Positions 1-64,000 of a stretch of 64,000 nt of DNA are shown piece after piece (position 1 is the first letter of the stretch; the number at the start of each line of letters is the position of its first letter). The DNA lies in NCBI GenBank assembly GCA_964555515.1, contig CAZKSJ010000002.1, positions 537 to 64,536 on the forward strand, read 5' to 3'. The notes beneath the pieces are model-generated. The model was not told the origin of the DNA. It was given only the letters and a program-made list of their open reading frames with translations, and searched no databases. The translations under genes were made by a program, and so were the position numbers. Source of the stretch: an uncultured Pseudomonadales bacterium (GTDB lineage: Bacteria > Patescibacteriota > Microgenomatia > UBA1400 > PJMF01).

Positions 1-398
1 TTTCCAGCGCGCTTATCAATCGCAACATACAATTTCTTAACAACTCGTATTTGATCTTCTGCAGAAGATATCTTCTGTTTCACAGCCCAAGCTAACCAAC
101 TTTGGAGTACAACAAATATTGATGAATATTGCGTAAGAAGCTCTTTACTACTGAGTAATTCGGTGACCTGAATTAATCCTTGGCCAATGGCACTAAACTG
201 TACAATTTCTGAAAAATATTGTCCCTTACTATCAAGGATGCGCTGAAAGTCGAGTAGATCTTGATAAAGCTGTGGATAAGCTTGCGTTATCAGCCCGGTG
301 ATAAATTCAAATGCTTCAATATCGCGCTTCTCTAGCGCTGTTAGTTCTCCACTTGGTTCTGGTCTGATGGGATGTGAATCACCCTGTTCTGGCAACAT
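1..398 (-). CDS. Hypothetical protein; 5' part only, the ORF runs off the window start.
   Basis: Open reading frame on the minus strand from ATG at 398 (MLPEQGDSHPIRPEPSG...) with no stop before position 1. A TATAAT box lies 7 nt upstream of the ATG. Confidence 0.4.
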   Translation of the reverse strand, partial: MLPEQGDSHPIRPEPSGELTALEKRDIEAFEFITGLITQAYPQLYQDLLDFQRILDSKGQYFSEIVQFSAIGQGLIQVTELLSSKELLTQYSSIFVVLQSWLAWAVKQKISSAEDQIRVVKKLYVAIDKRAG

Positions 399-532
399 GT
401 CCTATATTATATCTAAATTTGCCTGATAGGCAACCTGTTATGATTGAACAAGTGAATCATGAAGTTCAAGATATATATTTAGAATATTTTGAAGGTAAAT
501 GGTGGGGGTATCGATTATTGACCAAACGAATC

Positions 533-949
533 TCATGCCGCCTCATCAGAGGACAGTTTTTTCTTGTTTCTAAGTCTAACCATTTGTCCAAAAAGCTCTT
601 TATTGACCTGTTTTTTCATTTGTATCCACAAGACTATCACACTTTCTAACAAAGCTTTGTCGGCACAACACTCCTTCGCCAAGTGATCTAAATTGGTCTC
701 GCCCTGAATAATCTGGCAGATTACTTGCCCAATTTGTGATTCCGCTCTCAGGTTTATTGAATAATTTACACCTGGCTCTGAATTTTGGGCAATTACTAAT
801 CTACTGAAGAACTTATGCTCTCTTCTGAGGTGAGTTAAAAATTGATGAAAACATAAAAGGGTATCGGCGTCGATAATTTTTTCCAGCTGCTTGCACTTGT
901 CCACCGATTCACCTACCGAATCTGAGGGGTAGGATTCAAGTATCCTCAT
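533..949 (-). CDS. Hypothetical protein (138 aa).
   Basis: ORF in the six-frame track with no recognisable motif. Same strand and immediately upstream of the partial ORF at 1..398. Confidence 0.35.
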   Translation of the reverse strand: MRILESYPSDSVGESVDKCKQLEKIIDADTLLCFHQFLTHLRREHKFFSRLVIAQNSEPGVNYSINLRAESQIGQVICQIIQGETNLDHLAKECCADKALLESVIVLWIQMKKQVNKELFGQMVRLRNKKKLSSDEAA

Positions 950-1046
950 CTTGAAAGTACTATAACAGCATCAACTAGACTTTGCAAATTGAAGGGTGGA
1001 TATTGAGCGAAAAGTGCTGCCTGACAGTAGTTAAGCTAAGTGCAAC

Positions 1047-1973
1047 TTACATTGCTTGCTTAGATTTATACCACTCCACTACCCGCCTCACTCCTTCGTC
1101 AAACTCCACCTTAGGCTGCCAATCAAGTACTTGTTGTGCTTTTTGGTAGGAAAGTGAGCTCGTCACTTGCTCGCCAGGTCTCTCTGACCCGTGTTGTTCG
1201 GGTATTGTTAAACCAAATTGCGTTACTACTTTATGAAAAACCTCATTGGTGCTAATTTCCTTGCCGGTGCCAATATTTAGTGCACCCACAAAACCACTAT
1301 CTACAGCGGCAACGTTGGCCTTGACTACGTCATCAATGTAAACGTAATCTCTGGTGTGGGTGCCATCGCCATTGATGATGGGCTGCTTGCCTTCGGCGAT
1401 CATTTCGCTAAAGATCGCGATCACGCCAGATTCGCCGTGCGGATTTTGGCGTGGACCATAGACGTTGGAGTAGCGAAGCACAATATGGGGAATCCCATAT
1501 TGCTCATGATAATAATTCAAGTATAACTCTCCCGCGCGTTTAGACACACCATAGGGTGAAAGTGGTTCTTCTTTCATTTCTTCTGTAAATGGAGTAGGTT
1601 TGTTACCATACATGGCGCCACCCGTGGATGCCATAATAATCTTTTGAACACTTACCTCTTTGGCGGCTTCCATGATGTGGAGCAATCCTAAAATATTGTT
1701 TATGGCGTCAAACTGGGGATCTCTGACTGAGTTGCCAACCTGAATATGAGCGGCATGGTGATTAATGAGCTGGGGGTTTTCTTCTCTGACAATTTGCTGA
1801 ATTCGCTCTTTGTCTGTGATATCGGCTTGAATAAACCGAGCTTGTCCATTGACGAACTCTTGTTTGCCAGTAGAGAGATTATCCACCACGACCACTTCGT
1901 GCCCGGCGGCACAGTAGGCATCCACCACGTGTGAACCAATAAACCCAGCGCCACCAGTTACCAATATTTTCAT
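1047..1973 (-). CDS. NAD-dependent nucleotide-sugar epimerase of the SDR family (UDP-hexose 4-epimerase-like, GalE type).
   Basis: N-terminal Rossmann motif VTGGAGFIGSH and catalytic YGVSK (YxxxK). Length and layout typical of GalE/WbpP-type epimerases. Confidence 0.8.
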   Translation of the reverse strand: MKILVTGGAGFIGSHVVDAYCAAGHEVVVVDNLSTGKQEFVNGQARFIQADITDKERIQQIVREENPQLINHHAAHIQVGNSVRDPQFDAINNILGLLHIMEAAKEVSVQKIIMASTGGAMYGNKPTPFTEEMKEEPLSPYGVSKRAGELYLNYYHEQYGIPHIVLRYSNVYGPRQNPHGESGVIAIFSEMIAEGKQPIINGDGTHTRDYVYIDDVVKANVAAVDSGFVGALNIGTGKEISTNEVFHKVVTQFGLTIPEQHGSERPGEQVTSSLSYQKAQQVLDWQPKVEFDEGVRRVVEWYKSKQAM

Positions 1974-1983
1974 AAATGCTCCT

Positions 1984-3243
1984 TTATGCTACCCATAATC
2001 CTTGAATAAATAAGACCGTATTAATCAATAATAGTATACCGGAAAATATCCAAATCCAGCGCCAGCGTGGAAATTTATCGAGTTGAATGCCTGCCCAAAC
2101 AAAGACTGGAAATGCCACCAGGAGGTATCTGGGCATGCTGGAGAGAGTGCCAGTCGTTGTGGGGAGCAAGACCGCAAGCGTCGTAAAGATAAGCCAGGAG
2201 TGTTTTATGCGTTTCTCCTGCATCCACAGCCAACCAATGATGATCAGGAAACTTATCGTCAAGAAAAACTCTTGGGCGTAGGTCAGCCATGTCAAGCTGA
2301 AAGGTACTGTCATCATAATTTTTAGACCCCGCCAAAGAGTTTGCGGCAATAAGATCAGATGCTCTTGCCTGCCTGCCCCGAACTCTGCTTGGACATGCAA
2401 GAAATAGAGAGGATCGCGGAACTCTCCCCACAAAAACAACATGTAAATGCCAATGCCAACTAAACCGAGGAGTGAAGAAATGACTTGCTTAGGATGGCTG
2501 CGTAGTTGCTGAGATAGTAGCTGCCAGAACTTATTCAATTTTTGAGTGAAACTCTGCTCATTGCTCTTAAATACTCGGCTGATTAGTGACGATACGTTCA
2601 GTGCCTCCCACAGTAAAGCTGGTACTAAAAACACGCCCACGACCCTAGTCGCAGCTGCAGCGGCAGCCAACAACCCAGCTAACCACCACCCTTGGTTGCC
2701 ACTAGCATAAAAAGTGCTTATCACAAGTAGTAAAAATAATGACTCTGAGTAGACCGCACCATGAAAGAAGCTGGTGGGAAATAATAAGAGTGTGATGAGG
2801 GCTAGCCAGGCTACATTGGTAGAGAATTGTTGGGCAGTGAACTTAAAAAATACCACTCCCCATAACAGGAGGGCAATGTTGCTGATCAACAGACCACTGA
2901 CAATCGTGTTATCGAACAATCGATTCAAAACCATCATTAGGTAAGGATATCCTGGAAAAAATGCTTGAATGAGTCCTGTACCAATGTATCCTTTTTCTGC
3001 AATGGTAATGTAGTGGACGCCATCAAAGTTTGCCCAAGAGTAAAGCCACTGCGGCAAGTTATATTTGGGTAATAATTCTGTAGCATATGGAAAACTAGGC
3101 TGATACATTATCAACCATGGGGCAATTATGCCAATTAAGATAAGCAGTGTTCGCCAGCCCAACAGTAATCCCATCACGGCAGATAATTCACTTTTTTTAT
3201 TTTTTAGCATTTTTGAAAAACTCCCATGTGATGACGACGACAA
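1984..3243 (-). CDS. Polytopic membrane glycosyltransferase, PIG-V/GPI-mannosyltransferase-like.
   Basis: Many predicted TM helices. Loop motif WANFDGVHYITIAEKGY...AFFPGYP resembles the PIG-V family signature. The true start is probably an internal Met, because the first ~40 nt overlap the upstream gene. Confidence 0.45.
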   Translation of the reverse strand: MSSSSHGSFSKMLKNKKSELSAVMGLLLGWRTLLILIGIIAPWLIMYQPSFPYATELLPKYNLPQWLYSWANFDGVHYITIAEKGYIGTGLIQAFFPGYPYLMMVLNRLFDNTIVSGLLISNIALLLWGVVFFKFTAQQFSTNVAWLALITLLLFPTSFFHGAVYSESLFLLLVISTFYASGNQGWWLAGLLAAAAAATRVVGVFLVPALLWEALNVSSLISRVFKSNEQSFTQKLNKFWQLLSQQLRSHPKQVISSLLGLVGIGIYMLFLWGEFRDPLYFLHVQAEFGAGRQEHLILLPQTLWRGLKIMMTVPFSLTWLTYAQEFFLTISFLIIIGWLWMQEKRIKHSWLIFTTLAVLLPTTTGTLSSMPRYLLVAFPVFVWAGIQLDKFPRWRWIWIFSGILLLINTVLFIQGLWVA

Positions 3244-4879
3244 GTCCGCTGATTGCTAACAGAGAAACCCAATTACCGATTTGCCGCGCCCAAGTATGTT
3301 GGGTGAAGCTAGACTCTACGGTGTAAGTTCCTGGATCTAATTCATATGCCAGCCGCCCAGCAATTTGGTCATTATTAATGTGATTTGCTTGATACTTATT
3401 CCCTTGATCATCGATCACAGTTGTCTCCCAGCCTGGGAAGGCCATCGTTGGCTCCACAATCGTCGCTTTTTCAAAGATACGAACCTGATAGCGTCGGTGT
3501 GAGCCAAACCACTCCTCTTCCGAAAACTCTCCTTGCCCACCCACCAAAACTAGCTCCTTATCCCAGTTAGGCATCTGATCAAACTGAGCTGTGACTGGTA
3601 AATTTTCATTATTGGTGGAGGTTGATTGGGTAAAAGCATCATAATCCACATTGGTTCGGTGAAAAAAGTCGGCTGGTTGAGCAGCCACAGCGGTACCAAG
3701 TTGGATAGCTAAGCCAATCACCAATAGACTCCGTGCAAATCTCCCACCTTCTGCCCAGATCCAGACCATCGGCACGAGCAAGAGCATGGGCAAATAGAGT
3801 GATAATCGCCAGGGGAATTGGATGAAGTTGGCAAGTGGGATCAGCTGCCAAATCGGTTCAGTCTGTTTGAGCTGAAATAACACAACAAGCAAAGCAAAGA
3901 ACAGCAACACCATCACGAGCTGATGATGAACTCGACAACTCTTAATAATCCTCTGCCAACCAATTAGAACCAATCCCAGGAGGATGGATACTAAAAAGGG
4001 CCAACCAATCTGAAAAGAGAGACTGTCTACAACTCCTGGATAAGAGAAACCAAACTGAACTGGTGAAAACAGTAATTGATTAAACTTAGGAAAGTGTTGA
4101 GCAAATTGATCTGCATTTTTGGCCTGATCAAGCACGATCATTGATTTTTCTGCCAAAGCCGGCAACCAAAACCATAAGCTTAATAAAATACCAAGCACCA
4201 AACTACCTAGCCAAGTCAACAACTTGCGATAATTAGATCTCATCCTAAGCAGTGCGTAAATTCCTAAGATGGGCAGAGCAAAAACCGCGCTGATATTATG
4301 ACTGAGTAAAAAAGCGGCTGTCAGAACCGACCAAACTCCAAATTGCCGCCATTGCCATTGACGATTAGCCAAAATTGATTCTATGACCCACAGCATCCAG
4401 GGAAATAGAGCATAGGCCATCACTTCACCAATATTACCGCGAAAGTTAATTAAGTTGATCAAATAGATCGAACTCACCCAACTACTGATGGCGATCACGT
4501 TTGCCCATCTAGAACTCGATTTAAAAACCAGATTTAGCCACAAATAGCCCCCCACCGCTCCAAAAATGATCGACAGACTCATCAATGCTTTAAACGTTAC
4601 TTCATAATTCAACTTGATGAATGAACCAGGCAAAGAAAGTATATTTGCCAGCGGGTAGTTATAGTTGAAAACGGGGTAGCCATACCTATTCATCAAATTA
4701 GGCGCCCAACGTGGTGGCAGCTGACCCTCGCGCAAGGCAATTTTATAATTTGCAAAACGTGCCAAGTGATTTTCACCGTCGTGGGTGTAAGGTACACCAA
4801 TCTGCATGTAATTATGCAGTAAAAACCAAATTGCCAAGATGACTAACAGCCAGGGCCAATGGTTGCGGATAAATTTCAT
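3197..4879 (-). CDS. GT-C-fold integral membrane glycosyltransferase, YfhO/PTPS-related family (paralog 1 of 3).
   Basis: N-terminal polytopic domain with the conserved motif YTHDGENHLARF...GYPVFNYNYP. C-terminal soluble domain contains FPGW and ends in a TM anchor. Same architecture as the ORFs at 10049 and 23994. Confidence 0.5.
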   Translation of the reverse strand: MKFIRNHWPWLLVILAIWFLLHNYMQIGVPYTHDGENHLARFANYKIALREGQLPPRWAPNLMNRYGYPVFNYNYPLANILSLPGSFIKLNYEVTFKALMSLSIIFGAVGGYLWLNLVFKSSSRWANVIAISSWVSSIYLINLINFRGNIGEVMAYALFPWMLWVIESILANRQWQWRQFGVWSVLTAAFLLSHNISAVFALPILGIYALLRMRSNYRKLLTWLGSLVLGILLSLWFWLPALAEKSMIVLDQAKNADQFAQHFPKFNQLLFSPVQFGFSYPGVVDSLSFQIGWPFLVSILLGLVLIGWQRIIKSCRVHHQLVMVLLFFALLVVLFQLKQTEPIWQLIPLANFIQFPWRLSLYLPMLLLVPMVWIWAEGGRFARSLLVIGLAIQLGTAVAAQPADFFHRTNVDYDAFTQSTSTNNENLPVTAQFDQMPNWDKELVLVGGQGEFSEEEWFGSHRRYQVRIFEKATIVEPTMAFPGWETTVIDDQGNKYQANHINNDQIAGRLAYELDPGTYTVESSFTQHTWARQIGNWVSLLAISGLVVVITWEFFKNAKK

Positions 4880-5910
4880 GATAACACTTGCTTGTAAACC
4901 TTAATTGTATCTTCGGCAGTTTTCTTCCAGGTGAATCCAGCCGCCCAGTGGGCAGCATCAAGCAGCCACTGCTCTCGAGATCGATTAGACCAAGATAGTA
5001 CTTCCTTGACACCCTCGGCGATAGCGTCCGACAATGGCTCGACATAGATGGCGTGTGATCCGCCAACTTCTGGCAATGAACCGCGTTTGGTGGCAACTAC
5101 AGGCGTCTGGCAATGCATCGCCTCCAATACTGGCAAGCCAAATCCTTCCGATAAAGACGGCTGCACATAACAAAGCGCGCCATTATAAATTGCTGCTAAA
5201 TCGGCGTTATCTTCTAAGCCAATGGTACTGATAAAATGCACTCTATCCGCTAGTTTATTTTTACTCATCGCCAACTTGATAGCTTGCCACTCAGGTATAG
5301 ACTGCTCCCGAAAGTTTTTGCCAATACAGACCAGCGTTATACCAGTCGGCAGATCGGCCACTGCTTTGATCAATTCTGGCAAGTTTTTATTATAATTTAT
5401 ATCCCCAACATACAGGATATATTTTTTTGGAATTTGATATTTATTGCTAATGGTCTCAATTGAAGAGGCATTTCCCAAACTAATATTTGGGTTTGCTGCC
5501 AAAGGTACGACGTGCATCTTCTCCTGCCTAATCCGCAGCAGCTCGGCTATTTGTTGCTTGGAATACTCTGAATCAGTAATCACAGCCTGCGCAAACCATA
5601 AACTGAGCTCTTGGCGTAATAAATTAAAACTGCCCCGTAAACCAGGGTGATGGGCTTTTGGAAATTCAAGTGGGATGACGTCATGAATAGTTACCACTGT
5701 TTTCTTTGACCTGTTGATGGGCAAAGTCGCTTTAAATAGATCAAAATAAGGATAGTGAACTAAGTCAGCTTGCCACCAGTTGTCATGGGGTGAAGTAAGT
5801 ATTTCTACTTTTTCCTCACGCAAAGCATCAATCAAACATTGGGTATACCTGCCAATCCCTCTGATTTGATGGCCAGTATGCAAGGGCAAGGTGTCAATAT
5901 AAATTTTCAT
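4876..5910 (-). CDS. Glycosyltransferase family 4 (GT-B fold).
   Basis: C-terminal EGFGLPVLEAMHCQTPVV matches the GT4 E-x7-E/EAMA signature. Overlaps its neighbour by 4 nt (ATGA). Confidence 0.8.
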   Translation of the reverse strand: MKIYIDTLPLHTGHQIRGIGRYTQCLIDALREEKVEILTSPHDNWWQADLVHYPYFDLFKATLPINRSKKTVVTIHDVIPLEFPKAHHPGLRGSFNLLRQELSLWFAQAVITDSEYSKQQIAELLRIRQEKMHVVPLAANPNISLGNASSIETISNKYQIPKKYILYVGDINYNKNLPELIKAVADLPTGITLVCIGKNFREQSIPEWQAIKLAMSKNKLADRVHFISTIGLEDNADLAAIYNGALCYVQPSLSEGFGLPVLEAMHCQTPVVATKRGSLPEVGGSHAIYVEPLSDAIAEGVKEVLSWSNRSREQWLLDAAHWAAGFTWKKTAEDTIKVYKQVLS

Positions 5911-6695
5911 GCCTTAGACTTTTCTCTGAGTGCCCAAACCTTAAACAAAACAAACGGATGATGCAGGCTACTCATTAAAGCAAAAATAAAGCCGCTCATG
6001 CCGTCCACATAACCACGATGGTGAAAAAACATGGAAAACAGTGTTGAGATTGGTTTGACAATCAAATACTGCCAAATGGTTGATTTTTGGATTGGCAAAA
6101 GATCAAGGCTAACTCGAGTGGCTTCAAATGAGGTATAAGTATTAAATTTTCTCATGTAGGCACTAAAATTGGGATATGGGTAATGAAGTAAGTGACCCTG
6201 AGCAACTCCAATTGCGCCATCGACCGTCATTTGCTCATGCACATTCTGCTGTGGTAATCTAGCCTTGCCCCTGATGTACAATCTGATCACTTCATCTGGA
6301 TACTGACCGCCTTTAGTCAATACGCGCCCAAAGAAATGATTGTAGCGAGCAATTTTCCAGGCCACTGGATCTTGTTTGTAGCTACCCTGCGCCAACTGAG
6401 TGGCTAGATTAGTAATGAAATCAGCCAAGATATTTTCGACCACTTCGTCGGCATCGAGTTGAAGAATTAAATCTCCCGTAGCAGCATCCATGGCCAGCTG
6501 TTTATTAATGTGAAAGTTTGGCTTGTTGGTGGTAGCTATTACCTTAGCACCAAACTTTTTAGCAATTTCTACAGTTTGATCAGTGGATTCGCCATCGGCA
6601 ATCACAATTTCATCGGCAAACCTCTTCACACTCTCCAAGCATCGTCCTAGGTTTAGTGCTTCATTGTGAGTGGCGAGGACAACAGAAATTTTCAT
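5907..6695 (-). CDS. Glycosyltransferase family 2.
   Basis: N-terminal ISVVLATHNEALNLGRCLESV...IVIADGESTD, a typical GT2 (GT-A) start. Coupled to the upstream gene by a 4-nt overlap. Confidence 0.75.
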   Translation of the reverse strand: MKISVVLATHNEALNLGRCLESVKRFADEIVIADGESTDQTVEIAKKFGAKVIATTNKPNFHINKQLAMDAATGDLILQLDADEVVENILADFITNLATQLAQGSYKQDPVAWKIARYNHFFGRVLTKGGQYPDEVIRLYIRGKARLPQQNVHEQMTVDGAIGVAQGHLLHYPYPNFSAYMRKFNTYTSFEATRVSLDLLPIQKSTIWQYLIVKPISTLFSMFFHHRGYVDGMSGFIFALMSSLHHPFVLFKVWALREKSKA

Positions 6696-6719
6696 ATTAT
6701 TTTATTAACTATATTAGAC

Positions 6720-8345
6720 TTAGAACTGACTCAATTGCCAAGTGTCACCTGTCCATTCAACTAATAACTGCTCTTCATCTCGGTCAGCTGGCTGACCAAT
6801 AAAATGATATTGGGCTACTTGTTGACCATACCTAAAACCAATTCTATCAGGTGCTTGTCTAATCACCGAGGAGAAAAACTCTTCGGGAGTGATTTTTAGA
6901 TACCAACTGAGCAGAATATACTGGTAACCGCTAGGGTCGACAATGGCGACGGCTTTATCTTGCGACTGATCATCAACGCGTTTGATAAATTCATCAAAGT
7001 CCGACTGAAAAATAGTGGTTTGGTGTGATGGATAGCGAGTAAAGTAGGCGATTAAGTAACGGCTAAAACAAATCAAGCTGACCAAAGACAACCCGACAAA
7101 TATGGATAACTCAAGTTTTCTCTTAGATATTTTCCTTATCGTGGCTATTCTTGGCAAAATATCCGCGAATACCAAGCTGATAATGATCGGTATCCAGGCA
7201 AGAAATAATAAACTACGAGTGGTATGGGGAGCGTCAGCGGTGATGGTGGCTGGTGCTAGCGCTATGATCAACACATACAACGCGATCAGCATTCGACCAA
7301 GTGATGAATTCATCCAAGGCTGGGCTATTGATTTAAAAAATGATTTGTTACCGCGAACCCGGCCAATCAGGTGAGAACTCGCTCTGTACATGATCCAAAA
7401 GATAGAAACTATCAGCAGCGCATAGACCAACCAATTGATATGACCCCAACCAGGTATAGAGTGCCATGGATGCGCCCCACCATTCACAACCAAGAAGTTG
7501 ACACCAAAGCTCGCGATCACTCTTTCAATAATTAATCGCCCATAATAAACATATTGGTTCCCAAATAAATTTAACCAGATACCCGAGAATTGAGCTCTAT
7601 AGGATGGATAAGCAGTAACAATTGTTTCATCAGCAAAGATGGTGATAGCACTTTTTTGAGTAGTTAAGGGAGCGAGGATCATCCACACAGCCATGAAGAC
7701 AATTAGTAGTCCAATTGATGTCACCACCCAGTTTCGATAACTGCGAGCGCCACGCATCACCAATATTAAGACAGCAAAAAAAGGCATGAGTAGCAGGGGT
7801 GTGTTATAAGTCAACGAGCAAATGACCAATAAAATTAGGGCTAATAAATCTCGCCACCAGATAAACTTGCTGTTCATCAATAAGATGAGCGCAGAGATGA
7901 GAATCCCAAGAGCCAGGTTGGCTTCAAAAGCCATTCTTGAGTAAAAGAAAAATACGGGCGATGAAGCTAGAATCATGGCTGCCGCTAAAGACCAGATCTG
8001 ACTCAACTTTAATCTCCTGGCTAAGATATAGATCAGCGCTGGTAGGATTGAGCCCGCCATCACCGACGGTAGCCGGACTACCCAATCTGCAGCAGGCAAC
8101 GCTTTGAAGATTATGGCAAGTAGAAATGGATATCCTGGCAACTTGTAATCGCCAAATGATTCCAAAGCCAGTGGCCAGCTTCTACCCCACTCATCTTGTC
8201 CAGTTTTTGAGAGTAGAAGTCCGTTATAGGCCAAGGCTGCTTCATCTCGATTGAGAATGTTGGGATTTTGCTCAATCTGCCAAATCCGCAGGAAAAAACT
8301 CACTACGACTACACCCAAAACTAGCCAATTATGAATTGACTTCAT
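6720..8345 (-). CDS. GT-C membrane glycosyltransferase, ArnT/PMT-like (GT39/GT83-type; family A).
   Basis: Polytopic protein. The first periplasmic loop carries NRDEAALAYNGLLLSKTGQDEWG...ESFGDYKLPGYPF, the DE...GD motif of ArnT/PMT_2 enzymes. Confidence 0.75.
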   Translation of the reverse strand: MKSIHNWLVLGVVVVSFFLRIWQIEQNPNILNRDEAALAYNGLLLSKTGQDEWGRSWPLALESFGDYKLPGYPFLLAIIFKALPAADWVVRLPSVMAGSILPALIYILARRLKLSQIWSLAAAMILASSPVFFFYSRMAFEANLALGILISALILLMNSKFIWWRDLLALILLVICSLTYNTPLLLMPFFAVLILVMRGARSYRNWVVTSIGLLIVFMAVWMILAPLTTQKSAITIFADETIVTAYPSYRAQFSGIWLNLFGNQYVYYGRLIIERVIASFGVNFLVVNGGAHPWHSIPGWGHINWLVYALLIVSIFWIMYRASSHLIGRVRGNKSFFKSIAQPWMNSSLGRMLIALYVLIIALAPATITADAPHTTRSLLFLAWIPIIISLVFADILPRIATIRKISKRKLELSIFVGLSLVSLICFSRYLIAYFTRYPSHQTTIFQSDFDEFIKRVDDQSQDKAVAIVDPSGYQYILLSWYLKITPEEFFSSVIRQAPDRIGFRYGQQVAQYHFIGQPADRDEEQLLVEWTGDTWQLSQF

Positions 8346-8459
8346 ATTACTATCTTAGCATTAATTCATTCTCAGCTGGCATAAGCTCTGTGTTTACACT
8401 CCACATAAACACGTTTCATCAATACATTCCTGGCCGCTTAAGCTATAATTTTGGGTGAA

Positions 8460-10052
8460 ATGTTACGAACTAAGACTAATAAAATATACAAATTAATCAC
8501 CCAAACAAATATTTGGATCGATAAGGCTAGCTTTTTTCAACTTAGTGTCGTATTATTTTTCTTCTCTTTTTTTGTCCACACTGTGTACGCATTAGGTCAC
8601 AATACATTTTTACAAGATTCAGCACGAGACATCCTGATTGCAGAAAACCACTTGGCTAATCAAGAGTTGATCGTTAATTATGGCCCAAAAGCGAGCGTTG
8701 GCAACTTCTACCTTCCACCATTTTACTATCAACTGCATTTAATAGTGACAGGATTGGTACCATTTTTTCCCCTTGCCATGAGATGGGTGATATTATTTGT
8801 GGAATCTTTCACTCCTGTGATGATTTTTCTACTGTTAACACTATTCATACCAAAAAGATCTGCTTTCTTCATCAGTCTATTATATGTTTTATTCCATCAA
8901 GTCTTGATTTATTCAACCCAAAGCTGGAACCCAAATATGATTCCATTTTTCACAACCAGTTTTTTGGTATGTTGGCTGTATTATATTAAAAACCATGATT
9001 ATGGATTGATTTATTTAGCTTTATTAGCTCTCGCCATCTCACTACACCTGCATTATCAGACATTCATCTTATTGCCATTTGCCTTGATAGTTTGGACTTT
9101 TTCGTTTATCAAATTTAAGACTGCAAGAAAACATTTGCTCCTCAGCCCATGGGTAGCTGCCATCCCGTTTTTGCCTTATTTGTGGGCAGAGATAACCAAT
9201 TCATTTATTAATACCCAAGCAATAATTGCTTTCTTTTCTCAAGAGCATGCGCTCTATTATGATCGGGTTTCAAAACCCGCCTATGTGTTGACATATTTTC
9301 CCTCATTTATGGAAAGATTGATATTTAGCAAAGAAATGCCTTTTCATTTCATCGGCAGCTTACTATTTTTTGGTGGCTTTTCTATTGCTTTAATTAAATC
9401 TAAGAATAATATTATTCTAAGATGGTTGTTGTTCTATTTTGGTATGGCGTTTGTGATACTAAGAGTCTTCAAAGGTGACAAATTGGATTATTACTTAATG
9501 ACTTTGTTTATATTACCCACTTTTTTATTAGCTTGCTATCGATTGATCTCAACAAGATTGACGGTTATTTTGGGTTCAATTATGCTAATTTTAATACTAT
9601 GGTATTTACCGACGCTGAAAACACATAATTTTTATCGGGACCTAAAACAAATCGTGTCGTTTATTGAAATTAAATCACCCACTCAAGATATTCAGGTCGT
9701 TTTTCACGACTTGAGTAACGCCAATTATCTTTACTACGGACTACTTAAATTTAGCAATCTCAGCATAGTGCCAGCATCAACTACTTTGGTTGATCTATGT
9801 CCTAGTTATGAAGCACAGTGCGCCTGGGACGGGATAGCCATGTGCAAACCAGGAACCCCAGATGATGAAGAAGTTTTCTGGTATGCACTCGATGCCAAGT
9901 ACCACAACGACTATAAAGTAATCAGCTACAAAAAAATTGATGATAAGTTTCAGGTAGCAATTGGTCAAGTCAACCAACCCAGATCTTTGCCAAATCACCC
10001 TCAACAGCATGACGCATCATGGTATGGTAGTGACTTCTTGATTCCTTTATGA
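8460..10052 (+). CDS. GT-C membrane glycosyltransferase, ArnT-like family B.
   Basis: Polytopic protein. Motif QDSARDILIAENHLANQELIVNYGPKASVGNFYLPPFYY aligns with the ArnT DEARY...GDW loop. Paralogous to the ORFs at 43559 and 50801. The track start at 8451 is TTG; ATG at 8460 is more likely. Confidence 0.55.
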   Translation: MLRTKTNKIYKLITQTNIWIDKASFFQLSVVLFFFSFFVHTVYALGHNTFLQDSARDILIAENHLANQELIVNYGPKASVGNFYLPPFYYQLHLIVTGLVPFFPLAMRWVILFVESFTPVMIFLLLTLFIPKRSAFFISLLYVLFHQVLIYSTQSWNPNMIPFFTTSFLVCWLYYIKNHDYGLIYLALLALAISLHLHYQTFILLPFALIVWTFSFIKFKTARKHLLLSPWVAAIPFLPYLWAEITNSFINTQAIIAFFSQEHALYYDRVSKPAYVLTYFPSFMERLIFSKEMPFHFIGSLLFFGGFSIALIKSKNNIILRWLLFYFGMAFVILRVFKGDKLDYYLMTLFILPTFLLACYRLISTRLTVILGSIMLILILWYLPTLKTHNFYRDLKQIVSFIEIKSPTQDIQVVFHDLSNANYLYYGLLKFSNLSIVPASTTLVDLCPSYEAQCAWDGIAMCKPGTPDDEEVFWYALDAKYHNDYKVISYKKIDDKFQVAIGQVNQPRSLPNHPQQHDASWYGSDFLIPL

Positions 10053-11806
10053 ACAACATTAGAAATTTCATCAATTATTTCCATTTACTACCTTTGCTAA
10101 TCCTGATTTTACTGGGCTTGTATGGTATTCAAGCCCTGTTTCACCCAGGACTTTACAGTGCGCATGACATATGGCACCAAGTAGCGCGACTCTATCATTA
10201 CTCCGCGGCGGTAAGTGATGGGGCAACCTTGCCAACTTGGATCTCTACACTCGCCAATGGCTATGGCTATCCCTTATTTTACTTTTCTTATCACTTTCCT
10301 TGGCTGATGGGACTGCCCTTCATCTGGTTAGGATTTTCAATTTTTAGTACGCTAAAAATATTATTTGGTTTAGCCTTTATGGCTGCCGGTTTCGCTATGT
10401 ATTGGTTGGCTTTTGTCATCTTTAAAAATCGAATTGCAGCTCTAGCGGTTGCTGGTCTTTACCTAATTTCTCCTTATCATTTTTTCACAATCTTTGTATC
10501 AGCTTCGATTGGCACGGTCTTTCAGTTTGCTTTGTTACCCCTGATTGTGCTGGGTATTTTTCAAACCATTCGGGAACATAAAATGAGTGGAACATTACTG
10601 TTGGCAACTACAGCTGCTGCCAGTATTTTGTCCCACTTAATGACTTTTGTCTTTTTGGTACCTTATTTAACGATTTACACGTTGGTTTTATTAATTGAGC
10701 AGAGACATCAAACAATGCTGCTGTTTAAAAGCATTAAATTACTGTTCACTGCAGCCCTAATTGCCCTTGGCCTCAGCGCCTTTTATGTCATTCCCACCCT
10801 ACTTTACTTACCGCTGGTCAGAGCCGGCGAGGGTACCGCCAATTTTCAAACTCTCTACTTGGGTGGATTCGTCACGCTTAAGCAACTACTATACTCAACC
10901 TGGGGCTTCTCACCTATATCAGAAAATGCGGCTACGAGTGACATCTCTTTTCAAATTGGAATTGCCCAGTGGTTAATCATCGCTGCAACAGCCTTTTTAC
11001 TTAGCTTCTTTGCAATTCTGCGTCTATTAAATAATTATCGTCGACGGCGTGTGGAGCAATCCAAGCCTTTTATATTCCTAAGACGCATTCTTGATTTCAA
11101 GTTTTTAAGTAAATTCTGGGCAACAGCGTTAGTGATTGGCTCGCTACTCGGCTTGTCTATTTGGCTGATGCTGTCGTCCTCCATCCTAGTGTGGGATTTG
11201 ATCGCTCGCTATTTTACCCTCGACTTTCCGTTCCGTTACTTGATCGTGGCAGTGTTTCTCGCCTCGTTGTTGGCTGGTTTTGTGATTGGTTCATTAAGCA
11301 CACAGAGCCTAAAGCTATTTGGACTATTTTGCATTATTGTGATAGCACTTTACACCAACCGAAATCATATCAAAGTGAATATGTACACCGACTACGCTTT
11401 GCAAGAATATATTGGAGCAGAGTTGACCACAACTACTTTTCATGAGTACTTACCTATTGCGGCCGATTCTGGGAATTTGCAGCTTTCACAACCACAACTC
11501 ATCAAAGACATCCCGGCTGAAATTTTGTATACCTCGCCCACTAGGTTAGTAATTGGCGTTAATATTGACGGGTTGAGAAATGCTGAGGTGAGACAATTCG
11601 ATTTTCCCGGACAAAGAGTCTACATCAATGGCAAGTTGCTTGAACGCGAAATTGATCCAGGTAAATTAATTTTGTTCAAACTGCCAAAAGGTTATCACAC
11701 CATTGAAATTAGGTACCAAAATCCGCCCATCTATTACCTAGGACTGCTCACTTCCTCTGTTACAATTATCTTTGTCCTAATAGTTTTGCTAAGAAAGCCA
11801 AAATGA
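10049..11806 (+). CDS. GT-C-fold membrane glycosyltransferase, YfhO/PTPS-related family (paralog 2 of 3).
   Basis: Motif YSAHDIWHQVARLYHY...GYGYPLFYFSYHFP. C-terminal domain contains FDFPGQRVYINGKLL and ends in a TM anchor. Overlaps both flanking genes by 4 nt. Confidence 0.5.
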   Translation: MNNIRNFINYFHLLPLLILILLGLYGIQALFHPGLYSAHDIWHQVARLYHYSAAVSDGATLPTWISTLANGYGYPLFYFSYHFPWLMGLPFIWLGFSIFSTLKILFGLAFMAAGFAMYWLAFVIFKNRIAALAVAGLYLISPYHFFTIFVSASIGTVFQFALLPLIVLGIFQTIREHKMSGTLLLATTAAASILSHLMTFVFLVPYLTIYTLVLLIEQRHQTMLLFKSIKLLFTAALIALGLSAFYVIPTLLYLPLVRAGEGTANFQTLYLGGFVTLKQLLYSTWGFSPISENAATSDISFQIGIAQWLIIAATAFLLSFFAILRLLNNYRRRRVEQSKPFIFLRRILDFKFLSKFWATALVIGSLLGLSIWLMLSSSILVWDLIARYFTLDFPFRYLIVAVFLASLLAGFVIGSLSTQSLKLFGLFCIIVIALYTNRNHIKVNMYTDYALQEYIGAELTTTTFHEYLPIAADSGNLQLSQPQLIKDIPAEILYTSPTRLVIGVNIDGLRNAEVRQFDFPGQRVYINGKLLEREIDPGKLILFKLPKGYHTIEIRYQNPPIYYLGLLTSSVTIIFVLIVLLRKPK

Positions 11807-12522
11807 AAGTGATCGCCGTCATGCCCGCATTCAATGCGGCAGAGACCCTTGAAAAAACAGTGAAAGACATCCCAAAGGGAATTGTTGACCAGATTATTTT
11901 GGTTGACGATAATAGTTCTGATCAGACAGTCAAACTTGCCCGGAAGTTAGGTCTACAAGTGATTAAGCACCCACAAAACCGTGGTTATGGTGGTAATCAA
12001 AAAACTTGCTACACCCATGCACTCTCTGAAGGCGCCGATGTCGTGGTGATGATTCATCCCGATTATCAATATGATAGTAGTTTAACTAAGGAGATGGTTT
12101 TGCCCATCATGAACGGTAGAGTGGATGTGATGCTTGGCTCAAGAATTCGCAGTCGCGAGGAAGCCTTGGCGGGGGGCATGCCACTTTACAAATATTTTGG
12201 GAATAGATTTTTGACCCTGACTGAAAACTTATTGCTTGACCGAAACTTGTCTGAGTATCACACTGGCTTCCGAGCATTTCACAAAAATATTTTGAAAAAG
12301 TTGCCCTTCCATAAATACTCAGACGACTTTGTGTTTGATTCGCAAATCTTGTTTGGCACCATTGCCTTAAAGGCTAAAATAGGCGAAATTCAAGTGCCCG
12401 TCAGGTACTTTGAGGAGGCTTCGTCAATTAATTTTATGAGGTCATCCATTTATGGTTTGTCAATTTTGAGAGACTTGGGGTTATACGTCATCACTGACGG
12501 CAAGTGGTTTTTAAATAAATAG
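11803..12522 (+). CDS. GT2 polyprenol-phosphate sugar synthase (DPM1/GtrB/CsbB-like).
   Basis: N-terminal VIAVMPAFNAAETLEKTV...IILVDDNSSDQT and a short soluble GT2 of 239 aa. Translationally coupled (ATGA) to the upstream YfhO-like gene, the same pairing as the Bacillus csbB-yfhO module. Confidence 0.65.
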   Translation: MKVIAVMPAFNAAETLEKTVKDIPKGIVDQIILVDDNSSDQTVKLARKLGLQVIKHPQNRGYGGNQKTCYTHALSEGADVVVMIHPDYQYDSSLTKEMVLPIMNGRVDVMLGSRIRSREEALAGGMPLYKYFGNRFLTLTENLLLDRNLSEYHTGFRAFHKNILKKLPFHKYSDDFVFDSQILFGTIALKAKIGEIQVPVRYFEEASSINFMRSSIYGLSILRDLGLYVITDGKWFLNK

Positions 12523-12531
12523 CAGTTGCAG

Positions 12532-14292
12532 TTAATTTCTAGAAATTGCGGCAATCACATACTCCTCATTTTCTGAATCGATATACCGAGACTCGTTAAC
12601 AATCATTATGTCATTATCGAGTGTGAGTTTTGTCCAATCATTGGCTCTCATTACCACGATCGATTTGTCCAAATCAGGCCATCTTGGTAAACCTTCATTA
12701 ACATGATAGATCCCAAATCTAGTCGTCGCAAAATCCTGATCGAAATCTGATCTGGCTGTGCTGTTTATGACGGGAAAATTGTCATAGTCAGGTTGACCAG
12801 CAATCCATAGATACATTCTTGTATTTACCCCCCAAAAAAACACTTCTGTCTGATCGGTGTTCAGGGCTTGTGATTGCTCCAACAGAAATTGGTCGCGCTC
12901 TGCCCAAGCTCCTCTACTCAAACTTTGATATGGTTTCTGATAATAGTAGGCAAACTCTACAACAGCAAAGATCAACCAAATCAACCATCCTATACCTACT
13001 ATTTTCATACCCAATTGGCCAAATCGACGCATTATGAAGAATATGAAGGAATGTAAGCCCACTCCAATAATGATACTGAGCGGCACCAATGCATTTAGTG
13101 AACGTAGCGCATGAGGAGTAGTATTGGGGACAGCAGCTGGTAATAAAGCAACCATCCACCAAATGAACAATATCAAACCCATGGCACGATGTTTGGTGGC
13201 TAACTCGTAGATCCCGCAAACAAACACTGGTAAAAATGGTAGTAAAAATAAACCATGAGCGCCAGTACCATGACGGAGGTTTTCATCACCGTTTAAAAAT
13301 AGAAAATTGAAGTCTAAAAAATCAGCATAGTTAGTTGCTAGCTGTCTCACGAATAACCAATCGCGATGAAAAATTAGCCGGTCAAAGCGACTATTACCAG
13401 CGAGTTCGCGATAGACATTCTGAGTTAGTACTAGATCACCCCGATCATTTAGAACGGAGTCTGTACTCAAGCGGTACTGTTCTGAAGCAGCTGCGAGTGG
13501 AGAGTAGGTCTGGGGTAATAAAAGCATATAAAAACCTATTAGAGGGAACAAAATCGTGAGGAAGATCTTAACGAAAATATTTGAGGTAGTTCGGTTCCTA
13601 GATGCTAGGTGCCGCGTTTGCCATAACTGATAGAACGAAATTGAAACGAATACAGCAGGGGCTACAAATCTAACTGAGTAATAAGTGTAAGTGCTGGCAG
13701 CCATTAACAATACACTTACTAATCGCCACCAACCGTTTCTGAGACTTAATAGGAGCGCATAGATAGACAAAGCCAGTAATAATTGAGCTAGATGTCCTTC
13801 AAACCCAGCTCTAGAAAAGGTCATTGACCAAGGACTGACAGCCACTACCATTGCAATAGCTACAGCCAACCAACGGTGCGTGATATACCACTCTTTGAGT
13901 GGTATATTTAAATCCCGTTTGAAGTTGCGCCAGCGCCACAACTCTAAGCCGATTAATGGCGTGATAAAGATTGTGAATAAACCAGCTAATAGGCTTGGAA
14001 CTCGAACTACCCATTGCTCATCGCCAAAGAGAGCTACCGCCACGCTGAGCAGCCAAATATAAACGGGTTGTTTATAGTCACCATATGATAAGAAGATGGG
14101 CTGTAACCAGCTTTCACCATGCATATCTTGACCTGTTGCCACCACAGATTTAGCATCAACTAACATCGCCATTTCATCGATATAGAGCGTGGCGGAATTT
14201 GATTTGAAATTGTAGATGCGTAATCCTAGTCCAATCGTCATGACCAGGAAAATTAAACAAAAAAATAAAATTGTTGAGTTATGCTTTGTCAT
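12532..14292 (-). CDS. GT-C membrane glycosyltransferase, ArnT/PMT-like (family A).
   Basis: Loop motif LYIDEMAMLVDAKSVVATGQDMHGESW...LSYGDYKQPVYIWL. N-terminal hydrophobic start MTKHNSTILFFCLIFLV. Confidence 0.75.
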   Translation of the reverse strand: MTKHNSTILFFCLIFLVMTIGLGLRIYNFKSNSATLYIDEMAMLVDAKSVVATGQDMHGESWLQPIFLSYGDYKQPVYIWLLSVAVALFGDEQWVVRVPSLLAGLFTIFITPLIGLELWRWRNFKRDLNIPLKEWYITHRWLAVAIAMVVAVSPWSMTFSRAGFEGHLAQLLLALSIYALLLSLRNGWWRLVSVLLMAASTYTYYSVRFVAPAVFVSISFYQLWQTRHLASRNRTTSNIFVKIFLTILFPLIGFYMLLLPQTYSPLAAASEQYRLSTDSVLNDRGDLVLTQNVYRELAGNSRFDRLIFHRDWLFVRQLATNYADFLDFNFLFLNGDENLRHGTGAHGLFLLPFLPVFVCGIYELATKHRAMGLILFIWWMVALLPAAVPNTTPHALRSLNALVPLSIIIGVGLHSFIFFIMRRFGQLGMKIVGIGWLIWLIFAVVEFAYYYQKPYQSLSRGAWAERDQFLLEQSQALNTDQTEVFFWGVNTRMYLWIAGQPDYDNFPVINSTARSDFDQDFATTRFGIYHVNEGLPRWPDLDKSIVVMRANDWTKLTLDNDIMIVNESRYIDSENEEYVIAAISRN

Positions 14293-14305
14293 AGGGCATG
14301 TAATT

Positions 14306-16027
14306 TCATTTTCTTAAGATATACCAAATCGGTTGGCCATCTAAGCCAACAACTTTGGTGACTGCAAAGTTCCCCAACGCTGCTTCATCCACCTTACTAG
14401 CTAGCACCACTCCTACTTCACCAACTGTCAACTGACCAAGGTCCACTTCCCGGTCAAAGATCATCTTTTTATAAGTAATTAATTCTCCTTGATCAAATTC
14501 TTCATTTGTTGCTGATGCCTGCACCAAGCTGGGGTCTTCATTGGTGTAGAACCAAACGTACATCGCTGGTCTACCCAAACTTCTCGCGAAGCGAATTGGT
14601 TTACCTGCGGCGATGTCGGCTGATAGCTCGCTAACTAGTTGTTGATAGCCATACTGCCATTCATGCTGAGATTGAACTGGATAGATGTATAAGTAATAAC
14701 GAAAAAAAGCTACCAATTCCAGTAAATAAAACCCAATAATGATAGCAACCAGCGCCAGTTTCGTCGATGATTGAAGAACTTGATAAAAAACGGACTGCTT
14801 GCTGAAATACTTGATTCCTAGTTGTTGAATTAGGTGCGTACTTTCCTTGACAAAAGAACTCAGTCCCAAGGAAATGATCAGTAAAACTGCTGGCAAGGCT
14901 GGTAAAATACGGAGAGCATGGGGATTGGGCTTGGCCATCGTAGCTGGCAACAACGCCACCAAGAGCCAACCCCAAATTAACCAATCCACAGTTCTCCTCC
15001 GCTTCATCATCAACAGAACCCCCCAAATGAGAAAAACAGTTTCGAAGTGGTAAATCAAACCCGTGAAGCTAGTACCATGACGAAGATTGACATCACCGCT
15101 TACTGCCCAAAAACTCAGCGAGGAATAACTGAATAGATTCTCTACAATTGTTCTGGCCATGATGACATAACGGTGGTAAAAAATTCTAGAACCAATTGAG
15201 TTTGCTGATGCATCGCGCAATTGATTGCTAGTGGTAATTACCTCCAAATCACTAGTGATACCAGTCTCTTTGAACCGCTGGGTAATTAAATTTGAATTGG
15301 GATTGAGCAATGTCACAAGTAGCGGCAACATTAAGACTGCAACCAATATGGCTGCCACAAATGGATAAACCAAAGCTTGATGTTGCCAAACAATCTTCTT
15401 ATTGCACCAGTCTGCGCGTCGTTCCCATAATGAGACCACCAATAAGATCATGACTAATAATGGTACCATTAGCCGGGCAGAATGATATGCATAAGGCGCT
15501 AACCCCAAACTTATCACAGCCAATAAAAATTGCCATGTCCCTCCTATTTTGACTGCTCGCCACCACCAGGCCACTCCCCAAGTTATCAACACTGTGGCTA
15601 AGTGTGCCTCCCAAGCTCCTCTAGAAAAATGAATTGCCCAGGGAGAAATTGCCGTCATAAACAGTGCCCAGGCCGCAGGAAATTTAAACTGCCGGGCTAA
15701 GAAATAAATACCCATCATCATGAAGACACCAAGCATCACTCCAGAACTTCTTACCGCCAGATCAGTTAAGCAGAGTATTTTAATAAATGGCACTAAGTAA
15801 TAAAAATACAAACTTGGTTTCCAATCACCAAAGGATTCGAAGGCAAGGATGGGCCAAGGATGACCGTGATGATCTTTACCTGTTTCTAGAATTGAAAAAG
15901 CATCATATCCCAGCGCTACTTCTTCCCAATAAAGTGCTGGTGGTGCACTAGTTACTTGATAAGCTCTCAAGAATAAGCCAAACACTAAGATCGCCAATAT
16001 TAACCAAAATATTTTATTAGTTGGCAT
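14306..16027 (-). CDS. GT-C membrane glycosyltransferase, ArnT/PMT-like (family A).
   Basis: Loop motif ALYWEEVALGYDAFSILETGKDHHGHPW...ESFGDWKPSLYFYY. Start set at Met17 (MPTNKIFWLIL) to avoid a 59-nt overlap with the upstream paralog. Confidence 0.7.
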   Translation of the reverse strand: MPTNKIFWLILAILVFGLFLRAYQVTSAPPALYWEEVALGYDAFSILETGKDHHGHPWPILAFESFGDWKPSLYFYYLVPFIKILCLTDLAVRSSGVMLGVFMMMGIYFLARQFKFPAAWALFMTAISPWAIHFSRGAWEAHLATVLITWGVAWWWRAVKIGGTWQFLLAVISLGLAPYAYHSARLMVPLLVMILLVVSLWERRADWCNKKIVWQHQALVYPFVAAILVAVLMLPLLVTLLNPNSNLITQRFKETGITSDLEVITTSNQLRDASANSIGSRIFYHRYVIMARTIVENLFSYSSLSFWAVSGDVNLRHGTSFTGLIYHFETVFLIWGVLLMMKRRRTVDWLIWGWLLVALLPATMAKPNPHALRILPALPAVLLIISLGLSSFVKESTHLIQQLGIKYFSKQSVFYQVLQSSTKLALVAIIIGFYLLELVAFFRYYLYIYPVQSQHEWQYGYQQLVSELSADIAAGKPIRFARSLGRPAMYVWFYTNEDPSLVQASATNEEFDQGELITYKKMIFDREVDLGQLTVGEVGVVLASKVDEAALGNFAVTKVVGLDGQPIWYILRK

Positions 16028-17648
16028 GTTCACCAGTGTAATAAACTTCAAACCGAACTTGACCATCACTACCATAAACTAAATGTGTGGCTTCATGCTG
16101 ATCAAGATTGAACTTGGGAGTACTGATCACCAAGGTATTGTGCCTTAATAGATCAGATCCTGACAAACTATTGGTAAACTCATATTTATAAAGTGATCCA
16201 CCTCGATAAGCAATGGGAGAAGTCTTTCGAACAAACAGAGCAAAAATGTATGGCTGACCATAGTCGTCGCTGACCAGAATTTTATCTACTGGAGCTTGTC
16301 CATATTCACCTCTTTCATAAGCCGTTGCTAGCTGCATCGCCTCAAGATAGCCATCTTGGAACTCTGCAGCACTGACTCTCGCGAAATTATTAAGATAATC
16401 GTGCCAGTAATGCATAAATATTAATGATTCGATCAAGAAAGTCATACCTACAAGCAATCGAAAACTTATATCCAGAGATATTTTTTTCGATAACCAAGTG
16501 ACCGTAGCATCGACTCCATAAATTGCTAGTAAAATAAATCCAGGCAAGGCAAATAGGGCACGATTGCTGTGTGGTACAGCTTCAGATGAAAGAGCCGCCG
16601 GAATTAGTCCGAAGATCACAAAAGCGATACCGTATCCTAACAAACTGTATTTCATCTGCTGATAATGAGCTAATCGAAATAGAATCATCAGTAACGCAAT
16701 CATGCTAAATAAGAACGTCATGGGCAGTAATACCCCCCAACTACCAGAACCATGCCGATATGAATCAGTCTGACCCAATACTAGAAATTGGGGAGATAAA
16801 TGGGCGACCAGATTTTCTGCAAAAACTTTAATAGTGGTAACGGCAGTATAACCTTGATTAGTGATGAGGACACCAGCTCTGGTCGCCCCATGTCCAAAAA
16901 CACCATCATAAATAAGTGGCAACACAAGAATTATGCCGATCATCAAGCCACATATCAGCCAACGCCACTCCCTCCTCACCCACTCGCGTTGCTGATACCC
17001 ATACCAAAATACAAACAATGGTACAAATATTTTTGCACTATGATAAGTATAGAGCGCGGCAGCCCAAGCAATTGAGCTCATCAGTAACAAACCTATTTTT
17101 TGATATTTATTTAATTGTGCAAACCTTTCAATCATCTGGGCTGCCGCTACCAATCCAACTAGAAAAAAAGCTAGCGCCATGCCTGATTCAAACCCCACCC
17201 GAGAGTAATGAACATGCCATGGCACAGTGGCGATGAGAAACAAACCAAGTAGTGTTTGCCACTTTTTGGCATGATTTTCAGCTAATATGTACGTTAGAGC
17301 TCCAAATGCAAGAACGGTGACCATGCCCGCTAGGGCAAAAGGCAGTCTTACTACCCATAACTTAAGCCCCAACAAAATGGTAAACACGCCGTTGATGTAA
17401 ATTGCTGCGGGAGCCTTGTAATCTCCAAAAGACTGAAACGAGATAGGAATTTTGTGTAACCACTCATCTCTTCTGGTGGTAATAACCGCGTGACCATTAT
17501 AACCAATGGCTGCTTCATCCCAGGTCATACCGTGAGGAATAACGCCCAATTGATAGAACCTGACTAAAACCGCCAACAAGATGATGAGGCTGCCAAGCAC
17601 AAAAAACCACTGCTGCTGAGACTTATAAAAGGGTTTAAGTAATTTCAT
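16017..17648 (-). CDS. GT-C membrane glycosyltransferase, ArnT/PMT-like (family A).
   Basis: Loop motif GMTWDEAAIGYNGHAVITTRRDEWLHKIP...QSFGDYKAPAAIYIN. Start set at Met17 (MKLLKPFYKSQQQWFFVLGSL), which matches the N-termini of the paralogs. Confidence 0.7.
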   Translation of the reverse strand: MKLLKPFYKSQQQWFFVLGSLIILLAVLVRFYQLGVIPHGMTWDEAAIGYNGHAVITTRRDEWLHKIPISFQSFGDYKAPAAIYINGVFTILLGLKLWVVRLPFALAGMVTVLAFGALTYILAENHAKKWQTLLGLFLIATVPWHVHYSRVGFESGMALAFFLVGLVAAAQMIERFAQLNKYQKIGLLLMSSIAWAAALYTYHSAKIFVPLFVFWYGYQQREWVRREWRWLICGLMIGIILVLPLIYDGVFGHGATRAGVLITNQGYTAVTTIKVFAENLVAHLSPQFLVLGQTDSYRHGSGSWGVLLPMTFLFSMIALLMILFRLAHYQQMKYSLLGYGIAFVIFGLIPAALSSEAVPHSNRALFALPGFILLAIYGVDATVTWLSKKISLDISFRLLVGMTFLIESLIFMHYWHDYLNNFARVSAAEFQDGYLEAMQLATAYERGEYGQAPVDKILVSDDYGQPYIFALFVRKTSPIAYRGGSLYKYEFTNSLSGSDLLRHNTLVISTPKFNLDQHEATHLVYGSDGQVRFEVYYTGEHAN

Positions 17649-17667
17649 GCAGCTCCATTGTAGCGGT

Positions 17668-18588
17668 CTATGATATAGCCTGTGAAGCAGTTGCACGGCT
17701 TCTGTGCCACCACCAATAAGGCCGCCAGATTAAAAATGATAACCTTTGCCAGAAATGACCATTCTTCCAAGTAAAACGATCGGCATTGCGCCAGCTAATT
17801 TTTTGCATTTCCTGAGCTGTCCATACTGATTGATGGGTGCTTTCATGTTTATGATAGATAATTGCTTTCGGCTCAAAGATTATTTGCAGTCCTCTTCGGC
17901 GAGCTCTAAATGACAAGTCAATATCTTCCCAATATGCCGGATAATATCTTTGGTCAAAGCCGCGCAGCGTCTGCCAATCATTTAGTCTAAACATGGAGCT
18001 ACCACCACTCGCCCAAGCAGTACTGCCATATTCAAAATTAGCTGCCTTGGCATGCTTAAACAAGCCCATTTCAAACCATAGTAAATTTTTACCACTCGGG
18101 TTAGATCCTGCTTGATCATCAAATTCCAAAGCCGTTACCGCAAACACTTTTGGATTTGACTCTAAAACCCGAGCCAAGTTGATAAAAGCTGCCGGATGTG
18201 GAGACGCATCATTATTCAACAACATGACCATTTCGTGACAGGCCAAAGATACTCCCAAGTTTGCGGCCCCTCCAAAACGCAGATTGCTTTCATTGGCAAC
18301 CAACATCAAATCAAGATGTTTTCCTTCAGCAGAATATGCTCCAGCATAATACCTGAGTTTGAGCAAATGTGGATCTGGAAAATAACCTTTAAGCAAATTA
18401 AATTCTGGTGATCTAGATTTTTTGAGCTTGAATTCACTACATAACCACGCAACTGTCTGATCATTGCTAGCATCATCACTAATGATTAACTGACTTCCAA
18501 ACGGTAGTGCTTTTAGCACAGCTGGCAGGTGGGTATGCAATAACTTTAATCCGTTAAAAGTCGGAATCACACAAGACACTTTAGTCAT
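17668..18588 (-). CDS. Glycosyltransferase family 2.
   Basis: CVIPTFNGLKLLHTHLPAVLKAL...IISDDASNDQT is a GT2 N-terminus. Start set at Met8 to avoid overlapping the upstream GT4 gene. Confidence 0.7.
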   Translation of the reverse strand: MTKVSCVIPTFNGLKLLHTHLPAVLKALPFGSQLIISDDASNDQTVAWLCSEFKLKKSRSPEFNLLKGYFPDPHLLKLRYYAGAYSAEGKHLDLMLVANESNLRFGGAANLGVSLACHEMVMLLNNDASPHPAAFINLARVLESNPKVFAVTALEFDDQAGSNPSGKNLLWFEMGLFKHAKAANFEYGSTAWASGGSSMFRLNDWQTLRGFDQRYYPAYWEDIDLSFRARRRGLQIIFEPKAIIYHKHESTHQSVWTAQEMQKISWRNADRFTWKNGHFWQRLSFLIWRPYWWWHRSRATASQAIS

Positions 18589-19702
18589 CAACTGGTTCCT
18601 GGTCAACATTAAACATATTATTCACCTTCTTGGCAAAAGTGCGCTCATTAAAATGACTGGCTCGCTCTCTCACCTTTACTCCCAAATCAACTACTTTAGG
18701 TGGATGTTTCATCAACTCCCAAGTATGGGAAACACATTCAGCCTGACTGTGCCATCCCAATCCAGATAAGTCTTCACCCAAGACCTCACGCTGACCCCCA
18801 GCCAAATATACAAGTGGCACACATGAAGCCGCCATCGCCTCGACAGTACTTATCCCAAAGTGTTCAACTGCTTCAGGACAAATATTCTCATCAATCCCGT
18901 AACCCGCTGCATGCCAATAAATGGTGGCGCTTTGATACAAATCAATTAGCTCTTTTCTAGATAAATTAGTTTTAAACTCTATTGGAAAACCCGTCGCCAT
19001 CTTTTTTAACTCTTTTAACCAAGTTTCATCCTCAGTTGAACCAGCTAAAACCAACTTCCATCTTTTTGTGACACTCTGATGGGTCAAACATAGCTTTTGA
19101 AACATTTCAATTAAAATATCTTGGCGTTTGGAGTGAAGCTGTTTAAAATATCTGCCTACATTCAAGATCATGGGCTCTTTATGAGGGCTACCGGTAAATT
19201 CAGCTTCATTAATCATGGGATGTAAAACTAAATTTACCTGCGCTCGCCAATTTTGCTCAATAATTGACTTGGTAAAATATGAGTTAGTATTGATGTGCCG
19301 CCAGTTTTTTAATTTCAAACGATCTATAGGAGAAGTAAGTCGATTGGAGAATGGTACCTGGACGTGTAGGTAGTTGTGATCAGCTAAACTAAAAAATAAT
19401 GAACCATCACTCACGTAATAAAGCCCATCATAACGGGCTGTCCAAAGTAGCTTAGATGCCGCAGATTGCTTTGAACCAAGAGGAGTTTCGACAAACTCAA
19501 TCGCAGCCAAATCTTGATTCATAAAGTTTTGATACTGTTTTTTAACATAACTCAATGTTTGATCCTTGGGCAGATGCTGGGATGAAACCGCCACACAAAC
19601 TTGATGGTTTGCAGCTGCCACACCCGCTACATCTAGTAAGTGCTTTTCGCCACCACCAAAATGATTAGGGAAATAGGGTGAATAAAAACAAATGTTCATC
19701 AA
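18581..19702 (-). CDS. Glycosyltransferase family 4 (GT-B fold).
   Basis: C-terminal EHFGISTVEAMAASCVPLV is a GT4 signature. The N-terminus MMNICFYSPYFPNHFGGGEKH is typical of GT4 enzymes. Confidence 0.75.
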   Translation of the reverse strand: MMNICFYSPYFPNHFGGGEKHLLDVAGVAAANHQVCVAVSSQHLPKDQTLSYVKKQYQNFMNQDLAAIEFVETPLGSKQSAASKLLWTARYDGLYYVSDGSLFFSLADHNYLHVQVPFSNRLTSPIDRLKLKNWRHINTNSYFTKSIIEQNWRAQVNLVLHPMINEAEFTGSPHKEPMILNVGRYFKQLHSKRQDILIEMFQKLCLTHQSVTKRWKLVLAGSTEDETWLKELKKMATGFPIEFKTNLSRKELIDLYQSATIYWHAAGYGIDENICPEAVEHFGISTVEAMAASCVPLVYLAGGQREVLGEDLSGLGWHSQAECVSHTWELMKHPPKVVDLGVKVRERASHFNERTFAKKVNNMFNVDQEPVDD

Positions 19703-20517
19703 TTATTTTTCCACATATCTGCCAATTCCTGCTCAAGCTTTTGGTATTTATCAGCAATGGTGGGGCTTTGTTGTCTTTCCCAAACCTGAATGTAGACCAA
19801 CATCCTATTGATTGCTTGAATGGTGGCTTCCATCAATCCCACCTGTCCATCTTTATAACCGCGATATTTAATCACTCTTCTTAAGAACTCACCAAATCCT
19901 TTTCTCAGTACCGTCAATAAGTTGACATTTGGGATACTTGAATCGGCCAGGAGCCTCGCTTCGATCGGAGTCCAGGCTGCTGATTTGATCAATCCAGATG
20001 ACACATTCCGATGGGAAAAGTGAACTAGCTGTGATTTTAGCGCCACACACTCACCCTGATATCGTGGACTTTCATGAATATCCCCAAACCATTCCACATC
20101 AGCGGATTTATGGAAGGCACGCGTCACCGTGTCTTCCGCCCAACCACCGTACATCAATTCTGTTCCAAAGAAAATATTCCTGCGAGCCATACTTAAAGCT
20201 GCAGTTTGTTTTGTTTCTATTGTTACGCCGATTTCTTTGGCCAAAGTAGGAGTGACTCTTTCATCGGCGTCAATATAAATAAACCACTCAGTGGAAACGT
20301 GTTTAACAGCCTCATTGCGTAGCTTGGCAAAAGAAGGGTGCTGAAAATGGATAACTTTTGCGCCTTGTTGTTCGGCGATTTCTGCGGTCTTATCTGTAGA
20401 ACCAGTGTCGATCAACAAAATTTCCTGGCACCAACGCAACGAATTTAGACAACCCGGCAACATTGATTCTTCGTTTTTAGCGATGATGACGGCAGTGATG
20501 GGTAGATGGTGGTTCAT
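19699..20517 (-). CDS. Glycosyltransferase family 2.
   Basis: ITAVIIAKNEESMLPGCLNSL...LLIDTGSTDKT. Overlaps both neighbours by 4 nt. Confidence 0.7.
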   Translation of the reverse strand: MNHHLPITAVIIAKNEESMLPGCLNSLRWCQEILLIDTGSTDKTAEIAEQQGAKVIHFQHPSFAKLRNEAVKHVSTEWFIYIDADERVTPTLAKEIGVTIETKQTAALSMARRNIFFGTELMYGGWAEDTVTRAFHKSADVEWFGDIHESPRYQGECVALKSQLVHFSHRNVSSGLIKSAAWTPIEARLLADSSIPNVNLLTVLRKGFGEFLRRVIKYRGYKDGQVGLMEATIQAINRMLVYIQVWERQQSPTIADKYQKLEQELADMWKNN

Positions 20518-21431
20518 ATGACTGGTTGTTTACCCCATTGATGAAGCACAAAGTGTGTGGCCGCTTTGCGATCTAATGGATTTTTAGACGAAAGCAATTG
20601 GAAAAACACGCGTCCCACATTAAATTTTGTTCGCCAATCGCCGTATCTGAAGAAAAAAATGAGCCGATTTCTGTTTTGAAAATACTGATGCAAACTTGAT
20701 CCCACCCCATCACTTGATCCAGCATTGACGTGCCAGACCTTAGCTTCATCTGAATAATGTATTTCGTAGCCTAAGTTTTTAACCCGCATTGATAAATCTG
20801 TGTCTTCAAAATATAGGAAGTAGTCATTATCTAGACTGCCAATTTTCTCCAAGATCTCTCTCTTCAATAACAAACAACACCCTGTAGCAAAATCAGATTT
20901 GGTCTGTTCTGCAAACTGTCCTTTGTCAATCTCGTCGACACCTCGATGAAAAGCAGACAGATTATCCCAATCGATGCTCCCGCCAGCATACCAGATCACT
21001 CGTCCGCGATCATCATCTTGATAGCTGTCATAGAAATATTCTCTACCAGCCTGAAAATATATTTTAGGTGAAATGATACCGCACTCAGGATGAACCTCAA
21101 GATAATTAATTAAGTGATTAAAGAGCTGTTCATGAACAACCGTATCATTATTAATTAGCATCACATAATCAACCGACTGTTTCTCGATGGCATACTCAAT
21201 ACCCATGTTGTTACCACCTGTAAAACCCAGGTTAGATTCGCTACGAATCACATCAATCCACTTCAATTTTCTCAACGCCTTCGGCAATGCATACTCAGTT
21301 GCTGAACCGTTATCTACCACAATCACTTGAACTTGATGATTGCCAATATCCGCAGCGACAATGCTTTTTAAGCACTGTGAGGTGAGCTCGTCAGAATTAA
21401 AGTTGACAATGATAATTGCGACTTCGGCCAT
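20514..21431 (-). CDS. Glycosyltransferase family 2 (rhamnosyltransferase-like GT2).
   Basis: VAIIIVNFNSDELTSQCLKSI...VIVVDNGSATE...MLINNDTVV, the pattern seen in WbbL-type GT2 enzymes. Confidence 0.7.
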   Translation of the reverse strand: MAEVAIIIVNFNSDELTSQCLKSIVAADIGNHQVQVIVVDNGSATEYALPKALRKLKWIDVIRSESNLGFTGGNNMGIEYAIEKQSVDYVMLINNDTVVHEQLFNHLINYLEVHPECGIISPKIYFQAGREYFYDSYQDDDRGRVIWYAGGSIDWDNLSAFHRGVDEIDKGQFAEQTKSDFATGCCLLLKREILEKIGSLDNDYFLYFEDTDLSMRVKNLGYEIHYSDEAKVWHVNAGSSDGVGSSLHQYFQNRNRLIFFFRYGDWRTKFNVGRVFFQLLSSKNPLDRKAATHFVLHQWGKQPVI

Positions 21432-21485
21432 TTGTTTATTATATACCTGTTATTATTATTCAATTAGGTGCTAGATATCAATCTA

Positions 21486-22394
21486 TTATTTGCTAATTCG
21501 CTTCTTAAGCTGCCACCATTTTTTGGTAACTCCTTGAGAATTTGCTACCCGTTCGGCTGCTAACCAGTAAGCCAACTCGCGCTGTAGTTGCTCCACCGCC
21601 TTCATAACATCCCCCTTTGGCTGATGAGTTAGTGGGCACCCCTGCAATTCCCAAGCCTTTAGCTCTACGACTAATTGATAAGTACTTTGTAAAAATGACA
21701 AGGCAATGCCATGCACATCTTCACTGATCCCTTCTTCGGCAAACAAGCGGCGCATTAATTCCTGCCGATAGGTATCAATCAACTGACTAGGCTGAATCGT
21801 CAATTGAGACTTACCCTCCTTAGCAGAAATAGTCGTGTATCGATCTAAGCGCTGCAGATAATCACTTACCGAGCGATAATTATGGTGCTCGATGGCTAAA
21901 TCCTCAGCAACGGGCAAGTACTCAATCTGACCCTCAATGATTGGTTGGCTGTGAATTTCATTGCGCCACTTCACTTTGCCACGCCTAAATAACCGTGGTT
22001 GGTAGTCTGGCCACCAGCCAGTTTTTTGAATCCACTTGCCGAAGATGATGTTCTTACGAGCGATAAAATAGCAGGACACATCTGGGTCTTGAGTGACCAC
22101 CGTCTCAATTTTTTTCTTTAAGCCGCTGGAAATTATTTCGTCTGCATCCACCAACAATACCCAGTCAAACTTGGCTTTGCTCAAGGCAAAGTTGCGGGCT
22201 GGCTCAACGTACGACACATCCTCTTTAAAATCATAAATTTTTTCAGTGAATTTCTTTGCAATCGCCTTACTATTATCACTGCTCAGCATATCTACCACCA
22301 CAATCTCATCAGCCCACTTCACAGACTGGAGAGTGTCTTTGAGGGTTTCCGCCGCATTTTTGGTATTGATTACTACAGAAACTTCTGCTGCCAT
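21486..22394 (-). CDS. Glycosyltransferase family 2.
   Basis: VSVVINTKNAAETLKDTLQSV...IVVVDMLSSDNS...LLVDADEI. Confidence 0.7.
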   Translation of the reverse strand: MAAEVSVVINTKNAAETLKDTLQSVKWADEIVVVDMLSSDNSKAIAKKFTEKIYDFKEDVSYVEPARNFALSKAKFDWVLLVDADEIISSGLKKKIETVVTQDPDVSCYFIARKNIIFGKWIQKTGWWPDYQPRLFRRGKVKWRNEIHSQPIIEGQIEYLPVAEDLAIEHHNYRSVSDYLQRLDRYTTISAKEGKSQLTIQPSQLIDTYRQELMRRLFAEEGISEDVHGIALSFLQSTYQLVVELKAWELQGCPLTHQPKGDVMKAVEQLQRELAYWLAAERVANSQGVTKKWWQLKKRISK

Positions 22395-22425
22395 AAAATG
22401 TCTCCATTAACATCGTACAGGGTCT

Positions 22426-23991
22426 TTACCGATGTTGCAAAAGTGAGCTAACTTCAAACTTTAATTTTTGATATCCGGTGAGCACTATCACAACTACGTA
22501 TGCTAGGCCGGTTAACACCATTCCCACAAACATCATCGGTAGGCTACTCAACCACCACGACATACCCAGAACTCCAAAGACTGCCATCACTAGACTAGCC
22601 AGGATCTGGCGCCAAACCTGATCCCATGGTTCTATAGGCACGTATTTTTTCACCAACCAAAACGGAATTACTGAAGATAAGCTGATCACCAATGCAGAGA
22701 TAGCCACGCCTTCATAACCAAATTTAATAACTAGCAATGGTGTCAGCAACCAAGTTAATGCTGTCCAAAACACCATTAGTTTTAAAGTGGTGGAAATTTT
22801 GCCAATCGCGTTGAGAGTGTTCGTTAACGGGGTGGACAAGGCGCTGCCCAAAATACTTAAGGTAAACAAAATCACGCTTAAAACAGCTGGTTGCCACTTG
22901 TTATATTGTGGAATTAAAGTGACTAGCGGATAAATAAATACTGACATACCAATTAAGATAGGAAAGATTGCCAAGGATATAAAAAATAATGACTTTTCAA
23001 TCGCTCTTTTTAGCAAATGAGTTTGGCTTTGCAGCCGCGAAAAAGTAGGAAATGTCACCGCCATCACGTTCTGGACCGTCAAATTATAGGGATACATGGA
23101 CCAGTTTTTTGACCACTGTACATAGCCAAAGTCCTTTAGAGGCAAGTACAAACCGAGTGCTAAGAAAAAGAGGTTGTCCTTGATCCGTGCCAACAAATCA
23201 TTTAACTGAAACTTAACTCCATAACCCAGTAGTTTTTTTACTGAGGAAGCATAGATACCAATCTTTGGCCACCAAGGCTTGATGGAGTACATGACTATCA
23301 CCCCCACAATCGAGCGACCAATGATGGCCGGCGCATAAGCCATCGCCCCCAAACCCTGCCATGCTAATGCTACCAACACAATATTAAACAATAGTTGTTC
23401 CACTATTTGTGGAATCACCAATTTAGAAAAGTCTAACTCCCTTTCTAACTGAATAGCTGGAATGGTTTTTAAAGAAGCCAGGGGAAATGAGAAACCTAAG
23501 GCCAGCAGAATCAGATTGGCGGCGTTTGAGCCGGTTTTTTCTAGTAAAAACCCTGATAAAACAATCAGCACACAAACAGCAAATATTAGCCATGACAAAG
23601 CCTGCTGCAAGGAAAATGCAGTTGCATAGTCATGATCAGTTGGCTCTGTTTTTGATTGAATTAAAGCAGCGGCCAGGCCGATATCTGAAAAGAAAACCAA
23701 GATACCAATGATCTGCACCACGATTCCATAAACAGCAAAGTCCTCAGGGGAGAAAAAAGAACTCAAGATAAAGATAGTCACTAAGCCAATTGCTTGCAAC
23801 AAAATTGTTCTCAAAAAAAATGAAGCTGCCCCACGCACAGACTGGCGTTTGACATGCGCCACATATTGGTCTGTGGTCATGGCGGATTGAGACGCTGCCA
23901 AAGTTGGTGAAGGTACGGTCTCATTTGAATTAGGCTCGGCCACGGTCAATAAAGGTACTCGTACTGTTGGAGTCAAATTTTTTTTGGCCAT
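22426..23991 (-). CDS. Wzx-type oligosaccharide flippase (MOP/polysaccharide biosynthesis protein family).
   Basis: About 14 predicted TM helices and a typical MOP flippase layout. Start set at MAKKNL (23991), 2 nt after the stop of the upstream gene. The track's 28-aa N-terminal extension overlaps that gene. Confidence 0.7.
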   Translation of the reverse strand: MAKKNLTPTVRVPLLTVAEPNSNETVPSPTLAASQSAMTTDQYVAHVKRQSVRGAASFFLRTILLQAIGLVTIFILSSFFSPEDFAVYGIVVQIIGILVFFSDIGLAAALIQSKTEPTDHDYATAFSLQQALSWLIFAVCVLIVLSGFLLEKTGSNAANLILLALGFSFPLASLKTIPAIQLERELDFSKLVIPQIVEQLLFNIVLVALAWQGLGAMAYAPAIIGRSIVGVIVMYSIKPWWPKIGIYASSVKKLLGYGVKFQLNDLLARIKDNLFFLALGLYLPLKDFGYVQWSKNWSMYPYNLTVQNVMAVTFPTFSRLQSQTHLLKRAIEKSLFFISLAIFPILIGMSVFIYPLVTLIPQYNKWQPAVLSVILFTLSILGSALSTPLTNTLNAIGKISTTLKLMVFWTALTWLLTPLLVIKFGYEGVAISALVISLSSVIPFWLVKKYVPIEPWDQVWRQILASLVMAVFGVLGMSWWLSSLPMMFVGMVLTGLAYVVVIVLTGYQKLKFEVSSLLQHR

Positions 23992-23993
23992 AA

Positions 23994-25805
23994 CTAATCC
24001 CTTTGTTGGCGCTGGTGGTAAAAAAAAGTCAACACCACCAGCAAAGCCACAGCAGATATTACATCCGCCCACCATCTAATCGGTGTTGATGCAAAGTTAA
24101 TCCCCACCAAGTGCTCACCCGCTGGCACCAGTACTTGGATCAAGCCATCTTTATCGATTGTTGTTGGCACGCGCTCTCCATCAACCTCTGCTACCCACCC
24201 CGGAAAGTACGCCACAGAAAAGCTAATTTGACTATCATCAGTCTGTGCCAACTCGATCAACTTCTGATGCGTTCTATTTACTAATACTTTGTCCACCAAT
24301 CTCTCACCTTCATCGAGATTGCATTCAGGATCACACTTAAATGGTTGAGTTGGAGCCTGGTCAATCAACTTAAAATCTTTGGGCATAAAGTCCGGTAAAA
24401 TGCCACTCATCTGCTTCTGAATCTTCAGCTCGTCTGCATAGTACAGTTCTTCTGGGTTATCAAGTAACGATTCTGCTTTAAAGTACCGAAAGTTGCCTAA
24501 AATTAAGAGGATGAGCACTCCTGCAACCAATAACCTACTTGGAAAGCTTTTTACTAAGCGCGTGGCATAACCAATCATAAGTCCGGAAAAAACTGCTGTC
24601 ACAGCTAAAAATCTCCACGGAAATTGCACGTATCGCAACAATTCAGTACCTTCCCAAGCAAATAAAGTTTTCTCGGTAGCCAACAGAATGCTCATGGCAA
24701 ATAATAAGCACGCCGTCCACAGCAAGCCGTGCTGCCAAAGAAATTTTTGCCTCAACTGACGCTGATGCCAGAAGAGTCTAGCCGTCAACAAGCCGGTGAT
24801 AAAAATTCCCACCAACTGTCCCCAACCTAGAAAAAAGGAGATGCCATCTTCCGGTCCCCAAACCGATCCACCATATCCCCAATATGGCGTAAATAACTGC
24901 CTTAAATAAATAAAATGAAGATGAAAATCAAAGTATCCAGAGATGATCAACTTCTCCACCATAGTGTAATGTTTCTCAGTAAATGCAGGCAATAAATAAA
25001 ATGCCGACAACGCTCCCGCCAGAACGTAGGCGGTGCTAAATTTAGGCAAATATTCTTTGACATCTTCCAGCATGATTTTGCGAAGATGAGATGAATTATT
25101 CTGGCTCACTTGATTGGCATTAACCCACATCCATTTGAATCCCAACCATAGCAACACAAACAATAAGGCAAACGGAACAAAAATAAGAGTCATTAAGTTA
25201 TGACTCAAGAAAAGAGTGCACAAACTGAGCAATAATATCCACAAGCCGTGTTTTTGTCGTTTCAATATTAGCACTGACCCATATAAAACCATGACTCCAG
25301 CCATCATCCCCCAGGCTTCACCCAAAGCACCACGGATGAATAGATTAACTGCCCGGTATGGGGCGAGCGTAATTGCTGCAGCCGTCATTAATCCACCCAG
25401 GCGCCCAAAGAGTGACTTGCCCAATAAATACGCTGCAATGGCTGTACCTAGTGTTGCTAACCAAAACAATAACTGAACACTGACGGGCAAAGAGAAACCA
25501 AATAGCCAAAATAGAGCACCCAAGTAATAAGGAAGAGGGGCATAAAACTCAAACAAAGGCATGCCGTAACCGTATCCAAGGTTTTGACTCCAGCGGACGG
25601 GAAAGTGACCATCTTGTAATGCCCTGCCCATTTCCGCAATTCTTGCGCCATGTACATAGTCGTGGGTCTTAATCATGCCTGGTTGAAGTAGTTCCCATGA
25701 CGCAGCGAACACAAGTGCAGCTAGTATCATTCCCACCAAAATCCGCTTCATAGATAGTATTGTAGCGTAATCAGTGGTTATAATGTGCACTGATGGCAGA
25801 TTCAT
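23994..25805 (-). CDS. GT-C-fold membrane glycosyltransferase, YfhO/PTPS-related family (paralog 3 of 3).
   Basis: Motif IKTHDYVHGARIAEMG...GYGYGMPLFEFYAPLP. C-terminal AYFPGWVAEVDGERV...VPAGEHLVGINFASTP followed by a TM anchor. Confidence 0.5.
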   Translation of the reverse strand: MNLPSVHIITTDYATILSMKRILVGMILAALVFAASWELLQPGMIKTHDYVHGARIAEMGRALQDGHFPVRWSQNLGYGYGMPLFEFYAPLPYYLGALFWLFGFSLPVSVQLLFWLATLGTAIAAYLLGKSLFGRLGGLMTAAAITLAPYRAVNLFIRGALGEAWGMMAGVMVLYGSVLILKRQKHGLWILLLSLCTLFLSHNLMTLIFVPFALLFVLLWLGFKWMWVNANQVSQNNSSHLRKIMLEDVKEYLPKFSTAYVLAGALSAFYLLPAFTEKHYTMVEKLIISGYFDFHLHFIYLRQLFTPYWGYGGSVWGPEDGISFFLGWGQLVGIFITGLLTARLFWHQRQLRQKFLWQHGLLWTACLLFAMSILLATEKTLFAWEGTELLRYVQFPWRFLAVTAVFSGLMIGYATRLVKSFPSRLLVAGVLILLILGNFRYFKAESLLDNPEELYYADELKIQKQMSGILPDFMPKDFKLIDQAPTQPFKCDPECNLDEGERLVDKVLVNRTHQKLIELAQTDDSQISFSVAYFPGWVAEVDGERVPTTIDKDGLIQVLVPAGEHLVGINFASTPIRWWADVISAVALLVVLTFFYHQRQQRD

Positions 25806-25873
25806 TTAAAACTAGCAACCCTGCATACTACTCTCTCGCAGAAGGCGTGCCAGAGAAAACACAGCCTGCAGAG

Positions 25874-26950
25874 ATGTTTAGTCTTCCCAAATTGCTGCTT
25901 AAAGCAACACTATTGGCAATAGGTATATTTTTTGTGATGGTCATTGCAACCGCGCTCATCGCCAGCATCTTTGCTTACCACCGCGCTAATCAATTTTTAA
26001 ATCAAGTTCCCCTTAGTTGGTCTGAGGTTTATAACTTATCAAAATTAAGTCAAGCACATCAAGTAAATAATGACCAAGGCATTTCAAACTTTTTAATCTT
26101 GGGCACCGACACTGTGCCTAACAAACCCAACGCACCAGTCCTAACAGATAGCGTCCTGCTCGTTAGTCTTAATAGTAATAATGGAGAAATCAACCTCATC
26201 TCATTACCGAGAGACTTGTGGATAGATGCCTATCAGACCAGAATAAATGCTCTCTACTACTATGGTCAAGAGCGTTATCCTACGCAACCTGAACTTTTTC
26301 CCACAGAGGTGGTTGCGGAACTAACTGGCCTACCAATTCATTACACGTTGATCATTTCTCTAGAAACACTCAGCCAGATGGTTGATGCCTTGGGAGGCAT
26401 TGAAGTTGAAGTAGCCGCAAGTTTTACCGATACGCAGTTCCCCAGAGATGAGGTAGACGTTAGAGCCGAACAAGATCCAACTAAACTTTATAAAACTATT
26501 ACTTTTACGCAAGGTATCGAGCACATGAGTGGGAGTCGTGTTTTAGAATACGCCCGCAGCCGTTATAGCAATGGAGAGACAGGCACTGATCTCAACCGAT
26601 CTGAGCGACAGCAAGCAGTCATCGCTGGCATAATGAATAAATTGTCCAAGCCCTCGGTCATGCTTGACCCCAACACCGCTGCCAAAATTTACCTAATCTA
26701 TGATCAACAACTTGCTACAGCAGTGCCACTGATTGATATAGTCGTCTTTTTAAAACAGCTCTTCCCCTTGCGAGACCAAATTGTGTTGCAGAGTCATCAC
26801 CTAGCTATCTATCCAGATGAAGAAAATGGGGTAATTGAGCACCCGCCCATGAAGACAACGCAGGGCCAGTGGATCTATCAAGTTCGCAATCCTGAGCTTT
26901 TCCAACAGGAAATCTATGATAAGCTGGCTATCAAATCTACTCAAAAGTGA
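25874..26950 (+). CDS. LytR-CpsA-Psr (LCP) family glycopolymer-to-peptidoglycan ligase.
   Basis: N-terminal TM helix, then FLILGTDTVPNK...TDSVLLVSLNS...ISLPRDLWID, the LCP signature. Start placed at the internal Met MFSLPK. The track start at 25793 would overlap the divergent upstream gene by 13 nt. Confidence 0.75.
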   Translation: MFSLPKLLLKATLLAIGIFFVMVIATALIASIFAYHRANQFLNQVPLSWSEVYNLSKLSQAHQVNNDQGISNFLILGTDTVPNKPNAPVLTDSVLLVSLNSNNGEINLISLPRDLWIDAYQTRINALYYYGQERYPTQPELFPTEVVAELTGLPIHYTLIISLETLSQMVDALGGIEVEVAASFTDTQFPRDEVDVRAEQDPTKLYKTITFTQGIEHMSGSRVLEYARSRYSNGETGTDLNRSERQQAVIAGIMNKLSKPSVMLDPNTAAKIYLIYDQQLATAVPLIDIVVFLKQLFPLRDQIVLQSHHLAIYPDEENGVIEHPPMKTTQGQWIYQVRNPELFQQEIYDKLAIKSTQK

Positions 26951-26962
26951 GTTTTTAAATAT

Positions 26963-27187
26963 ATGCCAAAAAATACTCAATTTCAGCCGCTGCCAATATT
27001 AATGGTTAACCGAATCTTAATCGTGATCGTGATCGGACTTGCTATTTTAGCGGGTTATTTTCACGCTAGAATGAGTAACGAAATTAGGATATCTGAACGC
27101 CTATTGAGCAACTACCAAACTTGCCAGCAAGCACTGGTGAATTTGGCTGATGCCGATGATCAGCCTGCTGTAGAGTCATTAGAATGA
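26963..27187 (+). CDS. Small hypothetical membrane protein (74 aa).
   Basis: Single hydrophobic helix ILIVIVIGLAILAGYF. Sits between the LCP gene and rmlB. Confidence 0.3.
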   Translation: MPKNTQFQPLPILMVNRILIVIVIGLAILAGYFHARMSNEIRISERLLSNYQTCQQALVNLADADDQPAVESLE

Positions 27188-27212
27188 TCATAATTTGGAT
27201 TTATAGGTATAA

Positions 27213-28277
27213 TTGATAGACAAAGATCTTATGACACAAGAGCAATCGCCTCGGAAATTATTAGTTACAGGTGGGGCTGGATTTATCGGCTCAAACTTCA
27301 TTCATTATTGGTTGCAGCACTACCCTCAAGACGAGATTTATAATCTGGACGCGCTCACATACGCTGGGAATTTAGAAAATTTGGCAGACATCGCTGATCT
27401 TAGTAATTATCACTTTATCAAAGGTGATATTTGTAATGCTCAGCTAGTTGATGAGATCATGGCCGGCACTAACCTCGTCGTGCACTTTGCTGCGGAGTCA
27501 CACGTTGACCGCTCCATCTCCGAACCTGATCAGTTTTTGCAAACAAATATCATTGGCACCCACAATTTGTTGCAAGCATCCTTAAAACATCGCGTGACTC
27601 GTTTCCACCACATTTCTACTGATGAAGTTTTTGGCAGTCTTGAACTTGGATCAGCTGCTAAATTCACCGAGCAAACCAATTATCATCCCAACAGCCCCTA
27701 CTCGGCAAGTAAGGCTAGTTCAGATCACTTGGTGCGCGCTTATGGTGAGACTTATGGCTTGAACTACAGTATTAGTAACTGTTCAAATAATTACGGGCCG
27801 TACCAATTTCCAGAGAAGTTCGTCAGCTTAGCGATCACCAACTTGATTGATGATCAACCTGTTCCGGTTTACGGTTCAGGAGAAAATATTCGCGACTGGT
27901 TATATGTCACCGACCATTGTGCGGCCATTGATCAAGTTATTCATCAGGCCGGTGATCAACAAACCTATTTAGTGGGTGGCTTGACCAATGATGTCAATAA
28001 CTTAGAGTTGCTGAAAATCATCGCCAATTTGATGCACAAGCCAGACTCAATGTTTGAATTTGTGACCGACCGGCCAGGTCATGATTTACGCTACGCCGTT
28101 GATTGGCAAAAAATCAACCAAGAATTGGGCTGGTCACCTCAGGTTACTCTAGAAGAAGGACTGCAAGCCACCATTACTTGGTATCAAGAACATCAAACTT
28201 GGTGGAGGCAGCTAAAAGAGAAGAATCAGGAATATTTTAAAAAACAGTACCAACAACCTGTAACTAATAAGGAGTAA
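27213..28277 (+). CDS. rfbB: dTDP-glucose 4,6-dehydratase.
   Basis: LLVTGGAGFIGSNFIHYWL, HFAAESHVDRSI and the YxxxK catalytic motif (YSASKASSDHLVRAYG). Confidence 0.85.
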   Translation: MIDKDLMTQEQSPRKLLVTGGAGFIGSNFIHYWLQHYPQDEIYNLDALTYAGNLENLADIADLSNYHFIKGDICNAQLVDEIMAGTNLVVHFAAESHVDRSISEPDQFLQTNIIGTHNLLQASLKHRVTRFHHISTDEVFGSLELGSAAKFTEQTNYHPNSPYSASKASSDHLVRAYGETYGLNYSISNCSNNYGPYQFPEKFVSLAITNLIDDQPVPVYGSGENIRDWLYVTDHCAAIDQVIHQAGDQQTYLVGGLTNDVNNLELLKIIANLMHKPDSMFEFVTDRPGHDLRYAVDWQKINQELGWSPQVTLEEGLQATITWYQEHQTWWRQLKEKNQEYFKKQYQQPVTNKE

Positions 28278-28278
28278 T

Positions 28279-28812
28279 ATGAAAGTTGATCCCAAATACC
28301 AAGCAATGCTGACAACCCAAGACTATGGTTCCTCTCCCTCCATCGATGGTGTCGAACTAATCAAGCTTAACCTACATACAGATGACGGGGGAAATTTTCT
28401 TGAAGTCTTTCGTCTCACCGACTCCCAAGTTAGCGGTTTATCCACCGCCTTTGAAGTTAGGCAAGTTAGTCTTTCTGTCATGTATCCTCAGGTTGTGAAA
28501 GCTTTTCATATACATCAGAAGCAAGATGATTTGTGGTTCGTGCCACCTTCTCACCGGTTATTAATCAACCTGCATGATGTGAGAGAGGGCAGTAGTACTT
28601 TTGATCAACACATGCGCGTAGTTTTGGGCGGAGGGCAAGCCAATTTGCTCCGAATTCCCACTGGCGTCGCGCATGGTGTTAAGAATTGTTATGATCAACC
28701 CATGTTTTTATTTTACGCCACCAATCAGCAATTCAATGCGCAAGCTCCCGATGAAAATCGGTTACCTTGGGATGTTTTTGGGTCTGATGTCTGGGAAGTT
28801 ACCAAAGGTTGA
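28279..28812 (+). CDS. rfbC: dTDP-4-dehydrorhamnose 3,5-epimerase-like cupin (RmlC).
   Basis: 177 aa. Cupin blocks KAFHIHQ, LLRIPTGVAHGV and the terminal RLPWD align with RmlC conserved regions. Sits between rmlB and rmlD. Confidence 0.65.
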   Translation: MKVDPKYQAMLTTQDYGSSPSIDGVELIKLNLHTDDGGNFLEVFRLTDSQVSGLSTAFEVRQVSLSVMYPQVVKAFHIHQKQDDLWFVPPSHRLLINLHDVREGSSTFDQHMRVVLGGGQANLLRIPTGVAHGVKNCYDQPMFLFYATNQQFNAQAPDENRLPWDVFGSDVWEVTKG

Positions 28813-28839
28813 TTATTAACTCTTTTTAAAAACAACAGA

Positions 28840-29733
28840 ATGAAATCAGAAATACTTGTCACTGGGTCTGGTGGATTAATCGGTTCTAAGTTTGTGCAAT
28901 CTTTGGCTGATCGGTATCATTTTCAGATGCTGGATATATCACATCCCACCAATCCGGTTGATATCACTAACTTTCAGCAACTTTTTAATTCAGTGCAGAA
29001 TTCTACTGCTCCTTTTTTAGTGCACTTTGCAGCTTACACCGATGTGACTGGAGCTTGGCAACAGACGGGTGATCAAACCGGCATTGCCTACCAAGTCAAC
29101 GTCGTTGGCACCCAAAATATTGTCAAGGTCTGTCAAGAAACAAACAAACACTTGATTCATATTTCTACTGCCTATGTGTTTGATGGTCAGAAAAAGGAAC
29201 AATACCTTGAAACTGATCGCGTTCATCCTATTGAGTGGTACGGAGAAACCAAAGCAAAGGCGGAAGAAGAAGTCATGAAAAGTGACAAGCCTTGGACAAT
29301 TCTTCGTATCGACCAACCATTCCGTCAAGATCCTTTCGTTAAACCAGACATTGCCCATGGCATTGCCCACCAGCTCCTGGATCACACCTTGCCTCCCCAG
29401 TTCATTGACCACTGGTTTGGCCCGACGGTAATTGAGGACTTAGTGAAAGTGATTGAGTGGGTTTTTCGCACTAATACGACCGGCTTGTATCACGCCACTA
29501 GCGGTGAGTCTTGGAACAATTTTGAATTTGCCACCAAAATTGCTGAACTGATGAATAGCTCAAATCAGGTTCAGTCTAGCAAACTGGCGGATTATCTAAA
29601 AACTTCTCAACGTCCATACCAACAAAATACCGCTCTCAATAATCAAAAGTTGGCCTCATTGCTAGATTTTAAACTTAACTCTGTCACATCAGCCTTAAAA
29701 TTAGTTAATTACTCATCGTCCGCAGCACTTTGA
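28840..29733 (+). CDS. rfbD: dTDP-4-dehydrorhamnose reductase (RmlD).
   Basis: ILVTGSGGLIGSKF Rossmann motif and catalytic YGETKAKAEE. About 297 aa, typical RmlD size, in the expected operon position. Confidence 0.65.
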   Translation: MKSEILVTGSGGLIGSKFVQSLADRYHFQMLDISHPTNPVDITNFQQLFNSVQNSTAPFLVHFAAYTDVTGAWQQTGDQTGIAYQVNVVGTQNIVKVCQETNKHLIHISTAYVFDGQKKEQYLETDRVHPIEWYGETKAKAEEEVMKSDKPWTILRIDQPFRQDPFVKPDIAHGIAHQLLDHTLPPQFIDHWFGPTVIEDLVKVIEWVFRTNTTGLYHATSGESWNNFEFATKIAELMNSSNQVQSSKLADYLKTSQRPYQQNTALNNQKLASLLDFKLNSVTSALKLVNYSSSAAL

Positions 29734-29753
29734 AACTTGGTTAATTTTGATTA

Positions 29754-30443
29754 TCAGTTAGAAAAAGATTGATTAATTGGTGCAGTAGATTGATTGTCAA
29801 GAATTTTTCGTTGCTCATGCCGCCATTTTTCTATGGCTGCGTGATCACCACTCAATAACACACTTGGCACCTGCCATGATTGAAATCTTTCTGGCCTGGT
29901 ATATTGTGGATAACCACCTAGTCCTGGCTCGGAATGGGTTTCCAAGACAGGGCTAGCCTCATTACCTAAGGCACCTGGTAATAATCGAGCGACAGCGTCA
30001 ATGATGACCGCCGCCGCTGGCTCGCCACCAGTCAAGACGTAGTCACCAATTCTCACTTCCTCATCGACGAGATGATCCCCAACCCGCTGATCAACCCCCT
30101 CATAATGACCGCAGACAATCGTTAAACTGGTGAGTTTAGAATACTCATTGGCTAATTTCTGATCAAATATCCTACCTCGGGCTGAAGTGAGAATGGTACG
30201 ACCTGGCTCACCCTCTTTGTTGAGCGCAGCCAGCGCTCCAGCAATTGGTTCCACTTTCATGACCATGCCTGGTCCCCCACCAAATGGTCGGTCATCCGTA
30301 ACGTGGTGTTTGTCTAGCGCGAAGTCGCGAATGTTAATCAATTGCACGTCAATCAGCCGCTTTGTCTTCGCCCGACCAAGGATTGAGCTGTTTAACAATC
30401 CTGAAAAGTACTCTGGAAAGAGAGTTAGGATGTGAATTTTCAT
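29754..30443 (-). CDS. trmD: tRNA (guanine37-N1)-methyltransferase.
   Basis: [13 protein letters not shown]...[11 protein letters not shown]. Start set at Met11, matching the canonical TrmD N-terminus. Confidence 0.85.
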
Positions 30444-30579
30444 AGATGAGTGCTGATATTCTAGCATTACCATAAACTGTGGGGGCTAACTGCGGTTTGC
30501 CACCAGGCCACGGCCGAACTCGACAATTATCCTGTACATTTTTTAATAATTGCGTACCCAAACTTTCCAGCGAATTTCT

Positions 30580-30599
30580 TGATTAGATATCTAATCAAA
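30580..30599. promoter_or_regulatory. Perfect 20-bp palindrome TTGATTAGATATCTAATCAA, a candidate operator.
   Basis: Exact inverted repeat read directly from the sequence. It lies in the divergent intergenic region between trmD and the gene at 30690. Confidence 0.4.
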
Positions 30600-30653
30600 T
30601 CCACGCGCTGAAGTCTTTTCAATTGCCTCTTGCTTTTAATCTCACGCAGTGTG

Positions 30654-30683
30654 GTGACAGCGGGGCGGTATGTACGCTACAAT
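30654..30683 (+). promoter_or_regulatory. Sigma70-like promoter (-35 GTGACA, 17-nt spacer, -10 TACAAT).
   Basis: The -10 box ends 6 nt before the ATG at 30690, which implies a leaderless transcript. Confidence 0.35.
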
Positions 30684-30689
30684 GAATTC

Positions 30690-31775
30690 ATGCCACAAAC
30701 TGACAACGTCGGTTTTAATTTAACCAAAGCCACCCGGATTGGCAGATTATTTGTCAAGTTCGGCATCATTGTCTTTGGCCTAATGATGGTGGGGCGTATC
30801 AGCTTGCAGGCTTTCACCGCATATTGGATCGCCACCCATCCACCGCCACCACCCCCACCAGCGATGGCATTCGGACTGCTACCAAGCATTGACTTTCCAG
30901 ATGAAGACGAGCTAACTTTGCCCAAGAGCTATCAGTTGGAAACCGAAACTGGCTCCTTACCTGAGTTTGGTGATCGCGCGTACGTTTACTTTATGCCTCA
31001 AAAGGCGGCGAGTCTGCTTGATGCTGACAATGCCATTCAAATTGCACAAAAATACGGCTTTACCAATAATCCCGAATCAATTGACCCACGCACCTATCGG
31101 TGGCGAAAACAATCACCCCTGCAGTCAGTGTTAGAGCTAAACATCGTCACCAACAACTTTGTCTACAAAACAGACTACTTATCAAGACCCGAGCTAATTC
31201 TAGACGTCGAAATTCCTGTCGAATTTGAAGCCGTCAGCCAGGTGAAAGCATTCTTAAACACCACCCAATTGCTGCCAGCCGATGTAGCAACAGCTTCCGG
31301 AAAAGTGAAGTTTCTGAAAGCAATTGCTGGCGACTTAACACCCGCTGTTTCTCCCTCAGATGCTGATTTTGTTCAAGTCGATATCAACCGCGCAGCTTTA
31401 AAAGATCAGTTTGAAGTATTCACGGCTGATGCCGAAACCGGCAGTGTTCATGCCATTCTCTCCGGACAAGGCGGCAACTCTAGCATCGTGCACTTTGAGT
31501 TTCAATACTTTCCAGTAGATTATCTGACTAGCTCAACCTATCCTTTACGGTCGGTGACAGAAGCTTGGCGTCTTCTCCAAGCCGGCGAAGGCTACGTGGC
31601 TAGGCCAGCTAGCAGAAATACTGATCTGGCAATCATCCGAAAAGTAGCGTTAGGGTATTATGAAAGTTTTGTTTATCAAGACTACTTACAACCCATTTAT
31701 GTGTTCTTTGGCGATGATGATTTTGTCGCATATGTACCCGCACTAACTGCTAACTCGACTGAGAGTGTACAATAA
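30690..31775 (+). CDS. Hypothetical membrane-anchored protein with a heptaproline tract.
   Basis: N-terminal TM helix followed by HPPPPPPPAMAFG and a roughly 300-aa extracytoplasmic domain with no known motif. Start placed at MPQTDNV, just downstream of the promoter. Confidence 0.45.
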   Translation: MPQTDNVGFNLTKATRIGRLFVKFGIIVFGLMMVGRISLQAFTAYWIATHPPPPPPPAMAFGLLPSIDFPDEDELTLPKSYQLETETGSLPEFGDRAYVYFMPQKAASLLDADNAIQIAQKYGFTNNPESIDPRTYRWRKQSPLQSVLELNIVTNNFVYKTDYLSRPELILDVEIPVEFEAVSQVKAFLNTTQLLPADVATASGKVKFLKAIAGDLTPAVSPSDADFVQVDINRAALKDQFEVFTADAETGSVHAILSGQGGNSSIVHFEFQYFPVDYLTSSTYPLRSVTEAWRLLQAGEGYVARPASRNTDLAIIRKVALGYYESFVYQDYLQPIYVFFGDDDFVAYVPALTANSTESVQ

Positions 31776-31789
31776 CCACCAACTTTAAA

Positions 31790-33238
31790 TTGAGGATGAC
31801 TGATATGACGGTTAGAACGCGGATGGCTCCCAGCCCCACTGGTGAACTTCACGCCGGAGGCATGGCGACGGTATTGAAGAATTATGCCTATGCCAAAAAA
31901 AAAGGCGGTCAATTCATTTTACGCATTGAGGATACAGACCAACAACGTCTGATTCCAGGAGCTGTAGATGAAATTTTGAAAGTTATTCATGACTACGGCT
32001 TAGATTGGGATGAAGGTCCAGATAAAGTTGGCCCATTTGGTCCTTATATTCAATCCCAACGTCTTGACCTTTATCAACAGCATGCACAACAACTAGTCAA
32101 AGCAGGTCAGGCGTATTATTGCTTCTGTTCCCCAGAACGGCTAATTTCGCTCAGACAACAACAACAAGCCAATCATCAACCTCCTAGATACGATCAACAT
32201 TGCTTGCACTTATCACCAGATGAAATTCGGTCAAAGTTAGAGAGAGGCGAAAAATATGTAATTAGGCTGAAAGTGCCAAATAATCAAGAAGTCAGTTTTA
32301 CAGATCTGATTAGAGGCAACATCACTTTTAATTCATCTCAAGTTGATGATCAAGTATTACTAAAATCAGACGGTTATCCAACCTATCATTTGGCTGTAGT
32401 GGTTGATGATCACTTGATGCAGATTAGTATGGTGATGAGAGGCGAGGAATGGATTAGTTCAACCCCCAAGCATGTTTTGTTATACCAAGCTTTTGGGTGG
32501 GACATGCCAGTTTTTGCGCATGTGCCAGTTTTTCTTAATCCCGATGGCAAAGGCAAAATGAGTAAGCGCAAAGGAACTGTATCTGCTCGCTCATTTCTCG
32601 ATCGAGGCTATCTTCCTGAAGCGATGCTAAATTTCTTTATGATCCTTGGCTGGTCCCCACAAGATCAACGCGAAATTTTAAGTCTTGAGGAATATGTGCA
32701 AGAGTTTGACCCTGCCGATCTCAACCCCAACTCTGTGGTGTTTGACTTAAAAAAGCTGGATTGGCTGAATGGGGTGTATATAAGAAACTTATCTCCCCAA
32801 GAACTCAAAAAACGATTACAGCCATACATGCCAGCGGACTTTCCTGATGAAAGGTTTGATCAAATCCTTCCGCTTATCTCAGAAAGATTGGTCACACTCG
32901 CAGACTTTGAACAACTTACCCAGTATTTTTATCGTAACCCTCAACCTAGTAAGCAACTGCTTTTAAATAAGGCGGATGAAAGCCTTGTCATTGCTCAACT
33001 CCAAGAAGCCATTGCTCAGCTTGAGCAAGTGACAGCATGGAACGAACAAACAATTGAGCTCACTTTAAGAAAGGTTCAAGAGATTCATAATTGGCAGAAA
33101 AATCAATTCTTCATGATGCTTCGCCTGGCAGTAACTGGTGAAAAGTTTACCCCACCTTTATTTGCCACGATGGCTGTCTTTGAAAAAAGTGAGCTACTCC
33201 GCCGCCTACACCAAGCAAAGCAATTAGTGTTATCCTAA
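31790..33238 (+). CDS. gltX: Glutamyl-tRNA synthetase.
   Basis: Class I motifs PSPTGELHAGG (HIGH-like) and KMSKRKG (KMSKS). Confidence 0.85.
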   Translation: MRMTDMTVRTRMAPSPTGELHAGGMATVLKNYAYAKKKGGQFILRIEDTDQQRLIPGAVDEILKVIHDYGLDWDEGPDKVGPFGPYIQSQRLDLYQQHAQQLVKAGQAYYCFCSPERLISLRQQQQANHQPPRYDQHCLHLSPDEIRSKLERGEKYVIRLKVPNNQEVSFTDLIRGNITFNSSQVDDQVLLKSDGYPTYHLAVVVDDHLMQISMVMRGEEWISSTPKHVLLYQAFGWDMPVFAHVPVFLNPDGKGKMSKRKGTVSARSFLDRGYLPEAMLNFFMILGWSPQDQREILSLEEYVQEFDPADLNPNSVVFDLKKLDWLNGVYIRNLSPQELKKRLQPYMPADFPDERFDQILPLISERLVTLADFEQLTQYFYRNPQPSKQLLLNKADESLVIAQLQEAIAQLEQVTAWNEQTIELTLRKVQEIHNWQKNQFFMMLRLAVTGEKFTPPLFATMAVFEKSELLRRLHQAKQLVLS

Positions 33239-33321
33239 TTATTTAACTCAGCCTCATTTAGCCCAATGATGAAAATTAATGTAATTTCATCAATCCACTG
33301 CTAGTCGCTACAGGTTGATGT

Positions 33322-34194
33322 TTGTATACTAACTTTATGTCACAACAGCTGCCCAATGAAACTGGAGGGACGCTAAACCTAGAAAAATTGCGTCATCAAG
33401 TGTTGACAGCGGAATCACAACTGAAGTCCGAATATCCTCAGCAATCCGATTTAATTCTGGCGGCACTTAATGAGCGGCTGTTAACTCCACCCGCACCAGT
33501 CGGCGATGACTCAATGCGCGGTGGGTTGATCATTGACAAGATTGATCAGACTGATCAAAAACTTAATTCTAATGCCGTGTCCACTGAAGAAAAGCAAGCC
33601 ATTCTTGATAAACTTGCCGTCTTAGGACGGCAACCGCTTGCCACTTCTGCTGATGAGCTTTTATACCTCGAGCAACAACTTTCCGATTGGCTCAACCTTG
33701 ATATTGATTCATCGCACCATGACATTGCCCTACCCCACAATCAGGGCATGATTGCTGCTCTACCCCATCTCAAACAATCCCCAACCGACTCGCTGACAAA
33801 GAAACCCGTGCTCAAAGAAGCGGGTCTAACTTCCAAGAGAAGTTTTTTTGGGTGGCAGCACCTGATTAACCAAACTAAACCAGATCCTCATCATGAATTC
33901 TTCATCAGCCTGCCCATTTTCCACCTAGATGCTTGGAGCACGCAGTTTCAAACCTTGAGCAAATGGTTCTTGAACCAAGCAATGTTGGTCATTAATCCCA
34001 CTGACGGTATTTTTATGATTGCCAAAGTCCACGACATTTTCTTTGAACCAAGTAATAAGTATCAGTTTGGAGGATCACCCCAATTGATCAGAGCTGGAAA
34101 ATTTTGGTCGCCTCAAAACATGGGCAAAGTCATCGTCTTTTTCGTGACAGATGAGAATCAAGCGGTGAAACCAGGGAAACTTAAATTTGCTTGA
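33322..34194 (+). CDS. Hypothetical protein (290 aa).
   Basis: Long ORF with coding-like composition and no recognisable motif. Confidence 0.4.
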   Translation: MYTNFMSQQLPNETGGTLNLEKLRHQVLTAESQLKSEYPQQSDLILAALNERLLTPPAPVGDDSMRGGLIIDKIDQTDQKLNSNAVSTEEKQAILDKLAVLGRQPLATSADELLYLEQQLSDWLNLDIDSSHHDIALPHNQGMIAALPHLKQSPTDSLTKKPVLKEAGLTSKRSFFGWQHLINQTKPDPHHEFFISLPIFHLDAWSTQFQTLSKWFLNQAMLVINPTDGIFMIAKVHDIFFEPSNKYQFGGSPQLIRAGKFWSPQNMGKVIVFFVTDENQAVKPGKLKFA

Positions 34195-34221
34195 TAGCCA
34201 ACTAACAAGTGATATGATGTT

Positions 34222-34536
34222 ATGAACACACCAAAGGTCATTAATCTACCATATCTCAGCTATCTTCAGAAAAGTTTGTCGGGCAGTCAGTTGACCGAAA
34301 TTCTTGATCACTCATCTCATGAAGAAGCTTACTACTTGATTAGATATCTCTACCTTGTCACAATACAGCGGGCGCTAGCAAACAGCAAATTTGCAGAACA
34401 AACAGAATTGCTACAGGCATTGGTCAAGTCAGATCAAGACTTTTATAATTGGGTCGAGTCACATCCTAAAACTGCCGCTGCCATGATTGAGGCTGGCCAA
34501 CGCGCCATAATGACTCTTCGGGAAAATTCGCTATGA
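34222..34536 (+). CDS. Hypothetical protein (104 aa), translationally coupled to ybeY.
   Basis: Overlaps the ybeY start by 4 nt (ATGA). No motif recognised. Confidence 0.4.
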   Translation: MNTPKVINLPYLSYLQKSLSGSQLTEILDHSSHEEAYYLIRYLYLVTIQRALANSKFAEQTELLQALVKSDQDFYNWVESHPKTAAAMIEAGQRAIMTLRENSL

Positions 34537-34928
34537 TTCAAATTAACTTATTTGTCGGTTCAAGATATCCAATTAATCGCAAATTACTCAGAAATCATGT
34601 CAAAAATTTTCTGACAGAGCATGATGTTACACACGCCCAGCTTGATATCTCTGTTGTAGGTACCAGGAAAATCAAGGAGCTTAACGAGTCAAAACTTGCT
34701 CATGAAGGCACGACCGATGTGTTGTCTTTTCCTCAACACGAAAAACACCGACTTGATGATGTCCCCCTGCCCGATACGATACCGCCACATCTTGGTGATA
34801 TTGTTCTGAGTTTTCCAGAAGCAGTGCGATCTGCAAGAAGATACGGTAAATTGGTTGACGATCAAATTTGCTTCTATGTAGAACATGGCATTATGCACCT
34901 ATTGGGCTACCACCACGATGATGCCTAA
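34533..34928 (+). CDS. ybeY: Endoribonuclease YbeY (rRNA maturation factor).
   Basis: C-terminal HGIMHLLGYHHDD is the conserved H3xH5xH metal-binding motif. Confidence 0.75.
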   Translation: MIQINLFVGSRYPINRKLLRNHVKNFLTEHDVTHAQLDISVVGTRKIKELNESKLAHEGTTDVLSFPQHEKHRLDDVPLPDTIPPHLGDIVLSFPEAVRSARRYGKLVDDQICFYVEHGIMHLLGYHHDDA

Positions 34929-34971
34929 AGAGCCTCTTTGCAGAAGAACATAACTCAAGTATGTTAGGATT

Positions 34972-36600
34972 ATGAGTTGGAATAGAGACTACCGACCACA
35001 ACGAGTTGCAGACCTTCACCTCACCAAAGTTAGAGAGTACTTGTTGCAATTGATGAGGGCGACGAGTTTTCCGCAAGTCTTTTTATTCACTGGTCCTAAG
35101 GGTACTGGTAAAACTTCTACTTCCCGAATTTTGGGGGCGATACTCAATGACGATCAAAATCAAGCTGCCGTCACCAGGCTTTTTTTTGCGCATCAAAAAC
35201 CCGCCGCTCATCTTGTCGAGCCAGATCCACGTACCGATCGTGCAAAGCGCATCTTTGCGGGTGAGTCTTATTTGGTACAAGAACTAGACGCCGCCAGCAA
35301 CAGAAGGATCGATGATGTGCGTGCGCTTAAGGATCAGGTTCAGCTGGCACCGGTTGATGGCTTGATTAAAGTTTACATCCTAGATGAAGTACACATGCTC
35401 ACCACAGAGGCTTTCAACGCATTGTTGAAAATGTTAGAAGAACCACCTCCACACGTTGTGTTCATTCTTGCCACCACCGAAATTGAAAAAGTGCCTCCCA
35501 CAGTTCGATCGCGTTGTCAGGTGTTACACTTTGCCAAAGCCACTTACGATGAGCTTGTGAGCGCACTCAAGCCAATCCTTAAGCACCAAAAATTAAAGAT
35601 TGAATCAGAGGTGATTGAGGAAGTCGTTGCTCATGCCGATGGTAGCTTCCGTGATGCCGTCAAGAACTTGGAAATGATTAGTCATCTTGATCAGATCAAT
35701 TTAGAAGCGGTGAGACAACTGTTGGGCAACGATCTCCTTCAACAAATTGAGTCTCTCGTCACCCTGGTATTAGATAAGCAAGCCTCCCAGGTGGTAGGTT
35801 TTTTCGAGAATCTTCGCGATCAAGGCGTTGCTCCAGATTTATTTTATAAGAATTTGATCACTTATCTCCATCAGCGTTTGATTAACGCAGTCATGGGTGA
35901 GGATCAAAGTTTAACTGATAATAAAAGACTGTCACAGGTTGTGCTCAGGTTTTTTCTGGATGAGCTCACCCAACCCGGAATAGATACGCCTTCACCAATT
36001 CCCTTCCTTCGCCTCGAACTAAAACTTTTACAACTGATTGATCGCGCCACTAACAAGAAATCTACACCATCAAAATCTCAAAGCTCAGACGGTCAGGAAC
36101 CAGGCATGAAAAAAGCTTCTCCAGAACAAGCGCTTGTTAAAACTAATCCAGTCAAAAACCAAGTGAAAACGGCAGCCACTTCCTCCAACGATCTTGTTGG
36201 CGATCAAGCTGATCAAGTCTTGCCCGCAGCAGCAATTACTCCCCTCTCCAGCCAGAGCGCAGATGTGCTGACCGGTAACGGTGAAAAACTCTGCCAAGAG
36301 TGGTCTAGTTTTGTGAACAAAGTGGCGGAGGATAATTTTAGCTTGGCCACCCTACTCAAATCTGCCCGCCCAATCGCCGGTGACCATGGTGAAGTTACTT
36401 TAAGTGTGTATTATCGCTTTCATCAGGAGCAACTTGCCCAACCCAGATTTCAAGCAACTTTAAACGAGCTAATTGCCAATGCTTATGGTGGGCCGCTCAA
36501 AATTAGTTGCGTCCTAGACGAGCAACCTGCCCACGCCGAACTAACCGAGCCAACTCTTCCAGATCAACTCGAAAAACTAGCAGTCGAAGCCTTGATGTAG
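34972..36600 (+). CDS. dnaX: DNA polymerase III subunit gamma/tau.
   Basis: Walker A GPKGTGKTS. Clamp-loader box LDEVHMLTTEAFNALLKMLEEPPPHVVFILATTE and sensor SRC. The usual four-Cys zinc module after Walker A is absent. Confidence 0.85.
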   Translation: MSWNRDYRPQRVADLHLTKVREYLLQLMRATSFPQVFLFTGPKGTGKTSTSRILGAILNDDQNQAAVTRLFFAHQKPAAHLVEPDPRTDRAKRIFAGESYLVQELDAASNRRIDDVRALKDQVQLAPVDGLIKVYILDEVHMLTTEAFNALLKMLEEPPPHVVFILATTEIEKVPPTVRSRCQVLHFAKATYDELVSALKPILKHQKLKIESEVIEEVVAHADGSFRDAVKNLEMISHLDQINLEAVRQLLGNDLLQQIESLVTLVLDKQASQVVGFFENLRDQGVAPDLFYKNLITYLHQRLINAVMGEDQSLTDNKRLSQVVLRFFLDELTQPGIDTPSPIPFLRLELKLLQLIDRATNKKSTPSKSQSSDGQEPGMKKASPEQALVKTNPVKNQVKTAATSSNDLVGDQADQVLPAAAITPLSSQSADVLTGNGEKLCQEWSSFVNKVAEDNFSLATLLKSARPIAGDHGEVTLSVYYRFHQEQLAQPRFQATLNELIANAYGGPLKISCVLDEQPAHAELTEPTLPDQLEKLAVEALM

Positions 36601-36653
36601 TACAATGCAGCTGGAATTTGTAACCTATTATTTCAATATATTAAAGGAGACAC

Positions 36654-36938
36654 ATGGCAAATCCATTTAAAGCCCTCGGAGATATCAATAAGTTGCGCCA
36701 GCAAGCCAAACAAATGCAGGATGAGTTGGCTAAAGAAGAAATTAGAATTGAAAAGGGTGATATCTTGGTAGTCATCACTGGTGATCAAAAGATCAAACAA
36801 TTTTCTGTGCAGGGTATTTCCAGCCAGGAAGCAATTGACGCCCTTAACGAAGGAATTAAAAAATCCCAAGAGGCAGCCGCTAAAAAGTTACAGTCAATGA
36901 GCGGTGGTCTTGGGGGCATGTTGGGCGGTGGCAATTAA
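36654..36938 (+). CDS. ybaB: Nucleoid-associated protein YbaB/EbfC.
   Basis: 94 aa; N-terminal ANPFKALGDINKLRQQAKQMQDELAKEE with a C-terminal Gly-rich tail. Conserved position downstream of dnaX. Shine-Dalgarno AAAGGAG lies 7 nt upstream. Confidence 0.8.
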   Translation: MANPFKALGDINKLRQQAKQMQDELAKEEIRIEKGDILVVITGDQKIKQFSVQGISSQEAIDALNEGIKKSQEAAAKKLQSMSGGLGGMLGGGN

Positions 36939-36960
36939 GTTGGAACCAATATTTTAAAAA

Positions 36961-37581
36961 ATGACAATCGTGCTTGCAACCAAAAATGCCGGAAAAATCC
37001 GTGAGTTGTCAGAGCTGTTGTCACCACTATTTCCTGCAGAAATCAAGTCATTAGCTGATTTTCCCGATATAGATAAGCTGGACATTGAGGAAACGGGTGA
37101 TACATACCAACAAAACGCCACTTTAAAAGCCAAAGTTATTGCCGAGAAAACTCATTTACCCACCATCGCCGACGATAGTGGATTGGAAGTTGAAGCACTA
37201 GATCACTTTCCCGGAGTGAACTCTGCCAGGTGGAAAGCTGGCAATGATCAGGAGAGAAATACTGCTTTGCTCAAAAAGCTGGCCACCTCCCAATCAAGAC
37301 ATGCAAAATTTATTGCGGTGCTGTGTTTTTTTGATCCACAGTCTGGTTTTGAGTCCTGTGTTGAGGGTGTTATGCCTGGAAAAATTGCCCACGCCCAACA
37401 GGGCAGCAATGGCTTTGGTTATGATCCAATTTTTATACCAGATGGTTTCAATAAAACTTTCGCAGAGCTGAGTTCTACAGAGAAAAACAGTGTGTCTCAT
37501 CGCGGCAAAGCTGTGCTCCAATTGGCAAAGCTTCTCACTGAAAAGTATGGTAAACTCAACCTCTCGATAGAATCTATTTAA
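36961..37581 (+). CDS. rdgB: Non-canonical purine NTP pyrophosphatase (RdgB/Ham1).
   Basis: IVLATKNAGKIRE...FGYDPIF...SHRG is the Ham1 family signature. Confidence 0.8.
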   Translation: MTIVLATKNAGKIRELSELLSPLFPAEIKSLADFPDIDKLDIEETGDTYQQNATLKAKVIAEKTHLPTIADDSGLEVEALDHFPGVNSARWKAGNDQERNTALLKKLATSQSRHAKFIAVLCFFDPQSGFESCVEGVMPGKIAHAQQGSNGFGYDPIFIPDGFNKTFAELSSTEKNSVSHRGKAVLQLAKLLTEKYGKLNLSIESI

Positions 37582-37587
37582 TCTTCA

Positions 37588-38802
37588 ATGCAACCGAATA
37601 ATGTTTATCAGCCACCTCAGGTGATATTGCAGAAATATGCTGAATTATTGGTTAATTTTGCTCTTGGCAAGCAAGAGGGCATCGCCGCGGGTGAAGTGGT
37701 GCAGTGCTTGATACCAGACGTTGCGAAACCACTTGCTCTAGAAATTCAAAATGCAATCTTGAGAGCGGGCGCGCATGTCTTATTACGCATTTTGCCAACT
37801 GGCTTTGACAAAGATTACTACACACTTGCTTCTGAGGAGCAACTGACTTTTTTTCCTGAGGATCATCTTAAGTCTAGAGCAGATTTAATTGATCATTCTA
37901 TCGGCATTATTGCGGACATTGATCCCTATGAACTGAAAGACATTGAGCCACAAAAAATTATTGCCGCTAGAGATGCCAAAAAGAAGTATCGTGATTGGCT
38001 AATTCAAAAGGAAAATCAAGGTAAGTTTACCTGGACGATTGCTCTGTGGGGTGTGAAGGCAAAAGCAGAAATTGTAGGTCTCACTCTTGAGGAGTACTGG
38101 CAACAGATTATCAATGCATGTTTCCTAGACAAGAATGATCCCATTGGCGAGTGGCGTCAAATCAAAACCAAGCAAGCAACAATCAAGGAAAAACTCAACC
38201 AACTGCGGATTGAGTGGATACATATCAAAGGTGATGATGTTGATCTGCAGATTAAGTTGGGTGCAAACCGAATTTGGAGAGGAGGCGCAGATCGTAACAT
38301 TCCTAGTTTTGAGTTATTCACTTCGCCAGATTGGCGAGGAACTTCCGGCTGGATTAAGTTCAACCAGCCTGTCTATCGTTATGGCAAGGTATTAGAAGGA
38401 GTTGAGTTGAAATTTAATGATGGTGTGGTTAGCCATGCAAAAGCTGCTCGGGGCGACGACTTTCTGCACGAAATGCTAAAAAGCGCAAATGCCAACAAGT
38501 TGGGTGAGTTTTCTCTCACTGACGGAAAAATGTCGCGGATCACTCATCCCATGGCAGAAACACTCTACGATGAAAATATTGGTGGTAAATTTGGCAATAC
38601 GCATGTGGCCATTGGCAGTGCTTATCGAGATTGTTTCAGAGGTGATGTCAAAGCAGTGACTGAAGTTGAGTGGGATGAGATGGGTTACAATAACTCGCCT
38701 GAGCATACCGATATAGTCAGTACCACCGACCGAACCGTTACCGCCACGCTAACTGATGGTACAAAAAAAGTTATTTATCAAAACGGTTCATTTGTGTTGT
38801 GA
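37588..38802 (+). CDS. Aminopeptidase of family M29 (AmpS/PepS-like).
   Basis: Blocks align with Bacillus AmpS: LQKYAELLVNFALGKQEG, ANKLGEFSLTD, DENIGGKFGNTHVAIGSAY, HTDIVS and C-terminal YQNGSFVL. Confidence 0.7.
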   Translation: MQPNNVYQPPQVILQKYAELLVNFALGKQEGIAAGEVVQCLIPDVAKPLALEIQNAILRAGAHVLLRILPTGFDKDYYTLASEEQLTFFPEDHLKSRADLIDHSIGIIADIDPYELKDIEPQKIIAARDAKKKYRDWLIQKENQGKFTWTIALWGVKAKAEIVGLTLEEYWQQIINACFLDKNDPIGEWRQIKTKQATIKEKLNQLRIEWIHIKGDDVDLQIKLGANRIWRGGADRNIPSFELFTSPDWRGTSGWIKFNQPVYRYGKVLEGVELKFNDGVVSHAKAARGDDFLHEMLKSANANKLGEFSLTDGKMSRITHPMAETLYDENIGGKFGNTHVAIGSAYRDCFRGDVKAVTEVEWDEMGYNNSPEHTDIVSTTDRTVTATLTDGTKKVIYQNGSFVL

Positions 38803-38874
38803 TTTTCCAATTTCGTTACATCTACACCACGTTTGTGAAGTATTTGGATAGTAGGAATTATTGTGGAGTTACTC

Positions 38875-39933
38875 TCAAGCTACGGTAATCTCTTTGTCTA
38901 GATAGACATCCATCACCGCCTGCATGAGCACGATACCTTCTTGCCTTGATTTCTTAAACACTTTTCTACCCATAATCAAACCTGACCCCCCACCCCGTTT
39001 ATTAATGACTGCAGTTCTGATGGCAGTACGCAGGTCGTCTTCTCCGCTCGCTTCACCACCTGAATTAATTACTGGGATGCGGCCGCTGTAGGCGTGGAGA
39101 ACTTGATATCGTAGTAGATCGATGGGATGATCGGTCAAGAGCGCATCGTACATGTCATCTGCAAATTTTGAGTAGTGTAAGGCGGGAAAACCTCGATGAG
39201 CCGTAGGGAACTTCTGCTTGATAATGTCTGCTTCCATGGTCACGCCTAGGTGAATCGCCTGCGCAGTCAGATCAATTGCTTGATTGTAATCACCATCTTC
39301 CCGATTATAAGCATCATTGCGGGGATAACACCACAATACTGTAAAAAGACCCAATTGATGAGCTTTGGTAAAAATTTTACTGACAACTTGAATTTCTGCC
39401 GTGGCCATATTTGAACCGAAGTAAACTGTTGCTCCCACACCAACTGCTCCCATCTCCTTTGCTTGCCTAGCGGTGGCAAAAGGCACTTGATGATGCTGAT
39501 TGGGATAGGTCATCATCTCATTGTGTGTCACTTTCACGATGAAGGGAATTTTATCTGCATACTTATTTGACACTAGGCCAAGCATACCAAGTGGCGCGGT
39601 AATGGCACTAGCTCCCCCCTCGATGGCCGTAATCAGTACCTGCTCAGGATCAAAGTAATCTGGATTTTGATAAAATGAATAAGCGGCAGTATGCTCAACG
39701 CCTTGATCAATTGGGAAAATGTATAAATATCCGGAATTAGCTAATCTCCCAGTTTCATACAATCTTTTCAAGTTATCTATCACGGCTGCACTGCGATCTG
39801 AGTTTCCAAAAATGTCTTGAACAGAATTGGCGTGTGGATGATAAATTTTTTCCTGAGGAATCTTCTGACACTGATAATTCAATAAATATTCGGCCTCTTC
39901 CCCAAGCAAAGAAACAATTTGATTGTGATCCAT
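38875..39933 (-). CDS. fbaB: Class I fructose-bisphosphate aldolase.
   Basis: Collinear with E. coli FbaB over the full length, for example YETGRLANSGYLYIFPIDQGVEHTAA, MGAVGVGATVYFGS, INSGGEASGEDDLRTAIRTAVINKRGGGSGLIMGRKVFKK. Confidence 0.85.
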   Translation of the reverse strand: MDHNQIVSLLGEEAEYLLNYQCQKIPQEKIYHPHANSVQDIFGNSDRSAAVIDNLKRLYETGRLANSGYLYIFPIDQGVEHTAAYSFYQNPDYFDPEQVLITAIEGGASAITAPLGMLGLVSNKYADKIPFIVKVTHNEMMTYPNQHHQVPFATARQAKEMGAVGVGATVYFGSNMATAEIQVVSKIFTKAHQLGLFTVLWCYPRNDAYNREDGDYNQAIDLTAQAIHLGVTMEADIIKQKFPTAHRGFPALHYSKFADDMYDALLTDHPIDLLRYQVLHAYSGRIPVINSGGEASGEDDLRTAIRTAVINKRGGGSGLIMGRKVFKKSRQEGIVLMQAVMDVYLDKEITVA

Positions 39934-40018
39934 AGCTTTCCAACATTACAAATCTACGATAGTATTACTACTGTAGCAAATATTTAAGTGAATTGTAAAT
40001 CTAGAGATCATAACTTTA

Positions 40019-41695
40019 GTGGTGTATTCTTTTATGATGAACCTGCCTGACAATCAATTACCCACAGTTTCTCATCAAAATCCAGTGGCCTATTTTAGTG
40101 CTGAGTTTGGGTTTGATCCCCAACTGCCTATCTATGCTGGTGGCTTGGGGGTTTTGTCTGGAGATACCATCATGCAAGCCGCTGACGACAACTTTCCCAT
40201 GGTGGGTGTCGGGTTGCTGTACCGAGGTTATGGCATGAGGCAAAGAATCGATGAGCATGGTAACCAAATTGATGAAGACTGGAATTTCGATCCCTTATCG
40301 GCTGGTTTGGAGCACGTTTACGTTGATGAGTTGCCACTTTTTGTCAAAGTTAGGCTCACAGAAACAGAGGTTTGGCTGCGTTGCTGGAAAAAAACGTTTA
40401 AAAACGGGGTGATACTCTATTTATTAGACTCAGAAACAGACCAAAATCAACTCCCCGAACGCAGTATTACGCAAATTTTGTACTCCGGCACTCAAGAATC
40501 GCAACTGAAACAAATGTTTTTGCTGGGCATCGGTGGAGTCAAGTTATTAACCGCCCTCAACATTCATCCCAGCATCTATCATCTCAATGAGGGTAGACCA
40601 GCATTTTTGCACTGGCAATTAATTAGACAATTAATGGATACACACGGTATTGACTATCATTCTGCTCAACAAATTGCCATTCAAAAAACCGTCTACACTA
40701 ACCACACGCTAGTAGCAGCTGGCAATATGGGTTACTCAATGGAGCTGCTTGGTACTTATTCAAAATACTATTCAGATAAAATGAAGATTACTTTAGAAGA
40801 ATTACTCAGTGTGGGCATTGAAACAGATCCTAATGTGTTTGCCATCACCCGTTTTGCTTTAAATGTCTCCAAAAAAGCTAATGGAGTGAGTCAACTACAT
40901 TCGAAGTTATCTGAAGATTACTGGCCACAATACCATTGGACTAACGTCACTAATGGCGTCCACTTTCCTAGTTGGCAGTCGAGCGCTGTGCCAGCTGCGG
41001 GCGATGATCCCGCTGAACTGTGGCAAGCCCACCATCAAGAAAAAGTTAATTTAGCCAACTTTGTCCATCAACAAACCGGTTTTGGATTTGATCCAAATAT
41101 GATGGTCGTCACTTGGGCAAGGAGGTTGGCAGGTTACAAACAACTACAACTGCTTTTTGAAGATATCGAAAGACTCCGCCGGATCCTAAAAGATCCAGAG
41201 CGACCAGTGCAGCTGCTCATTTCTGGCAAAGCCCACATGGGTGATACGGCTGGCAAATCAATGCTAAAGGAGATTATTCGTTATCTTTCTAGAGAATTGG
41301 CGGGAAATGCGCTCTATATTCCCAATTACAACATTGAGATTGCTCAGCACTTAGTCAAAGGCTCCGATTTATGGCTAAACACTCCTCAGCTTGGCAAAGA
41401 AGCAAGCGGTACCAGTGGTATGAAATCTGCGGCCAACGGTGGTTTGCAGTGTACGGTGCCAGACGGCTGGGCGGCAGAGGTGGATTGGACAGATTTGGGA
41501 TGGACACTCCATCAAGATCACATTGCACAACATCTTTATCAATTACTTGAAACAGAAATTGTGCCTCTCTATTACCAGTTAGAGGATGGCTTGCCTAAAA
41601 AATGGATTGAAAAAATGTTTAAAACGATCAAGATGGCCGACCGCTTCTCTGCCAAACGGATGCTGCAAGAATACGCTGATAAACTTTATAAATAA
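40019..41695 (+). CDS. Alpha-glucan phosphorylase (GT35, short form).
   Basis: N-terminal AYFSAEFGF...PIYAGGLGVLSGD...VGVGLLYRGY and the PLP-site block GKEASGTSGMKSAANGGL. Confidence 0.8.
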   Translation: MVYSFMMNLPDNQLPTVSHQNPVAYFSAEFGFDPQLPIYAGGLGVLSGDTIMQAADDNFPMVGVGLLYRGYGMRQRIDEHGNQIDEDWNFDPLSAGLEHVYVDELPLFVKVRLTETEVWLRCWKKTFKNGVILYLLDSETDQNQLPERSITQILYSGTQESQLKQMFLLGIGGVKLLTALNIHPSIYHLNEGRPAFLHWQLIRQLMDTHGIDYHSAQQIAIQKTVYTNHTLVAAGNMGYSMELLGTYSKYYSDKMKITLEELLSVGIETDPNVFAITRFALNVSKKANGVSQLHSKLSEDYWPQYHWTNVTNGVHFPSWQSSAVPAAGDDPAELWQAHHQEKVNLANFVHQQTGFGFDPNMMVVTWARRLAGYKQLQLLFEDIERLRRILKDPERPVQLLISGKAHMGDTAGKSMLKEIIRYLSRELAGNALYIPNYNIEIAQHLVKGSDLWLNTPQLGKEASGTSGMKSAANGGLQCTVPDGWAAEVDWTDLGWTLHQDHIAQHLYQLLETEIVPLYYQLEDGLPKKWIEKMFKTIKMADRFSAKRMLQEYADKLYK

Positions 41696-41715
41696 GGCGT
41701 AGACACAATATCAAC

Positions 41716-43347
41716 ATGACAATCTTCATCGAAATTACTTTGGTCATGGTCATAGTTTTGGCAGTTTCTTTGCTGATGAAACTGCTCAAACAACCCCTGG
41801 TGGTTGGATATATCTTGGCTGGCATCCTGGCTGGACCAGTGGGTTTCAACATTGTTCAAGCCCATGATACCGTTGAGCTGTTTTCCAAGTTTGGTATCAC
41901 CATCTTGTTATTCATCGTGGGACTCCACCTTAGTCCCAAAGTTATCAAGGAAGTTGGCTCGGTCTCACTCATCACTGGAGTGGGACAAGTGCTGTTTACA
42001 TCTTTTTTTGGCTTCCTGATTGCCTTACTGCTCAATATTCCCACCCTGTCGGCGCTATACGTGGCCATTGCTCTCACCTTCAGTAGCACAATTATTATCT
42101 TGAAATTATTGTCAGACAAAGGTCAGACCCAATCCTTATATGGCAAGATCGCGATCGGTTTTCTGTTAGTTCAGGACGTGATTGCTACTATCATCCTGAT
42201 CGTGGTTTCCTCATTTTCAGACCAAAGCGTCGCACTTTTACCTGCGATTTCATTATTAATTCTCAAATCTTTAGGCATCTTAGTCGGGTTGTTCTTGATG
42301 ATGTCTTGGCTTTTACCCAAGATCGCACAGTTTGTGAGTAAAAGTCAGGAGTTGTTGTTTATCTTTTCTTTGACATGGGGACTCAGCTTGGCGGCTCTTT
42401 TTCATGTGATTGGCTTATCAGTTGAAATTGGCGCTTTGCTAGCGGGTGTAGCTGCTTCTAGCTTGCCATTTGCCGATGAAATTAGTTCCAGAATGAGACC
42501 TCTCAGAGATTTTTTCATCATCTTATTCTTCATTTTCCTTGGTTCTAGTATGACGTTTGGTTCAATTGGCAGTTTGATCGCACCGGTTTTAATCCTGTCA
42601 GTTTTCGTTTTAATTGGCAACCCAGTGATTGTGATTATCATCATGAACCTCCTGGGATACCATAAAAGAACGTCTTTTATGGCCGGACTGACAGTAGCTC
42701 AAATCAGTGAGTTTTCCCTGATTTTGGCTTCCTTGGGTCTGCAACTGGGACACCTGTCTCCAGAAACATTGACCCTAGTTACTTTGGTTGGTTTAGTCAC
42801 CATTGCTGGCTCAACTTATCTAATCCTTTACGCTGACCAAATCTACCCGTTACTCAAAGATTGGCTGACCTTCTTAGAGTTGAAAAAAAATAACCACACC
42901 GACCGCAGCAACCGTGAACAATTAGACATGATGCTGTTTGGATGTGACCGAACCAGTCAAACTTTTATAGATTTTGCCAAGAAAATGGATTACTCAATTG
43001 GTTTTGTAGACTTAAACCCAGAAGTTGAAAATAATCTTCAGCCTGCCGGTGCAGAGTATTTCTTCGGAGACGCAAGTGATAAGGAATTTATTTCTGAGCT
43101 GCCGCTGGATAAAACCAAAGCGGTTGTATCTAGCATCCCCTCACTTGAAACTAATTTATTGCTAATTAAACACATTCGGAAGAATAAATACCGCAGTTTA
43201 ATAATCGTACTGGCAAATACCACAGAGGAAGCAGCTCAGCTGCGTGAAGCCGGCAGCGATGCGATTGTGCTGCCTCATGAACATGCGGCAAAATTTGTGG
43301 TGCGAAAATTGACAAGACACGGCCTAAATAAAGCCGCTTTTGTTTGA
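41716..43347 (+). CDS. CPA2 cation/proton antiporter with a C-terminal RCK/TrkA-N domain (Kef-type).
   Basis: About 12 TM helices with Na_H exchanger-like glycine motifs. The soluble tail has a Rossmann-like LFGCDRTSQ...VDLNPE segment. Confidence 0.7.
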   Translation: MTIFIEITLVMVIVLAVSLLMKLLKQPLVVGYILAGILAGPVGFNIVQAHDTVELFSKFGITILLFIVGLHLSPKVIKEVGSVSLITGVGQVLFTSFFGFLIALLLNIPTLSALYVAIALTFSSTIIILKLLSDKGQTQSLYGKIAIGFLLVQDVIATIILIVVSSFSDQSVALLPAISLLILKSLGILVGLFLMMSWLLPKIAQFVSKSQELLFIFSLTWGLSLAALFHVIGLSVEIGALLAGVAASSLPFADEISSRMRPLRDFFIILFFIFLGSSMTFGSIGSLIAPVLILSVFVLIGNPVIVIIIMNLLGYHKRTSFMAGLTVAQISEFSLILASLGLQLGHLSPETLTLVTLVGLVTIAGSTYLILYADQIYPLLKDWLTFLELKKNNHTDRSNREQLDMMLFGCDRTSQTFIDFAKKMDYSIGFVDLNPEVENNLQPAGAEYFFGDASDKEFISELPLDKTKAVVSSIPSLETNLLLIKHIRKNKYRSLIIVLANTTEEAAQLREAGSDAIVLPHEHAAKFVVRKLTRHGLNKAAFV

Positions 43348-43558
43348 ATCACACAATCCTAACCAATATGTTTTCACTCTTCAATTTTCTACTAAAACAC
43401 ACAGTGTTTCAAAATCTCTGCATAATCCATGGAACTATTCTCATCCCAAGAGATTCTAGCTCACAACTGATTTTCAACTTCATAGCAGTTTCGATTTATC
43501 AGCGCGTGAGTGATAAAATACTTTCTATCAATATCCATAATAAGAGAGATCAGCATAT

Positions 43559-45163
43559 ATGACACTCAAACGTGTCCCTAACTCTACTTTACTGAAGAAA
43601 TTTCACATCACCGATAAAACTCAAAATCTTTGGAAATATTTGTGTTATGTGGCAATCTTTATTTTATTTACTGTGGGATCTTTACACCTCCAAAAAGCTG
43701 ATTTTTATTATGATACCGACATTGCTCGAGATATGCTTTTACTCGAAGAAATGGTTAAGGAAAATAAATTAACACTGATTGGCGGCAGAACCAGCGTATC
43801 TGGCGTATTTCATGGGCCCTTATATTATTGGCTGATGTTACCATTTTTTGTTTTATCTGGCGGCAATCCAGTAGCGATTAGTTGGGTGTGGTTTGTGATA
43901 TATCTGATGTTTATTGGATCATTCTATTACGTTGGGAAAAGAGTATTCGACGATCAGACCGCTTTGATGAGTACTACCTTGCTCACAAGCGCTACTATCG
44001 CTTATTCTAGCGGCTTCACTCACAGCGTATTGGCCAACTTTCTGATTGTTCCCTTAATCTATTTAGTATATCTCTATCTTCAGTCCAACAAAGTCTGGCT
44101 GCTATTGGGAGCTGTCTTGGTGGCAGGATTGATTATTCAGTTTCAAATGGCATTTGGTGTACCAATATTGATACTAATTGGAGGTTATACGATTTATCAT
44201 ATCGTTTATCACCAGAATTATATACATTTATTGGCAGGTTTATTACTATTTGTGCCAATCAGCACATTCATTGCATTTGATTTACGACACAACTTTATTC
44301 AGCTAAATTCGGTTTGGTCAATAATCACTGGTGAAAGTGCCGGAAATTCTAGTCTTAATGGATACTGGCCAGATCGTTGGGCTTCATTTATCGATACGTT
44401 CAGATTTTGGTCAATTCCTCTCAATGAGTTGCAAGATTTTGCTAAAGTCTCCACCATTATCTTGTTAGCGTTTCTCGCGTACCAAAACTTTTTAGCCGGC
44501 AATAAATCAAATAAATTTATCACCTTGTCAACATTGATTATCTTTGGTTTTTGGATTGTGACTAGTCCATTTAAAGGCAATGTATGGCCTCAATACTATC
44601 GCACCTTATTGCCCATAGTCATACTTTGTCTGACTTATGCTGTGGTTCATTATCTACCAAAGAAGTTATTCCTAACCATATTGCTGTTGATTATTGGTAC
44701 TAATACATTTTTTGCTCTCAAGTCTGGGATTGATTATCTAAAATCTACACCCACAACTGATGAAATACATTGGAAGTTCTATCGTCAAATGGTTGAGGAT
44801 GTTTTGGTTAATAGTGGTGGTGAACCATTTGGCTACTATGTTTTCACTCCTGACCAATTTGGTTATCAAGCCAAGTACGCACTGAGATTCTTTACCAAAG
44901 CTAATAATGCCATTGCTCAACCGTACACCAAACAATCGTTGACGTATTTGATACTTGCAGGCTATTGGGATGACAATAAGTTTTTAAGTAAAGAGTATTG
45001 GCAGAATAGCCAGGTAAGAATTGACCGTGACCCCGATGAACTTTGGAATTATAAAAATTTTGAAGAGCAAGAAACTTACACTGTAATGAGATTTAATTTA
45101 ACAGATTTAGAAACTGCTATTCCCTCTGAGCCAACTCTGCTTGAAGGAATTCATTTTCGATAA
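43559..45163 (+). CDS. GT-C membrane glycosyltransferase, ArnT-like family B.
   Basis: Motif YYDTDIARDMLLLEEMVKENKLTLIGGRTSVSGVFHGPLYYWLMLPF, shared with the ORFs at 8460 and 50801. Confidence 0.55.
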   Translation: MTLKRVPNSTLLKKFHITDKTQNLWKYLCYVAIFILFTVGSLHLQKADFYYDTDIARDMLLLEEMVKENKLTLIGGRTSVSGVFHGPLYYWLMLPFFVLSGGNPVAISWVWFVIYLMFIGSFYYVGKRVFDDQTALMSTTLLTSATIAYSSGFTHSVLANFLIVPLIYLVYLYLQSNKVWLLLGAVLVAGLIIQFQMAFGVPILILIGGYTIYHIVYHQNYIHLLAGLLLFVPISTFIAFDLRHNFIQLNSVWSIITGESAGNSSLNGYWPDRWASFIDTFRFWSIPLNELQDFAKVSTIILLAFLAYQNFLAGNKSNKFITLSTLIIFGFWIVTSPFKGNVWPQYYRTLLPIVILCLTYAVVHYLPKKLFLTILLLIIGTNTFFALKSGIDYLKSTPTTDEIHWKFYRQMVEDVLVNSGGEPFGYYVFTPDQFGYQAKYALRFFTKANNAIAQPYTKQSLTYLILAGYWDDNKFLSKEYWQNSQVRIDRDPDELWNYKNFEEQETYTVMRFNLTDLETAIPSEPTLLEGIHFR

Positions 45164-45288
45164 ATCATAGCTCACTCGCATGCACTAGGAGGGCACTTCA
45201 CTTCGTTGCGTACTCTCCGTCGCGAACCATAGCTTAATCTAACAGTCCACGATCATGTTGAATTTAGGCTAAAGCCTAATTCATCATG

Positions 45289-45359
45289 ATCCCGGACTAG
45301 GATTCGAACCTAGGATAACAAGTTCAGAGCCTGTTGTGATGCCACTTCACTATCCGGGA
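45289..45359 (-). tRNA. tRNA-Gln (anticodon CUG).
   Basis: Manual fold of the minus strand: acceptor TCCCGGA/TCCGGGA (U1:A72), U8, D-arm GTGA/TCAC, anticodon stem ACAGG/CTTGT with loop CTCTGAA, 4-nt variable loop, T-arm CTAGG-TTCGAAT-CCTAG. CCA is not encoded. Confidence 0.8.
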
Positions 45360-45464
45360 CTGTATTGCTGCTGTTATCTACAAGTCTGAACAGGTTAGTA
45401 TATCAAACAAAGACACTAAAACGCCAGCTTGTTTTAAATTTTATGAATCCTAAGATATCAATCC

Positions 45465-46139
45465 ATGTCACCCCATCTTTTAATCGTCGAAGACGACCGC
45501 AACTTGCAAGACTTGCTTATTAGTCATTTCACCCAAAAATATAGTGTCACCACCACCGACTCGGTTGATAGAGCCTGCGACTTAATTGACCGCACCCAAT
45601 TTGATTTAGCCATTGTTGATCGAGTCTTGAGTGATGGTGATGGCCTCGATGTCGTCACCTATCTTAAAGATGTGCAACCACAGTCAAGAGTGATTGCCTT
45701 GAGCAAGATGGGTCGTCCCGAGCAGCGCGTATCTGGCCTTGAATCTGGTGCAGACGACTATTTAGCCAAGCCATTTTGTTTGGCGGAACTAACCATCAAA
45801 GTCAGTAAATTGCTCGCCAACATCAAGAATAATAATCGCTCATCACAAATAAAAACTAAGTACTTAAAGTTAAACAATCACACTTCAGAATTAGGTTTGC
45901 GAGACTCGGTGGTGAGACTACGTCGTCGTGAGGCACAAATTTTGAGCGTGTTGTTGCTCTATCTTAATCAAGTGGTGAGTAGGCAGATGATCATCAACAG
46001 TGTTTGGCAAAATAAAGATTTTGTACCCAACAAAACTACCCTCGATGTCTATATCCGCCGCTTAAGAATGCACTTGGGAGGAAGCGCTGGTCAGATCGTG
46101 ACAATCAAAGGCGTGGGTTATTCATATCAAGAAATCTAG
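45465..46139 (+). CDS. Response regulator, OmpR family.
   Basis: Receiver domain LLIVEDD...LAIVDRVLSDGDG...ALSKMG and a C-terminal winged-helix (trans_reg_C-like VTIKGVGYSY). Confidence 0.8.
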   Translation: MSPHLLIVEDDRNLQDLLISHFTQKYSVTTTDSVDRACDLIDRTQFDLAIVDRVLSDGDGLDVVTYLKDVQPQSRVIALSKMGRPEQRVSGLESGADDYLAKPFCLAELTIKVSKLLANIKNNNRSSQIKTKYLKLNNHTSELGLRDSVVRLRRREAQILSVLLLYLNQVVSRQMIINSVWQNKDFVPNKTTLDVYIRRLRMHLGGSAGQIVTIKGVGYSYQEI

Positions 46140-46803
46140 TTCTTGGGCTCAATATTGGTAACTTCAGCACCACCATGGTGCCCAATCCAGGTTTAGATAA
46201 TATTTCAAATTTACCATAAAATACCGATTCAACTACCCACTTCACAAACGGCAAACCAATACCCATGCCATCTTTTTTAGTAGTCAAGAATGGTTGTTTC
46301 ACCAATAATTGCTGCCATGTATTCATCCCTTGCCCAAAATCAGAAAGCACAATCTTTAATACTTTTTGGGAAGAAAAAAGATTCAGCCCAACTAGGGTTT
46401 CTTCATTTGATTCCAGACTGTTTTTTACCAAACACATCACCGCTTCAATGAGCAACAGCTGTTTACCCTGCAGGCTCACTCCATCAATCTGGCGGTGTGC
46501 AAAGTAGACTCTGTCAGAATCGGGCAATAACAACAACTGCTGAGCAATCATGACCGTGGTTTCTTTAACCGAGAATGTGTAGTGGTGATGAGGTGAGCGC
46601 AGTGCTCTCAATACTCCTCTAATTTGCTGATAAGCAGCCGATTTTACCCGATCATCATTTGTAGCCGCCAGCACTGTCAACGGCGAAGCAATGGAGTGTT
46701 CAATCAGACTACCTAACACGACTTGTTTATCAATTGAGTTACCAAAATCATCGGGTTGAATAAAACAAATGATATCCAAAAACTGCTCCCAAAGCCGTTT
46801 CAT
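46105..46803 (-). CDS. Minimal cytoplasmic sensor histidine kinase (HisKA plus HATPase_c only).
   Basis: H-box-like EHSIASPLTVL, N-box LVKNSLESN, G1 DFGQGM, G2 GMGIGL. No TM or sensor domain. Its 3' end overlaps the response-regulator gene by 35 nt (convergent). Confidence 0.6.
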   Translation of the reverse strand: MKRLWEQFLDIICFIQPDDFGNSIDKQVVLGSLIEHSIASPLTVLAATNDDRVKSAAYQQIRGVLRALRSPHHHYTFSVKETTVMIAQQLLLLPDSDRVYFAHRQIDGVSLQGKQLLLIEAVMCLVKNSLESNEETLVGLNLFSSQKVLKIVLSDFGQGMNTWQQLLVKQPFLTTKKDGMGIGLPFVKWVVESVFYGKFEILSKPGLGTMVVLKLPILSPRTRFLDMNNPRL

Positions 46804-46917
46804 ATTCTTTTTCTCTATCTCTCAAGCATTGGGCAGGCAAATTAAACTACGTTAATCTTATCAAGATAAATTTGAAAATAAATGAGTAACGGTTATGTAA
46901 AAGTTATAATGTCTATT

Positions 46918-48588
46918 TTACTTATATTGATCGCCATTTCGCACAATTTCGGTTACATCCCAAACTTGTAAGCAAGGGGCATCAAAGGGTCGGCAGTACT
47001 CAGCCACTAAGTATTCTTTGGTTATATCAAAGGTAATGCGATGCGAATTGACTAATATCCAAAGCCGATCAAACTCACTTTGCCGATCAATTAATACTTG
47101 CGGAATACTGTTGACGGGCTGACCTGCTCCCTCCACATAGATATTTTCCACTGGCGTGCGATGGAGATACATCAGTACTCCATCTGGCAATGTGCCAAAA
47201 AAGCCTTCTGTCGCCACAGCAATTTTTTGCTCGGCTGCTTGAGTTTGCAGCAAGTTTACGAACTGATAAATACCGTGACCAGACGACCACTTAGTCAGAT
47301 ACTGCTCTTTATCGGCAGGCACGTATGGATATGAAGAGACATCTGTCCAGGCATAAGTCAGTGCCACCAGAGATGGAGTAATAATCTGTTGGATTAACAT
47401 AATTGAAGTAAATACCACCACAATTTGCTTGGCAACACTGATTTTCATCATCTGGTGGCGCACTCTCTCTAGATAGAAGGAAGCCGCCAAGGCAGCGGCC
47501 ACGGTCAGATAGAGCACTGAGGGCATTAGGTATCTTGGGTAGACGACTTTGCCAAGCACCACAATCGGAAACACAAAAGAAAGACTTGCAAGAATCAACA
47601 CCAACTGCTGTCGCCGCAAGTCCCTCTCAAATAACCCAGCAATAATTAATACAACCACACCCGGAGTTAAGTACCACCAATAATAACTAAAGTACGTAGG
47701 GGCATTAATCAAAGTTTGTTGCCATGCTCCATGTAAGAGCACATCTGAGACCGGATATAAAAAGTCACTACCCCGGAAGATGAGCTGGGGAAAGGCAGCT
47801 GAGATTTTTAAAGTGAGAAAAATCAATAAGCCGATCGCGACCAACACCCCAACCCTGATTAGTCTGGAAATTAATCGGGACGCCGATTCTAGAGGTGGCA
47901 ATAAGGTTAATGCAAACAATGACGGTACTGCCAATAAGGCGGGAATTTTGGTATACAAAGCTGCTCCTAAAAATATTCCTCCCCACCACATCCACGCTCC
48001 ATTAAGAGACCATAAACGTTTGATTTCTGCATAACTTATCCGCCAAAACATTCTCACAAACTGCTGATGGCTGGCAATCAGACCGGCTTGAGTATTAAGC
48101 TTGATGACCGCTAAGGAAGCACCAGCAATCCAAACAGTCAACCAGCCATCCATTAAGGCCATGCGATGGTGGATAAACCAAAAAGGCAAAAATGTCACGA
48201 ACAACGCCCCAATTGTTTGGGTAAACCGCTTGCCGCCCAATGCTTTGAGGATCAACGTCACAAAAACTAATTGAACTGCGCCTCCCAATACAGACACAAA
48301 TCTGCCGGCAAATAATGGATCATCAAATAAATACTGAAAAGGAAATAGCATCCAGATAAAAAGGGGGGTTTTGCCATCATTTAAGGGAAAGAATAAATAC
48401 CGTGGCAAATCATCAATCATGAGTTGCGACCATCTGATGTAAATCGCTTCATCTGCAAAAACAGGCAAAGCGGTTAGGTAAATCAGGTGAGTCAAAAAAT
48501 AGATGGTCAACCAGATACCAAACCACTTTATTTCTCGGTGAAGGAGATTTGCACGAAGTCGTTTCACACTAGCATTATACGACGTCAC
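46918..48588 (-). CDS. GT-C membrane glycosyltransferase, ArnT/PMT-like (family A).
   Basis: Loop motif LPVFADEAIYIRWSQLMIDD...LNDGKTPLFIWM. Polytopic. Confidence 0.7.
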   Translation of the reverse strand: MTSYNASVKRLRANLLHREIKWFGIWLTIYFLTHLIYLTALPVFADEAIYIRWSQLMIDDLPRYLFFPLNDGKTPLFIWMLFPFQYLFDDPLFAGRFVSVLGGAVQLVFVTLILKALGGKRFTQTIGALFVTFLPFWFIHHRMALMDGWLTVWIAGASLAVIKLNTQAGLIASHQQFVRMFWRISYAEIKRLWSLNGAWMWWGGIFLGAALYTKIPALLAVPSLFALTLLPPLESASRLISRLIRVGVLVAIGLLIFLTLKISAAFPQLIFRGSDFLYPVSDVLLHGAWQQTLINAPTYFSYYWWYLTPGVVVLIIAGLFERDLRRQQLVLILASLSFVFPIVVLGKVVYPRYLMPSVLYLTVAAALAASFYLERVRHQMMKISVAKQIVVVFTSIMLIQQIITPSLVALTYAWTDVSSYPYVPADKEQYLTKWSSGHGIYQFVNLLQTQAAEQKIAVATEGFFGTLPDGVLMYLHRTPVENIYVEGAGQPVNSIPQVLIDRQSEFDRLWILVNSHRITFDITKEYLVAEYCRPFDAPCLQVWDVTEIVRNGDQYK

Positions 48589-48693
48589 TCAGATGAAACC
48601 TAGCGACTCTTCAGCGATTAATTAAATAACAATGATCATCATCCTTAGAATCGACAAACCCGCAATCGACGACTAATAAACCTTCAATTAAAC

Positions 48694-50025
48694 TCAGCTT
48701 TCAATCACCTTTAGGCGTGGTAAAGCAGAACTGATTGACTTGCGCTCTTTTTTTCGCTTGACAAAGACGTATAACAAGCAAAGTCCTGCGGGTAACCAAG
48801 TAGTTAATTGTTGGTGCCATAACACGTTCCCCTCAAACCCACCAGCCAATATCCAAGGAGCATAGCGCCAGAGTGAACTGAGCGATAAGACCAACATCAA
48901 CTGTGACCAACGTTCAAACTTGATTAAAGGTAACCAAATTAACGGCCAAATCAAATACCAAGGATGGAATTGTTGAGAACGCGTTGTTAATAAAGGTAGG
49001 AACATCAAGACAGAAGCGATTAAGGGTAGTTTTGTGAGTAGCTTGTGGTCTAACCAATCAACCATGATTGTTTGGTATTTCTGGGGAATTATGGATAAGT
49101 GCCCGATCTGCGTTCGTTTAAAAATGTTTATTAGCACCAACTTTTCTAGCAAAATCAGGGTAACCAGGGGCAACAATATTAGGGTGGCGTATTTGATGCT
49201 CACCGACAATAATAGCAAGCCAACCCCCAACATCATTGGTCGGAAAAGCTGGCTATTGATCGTCTTAATATTAGTCAACACCACTAAGCCAGCCATGGCG
49301 GGCACCATCATCCACAGATCATTGTGGGAATTGCCGATCACCTCAATCACCACTAGGGGATTTAGAAAAAATAAGGCTAGTTGCCAAACTTTTAAGCTTT
49401 GACCAGTCCATGCCTTGGCAGCCAATAACACCACCCAGAGCGCGACGAGTAAACTAAGTAAACTGAAGAATCGAAAAGCGAACCAAGAAGTAATAAATTT
49501 TCCCCCGCCAAGCAGGTATGGCAACAATGATAATGCGGTCCAACCATACCCATATGGAGCTGGTGTATGGGTATTGTGCATGAACCTCGTCCAGTCGTCT
49601 GCCACAAAATTGAGGGCCACTACCTGGTGAGGATCTGCACCATACACCAAGACCATTTTGGCATTAAATATGTAATTAAAGACATCATGAGAGAGAGCGT
49701 TATAAGCAAATAATAACGGCAAAATTAGTAAAACATAAAAACCGATCATTTTTGGCTGAAAAGTGAGGTTTACCAGCTCCTTCCTCCTGAATATCACCGC
49801 CAAAGACAAAAAAATCACAAACCAAAGTGTGGTAATCAGCAAATATCCCTGGGTGAGCAGCACACTATTATGAAAGAAAGTCTGCCACATCCAAGTTTGA
49901 AACTGCCAGTAGATGGGATGGTTAATTAAAACCAAGTTTGGATCGACCAATCCATAAGTAAGCAGCGCATACAACAAACCGCACAAAAAGTATGCGGATA
50001 ACAACATTTTTAGTGAAAGTCTCAT
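48694..50025 (-). CDS. Polytopic membrane protein; may be a GT-C/GT87-like glycosyltransferase or a Wzy-like polymerase.
   Basis: At least 10 predicted TM helices; loop region SHDVFNYIFNAKMVLVYGADPH. No firm family assignment. Confidence 0.3.
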   Translation of the reverse strand: MRLSLKMLLSAYFLCGLLYALLTYGLVDPNLVLINHPIYWQFQTWMWQTFFHNSVLLTQGYLLITTLWFVIFLSLAVIFRRKELVNLTFQPKMIGFYVLLILPLLFAYNALSHDVFNYIFNAKMVLVYGADPHQVVALNFVADDWTRFMHNTHTPAPYGYGWTALSLLPYLLGGGKFITSWFAFRFFSLLSLLVALWVVLLAAKAWTGQSLKVWQLALFFLNPLVVIEVIGNSHNDLWMMVPAMAGLVVLTNIKTINSQLFRPMMLGVGLLLLSVSIKYATLILLPLVTLILLEKLVLINIFKRTQIGHLSIIPQKYQTIMVDWLDHKLLTKLPLIASVLMFLPLLTTRSQQFHPWYLIWPLIWLPLIKFERWSQLMLVLSLSSLWRYAPWILAGGFEGNVLWHQQLTTWLPAGLCLLYVFVKRKKERKSISSALPRLKVIES

Positions 50026-50027
50026 AA

Positions 50028-50804
50028 TTAATTCGAAGCCCGATAAGCGCCTTGAAAATCCGAAATCCGAATTTTTAAAATATCCCTTAACATGCGCAGC
50101 GAATCTTTGATGGGACTGACTCGATTTGTCTCAGTGTGTTTCCAGATGATTGGCACTTCTTTAATTTTAAACTTAAACTTTCTGGCGAGGTATAGTAACT
50201 CTACGTCAAAAGCACCGGTAAACGCATCTGTTCTAAGTTTTTGCTCACCATAAACACGCAACGAGTTAAACAATTTTTCAGTCGCAGCGGCTGAAAATAA
50301 CTTAAAACCACATTGGGTATCATCAATTCCTGGCACAGCCATCAACTGCACTAACAAATTAAACCCTCGACCCATAATATGGCGGTATAATGGCTCCTTA
50401 TCTCTTCTAGCACCCTTGATTTCCCGTGAGCCAATCACTACCTCATAATCCTGCTTAGCGTATGTAAACAAATTTTCAACTTCAGAAAGCGGGGTAGACT
50501 GATCAAAATCAGTAAACAAGCGCCATACACCCCTGGCTTCAAGCATGCCTGCCTTGACGGTGGGAGCTTTGCCGGCATGAATGTTTCTCAGTAAATACAC
50601 GTTGGGATACTGACCAGCATATTTTGATAACTCTTCCAGAGTTTTATCGGTTGAACCATCGTCGCTAAAAATCACCTCCCACTCATAGTCCTGCTTCTGC
50701 AAGTATCCAAGCAGTTGTTCAATGACGCCTCTTTCAAGGTTTTTTTGCTCATTATAAGAGGGAATCACCACTGATAGAAATGGCTGCTTCATGCTCTTCA
50801 TCAT
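50028..50804 (-). CDS. GT2 polyprenol-phosphate sugar synthase (GtrB/DPM1-like).
   Basis: LSVVIPSYNEQKNLERGV...VIFSDDGSTDKT. A short soluble GT2 of 258 aa. Overlaps the upstream GT-C gene by 4 nt. Confidence 0.65.
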   Translation of the reverse strand: MMKSMKQPFLSVVIPSYNEQKNLERGVIEQLLGYLQKQDYEWEVIFSDDGSTDKTLEELSKYAGQYPNVYLLRNIHAGKAPTVKAGMLEARGVWRLFTDFDQSTPLSEVENLFTYAKQDYEVVIGSREIKGARRDKEPLYRHIMGRGFNLLVQLMAVPGIDDTQCGFKLFSAAATEKLFNSLRVYGEQKLRTDAFTGAFDVELLYLARKFKFKIKEVPIIWKHTETNRVSPIKDSLRMLRDILKIRISDFQGAYRASN

Positions 50805-52342
50805 ACCTCACCTTCTGCTGATTGACCACGTTTTTCTAAAATCATTACTTCGGTGCCGTTGGAGAGCTGAAATTTTGTCAATGACTGACTTGGACCGAAC
50901 GTGACAATCTCATAGATTGGCAGAGCTAACGGGTCTTCTGCTACTCGTTCTTCATCAATGATAACTAGTTTTTTCGCCCTAGCATGTTCTTCCGGTGAAA
51001 GAGGTGATTTATCAGGAATTGTATGTAAATAATATCGATAATTCATGCCATACAAGTCTTTAGAAGATGATAATAAAATTAAGGTGTAATTCTCGCCAGC
51101 ATCTATGCGAGCATGAATGGCAGCCGCTGCTTCCGATAATTGATTGATCGTTGGTCCAGACGGTTGAAAGCTATATTGGCCAACGTTATATCTTAAATAA
51201 AACACCAGAAAACCGACAAAGATGATCAAATTTAGTTTGTGAAGCTTGATTAGCTGATCAAATACATAACCAAATAGCAAAAACGTCGCTGGAAATAAAT
51301 AGGCGATGTAGTGATCGAAGACTGAGTGTTGATAAAAACTCAAACCCAATACACCCACCAATAACCAGACAATCACGACTATCACACCTGCTTGTGGCTG
51401 GTGTTTTTTGTGATCGCGATAAACAAATAAGCCAGTCAATAATATCGTGATGAGCAACAAAAGGGAGTTAAGCTGCCGCTGCTTGCCAATCGTGAACTCA
51501 AATAAAACGTGCATCGCCCGCCCGTGAGTCTCTCTAATCACCGTCTCCAAACCGCCCAATCTTTGCTCTGCTTGAGTAAAATTTTGGTCACTCGTGAGCA
51601 ATGATCCCAACGCCTTGAAATTAGTCCAATCATGCTTAAAATCAAACAATAGTAAAGGCACAAACGAGATCACTAAAATGGCCAGCGCACCGATGGTAGG
51701 CATGACTAATGGCTGCAGCTTTTTTGATCGAAACCTTTGCCCAAAACTAATCAACCAAATTACCACTGCCGCCGCTCCAGCCAAAATCGTCACATAATGC
51801 AGTTGCAACAATATTGCAAATAATAACCCAACCAACAACCAATATTTTGGATTTTTTTGCCAGGCTAAATATGTGGCATACATCATTGCTAGAGAAACAA
51901 AAGGTGCCAAATTAGGATTCCAACTAAATCTACTTAAGGAAATTGCCACCACCGAGAAAGTCATCAATAACCCGGCGATGAGTCCAGCTCTTTCACCCAC
52001 CAGCTTTCTGCCCCATAAGTACAATCCAAGTACCGTTGCCACCCCAAATATAGCCATAGCAAAAGCTGGACCCAACGGACTGGGATAGGAAAGCCACAAA
52101 AAAGGCAACATAAAATAATAGTAAAATGGCCCCAAATACATGTTGCCAACACTAGTGACGGGACCAATAAAAACTAGGTCACCTTCTTGAAATATCTTCG
52201 CAACAATTAAAGCATCTCTGCCCTGATCGCCCAAAAAATGTAAAGAACCAGGTAAATTCCACACCCGCAGACCAAGCGCAATCGCTGCCAAGATGACTAA
52301 GATCAATCTCTCTCTAGTAATTTTGATGGGCAAGTTTCTCAT
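50801..52342 (-). CDS. GT-C membrane glycosyltransferase, ArnT-like family B.
   Basis: Motif HFLGDQGRDALIVAKIFQEGDLVFIGPVTSVGNMYLGPFYYYFMLPF. Confidence 0.55.
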   Translation of the reverse strand: MRNLPIKITRERLILVILAAIALGLRVWNLPGSLHFLGDQGRDALIVAKIFQEGDLVFIGPVTSVGNMYLGPFYYYFMLPFLWLSYPSPLGPAFAMAIFGVATVLGLYLWGRKLVGERAGLIAGLLMTFSVVAISLSRFSWNPNLAPFVSLAMMYATYLAWQKNPKYWLLVGLLFAILLQLHYVTILAGAAAVVIWLISFGQRFRSKKLQPLVMPTIGALAILVISFVPLLLFDFKHDWTNFKALGSLLTSDQNFTQAEQRLGGLETVIRETHGRAMHVLFEFTIGKQRQLNSLLLLITILLTGLFVYRDHKKHQPQAGVIVVIVWLLVGVLGLSFYQHSVFDHYIAYLFPATFLLFGYVFDQLIKLHKLNLIIFVGFLVFYLRYNVGQYSFQPSGPTINQLSEAAAAIHARIDAGENYTLILLSSSKDLYGMNYRYYLHTIPDKSPLSPEEHARAKKLVIIDEERVAEDPLALPIYEIVTFGPSQSLTKFQLSNGTEVMILEKRGQSAEGEV

Positions 52343-52354
52343 AGCAAATGGCGT

Positions 52355-53554
52355 TCAATGCTGCTTGCCGCGTTCCTTCCAGATGAATTTGTTGTAGGCA
52401 AAAAAGTTCCAGAAGAGCCCTAAGACTATTCCGATCATGACGTATAAAGTACCGCTATCAAAAGTAAAAGCCAAAGGCCAACTGAAGTTGAAAATCGCAA
52501 ATATGCCAAAAATTCTTTCTCCGAAAAAAGCGACTAATAATTGAATGAGAATTGAACCTGCCGAGGTCACATTAAACTGCAGGAACTTAGCTGGTAACTG
52601 CGCAAGCGGTAATTTTCTGTCAGCAAAAGTCCACATGTTGTTGAGCGCAAAGTTGCTCCCAATCGCCACTTCAATGCTTAAAAATGTCGCGACTAAGTAA
52701 TTGGTGACGGCAAAGAAACTGAAGACTGGCAAAATATATCTAAACAACTGCAAACTAAGTAACTGCACCACTGTCCCAGTGCCCCCAACAACTAAAAATT
52801 TAAAGACTCGATGATTCAAGATTTCTTGAATTCTCACTCTAAAAATAAACAGTAGGGTGTTTTTGATATATTCAGGCCCCAATTTTGACTCTCCCTCTGT
52901 CCGGTCAACAAACTGAAAAGGTACTTCTCTAATATCAAAGCCTGCCTTCACGGCTGAATAGAGAAACCCAATCTGGAAAGTGTAACCAAAAAACTGAGCA
53001 GAATCCAACTTATCATGAACCGTTTGATATACTTTTTTAGAAATTGCCCGATAGCCGGTAGTCCAGTCCCGAATTGAGAAGTTTGTTAAAACCGCCATAA
53101 TGATCCAATTGCCCACCACACTTAAGAGCTTGCGATGAAAACCCCAGTTTTTGGGGATGCCTCCGCCAGGAATATAGCGAGAGCCGAGCACCATGTCGGC
53201 ACCGTTGTCGATCTCTGCTAAGAAGTCAGGAATTTTTGTGGGGTCATGTGAGAGGTCGGCATCAAACTCAAAAATCACATCTGCTTGTAGATGATTAAAA
53301 GCTTCTGCCATGCCTTTTAGGTATGCCCCACCCAAGCCAGATTTTTTTTGATTGACTAAAAGATGAACATTTTTATAACGCTTAGCTAACTCCTCAACTA
53401 GCTGATATGTTTTATCTGGCGAAGTGTCATCCACCACCAAGATACCCATTTGCCAATGATCAATTTTGGCAAATACTTCCAACAATCTTTTGATGACTCT
53501 TTCAATGTTGGCTCGTTCATTGTAGGTGGGAATAACGACAATCGCTCGTTTCAT
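52355..53554 (-). CDS. Polyprenol-phosphate mannose/hexose synthase (DPM1/GtrB-like GT2) fused to a C-terminal GtrA-like 4-TM domain.
   Basis: [12 protein letters not shown]...[10 protein letters not shown] and the DPM-synthase DxD block [10 protein letters not shown]. The C-terminal 120 aa ([16 protein letters not shown]...NNMW...YNKFIW) resemble GtrA flippases. Confidence 0.7.
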
Positions 53555-54528
53555 GCTTGCCCTTTTTGCTCTGCTGCCAGTTCAGCTTCTACCATTATTT
53601 TCACCAATTCTTCAAAGTTTGTCTTAGGTTCCCAACCCAGTTTTTGCTTAGCTTTACTAGGATCGCCAATCAGCAGATCAACTTCTGCCGGACGATCATA
53701 TTTAGGATTGTGCTGATATACCTCTTCCCAATTGGCGATACCAGCCACCTGACAAGCTTTTTCCAAAAAATCCCGCACTGAGTGAGTCTGGCCAGTCGCA
53801 ACAACGAAGTCTTCCGCCTTCTCCTGCTGCATCATTAACCACATGGCTTCCACATAATCTTTGGCATAACCCCAGTCGCGCTTTGATTCAAGGTTACCCA
53901 GCTCAACGTGTTGCTGCTTGCCAAGCTTAACTCTAGCCACACCATTAGCAATTTTTCTGGTGACAAATTCTAAGCCGCGACGGGGCGATTCGTGATTGAA
54001 CAAAATCCCAGAAACAGCGAACAAGTCATAAGATTCGCGGTAGTTGACGGTGATCCAGTGACCGTATACTTTGGCAACTCCATAGGGAGATCTGGGGTAA
54101 AAAGAAGTATTTTCGTTCTGGGGCACTTCGCGCACTTTGCCAAACATTTCACTGGAACTAGCTTGATAAAATCGAGTATGCGGTGACGCCAAACGGACTG
54201 CTTCCAACATTCTCACCACGCCGAGTGCCGTAAACTCACCTGTGAGGACGGGTTGTTCCCAACTTGTCTGCACAAATGACTGGGCGGCTAAGTTGTAGAA
54301 CTCGTCTGGTTGAATGTCTTTTAAGGCGAAAGTAACTGAGTGTTGATCAATTAAATCACCAGAAACTAGTTCAAGGTTGGGGTGATGAATAAGGTGTTCA
54401 ATTCTAGCAAAGTTTTGGGTACTCGTGCGCCGAGTTAATCCATAAACTTGGTAGCCTTTGTCGAGTAATAATTCTGCCAAATAAGAACCATCTTGACCGG
54501 TAATACCAGTGATAAAAGCTTTTTTCAT
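53551..54528 (-). CDS. gmd: GDP-mannose 4,6-dehydratase.
   Basis: Collinear with E. coli Gmd: [71 protein letters not shown]. The ATG at 54528 overlaps the rmd stop as ATGA. Confidence 0.9.
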
Positions 54529-55481
54529 TTTTCTCTCCAATACATTATTACCTGAGCCAATGTTTCTGACAAACTGAATTTTGGTTGCCAGCCGAGCTGC
54601 TTAATTTTCCGATTGTTGGCAATCACCACAGGGATATCTATAGGTCTGTCTTTACTCGGGTCATGCTCAACCTTAATTTCGTGATCTGCAAGCTTAATCA
54701 GTTGATCAAGCACGGTTTGTACAGACACTCCTTCGCCGCTACCAATGTTATAAGACTCACCAACCACACCTTTTTCCATCAACAACATATAAGCTTTGAC
54801 CACATCTCTCACATCAGAAAAATCCCTGACGGCACTCAAATTGCCCACTTTAATGCTGCTTTGCTCTCCTCGCTCTACTTTCACAATCTGCTCAGCAAAA
54901 GCTGGAATCGCAAAGGCGGTTGTTTGTCTAGGACCCAAGTGATTAAAAGGTCTGGCATGAATAATTTGTAGATCATAAGAACGCACGTAGGCAGCTGCGA
55001 GCATTTCCTGCGCTACTTTAGAAACTGCATATGGATTAACCGGCCGAAAAGGATGAGATTCATCAATCGGAATCTCTTCTTCTGTTAAACTTTCTCCATA
55101 GGCGTCTGCCGAACCAATACTCAACGTTCTGGCCTGGGGACAATGTACTTTGATGGCTTGAAGAACATTTAGCTGCAAATTTAAGTTGTTCTGCATCACT
55201 TGTGCAGCTTTCTCAAAACTATCACCGGCACTGGCAAAGGCGGCCAAGTTATAGACCTCCGTAGGTGAGAGCGCCTTCATCAGCTCTGAAGTCGCCGCAT
55301 AATCGGTTAAATCAACCTGATGAAAGCGCTCTTCAGGTAGCATGCCCTGCATGTAATTGGGCAGATCACCAAAATTGGTGGTATGAATCTCTAGCTCTGG
55401 GTCGGCTTTCAACTCTTCAATCAAGTGAGAACCCGCGAAACCGGTGCCGCCAGTGACCAGAACAACTCGTTTATTGTTCAT
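54525..55481 (-). CDS. rmd: GDP-4-keto-6-deoxy-D-mannose reductase-like SDR (Rmd; GDP-D-rhamnose synthase).
   Basis: Aligns with Pseudomonas Rmd: [58 protein letters not shown]. Sits immediately downstream of gmd. Confidence 0.65.
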
Positions 55482-56781
55482 GAACGTTGCCTCTCCCAAT
55501 ACCAATATATTTAAATCCCCACGCTTCTACCTGGTTTGCCAAAAATTGATTACGCGCATCAATAAACCATTGGTTTTTCTTGGCATCAACCACCGCACTG
55601 TAATCATAGTCCACTATTTCTGGCCACTCAATTAAAGCTAGCACCACATCTGCATGCTGACAGGCCTCGTCAATCGCCTGATGGAAACTCAAATCGGGAT
55701 GATTTGGCAGGATCGACTTAGCAGCTACCAAAGCCTTAGGATCATAACCACACACTTTCGCCTGTTGGTCTAACAAAAAGGGGATGACTTTCAAGCTTGG
55801 CGCCTCTCTTAAATCGTCGGTGTGAGGTTTGAAGGATAGTCCCAACACTGCCACCGTCTTACCAGCCCAACCCTCGATCTGTTCACCAAAATTAGCCATC
55901 AACTTGGGGATACGATGCTCATTGAGATCAGAGATTTTGTTGAATAGATTTTCCCCTTCACCAACCTGTCTAGAGTAATAAGCCAACTCCTTCACATCTT
56001 TGGGGAAACACGAACCACCATAGCCCACTCCCGGATACCAGTAGTGTTTACCAATACGCCGGTCATGACTAATGGCAGCAATGACTTCTTCGACATCTGC
56101 CCCATTTTTCTCACAAAGATCGGCAATTTGATTGATAAACGTAATTCTAGTCGCCAGATAAGCGTTGGCAGCATACTTGGCCATTTGGGCAGACTCTGGC
56201 GACACTTCAATCACCTGACATTTTAGCGGTCGGTGTAGTTCTCGCAAACGATCAAAAACTACGTTCTCTCTGGCTCCCACCACTACTCGATCAGGGTGGA
56301 TGGTATCTTCCACAGCCGAACCTTCTTTTAAGAATTCAGGCATGGCTGCCAAGTGGTACTTCACCTGAGCTGATTGGCTAATAATTTTATCTAATTTTGG
56401 TAATGTACCTGGTGGAACAGTAGATTTGACCGCGACAATGGCATCAGGTTTCAAAAATGGGGCTAATTCCTTGGCTGCACTCAATAAGTAAGTTAGGTCA
56501 GCTCCACCTTCTTGATTGGAGGGCGTACCCACTGCCAAGATGACTAACTCGCTTTGCTCAATGGCAGTTTTGTAATCGGTGGTAAAAGTTAAGTTTCCCA
56601 ACTTTTGTTGTTGTTTCAATAACTTTTCTAATCCTGGTTCGTAAAAAGGCACTTGGTTGTTTTTTAACTTCGCAATTTTGCGCTCGTCAATGTCTAAGCC
56701 AATCACTTTGTTGTCAAAAGAAGCAAAGACTGCGGCGGTTACTACCCCCACAAATCCCGTCCCAATTACCGTCATCTGCAT
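55471..56781 (-). CDS. ugd: Nucleotide-sugar 6-dehydrogenase (UDP-glucose 6-dehydrogenase-like).
   Basis: N-terminal VIGTGFVG Rossmann motif and the active-site block GGSCFPKD. Confidence 0.8.
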   Translation of the reverse strand: MQMTVIGTGFVGVVTAAVFASFDNKVIGLDIDERKIAKLKNNQVPFYEPGLEKLLKQQQKLGNLTFTTDYKTAIEQSELVILAVGTPSNQEGGADLTYLLSAAKELAPFLKPDAIVAVKSTVPPGTLPKLDKIISQSAQVKYHLAAMPEFLKEGSAVEDTIHPDRVVVGARENVVFDRLRELHRPLKCQVIEVSPESAQMAKYAANAYLATRITFINQIADLCEKNGADVEEVIAAISHDRRIGKHYWYPGVGYGGSCFPKDVKELAYYSRQVGEGENLFNKISDLNEHRIPKLMANFGEQIEGWAGKTVAVLGLSFKPHTDDLREAPSLKVIPFLLDQQAKVCGYDPKALVAAKSILPNHPDLSFHQAIDEACQHADVVLALIEWPEIVDYDYSAVVDAKKNQWFIDARNQFLANQVEAWGFKYIGIGRGNVHEQ

Positions 56782-56813
56782 GAGAAACCTTTCAACTTTT
56801 AAGACTAGAACAG

Positions 56814-57767
56814 CTAGTATACCACCGCCCCAGCCTGCAACTCTTCTATCAAATCCACTGGGTCATACCACTGGTAAGCATTCAACACCCAGTCCATTAA
56901 TTGTCTTGTATCAGCATACCGATCTTCGCTAGCTAAAACAACTATGATGAAACGCCTGCCCTGGTCATTGACCGCTGTGATCAAGACTTGACCTGCTTCT
57001 TCCGTCGTGCCGGTTTTAATACCAATTATCCGACTGTCGTCTTTAAGTAATTGATTGGTGTTGTATAAAATATGTTGCTGCTTGCCAGTCACATCACTGA
57101 TTACCGCCGACTGAGAGGCAACTAACTCACTCAAAAATTGATCTTTTAATACTTCCCTAGACAAAATTGCTAAATCACGCGCAGTTGTTTGATGAAACTG
57201 ATTGTCAAACCCACTAGGATTGTTGAAAAATGTGTCATTCATCTGTAACCTTTGGGCGGTTTCATTCATCTGCTGTACAAATGCCTCCTCACCTCCTGGA
57301 AAGTTTTCTGCGATGACGGTAGCCGCATCGTTGCCAGATTGAATGATGGCTGCACGTAATAAGTCGTCAATCGTTAGCCGCTCACCACCAGTCAATCCCA
57401 CAGTTGTGCCTTGATATTCCGTGTTGCTGGGCACTTGCAAAATCTGTCCGGGGTTAAATGCTTGCCTCGCCACTAAGGCGGTCATTAACTTGGTGGTAGA
57501 AGCCGGCGCAAACAGCGTACTGGCATTCTTTTCAAATAGCTTCGCGCCTGAACGTTCGTCTGTGATATAAACTGCTTGGGCCGAAGTGACTGGATCCGGC
57601 ACTGAAGATGATCTAATCGCTACTGGCGCCACTTCCACTTGTGAAATTGTCACTTCAGATTCAACCAACTCATCTAAGCCTTTAGTTGGCTCAATTGATC
57701 GGTACAAAACTAGCAACAACAAAATCACTCCAATTGTAAACAACTGGCGCTTCTTTAAGTTTGGCAC
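56814..57767 (-). CDS. D-alanyl-D-alanine carboxypeptidase (PBP5-type; S11 peptidase).
   Basis: All three penicillin-binding motifs are present: SxxK (ASTTK), SxN (SGN) and KTG (KTGTT). N-terminal TM/signal segment. Confidence 0.8.
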   Translation of the reverse strand: MPNLKKRQLFTIGVILLLLVLYRSIEPTKGLDELVESEVTISQVEVAPVAIRSSSVPDPVTSAQAVYITDERSGAKLFEKNASTLFAPASTTKLMTALVARQAFNPGQILQVPSNTEYQGTTVGLTGGERLTIDDLLRAAIIQSGNDAATVIAENFPGGEEAFVQQMNETAQRLQMNDTFFNNPSGFDNQFHQTTARDLAILSREVLKDQFLSELVASQSAVISDVTGKQQHILYNTNQLLKDDSRIIGIKTGTTEEAGQVLITAVNDQGRRFIIVVLASEDRYADTRQLMDWVLNAYQWYDPVDLIEELQAGAVVY

Positions 57768-57816
57768 GTATTTATTGTATAGAAAATTAGACCAGATATA
57801 TAGTCCACTCCTGGTT

Positions 57817-59247
57817 TTACTTTTCTATATGTTTAAGGTGTAACTCTGTCAACTGATCTGCTGATAACAAAGCTGGCGCATCCATCACCGCCGTTTTACC
57901 ACTAGAGGACATGGGGAAAGCAATCGCTTCTTTAAGCGAGGTTTCTCCCGCCAACAACATCACGATTCTGTCCACTCCCAAGGCAATACCGCCGTGAGGT
58001 GGCGTCCCCAACTCAAATGCCCTCAACATGTGACCCACGCTCGCTTCAATTTCTTCATCTGAATAACCCATGATGCGATAGGTAGCTTTGAGAAGCTCGG
58101 GTTGATGAGCTCTAATGCTGCCGCCACCTACTTCATATCCGTTGCAGATCAAATCGTACTGGCTGGTCAATATTTGCTCAATATTTTCTCCTTTGAGATG
58201 TTGTTCCACGTGCTCTGATAGAGGCATGCTAAAAGGGTTATGAGTAAATGTCCAACCTGATTTGCCATCGGCTACCTCCGCTCGATCTGCCTTATCTACC
58301 TTTTTGAAAAAAGGAAACTTAATCACCCAAGCAAAAGCAAGCAACCCGCTGTCTTTTTCAGATTCACTTCTCAAATCAAACTTATCCTGACCAAACTGCT
58401 CCATCGCTTGTTGATAGGTGAAAATGGGAAATGGTGTCTCCTTAATTTTTCCGCCAACAGCCTGGATAGATTCGATCATCATCTCTTCAACCGTGTTCAT
58501 CACTTGTTTTTGATCCACAAAACTCATCTCTAAATCAATTTGGGTATGCTCAAAACCACGGTCTGCCCGCAAATCTTCGTCCCGGACACATTTGGCCAAC
58601 TGAAAGTATCTTTCCACGCCAGCGGTCATTAATAACTGCTTATACTGCTGCGGGCTTTGAGGGAGGGCATAGAATTTTCCAGGCTGTAATCTGGCGGGCA
58701 CGACAAAGTCACGTGAGCCTTCTTTGGTCGACTTCGTCAAGATGGGTGTCTCCACCTCCACAAAATCTCTCTTATGGAGCGCCTCCCGAACTGCTCTTGA
58801 ATAATCCGATCGGAGGACTAACGTTTGGTGCATCCTAGCTCGCCTGAGATCAAGATAGCGGTACTGCAGTCGCACCTCTTCACTAATCTCATGGCCATCG
58901 GTATCCACCGGTATCGGCAGTTCACGCGCTGTATTTAGCACTTTGTACTCAACCACATCCACTTCAATGGTGCCTGTTGGTAAATCTGGATTGACCATTC
59001 GTTCCGGCCTTTTTTTGACTTCACCAATAATCTCCACCACCGATTCTGTGGTTAACTCACCCATCTTTTGATATCCCACCACCTGCACTTTACCTGTCCG
59101 GTCTCTTAAGTCAACAAAAGTGAGCTTACCATGATCACGCTTGGTATCCACCCAGCCAGCTAACTTCACCACTTGACCCACCATCTCTAAGGTGTCATCC
59201 ACCATGGTTCTCACTAATTCTTTTTTTTCTGACACATTTTCAGACAT
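57817..59247 (-). CDS. aspS: Aspartyl-tRNA synthetase, compact form lacking the GAD insertion.
   Basis: Class II motif 2 RDEDLRADRGFEHTQIDLEMSF matches the bacterial AspRS consensus. N-terminal OB fold. 476 aa instead of about 590. Confidence 0.85.
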   Translation of the reverse strand: MSENVSEKKELVRTMVDDTLEMVGQVVKLAGWVDTKRDHGKLTFVDLRDRTGKVQVVGYQKMGELTTESVVEIIGEVKKRPERMVNPDLPTGTIEVDVVEYKVLNTARELPIPVDTDGHEISEEVRLQYRYLDLRRARMHQTLVLRSDYSRAVREALHKRDFVEVETPILTKSTKEGSRDFVVPARLQPGKFYALPQSPQQYKQLLMTAGVERYFQLAKCVRDEDLRADRGFEHTQIDLEMSFVDQKQVMNTVEEMMIESIQAVGGKIKETPFPIFTYQQAMEQFGQDKFDLRSESEKDSGLLAFAWVIKFPFFKKVDKADRAEVADGKSGWTFTHNPFSMPLSEHVEQHLKGENIEQILTSQYDLICNGYEVGGGSIRAHQPELLKATYRIMGYSDEEIEASVGHMLRAFELGTPPHGGIALGVDRIVMLLAGETSLKEAIAFPMSSSGKTAVMDAPALLSADQLTELHLKHIEK

Positions 59248-59273
59248 TTGTACTTTCTTTTGGAGGAATCACT

Positions 59274-59600
59274 ACAAAAACACCCTCCAGTAGCTAATTA
59301 CTAAATTTGCTTCCGGAGGGTCTCTTAAACTCTAAAAGACGGTACCACCTCTTGATTAACTTGACCAGCAATGACGGGCTTACCCGGATTGGTTGCGACC
59401 CCAACCACCTCAAACTTAAAAAATTAAGTTTTCCCACAGCGTTACCCATGGTCACAAGGGTTTTTTAAATTGTATCCGTCATTCTACAGCCAACAAGGTT
59501 GTTTGGCAAACAACCCTCATGTCAGATCTGTTTCATCTGACGAACTATATTGCCGACTTCTCATCATGGTTTCTGTACAACTCGCAGTATTGAATTACCG
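59274..59600 (-). promoter_or_regulatory. T-box riboswitch leader upstream of aspS.
   Basis: On the minus strand, AUCAAGAGGUGGUACCGUC (59338..59356) matches the T-box core GGUGGNACCG. A terminator ACCCUCC...GGAGGGU (59282..59321) with U-tract UGUUUUUG follows. The 5' terminator strand can instead pair with the T-box to form an antiterminator. A possible Asp specifier is GAC within AAUGACGGA (plus-strand 59478..59480). The 5' boundary is approximate. Confidence 0.6.
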
Positions 59601-59609
59601 ACTTACTGC

Positions 59610-59637
59610 TTGCTTCTACCCACTGAAGCGGTATAAT
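59610..59637 (+). promoter_or_regulatory. Sigma70-like promoter (TTGCTT, 16-nt spacer, TATAAT).
   Basis: Near-consensus hexamers with 16-nt spacing, read directly from the sequence. Predicted TSS is about 59644. Confidence 0.4.
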
Positions 59638-59643
59638 TCTGCT

Positions 59644-59773
59644 TTGGTATGTCATCACTACACATCTCTGCCACTGTTCAAATTAACCTTTTTAAGGTGT
59701 TTGGGGTTGTGGATTAAGTAATGTAATAAATAGCAAACAACAACCCCGCACCCAACAAACATGCGGGGTTTTT
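59644..59773 (+). ncRNA. Candidate small RNA or cis-acting leader of about 130 nt.
   Basis: Bounded by the promoter at 59610..59637 and an intrinsic terminator at 59743..59773. The only overlapping ORF (83 aa) starts upstream of the promoter. GGGGUUGU (59702..) could alternatively pair with ACAACCCC (59740..), which overlaps the 5' terminator strand. Confidence 0.3.
59743..59773. terminator. Rho-independent terminator hairpin CCCCGCA-N11-TGCGGGG followed by T7.
   Basis: 7-bp GC-rich stem with TTTTTT on the plus strand. On the minus strand it is followed by UUGUUGUUUG, so it could also terminate recJ read-through. Confidence 0.6.
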
Positions 59774-59774
59774 T

Positions 59775-60311
59775 ATGACTAAAAGCTCCACTTGTGGAGC
59801 AAGTAGAAACAATTTTATTAATAGGTCTAATTTATTTATGTCAAAACGATCATCCGAAATCCCAGCTCAAATCGATCCTAAAGTGGTACAAGATTACATG
59901 GAAATTGTTAGTCAACTTAAGTCTGGTTTTCTCAGCCCTCCTTGCATGTTATCTTTACTCTATTTTCAAACAGTCCATCAATACGGCAATGGAACTGATG
60001 AACTCTCGAGTGAGCTGGAATCAATCGAGAGTGGGGACATCGCCCCGGGTCTTGATGATCACACTAGATACATTATTTCTCAAATTGGATATGCATATCT
60101 TATTGTTGGACAAGAATTGCACGATGCTTACATTTCTGAATTTTATCAATTATCAAATAATGGCACTCATCTCAATGGTGGCGGCGAATCACTGCGCCAA
60201 AAATATATTCAAGAAGGAAGAAGATTACTTGGGAATATCTTATCTGACGATGAAAGAAGGTTTTTATTCACCGCTTATCAAGCATTATGTATATCTTTGA
60301 GCACAACCTGA
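59775..60311 (+). CDS. Hypothetical acidic protein (178 aa; real start may be Met22 at 59838).
   Basis: Protein-like composition in this frame. The overlapping alternative frame (59794..60300) is low-complexity and L/I/K/N-rich. The 3' end overlaps the recJ 3' end by 34 nt (convergent). Confidence 0.35.
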   Translation: MTKSSTCGASRNNFINRSNLFMSKRSSEIPAQIDPKVVQDYMEIVSQLKSGFLSPPCMLSLLYFQTVHQYGNGTDELSSELESIESGDIAPGLDDHTRYIISQIGYAYLIVGQELHDAYISEFYQLSNNGTHLNGGGESLRQKYIQEGRRLLGNILSDDERRFLFTAYQALCISLSTT

Positions 60312-61930
60312 ACCTGCCTCCGACCCCGCCACTCGTTGAGTTCCAACTTGCCAGCGATGGCTATATCCATATTTGGAACTAGGTGTTCAGCCAAACCACC
60401 ATTGCCCCAATACAAAGCAGTAAAAGTGCGTGGATTAACTTCATTTCCATCAGACAAAAGTAATTTTAGATGCTTCTGATCTTGACCAATCGTTTGAAAA
60501 TTACTTAACTTCAGATTTGCTATACCAAAGATCGGCTCTGAATTACCCGCTCCAAAGGGAGCAAATTTTTGGATTAACTCACAAGTGTCCACATTGATTA
60601 GTGCAGGATCCAAGGCACACTCCAGGCTCAATTTTCGTTCCAGCAAGCTCCGGTCAATCTGTTCTTTAGCTAACGAAAATAACCGATTTTTGATATCTTC
60701 AATGCGATTTAAGTCCACGCCAAAGCCCGCTGCCATGGGATGTCCACCCACATCCAACAAATCCTCCCGCACTTGTCTTAATAACTCCACAATATTGACG
60801 CCCATCACCGAGCGGGCGGAGCCTTTTGCTTGACCACTACTGATGCTAACTGCAATCGCAGGTTTGGCAAATCTCTCTGTTAATCTACCCGCAATCAGAC
60901 CAACCACTCCTTCGTGAAACTGCTCTGATACCACAAAGATGATCGATTCAGATTTTTGTGCAGTAGCTTGTTCCATAGCCAATTGATACTGCTCTAAAGT
61001 CATGTCTTGTCTATCCAAATTGGTTGAAGCCAACAGTGCTGCGAGTTTTTGGGCTGTCTTTTTCTGATCTGTACACAATAATCGTAGCGCATCTATGCCG
61101 TGTGCCAATCTGCCCATCGCATTAATTCTGGGTGCCAAAGTATAGCCAACCGTACTACTATCGGCAGTTTTGAGATCAATTTGGGCAATCTCGGCGAGCG
61201 CTTGTAGACCCACATTGGATGATTTTCTCAAGGCAATGAGGCCATGATAGGCAAAACTACGATTTTCTTGGCGCAACGGCACTTGATCGGCAATGGTGGC
61301 CAATCCTGCTAACTCTAAAGTCTGGCGGGCTGAACCTGGGGCGATGGCGGCAGCAATCAACCAAGATACGCTGGCCCCACACAGCTGACTACTATGTACA
61401 AACGCATCGGCAGGTGGAAATATTGGCTCGCCAACATTGCTAAATTCTGGTTGATGATGATCGGTGACAATGACGTCTAGACCTTGCTGCTTGGCATATC
61501 CAACTGCTTGATGCGCAACAATGCCATTGTCAACCGTGATGATTAAACTGGGCTTAATGGTAGTCTGAAGCTCTGCAATTGCTGCGACAGATAGACCATA
61601 ACCATGTTTGTCTCGCAACGGAATAAAGGGTTGACACACCAACCCAGCCGATTTGAGCGCCCGCCACAGGATCGCGGTCGCACATATGCCATCCGCATCA
61701 TAATCACCAAAAATCACGACTTTTTCTTGGGTTTGAATAGCCAGCCTAATTCTAGCCAGTGCCTTCTCAAACTGCTCGTTATCAAACAAATCGTTGCTCC
61801 CCAACAAACTTTCTGGCTTGCGTGGGGTAAAAAACTGTTTGGTGTCTTTGATTTGACGATTGCCTAGCAAAATTTGTTTCAACTGCTTCGTTGTCTGGGG
61901 AATTTCTGTACTCGCGAGCTGCCAATGCAT
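60278..61930 (-). CDS. recJ: Single-stranded-DNA-specific exonuclease RecJ.
   Basis: DHH motifs VVIFGDYDADG and DVIVTDHHQP, plus DHHA1 GGHPMAAG. Collinear with E. coli RecJ to the C-terminal NEWRGRRQVQVV. Start set at Met26 to avoid a divergent overlap with cca. Confidence 0.8.
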   Translation of the reverse strand: MHWQLASTEIPQTTKQLKQILLGNRQIKDTKQFFTPRKPESLLGSNDLFDNEQFEKALARIRLAIQTQEKVVIFGDYDADGICATAILWRALKSAGLVCQPFIPLRDKHGYGLSVAAIAELQTTIKPSLIITVDNGIVAHQAVGYAKQQGLDVIVTDHHQPEFSNVGEPIFPPADAFVHSSQLCGASVSWLIAAAIAPGSARQTLELAGLATIADQVPLRQENRSFAYHGLIALRKSSNVGLQALAEIAQIDLKTADSSTVGYTLAPRINAMGRLAHGIDALRLLCTDQKKTAQKLAALLASTNLDRQDMTLEQYQLAMEQATAQKSESIIFVVSEQFHEGVVGLIAGRLTERFAKPAIAVSISSGQAKGSARSVMGVNIVELLRQVREDLLDVGGHPMAAGFGVDLNRIEDIKNRLFSLAKEQIDRSLLERKLSLECALDPALINVDTCELIQKFAPFGAGNSEPIFGIANLKLSNFQTIGQDQKHLKLLLSDGNEVNPRTFTALYWGNGGLAEHLVPNMDIAIAGKLELNEWRGRRQVQVVLKDIHNA

Positions 61931-61994
61931 ACTGGCCACTATAACAAGATAATTTGTACTGCACAACACACCGTTTGCACCTATAATATGGAGC

Positions 61995-63581
61995 ATGACC
62001 CTCAACTTACCGATCGAGCCTCTATATATTCTATATTCCCTCCGGCGAGCTGGTTTTGAGGCCTACCTGGTGGGAGGCGCAGTCAGAGATTTACTAAGCA
62101 ATCACGAAACTGAAGTTCCAACCAGAGTCACTGACTATGACATTACTACAAGTGCTAAACCAGATGAAGTTATGAGGGTCTTTCCAGAAGCTTATTATGA
62201 AAATAAGTTCGGAACTGTGAGTGTGACAGTTGAGGATGTGCAAACTCAATTGGCTTTTCCACCTGAACAATCATACTTTTACACAGCCGAATCAAGCCAA
62301 AACGAACAATTAAATTTGCATGACTCATCTAAAGTTCATGTTTCTTTACTAGCAGCCTTTGAAAATAATCACACCGCTAGCAAACAACCCCCACCTTTTG
62401 AGATTACAACTTTTCGGAGTGATGGCAATTATCTTGATCATCGCCGGCCAGAGTCGGTAAATTGGGGAAAAGATCTACGAAGTGACTTAGATCGGCGTGA
62501 CTTTACGATTAATGCGATGGCGATTGAAGTGTCCTTGTCCGCACTAGAGAAGGTATTTGAAACCGATGTGGAGTATTTGCCTCAAACAATTGAGTTGCAG
62601 ACCAACCAGTTTGAGTTGATTGATCCCCATCATGGTTTTCAAGATTTGACCGATGAGATTATCAGGACAGTCGGCGACCCAACGGCCAGATTCGAAGAAG
62701 ATGCGTTAAGAATTTTACGCGCCATCCGCTTGTCAGCACAGTTGAACATGAAAATTGAGACCACAACCTATCAAGCCCTCCGCGATAACGCCGACTTAGT
62801 TCGTCACGTGAGTCAGGAAAGAATTAGAGATGAGTTTCTAAAGATGCTGGTGACTGATTTTTCTAAACAAGCGATTGAGATGATGGATGAAAGTGGCTTA
62901 CTGCAATACGTGTTGCCCGAATTATTAGCCACCAAGGGAGTGCAGCAAGGTGGGCATCACACCACCGATGTCTGGACCCACTCACTTGATTCTTTAGCGG
63001 AGTGTCCTTCCCGTGACCCCATCGTCAAGTTGGCCACTTTGCTGCACGATATTTCCAAGCCCCAAACATATCAAGCACAAAAAGGCACCATTACTTTCTA
63101 CAACCATGAAATTATCGGAGCGAGAGTTGCCAAACAAATTGCCTACAGACTCAAACTCTCACGCTCAGACCAAGATAGAATCTTCACCCTAGTTCGTTAC
63201 CATATGTTTCATTATCAAGCTCATCAAACCGATGCAGCCATCCGCCGCTTTATGAGAAAAGTTGGCATCAGCAATCTCAATGATATTCTTGACTTACGCG
63301 AAGGCGATCGGTTGGGGAGTGGAGCGCGCAAAACTAGCTGGCGCTTGGAAGAAATGAAGGAGCGAATGATGGCGCAACTAAACCAGCCGCTAGCTGTTAC
63401 AGATCTTGCCATCAATGGTCATGATTTAATTAGCCAACTTGGTATGCAGCCTGGGCCAGAGATTGGTCACGTCTTAGACCAATTATTTGAAGAAGTGCTA
63501 GAAAATCCTGATCTCAACACCGCAGATAAGCTCATCAAGCGCGCGCAAGAGTTGCTGACAACAACCAACGATCACTCCTAG
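61995..63581 (+). CDS. cca: CCA-adding tRNA nucleotidyltransferase with a C-terminal HD domain.
   Basis: Head domain GFEAYLVGGAVRDLL and RRDFTINAMA. HD domain motifs HDISKP and GHHTTDVWTHS. About 55 extra residues are inserted in the head domain relative to B. subtilis CCA. Confidence 0.7.
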   Translation: MTLNLPIEPLYILYSLRRAGFEAYLVGGAVRDLLSNHETEVPTRVTDYDITTSAKPDEVMRVFPEAYYENKFGTVSVTVEDVQTQLAFPPEQSYFYTAESSQNEQLNLHDSSKVHVSLLAAFENNHTASKQPPPFEITTFRSDGNYLDHRRPESVNWGKDLRSDLDRRDFTINAMAIEVSLSALEKVFETDVEYLPQTIELQTNQFELIDPHHGFQDLTDEIIRTVGDPTARFEEDALRILRAIRLSAQLNMKIETTTYQALRDNADLVRHVSQERIRDEFLKMLVTDFSKQAIEMMDESGLLQYVLPELLATKGVQQGGHHTTDVWTHSLDSLAECPSRDPIVKLATLLHDISKPQTYQAQKGTITFYNHEIIGARVAKQIAYRLKLSRSDQDRIFTLVRYHMFHYQAHQTDAAIRRFMRKVGISNLNDILDLREGDRLGSGARKTSWRLEEMKERMMAQLNQPLAVTDLAINGHDLISQLGMQPGPEIGHVLDQLFEEVLENPDLNTADKLIKRAQELLTTTNDHS

Positions 63582-63668
63582 AATGATTGGCTCAACAGCA
63601 CAGATTTACTCAACGACCGGAAAATCTGACCACATCCGTTTACATTTGGAATCCACATCATCCACTTC

Positions 63669-64000
63669 TTACTTTCTTCGCCTGAGATCAATCAAGTGCC
63701 ATGCCCATAAAATTGGCACTGAAGTAAAAGGCGAAGAATAGGTACCAGCAACTGCTCCAATTAGTAAGGCAATAGCAAACCAGCGAATAGTCTCACCGCC
63801 CAATAAAGATAGCGCCAGCAACATCAAGATAATCGTCACCGAGTTATTGACTGACCGCGTCATCGTTTCGGTGATGGCAGTGTTATAAATATTGCGCACT
63901 GATGCTCGGGGATGCATTCGCTGCAACTCCCTCACTCGGTCATAAACTACGATCGTGTCATGAACTGAGAATGAGAGAGTTGTTAACAAAGCGGTCACAA
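63669..64000 (-). CDS. secF: Protein-export membrane protein SecF (or SecDF), C-terminal part only; continues beyond the window end.
   Basis: SVHDTIVVYDRVRE...SVNNSVTIILMLLALSLLGGETIRWFAIALLIGAVAGTYSS aligns with the SecF C-terminal TM region. The ORF is open through position 64000. Confidence 0.6.
   Translation of the reverse strand, partial: VTALLTTLSFSVHDTIVVYDRVRELQRMHPRASVRNIYNTAITETMTRSVNNSVTIILMLLALSLLGGETIRWFAIALLIGAVAGTYSSPFTSVPILWAWHLIDLRRRK
63695..63720. terminator. Hairpin AGTGCCA-N12-TGGCACT between the convergent genes cca and secF.
   Basis: 7-bp inverted repeat read from the sequence with a weak U-tract on the minus strand. Candidate bidirectional terminator. Confidence 0.25.

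Follow-up and report, generated by a model that had tools for sequence, protein, structure and literature searches.

A conserved operon of Microgenomates-type Patescibacteria, best read as serving extracytoplasmic glycosylation via polyprenyl-phosphate sugars

The glycosylation genes at positions 43,559 to 57,767 of the stretch of DNA analysed here (64,000 nucleotides, referred to as the window) raise the question of whether they form an accessory island making one surface glycan, or a conserved unit with a different way of handling sugars. The initial annotation favoured the former. All the genes it named are real, and their positions agree with those it gave exactly or to within a few codons, as judged from open reading frames, Pfam and NCBIfam, and its overall interpretation is supported in part. 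The region is probably an operon for envelope glycosylation that a Microgenomates-type Patescibacterium (a relative of Pacebacteria and Woesebacteria) has inherited vertically, rather than an accessory island, and its role is best read, from the sequence, as extracytoplasmic glycosylation via polyprenyl-phosphate sugars. The gene identities, the intact catalytic motifs, the operon packing and the clade-wide synteny are direct observations, in which every assignment is one of homology to characterised enzymes that are only 30 to 40% identical.

From ugd to the MptA_B-family gene, successive genes overlap (ATGA) or have no more than 12 nt between them. Of 80 species-level genomes, 63 show the gene order ugd-rmd-gmd-DPMS-PMT_2-GT2-MptA_B, and contig ends interrupt it in 14 more; the order is the same in relatives whose Rmd identity is 52 to 75%. 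The operon is nearly unchanged across a whole clade of ultra-small Patescibacteria, although common descent, and not functional coupling, may account for part of the synteny inside one clade. The GC content of the cassette matches that of its flanks, with no shift, and together with the order conserved over about 80 species-level genomes this argues against the label of an island. The junction between gmd and the DPMS-like gene never exceeds 50 nt in the 68 genomes where it could be measured, 25 of which have a 4-nt overlap, and where the cassette is broken (locus L063), the DPMS-like gene keeps company with ugd-rmd-gmd, not with the GT-C genes. Immediately upstream of ugd, rmlBCD-trmD is found in many genomes, and the position of the rml/Wzx region with respect to the cassette differs among genomes.

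Which sugars would such an operon supply? Ugd (436 residues, 55,471 to 56,781, minus strand) has three UDPG_MGDP_dh domains and scores 413.6 bits with TIGR03026 (cut-off 189.8). In agreement with its annotation as a UDP-glucose 6-dehydrogenase, it is closer to UDP-glucose dehydrogenase (317 bits) than to the GDP-mannose dehydrogenase AlgD (204 bits) in the PDB, and the catalytic Cys258 is kept in 68 of 68 sequences. The dehydratase gene beside the reductase (53,551 to 54,528, minus strand; 325 residues from the true start) encodes a bona fide Gmd, as first proposed: it passes the TIGR01472 cut-off (438.7 versus 415 bits) and matches PDB entries 2z1m and 1rpn at 413 to 415 bits, with only 110 bits for heptose dehydratase. 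Its S-E-Y-K residues are invariant (77 of 77). The reductase, an SDR protein of 318 residues from its true start (54,525 to 55,481, minus strand), is assigned from PDB matches and a neighbour-joining tree as an Rmd-like GDP-4-keto-6-deoxy-D-mannose reductase. Its best PDB matches are two Rmds (2pk3, 215 bits; 6x3b, 143 bits), followed by Gmd (about 94 bits) and Fcl (69 bits). The identities are 38.6% to the Rmd of Aneurinibacillus thermoaerophilus, 33.3% to that of Pseudomonas aeruginosa and 23.9% to Escherichia coli Fcl, and in the tree the reductase groups with both Rmds, with the Gmds as the adjacent clade and E. coli Fcl at a distance. The comparison of Rmd with Fcl, which the initial annotation had proposed as a check, favours Rmd. 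The GxxGxxG motif, Ser124, Tyr151 and Lys155 are kept in at least 75 of 77 sequences, and at a median identity of 49% the reductase is less conserved than any other soluble enzyme of the cassette.

Because the reductase clusters with the Rmds and its neighbour passes the Gmd cut-off, a GDP-6-deoxy-D-hexose pathway is supported by homology. To this extent the original claim of GDP-D-rhamnose holds; D-rhamnose is the most likely product, which sequence cannot separate from 6-deoxy-D-talose. Homologues of ManB, ManC and RmlA are absent from the window and from 1.41 Mb of cassette flanks, and since this leaves the searched DNA with no GDP-mannose or dTDP-glucose nucleotidyltransferase, the substrate supply is unproven.

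What had been called a Gtr-like module is resolved into two polyprenyl-phosphate glycosyltransferases, namely a DPM1/type-III-DPMS-like synthase fused to a GtrA-like domain and an ALG5-like GT2 enzyme. The former (399 residues, 52,355 to 53,554, minus strand) matches the Pfam families GT2 (100.4 bits) and GtrA_DPMS_TM (49.4 bits), and aligns with PfDPMS (5mlz, 139.8 bits) over residues 4 to 343, the alignment running through the transmembrane domain. The donor and acceptor residues of PfDPMS (D39, G68, L69, D89, D91, H94, R117, R131 and S135) are all kept, and its load would be mannose or the 6-deoxy form, D-rhamnose. A flippase-like role has been proposed for the DPMS transmembrane domain (PMC12992685). 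The smaller GT2 protein (258 residues, 50,028 to 50,804, minus strand; 83.3 bits for GT2) has no transmembrane segment. Its three best PDB matches, DPMS (64 bits), ArnC (43 bits) and GtrB (37 bits), are all polyprenyl-phosphate glycosyltransferases, its orthologues are annotated by JGI and NCBI as dolichyl-phosphate beta-glucosyltransferase, and its DDGS, DFD and TQCGFK motifs are kept in 72 of 72 sequences. It is a probable polyprenyl-phosphate hexosyltransferase with a UDP-sugar as donor.

The three genes annotated as GT-C paralogues are indeed all GT-C genes; detectable paralogy among them is limited to those at 43,559 and 50,801 (phmmer E-value 1e-15), and the one at 46,918 belongs to a different GT-C family. 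The PMT_2-family protein encoded at 50,801 to 52,342 (minus strand, 513 residues) scores 45.4 bits with PF13231, a modest value, and a profile sequence search of the PDB gave no solved homologue. In its GDQGRD loop after the first transmembrane helix, D39 is kept in 69 of 70 and D43 in 70 of 70 sequences. The PMT-family protein (46,918 to 48,588, minus strand, 556 residues; PF02366, 28.4 bits, cut-off 22.7), found at 57 of 80 loci, has an Asp46-Glu47 DE motif after the first transmembrane helix, which is a catalytic signature (PMC12331936), and both residues are present in 52 of 52 orthologues. The protein at 48,694 to 50,007 (or to 50,025; minus strand, 437 residues), previously described as a polytopic unknown, is polytopic and can be named: it is a GT-C enzyme of the MptA_B family, whose predicted structure (pLDDT 89.7) most resembles ALG3, GPI-MT-I and PimE, enzymes that depend on Dol-P-Man/PPM. 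In all three operonic GT-Cs the first external loop has invariant acidic motifs, for which a catalytic role is described (PMC12331936).

A further PMT_2-family gene (43,559 to 45,163, 534 residues; PF13231, 32 bits, cut-off 26.1) is a paralogue of those at 50,801 and 8,451, has about eight hydrophobic segments and lies outside the conserved core. It is on the plus strand; gmd, the reductase gene, ugd and the carboxypeptidase gene lie on the minus strand, as annotated. Between it and the remaining genes stand three features that had gone unmentioned: a tRNA-Gln with anticodon CTG (45,288 to 45,359, minus strand; ARAGORN, and Rfam RF00005 at 61.5 bits), an OmpR-type response regulator (45,465 to 46,139, plus strand; Response_reg 70.9 bits, Trans_reg_C 62.1 bits) and a short soluble histidine kinase of 232 residues (46,105 to 46,803, minus strand; HATPase_c 33.4 bits, H-box-like EHSIASPLT). 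The response regulator also adjoins the cassette in L005 and L007, and homologues of the kinase do so in L005, L007, L008 and L009. On the other side lies a membrane-anchored S11 DD-peptidase (56,814 to 57,767, minus strand; Peptidase_S11, 168.3 bits). Annotated as a PBP5-type carboxypeptidase, it has the SxxK, SxN and KTG motifs (STTK, SGN and KTG, kept in 28 of 28), but with just 317 residues it is the catalytic domain alone, and no Pfam family is matched beyond it. Just 31 of 80 genomes have this gene beside the cassette; it is a neighbour, not a core member.

It is possible to arrange these enzymes in one scheme. Ugd would generate UDP-glucuronate, and GDP-mannose would be turned by Gmd, followed by the Rmd-like reductase, into a GDP-6-deoxy-D-hexose that is most likely GDP-D-rhamnose. 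The two polyprenyl-phosphate glycosyltransferases would place single sugars on polyprenyl phosphate at the cytoplasmic face, a GDP-sugar being expected for the DPMS-like enzyme and a UDP-sugar for the ALG5-like enzyme, and the fused GtrA-like domain probably assists the passage of the product across the membrane. The three co-operonic GT-Cs (PMT_2, MptA_B/ALG3/PimE-like and DE-motif PMT) would then transfer the sugars outside the membrane, where the fourth, nearby PMT_2 paralogue may contribute. Likely acceptors are surface proteins and/or a wall polysaccharide that rml, Wzx and LCP genes in another part of the window would build. The direction of flow, the flipping and the acceptors are what we infer, and the pairing of donors with enzymes is guesswork because three to four GT-Cs outnumber two lipid-sugar synthases.

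Among the readings of where the nucleotide sugars go, one comes fairly close to an even chance: the DPM1-like and ALG5-like enzymes would make polyprenyl-phosphate-mannose and -glucose for the GT-Cs, and cytoplasmic GT2/GT4 enzymes encoded in the other glycan region would put GDP-D-rhamnose and UDP-glucuronate into a Wzx-flipped, LCP-attached wall polymer containing L-rhamnose. [quoted passage not shown] It does not account, however, for gmd being so strictly linked, with translational coupling, to the DPMS-like gene, when the two enzymes would compete for GDP-mannose, and the variable placement of the rml/Wzx region fits it poorly. The reading of the initial annotation, that this island and the first one together make a single surface or S-layer glycan with L-rhamnose, D-rhamnose and a uronic acid, is doubtful. 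The presence of rmlBCD, gmd-rmd and ugd in the window, adjacent in many relatives, speaks for it, but the unshifted composition and the conserved, non-variable core speak against it, no S-layer gene has been identified, and lipid-phosphate-sugar/GT-C transferases add single sugars outside the membrane, with no assembly of repeat units. The single glycan was an extrapolation; the genes present suggest, rather, a decoration of the lipid-phosphate-sugar/GT-C kind, which may be added to several acceptors.

It is unlikely that the cassette is self-contained, with the DPM1-like enzyme making polyprenyl-phosphate-D-rhamnose from GDP-D-rhamnose, the ALG5-like enzyme making polyprenyl-phosphate-glucuronate from UDP-glucuronate, and the GT-Cs installing both outside the membrane. 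In favour of this, the cassette has exactly two nucleotide-sugar-dependent transferases, its supply genes provide just one GDP-sugar and just one UDP-sugar, and it lacks a classical cytoplasmic GT4 enzyme or ABC exporter; the gmd junction and the broken cassette also fit, and as D-rhamnose is 6-deoxy-mannose, mannose-type GT-Cs would suit such a donor. Nevertheless, the sugar-contacting residues of PfDPMS are kept, including Arg117, which contacts the mannose O6, with no mark of 6-deoxy specificity, and a 57%-identical homologue nested in the clade, in a genome of 65% GC, is without gmd or rmd nearby. The adjacent rmlBCD suggests a general sugar supply block, other GT4/GT2 enzymes of the window could use up GDP-D-rhamnose, and no literature precedent was found for either donor. 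Finally, that the reductase is not a strict Rmd, forming the C4 epimer GDP-6-deoxy-D-talose or using another GDP-ketosugar, is improbable, since both Rmds are far nearer than any other solved SDR and the partner is a Gmd, not a heptose dehydratase, even though just two Rmds have been characterised (bioRxiv 10.1101/854612), the reductase is no more than 33 to 39% identical to them, no curated NCBIfam Rmd model matched and conservation within the cassette is lowest for this enzyme.

The operon combines modules that are already known, in a phylum that has not been studied. As in P. aeruginosa (A-band/CPA) and A. thermoaerophilus (S-layer glycan), gmd adjoins a reductase gene whose product best matches both solved Rmds, and Gmd is of the short type, resembling 1rpn of P. 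aeruginosa. In those systems cytoplasmic GT4 enzymes consume the D-rhamnose, and an ABC transporter carries out the export. Here, in contrast, gmd-rmd, with a reductase of the low identity given above, shares an operon with synthases of lipid-phosphate sugars and with GT-Cs. Like the type-III DPMS of Pyrococcus furiosus (5mlz), the DPMS-like enzyme is a single chain combining a GT2 catalytic domain with an interface region and a four-helix transmembrane domain of the GtrA type, and it retains both the DAD motif and the residues that contact donor and acceptor, but it is bacterial, whereas strict type-III DPMS has been found only in archaea (PMC12992685), and it differs at Gln93 (Ser), Lys178 (Thr) and Phe177 (Tyr). 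A PPM-synthase-like enzyme with DE-motif PMT and MptA_B/PimE-like GT-Cs also recalls mycobacterial Ppm1 with PMT, MptA/MptB and PimE, although here there is a single operon with gmd-rmd and ugd attached, a synthase fused to a GtrA-like domain and no lipomannan context. The route from nucleotide sugar to polyprenyl-phosphate-sugar by a GT2 enzyme, flipping and GT-C transfer outside the membrane is that of Gtr/CsbB-GtcA-YfhO, streptococcal GacI-GacL and Arn, a group with which an L-rhamnose polymer locus nearby is also shared. The linkage of ugd to a PMT_2/ArnT-family enzyme is like that of Arn (ugd-ArnC-ArnT), except that no ArnA, ArnB or ArnD homologue is seen in the cassette. In contrast to these systems, the flippase domain here is fused and not separate, and a single unit combines two synthases with three to four GT-Cs.

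A cassette of seven genes, in the order ugd-rmd-gmd-DPMS-PMT_2-GT2-MptA_B, lies on the minus strand of the window, and all of the genes named here by the initial annotation are recovered in the ORF list and in the Pfam and NCBIfam scans. The gene boundaries, as refined from the calls on a near-identical public contig and from the junction sequences, place an S11 DD-peptidase gene (56814-57767) ahead of ugd (55471-56781), a gene for an Rmd-like SDR (54525-55481), gmd (53551-54528), a gene for a GT2 fused to a GtrA/DPMS transmembrane domain (the DPMS-like enzyme, 52355-53554), a PMT_2 GT-C gene (50801-52342), a gene for a GT2 of 258 residues (50028-50804), the gene of the polytopic protein that is MptA_B in the cassette order (48694-50007) and a PMT GT-C gene (46918-48588), all on the minus strand. 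From ugd through the polytopic protein, neighbouring genes overlap (by ATGA or by 11 nt) or are at most 12 nt apart. Promoter and terminator scans gave no signal beyond chance.

A further GT-C gene (43559-45163, plus strand) is located beyond three features that had been overlooked: a tRNA-Gln (CTG) gene (45288-45359, minus strand), which lies between this GT-C gene and that of an OmpR-type response regulator (45465-46139, plus strand), and the gene of a short soluble histidine kinase of 232 residues (46105-46803, minus strand). The Rfam scan found nothing besides the tRNA. The regulator and kinase genes are convergent, with a 35-nt overlap; in relatives, the kinase gene adjoins the cassette on four contigs (L005, L007, L008 and L009), with the regulator gene beside it on L005 and L007. 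As the pair is kept adjoining the cassette in relatives, it may regulate it. The flank (57817-59247 to 63581) has housekeeping genes, namely those of a class II aminoacyl-tRNA synthetase, RecJ and a CCA-adding enzyme; secDF comes shortly past the window end, and these neighbours recur in several relatives.

The order of the seven genes is found on every contig inspected for an Rmd homologue of 52-75% identity, the peptidase, the PMT protein and the two-component pair being optional. When one genome per species is scanned with an alignment of the DPMS-like enzyme, and the ORFs are classed by HMMs made from the cassette proteins, 80 loci are obtained: 63 show all seven genes in this order, 14 run into contig ends and are consistent up to the break, and three (L040, L058 and L063) are real exceptions. 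The peptidase is present in 31 and the PMT protein in 57 of the 80 loci. In each of the 68 genomes where it can be measured, the gmd-DPMS junction spans 50 nt or less, and in 25 of these the two genes overlap by 4 nt. The loci are nearly all titled as Patescibacteria, Pacebacteria/Paceibacterota, Woesebacteria or Microgenomates, the closest being UBA1388 (85% identity). The segment had been described as a glycan island; its GC content (0.41-0.45) is as in the flanks, and this composition, together with the synteny, rules out a horizontally acquired island. In many genomes rmlD-trmD is directly upstream of ugd, so that the window's two 'islands' are contiguous there.

Many of the cassette-bearing MAG records (L012-L090) are titled 'uncultured Pseudomonadales', 'Vitreimonas', 'Methylococcaceae' or 'Limisphaerales', and these off-clade titles look like mislabelled Patescibacteria genomes. 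The exception L058, a candidate natural control for a DPMS-like gene that lacks gmd and rmd, is a contig of 1.2 Mb with 65% GC, on which the DPMS-like gene (7986-9215, 57% identity) falls within the Patescibacteria clade and adjoins the gene of a 984-residue DUF2079 membrane protein, gmd and rmd being absent nearby; this gene may have been acquired by horizontal transfer.

The assignment of gmd holds, as the protein scores 438.7 bits against TIGR01472 (curated equivalog cut-off 415), and the catalytic residues S125, E127, Y149 and K153 are invariant. It scores 413-415 bits against Gmds of solved structure, the P. aeruginosa enzyme among them, and just 110 bits against a GDP-heptose dehydratase. 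The reductase is an extended SDR in which G11-G14-G17, S124, Y151 and K155 are kept in at least 75 of 77 orthologues. Its best solved matches are the Rmds of A. thermoaerophilus (2pk3, 215 bits, 38.6% identity) and P. aeruginosa (6x3b, 143 bits, 33.3% identity), and every other solved SDR scores at most 122 bits (heptose dehydratase 122, GalE 106, Gmd about 94, Fcl 69). In a neighbour-joining tree, for which the references are both Rmds and the E. coli K-12 proteins Gmd, Fcl, RfbB and RfbD, a set with neither DmhB-type reductases nor GDP-6-deoxy-D-talose synthases of known function, the orthologues and the reductase itself are in one clade with both Rmds, sister to Gmd and apart from Fcl. The alignment against Rmd and Fcl that the initial annotation had proposed therefore sides with Rmd, both in bit scores and in the tree. 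Fcl and GDP-heptose readings of the gmd/rmd pair are ruled out by the bit-score gaps in the PDB comparison. The reductase has no NCBIfam match above cut-off, and no Rmd-specific model is among the matches; the JGI pipelines name its homologues Rmd. GDP-D-rhamnose, with its equatorial 4-OH, is predicted to be the product over GDP-6-deoxy-D-talose, the C4 stereochemistry being unreadable from sequence. A survey counts just two characterised Rmds and reports the pathway mostly from Pseudomonas (bioRxiv 10.1101/854612).

Of the soluble cassette enzymes, the Rmd-like reductase varies most over L011-L090: the median identity of its orthologues to the window protein is 49%, compared with 80% for Gmd, 60% for Ugd and 61% for the DPMS-like enzyme. 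The contigs L005 and L006 encode an identical Rmd; gmd is intact on L006 (10954-11931, 325 residues) and is called on L005 as a 257-residue fragment (11127-11900) after a 170-nt gap, which may stem from a frameshift or from misassembly.

Ugd is a three-domain NDP-sugar dehydrogenase with an invariant catalytic C258, which is above the cut-off of TIGR03026 and below that of the TuaD equivalog (409.7 < 700). It is nearer to the UDP-glucose dehydrogenases (317 bits in the PDB comparison) than to GDP-mannose dehydrogenase (204 bits), and a GDP-mannuronate reading of the dehydrogenase is ruled out by this gap. The description of the peptidase as a PBP5-type carboxypeptidase is correct for the S11 catalytic domain, which has the SxxK, SxN and KTG motifs; the PBP5 part does not stand, as no Pfam family, and hence no C-terminal beta-sandwich domain, is found past the catalytic domain of the 317-residue protein.

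The best solved match of the GT2-GtrA fusion is the Pyrococcus type-III Dol-P-Man synthase, PfDPMS (139.8 bits), and the alignment, over residues 4-343, takes in the transmembrane domain; ArnC and GtrB score far lower. A 'DADLSH' and 'GYxFQ' pattern is present, which we take to resemble that of eukaryotic DPM1. The enzyme combines a GT2 domain and DAD motif with acceptor-phosphate residues and a fused GtrA-like transmembrane domain, as in a type-III DPMS or DPM1-like polyprenyl-phosphate mannose synthase. A mapping of the PfDPMS residues described in PMC5526996 onto the alignment shows conservation at the guanine, DAD, mannose O2/O3, Arg117, Arg131 and Ser135 positions, which are invariant in 80 orthologues; the substitutions with respect to PfDPMS are Gln93 to Ser, Lys178 to Thr and Phe177 to Tyr. 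In PfDPMS, Arg117 contacts the mannose O6 and also binds the acceptor phosphate (PMC5526996), and in this residue comparison the pocket cannot separate mannose from 6-deoxy-mannose. The three best solved matches of the 258-residue GT2 are polyprenyl-phosphate transferases and its orthologues are labelled 'dolichyl-phosphate beta-glucosyltransferase' by JGI and NCBI, from which it is classed as ALG5-like.

The GT-C proteins are polytopic membrane proteins with a GT-C fold and an acidic motif in the first external loop. In the PMT protein, an invariant Asp-Glu pair, the catalytic signature of protein O-mannosyltransferases (PMC12331936), directly follows TM1, and the PMT_2 protein has an invariant GDQGRD loop at the equivalent position. 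The GT-C genes had been called paralogues; such a relation is detectable for those at 43559 and 50801, on opposite strands, and for no other pair among the named GT-Cs. In all, thirteen polytopic GT-C-like proteins are encoded within the 64 kb (1984-25805 and 43559-52342), with paralogue groups 50801/43559/8451, 6720/12532/14306/16017 and 3197/10049/23994, the rest being singletons.

For the supply of the nucleotide sugars, rmlB, rmlC and rmlD are present in the window (27213-29733), and phmmer searches with E. coli queries found no ManC, ManB, RmlA or GalF in the window and 92 cassette-flank loci (1.41 Mb, about 85 genomes). The nucleotidyltransferases must be encoded outside the window and these loci, or the supply is unusual. 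The 4-5 kb of contig to the left of the window have further GT genes and no nucleotidyltransferase. A GT2 and DUF2304 gene pair is located there, about 3 kb from the window start (L091, the same-contig extension, 4270-5267); it presumably resembles the streptococcal GacI/GacJ undecaprenyl-P-GlcNAc synthase pair.

The cassette most probably operates by a lipid-phosphate-sugar route, in which a GT2 would load polyprenyl phosphate in the cytoplasm, the lipid-linked sugar would be flipped, possibly by the fused GtrA-like domain, as proposed for PfDPMS (PMC12992685), and the GT-Cs would move the sugar onto an acceptor beyond the membrane. Which sugars follow this route is a matter of two readings. 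It is quite conceivable, if somewhat short of probable, that the synthases make ordinary polyprenyl-P-mannose and -glucose and that D-rhamnose and glucuronate go to the cytoplasmic GT2/GT4 enzymes of the rml/Wzx/LCP region. The other reading, that the synthases use the GDP-D-rhamnose and UDP-glucuronate of the operon, the DPM1-like enzyme making polyprenyl-phosphate D-rhamnose and the ALG5-like enzyme polyprenyl-phosphate glucuronate, appears unlikely to us. In its favour, one GDP-sugar and one UDP-sugar are matched by exactly two transferases that depend on nucleotide sugars, the broken cassette L063 keeps its DPMS gene with gmd, and D-rhamnose is 6-deoxy-mannose; however, the pocket of the DPMS-like enzyme is unchanged, the homologue of L058 occurs in a 65% GC genome without gmd/rmd nearby, rmlBCD belongs to the same supply block, and no precedent was found in the literature for polyprenyl-linked D-rhamnose or for the use of GDP-6-deoxy-mannose by a DPMS. 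If these lipid donors do exist, a whole Patescibacteria clade decorates its surface with D-rhamnose and glucuronate via mannosyltransferase-type GT-Cs, and a lipid-linked 6-deoxyhexose would be a glycosyl donor of a new class; otherwise the locus is a mix of known modules, ordinary though unusually compact.

Each of the modules can be assigned to a known family, and automated annotation had already listed gmd and rmd for Patescibacteria and for their phages (PMC12911398); a phage collection searched with the Rmd-like protein gave matches all below 30% identity, to generic epimerases. No earlier description appears to exist of the clade-wide seven-gene cassette, of a 6-deoxyhexose pathway coupled to a DPMS/GT-C system, or of a type-III-DPMS-like architecture in bacteria, the strictly defined type being reported in archaea only (PMC12992685, 2026). 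The cassette would widen the D-rhamnose pathway far past Pseudomonas-like organisms. Patescibacteria are mostly uncultured and host-dependent, and their surface is poorly understood yet is the site of host and phage attachment; an operon whose gene order is maintained over about 80 species-level genomes is a concrete and testable handle on the chemistry of their envelope.

The logic of the cassette is that of the Gtr, CsbB/YfhO, GacI-L, Arn and mycobacterial PPM systems. The term 'Gtr-like module' of the initial annotation is apt for the way of working and not for membership: in Gtr O-antigen glucosylation the GtrA flippase, the GtrB synthase and a serotype-specific GtrC-type GT-C are separate proteins, whereas in the cassette the GT2 carries the GtrA-like domain as a fusion and the GT-Cs are of the PMT_2, PMT and MptA_B families. 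Unusually, ugd, rmd and gmd are joined to this machinery throughout the clade.

Follow-up and report, generated by a model that had tools for sequence, protein, structure and literature searches.

A minimal T-box element upstream of a patescibacterial aspS probably senses tRNA-Asn rather than tRNA-Asp

To which signal does the aspartyl-tRNA synthetase gene of this locus respond, and how does the RNA in front of it relate to the described T-box riboswitches? The window is the whole stretch of DNA analysed, 64 kb long, and all coordinates are positions in it; its own leader is called WIN in alignments, and L-numbers denote the loci of relatives. The first-pass annotation had placed a T-box with an Asp specifier at 59274-59600 on the minus strand, upstream of an aspS lacking the GAD domain. 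The regulated gene is the following:

57817..59247, minus strand: aspS, encoding a 476-aa bacterial-type AspRS without GAD insertion, AUG at 59247

Pfam detects only tRNA_anti-codon (PF01336) and tRNA-synt_2 (PF00152) in this protein, and NCBIfam aspS_bact matches with 505 bits in two stretches, skipping the middle of the 586-residue profile; both thus agree with the noted absence of the GAD domain. The best 120 AspRS homologues are nearly all 464-510 aa long and have the same two domains. A compact AspRS without GAD is the norm in this clade and, therefore, ordinary.

The elements of the T-box core were found by direct reading as they had been described, with AGAGGUGGUACCGUC at 59352-59338 on the minus strand upstream of aspS and GGUGGUACCG occurring exactly once in the window. 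ACCCUCC (59321-59315) is complementary to GGAGGGU (59288-59282), directly after which GUUUUUG follows (59281-59275). Alternatively, the ACCCUCC strand pairs with GAGG (59351-59348) and GUCU (59340-59337), and the 7-nt bulge UGGUACC (59347-59341) is spared, leaving UGGU unpaired in the antiterminator as first annotated. The 3' part comprises these features:

59316..59351, minus strand: T-box sequence and antiterminator, consisting of A1, the bulge UGGUACC and A2
59351-48 with 59319-16, minus strand: helix A1, GAGG with CCUC
From 59340, with the strand ending at 59320, minus strand: helix A2, GUCU(UUUA) with (UAAG)AGAC, loop GAGUU
59275..59323, minus strand: intrinsic terminator, stem CCCUCCGGAAGC (59320-09) with GCUACUGGAGGG (59294-83), extended by A59321-U59282
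59280-59276, minus strand: terminator U-tract (U5)

Positions 59323-59316 are common to the terminator and the antiterminator and, consequently, the two helices are mutually exclusive. Folded alone, the terminator reaches -22.1 kcal/mol and the antiterminator -8.8 kcal/mol, an asymmetry which is usual for T-boxes and makes “off” the default state. A strong hairpin with U5-8 stands at the matching position in every homologous leader, and the bulge reads UGGC or UGGU in all aspS leaders examined.

The exact 10-mer GGUGGNACCG of the T-box has a single occurrence in the window, and with one mismatch allowed there are 10 matches where 5.7 are expected. By itself, the 10-mer is not significant, but the whole 3' domain is. 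This was assessed by comparison with relatives, of which L201, L205, L207, L209, L211, L215, L217 and L218 are the closest metagenomic ones with the leader. AspRS identity amounts to about 84% for L201, L217 and L218 and to 75-78% for L205, L207, L209 and L211; the leader of L215 is identical to that of the window. Other contigs with an identical AspRS break off inside the leader. In an unfitted MAFFT/RNAalifold analysis of 10 aspS leaders, Stem II, IIA, A1 and A2 were recovered, with compensatory changes in 11 of 18 predicted pairs; A1, the 7-nt bulge and A2 appeared without guidance. In alignment A2 (18 sequences, 3' domain), 88.8% of the cells pair, compared to 76.4% in shuffles, and 13 pairs show double changes. 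All 500 shuffles fell short on every one of the five measures, and pairing dropped to 26-48% in slid controls. Helix A1 is paired in 100% and helix A2 in 94% of the cells of this alignment, and all four A2 pairs covary.

The first-pass annotation had named cmsearch with Rfam RF00230 as a check and held that a missing covariance-model match would speak against a T-box. RF00230 gave no match at gathering score (93 bits) on the whole window or in the loci of 20 relatives, and none at E<=10 on 801 nt or on the 216-nt leader. A control batch determines how this negative result is to be read. The motif GGGUAAGCCCGU...GGUGGNACC is present in at least 120 metagenome contigs, canonical T-boxes among them, and 20 contigs with this motif formed the batch. 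RF00230 scored five canonical T-boxes at 117-145 bits and missed 12 of 12 minimal leaders. Since the model misses every minimal leader yet finds canonical T-boxes in the same batch, its failure on the window is uninformative; it depends on a long Stem I, which this class lacks. Purpose-built models behaved differently. R2, made from 16 leaders with the window and its nearest relative L201 excluded and using RNAalifold's own structure, gave a single match in the window (59413-59316 on the minus strand, 63.5 bits, E=2.4e-17, 128 kb search space), and model R1 scores the element at 82 bits. Searches with R1 and R2 found no second T-box of the minimal class in the window.

Between the 5' part and the antiterminator, the following features were identified:

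59406-59387, minus strand: short Stem II of 6 bp, GGUUGG (59406-01), loop GGUCGCAA (59400-59393), CCAAUC (59392-87)
59386-59367, minus strand: Stem IIA/B pseudoknot, IIA CGG (59386-84) with CCG (59377-75), IIB loop AGC (59380-78) with GCU (59369-67)
59377-72, minus strand: F-box CCGUCA, inside the IIA/B region
59366-59352, minus strand: linker of 15 nt, no Stem III

All six pairs of Stem II show compensatory changes in alignment A2, RNAalifold predicts the stem on the unfitted alignment, and the loop has the consensus GGU-N(2-4)-AA. The S-turn motif AAGAAC/AGUAGAA is not present in the window's Stem II, whereas L030, L037 and L075 have a long Stem II with these S-turn sequences. IIA pairs in 100% of the cells, and IIB covaries between subgroups (GGC/GCC in L004, GCGC/GCGC in L030, UUUGC/GCAAA in L075 and UAAGC/GCUUA in L066). 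Further, the window's F-box is identical to that of the N. farcinica ileS T-box, the structure of which has been solved and for which PMC7583486 gives 87-CCGUCA-92. Judged from the sequence, the window has a 3' sensing core and a pseudoknot of canonical predicted form, in contrast to its 5' part.

The extent of the RNA had been annotated as 59274-59600, which proved too long. The conserved block opens with a promoter:

59481..59509, minus strand: sigma-70-like promoter, -35 TTGCCA (59509-59504), 17-nt spacer, -10 TAGAAT (59486-59481)

It scored 10 of 12 matches in the promoter scan and is kept in L201 and L217 (TTGCCA/TTGCTA...TAAAAT); TACAAT or TATAAT boxes lie at an equal distance in L001, L205 and L207. 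WIN and L201 are 82% identical over 59513-59275, i.e., promoter plus leader, and diverge completely across 59602-59514; homology to L201 and L217 ends just upstream of the -35 box. As the conserved block begins at the promoter, transcription probably starts near 59474 and not at 59600. The element would accordingly cover about 59474-59275, and 59475-59600 would be promoter and non-conserved spacer rather than leader RNA. From the base helix to the antiterminator it measures approximately 145 nt. Two ORFs, 59294-59455 on the minus strand (53 aa) and 59470-59721 on the plus strand (83 aa), were considered as a coding explanation and rejected: 1- and 2-nt indels between WIN and L201 break any frame in the leader, and across the aligned leaders indels of 1, 2 or 3 nt exclude a conserved reading frame.

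The 5' domain, which has to present the codon, is built from few parts:

59461-59457 with 59411-59407, minus strand: base helix of Stem I (P0), ACCCU with GAGGU, one C.A mismatch
59456-59452 and 59433-32, minus strand: K-turn-like junction, 5' side UGUGA (UGA at 59454-52), 3' side GA
59434..59451, minus strand: specifier hairpin, the whole “Stem I”, CCAUGG (59451-46), loop GUAACG (59445-40), CUGUGG (59439-34)
59443-59441, minus strand: candidate specifier triplet AAC (Asn codon), next to the purine G59440
59431-59412, minus strand: inserted hairpin Hb, AAACUUAA-UUUU-UUAAGUUU

The mismatched position of P0 is a C-G pair in L201 and L217, and the helix covaries across leaders (ACCCU/GGGGU, UUCCU/AGGAA, AGCCU/AGGCU, AACGU/ACGUU, AGC/GCU and AAC/GUU). 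UGA and GA flank the specifier hairpin in an arrangement that resembles the GA motif (K-turn-like) of T-boxes; Hb breaks the continuity of this junction, of which L205, L207 and L033 have degenerate forms. The specifier hairpin is the minimum free energy hairpin (-5.4 kcal/mol, 6 bp). Because variable insertions defeat automatic alignment across all leaders, a five-sequence alignment was used for this domain (A4; unfitted MAFFT of WIN, L201, L205, L207 and L001). Here, 100% of the cells of the hairpin pair and all six pairs show double changes; none of 500 shuffles reached the covariation score, and slid controls paired at 37-47%. The loop is invariant, GU[A/G]ACG, in WIN and its nearest relatives; it has 6 nt in the window and 7 nt in many relatives. 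A hairpin at the position of Hb is also found in L201, L217, L205, L207, L001, L209, L211, L200 and L162 without conservation of its sequence; L033 lacks it, as do most leaders of serS and trpS. Hb, an A/U hairpin adjoining Stem II, was rejected as Stem I, as its loop is unconserved and many members do without it. Of the Stem I features listed for checking in the first pass (K-turn, specifier loop, distal AG bulge), a possible K-turn-like base was seen, the predicted specifier lies in a terminal hairpin loop rather than in an internal one, and the AG bulge was not found; a distal loop is likewise absent.

The triplet in the loop was compared with the downstream gene, identified as aspS by tblastn with the window AspRS and as serS or trpS by NCBIfam. 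Nineteen leaders were parsed by hand, each parse being verified as an exact substring of its locus, and 25 leaders were counted in total. Loops before aspS carry GAC (n=11) or AAC (n=5), those before serS UCC or AGC (n=6) and those before trpS UGG (n=3). The loop triplet thus tracks the regulated gene, which identifies it as the probable specifier. UCC and AGC are two unrelated Ser codons. In the hand-picked stems of the 25 leaders, 98 of 100 cells are paired, compared to 47 +/- 5 in shuffles, a figure inflated by selection because the stems were chosen by eye as hairpins. The unbiased parts of the evidence are the match between codon and gene and alignment A4.

On this comparative evidence, the predicted specifier of the window is AAC (Asn) and not GAC, contrary to the candidate Asp codon read in the first pass. 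Three GAC triplets are present in this region, and none lies in the conserved loop; the covarying loop carries AAC at 59443-41. If GAC were the specifier, the T-box would be Asp-specific and uncharged tRNA-Asp(GUC) its effector, which suits a regulated gene that is aspS and the GAC in the loop of 11 of the 16 homologous aspS leaders. Two of the triplets (59524-22 and 59480-78) precede or coincide with the start site predicted from the conserved promoter. The third (59453-51) spans the junction of K-turn and stem, where UGAC fits as the UGA of the K-turn and the opening base of the stem, the A being that of UGA; L030 and L161, the leaders of which are of the AAC type, have UGAC as well. This third triplet can be displayed in a GU-RAC-N loop by an alternative hairpin, CCCUU-GUGACC-AUGGG (59460-59445, -3.3 kcal/mol). 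However, that hairpin excludes the more stable, covarying one (-5.4 kcal/mol), L201 and L217 cannot form it, and L201, L205 and L207 support the overlapping GUAACG hairpin, so that it was rejected as a specifier hairpin. AAC is found at the homologous loop position in five independent leaders. An Asp-specific T-box is, therefore, an unlikely explanation of the window's leader.

Equally improbable, in our estimate, is that the leader accepts two inputs, presenting either AAC or GAC and responding to tRNA-Asn or tRNA-Asp as two substrates of a non-discriminating AspRS. The GAC would come from the alternative 5' hairpin or, in relatives, from the second hairpin Hb. The overlapping hairpins of the window, with loops GUGACC and GUAACG, would permit this, as would L205, which has GUAACG in its first hairpin and UUCGACAA in the second, and L217 and L218, in which the second hairpin has GAGGACUUA. 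From C. acetobutylicum, T-boxes of dual specificity have been reported (Saad et al. 2012 and 2013, cited in PMC4574755). On the other hand, the loop of Hb holds no GAC in the window (UUUU) or in L201, Hb is absent from many members, and the alternative hairpin is unconserved. A codon at Hb would, moreover, have to come within reach of a tRNA bound by the 3' domain.

With AAC as the specifier, the T-box probably senses uncharged tRNA-Asn rather than tRNA-Asp. An Asn codon before aspS is logical if the AspRS is non-discriminating and supplies GatCAB, as the codon is cognate only then; the window AspRS would in that case charge tRNA-Asn too. The discriminator base of bacterial tRNA-Asn and tRNA-Asp is G73. 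In all aspS leaders, N of UGGN is C or U and compatible with G73; the bulge UGGU of the window would pair with it by wobble only. A tblastn search of the window with AspRS found no AspRS/AsnRS paralogue. The only tRNA gene in the window is tRNA-Gln, and genes for tRNA-Asn or tRNA-Asp were found neither there nor in the fetched loci of relatives. A literature search on GatCAB in CPR yielded nothing usable.

The same logic has a precedent in C. acetobutylicum, whose element is reportedly a canonical, two-codon Firmicute T-box with long Stem I, located before an operon, which reads the status of tRNA-Asn and controls the AspRS of the indirect pathway. The window differs from it in being minimal, displaying one codon and having aspS as the first gene. 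The link between that T-box and tRNA-dependent Asn synthesis is attributed to Saad et al. (2012) where it is cited in PMC4574755 and PMC4206432.

How does the architecture compare with the two classes described so far? With the canonical transcriptional T-boxes (B. subtilis tyrS and glyQS; RF00230), the window shares the T-box sequence, the order of A1, UGGNACC bulge and A2, and an overlapping intrinsic terminator, as well as the F-box, the IIA/B pseudoknot, a putative K-turn-like base, a codon followed by a purine and an aminoacyl-tRNA synthetase gene as target. Unlike them, it has no AG bulge, distal loop (interdigitated T-loops) or elbow platform, but an 18-nt hairpin between the K-turn strands; its codon occupies a 6-nt terminal loop where they have an internal specifier loop, its Stem II is a 6-bp hairpin without S-turn, and Stem III is missing. 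In keeping with this, RF00230 scores canonical examples at 117-145 bits and nothing on the window. With the actinobacterial ileS T-boxes of ultrashort Stem I (M. tuberculosis, N. farcinica; TBDB class II) it has in common the lack of an elbow platform, a presumed reliance on Stem I, Stem II and the IIA/B pseudoknot, and the F-box CCGUCA. Those are described as translational, sequestering the Shine-Dalgarno sequence, and have a long Stem II with S-turn, whereas the window has a terminator and no S-turn. In ileS leaders that look actinobacterial, their origin being presumed, a mini-hairpin tops an internal loop whose 3' side holds the codon, as in L088 (CCGG-CUAC-GUCU-GUAG-GAAUCA-CCGG); in the window, the codon is in the terminal loop. 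As read from its sequence, the window element would fit the core definition of a T-box and has the defining features of neither architectural class described to date.

According to section 6.2 of PMC7583486, the distal platform of a long Stem I is generally required for transcriptional T-boxes. Truncated Stem I is treated in PMC7583486 and PMC11297988 as occurring mostly in translational actinobacterial ileS T-boxes with an S-turn-bearing Stem II, and the kinetic argument in PMC7583486 holds switches without elbow contact to be ill-suited to transcriptional control. From this, one might take the element for a translational T-box or a decayed relic, which is very improbable: no Shine-Dalgarno sequestrator is present, the competing helix being a GC-rich terminator hairpin with U5, and such a hairpin with U5-8 occurs in all relatives; the ribosome-binding region (AAGAAAG and the AUG, 59258-59245) is situated >15 nt past the terminator, outside both competing helices; and strong covariation and the 82% leader identity argue against a relic.

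Altogether, the element is likely a transcription-attenuating T-box of minimal architecture with uncharged tRNA-Asn(GUU) as its probable effector. In the proposed mechanism, transcription would begin near 59474, and the nascent leader would fold the base helix, the K-turn-like junction and the 6-bp hairpin, the loop GUAACG of which displays AAC. Next, the short Stem II would form, together with the canonical IIA/B pseudoknot. Uncharged tRNA-Asn(GUU) is predicted to dock on the loop by pairing of its anticodon with AAC, and its free 3'-NCCA end may pair with UGGU in the bulge, which would stabilise the weak antiterminator against the stronger terminator and allow read-through into aspS. An aminoacylated tRNA would make no contact through its 3' end; the terminator would form, and transcription would stop at the U-tract 59280-59276. 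Presumably, the switch copes without a tRNA-elbow platform and without an S-turn.

Comparison of the leaders indicates that the element is a genuine transcriptional T-box belonging to a putative minimal class without elbow contact that is common in Patescibacteria. A wider proposal is that Patescibacteria use a hitherto undescribed minimal transcriptional class, in which a K-turn-like base and a hairpin resembling an anticodon loop kiss the anticodon, without elbow platform and often without S-turn or Stem III, in front of aspS, serS and trpS, and which would here monitor tRNA-Asn charging for a non-discriminating AspRS; we consider the case for and against this to be evenly balanced. No literature linking T-box riboswitches with CPR or Patescibacteria was found in the collection searched, although this does not prove novelty. 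The minimal class would escape surveys based on RF00230 or TBDB altogether. TBDB confined its truncated-Stem-I model to Actinobacteria and to matches of the class I model (RF00230). Given this scope and the misses of RF00230, T-box regulation in CPR is probably undercounted.

A T-box coupled to a terminator without an elbow platform runs against the kinetic argument for elbow contact and offers a compact natural test system; if functional, the minimal class would contradict the need for this contact in co-transcriptional T-box decisions. Further, aspS leaders alternate between GAC and AAC, a sequence-level marker which suggests the tRNA that is limiting for AspRS demand in a given lineage and, by extension, whether the indirect Asn-tRNA pathway is used by such organisms of minimal metabolism.

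Among 80 species representatives of Patescibacteria, a T-box core with hairpin and U-run was detected upstream of aspS in 12 by regular expression, and aspS leaders were detected in 14 by covariance model. The distribution of the leader is thus patchy. The window itself is assigned to the Patescibacteria by its AspRS. The closest AspRS among species representatives are 58-73% identical to that of the window and labelled Patescibacteria group or Dojkabacteria; homologues named Woesebacteria show 72-73% identity.

Divergent from aspS, a second conserved noncoding block was found in the window at 59603-59784 (read on the + strand), which shares 74% identity with L201, one of the loci carrying a related leader. 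The following features were located within and immediately downstream of this block:

59632-37, + strand: TATAAT, inside the block
59650-59718, + strand: ORF of 22 aa, MSSLHISATVQINLFKVFGVVD, inside the block
59703-12: GGGGUUGUGG, complementary to the 5′ strand of the + strand terminator in the block
59738-59776, + strand: hairpin forming a strong terminator (GC stem followed by U6), closing the block
59838, + strand: ATG of a 157-aa ORF, which starts approximately 60 nt past the terminator

Counterparts of the short ORF MSSLHISATVQINLFKVFGVVD are present in L201, L205 and L207 (22-24 aa), and their C-termini all read V-V-x or similar. A Pfam search with the 157-aa ORF gave no match. The block looks like a regulator of the gene that diverges from aspS, either a leader-peptide attenuator or a riboswitch of unknown type.

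In the aspS leader itself, the loop of Hb, the hairpin inserted after the specifier hairpin, is UUUU in the window and carries no codon. In some relatives of the AAC-type, i.e., with the Asn codon AAC displayed in the specifier loop, the Hb loop carries GAC (L205, UUCGACAA, at L205:2275-2310; L217 and L218, GAGGACUUA, alignment A5, columns 125-150), and one leader thus displays codons for both Asn and Asp, in tandem hairpins. Further, three independent Logan assemblies with identical or near-identical AspRS (L213, L214, L216) share a contig end within the leader: each stops 156-162 nt upstream of aspS, at about 59403-59409 in window coordinates, close to where Stem II begins. This common break may be due to strain variation or to faulty assembly of the A/U-rich hairpin that immediately precedes it.

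The aspS leaders of Dojkabacteria (L010:2810-2935, L016:2830-2955, L013:2700-2820) have the antiterminator and terminator in common with the T-box class; their 5′ domain differs: a hairpin whose sequence resembles a distal loop (AGAUAGUGAGAA / GAGAGUGUAAG) comes first, then AGUAGAA and GUGACA, and the IIA/B pseudoknot is absent. Therefore, at least two aspS T-box architectures exist within Patescibacteria.

A T-box with the bulge variant UGGCACA and the loop AUGACA was detected at L036:2240-2440, upstream of an ORF of approx. 180 aa which contains ...ITHGTDTM... and sits between the leader and aspS. Judged by eye, this ORF looks like an asparaginase or GatD, and its position suggests an operon tied to Asn metabolism. 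Further T-box cores with terminators, upstream of genes other than aspS, were observed in the L154:6844 region (− strand) and at L021:765-853, on Patescibacteria-like contigs shared with leaders already found; several T-boxes in each such small genome seem likely from these sequences.

Two close AspRS homologues (P0103 and P0109; 622-624 aa, 72-73% identity) have an additional PF04073 domain (YbaK/aminoacyl-tRNA editing). It is placed between the anticodon-binding and catalytic domains, the region occupied by GAD in ordinary bacterial AspRS.
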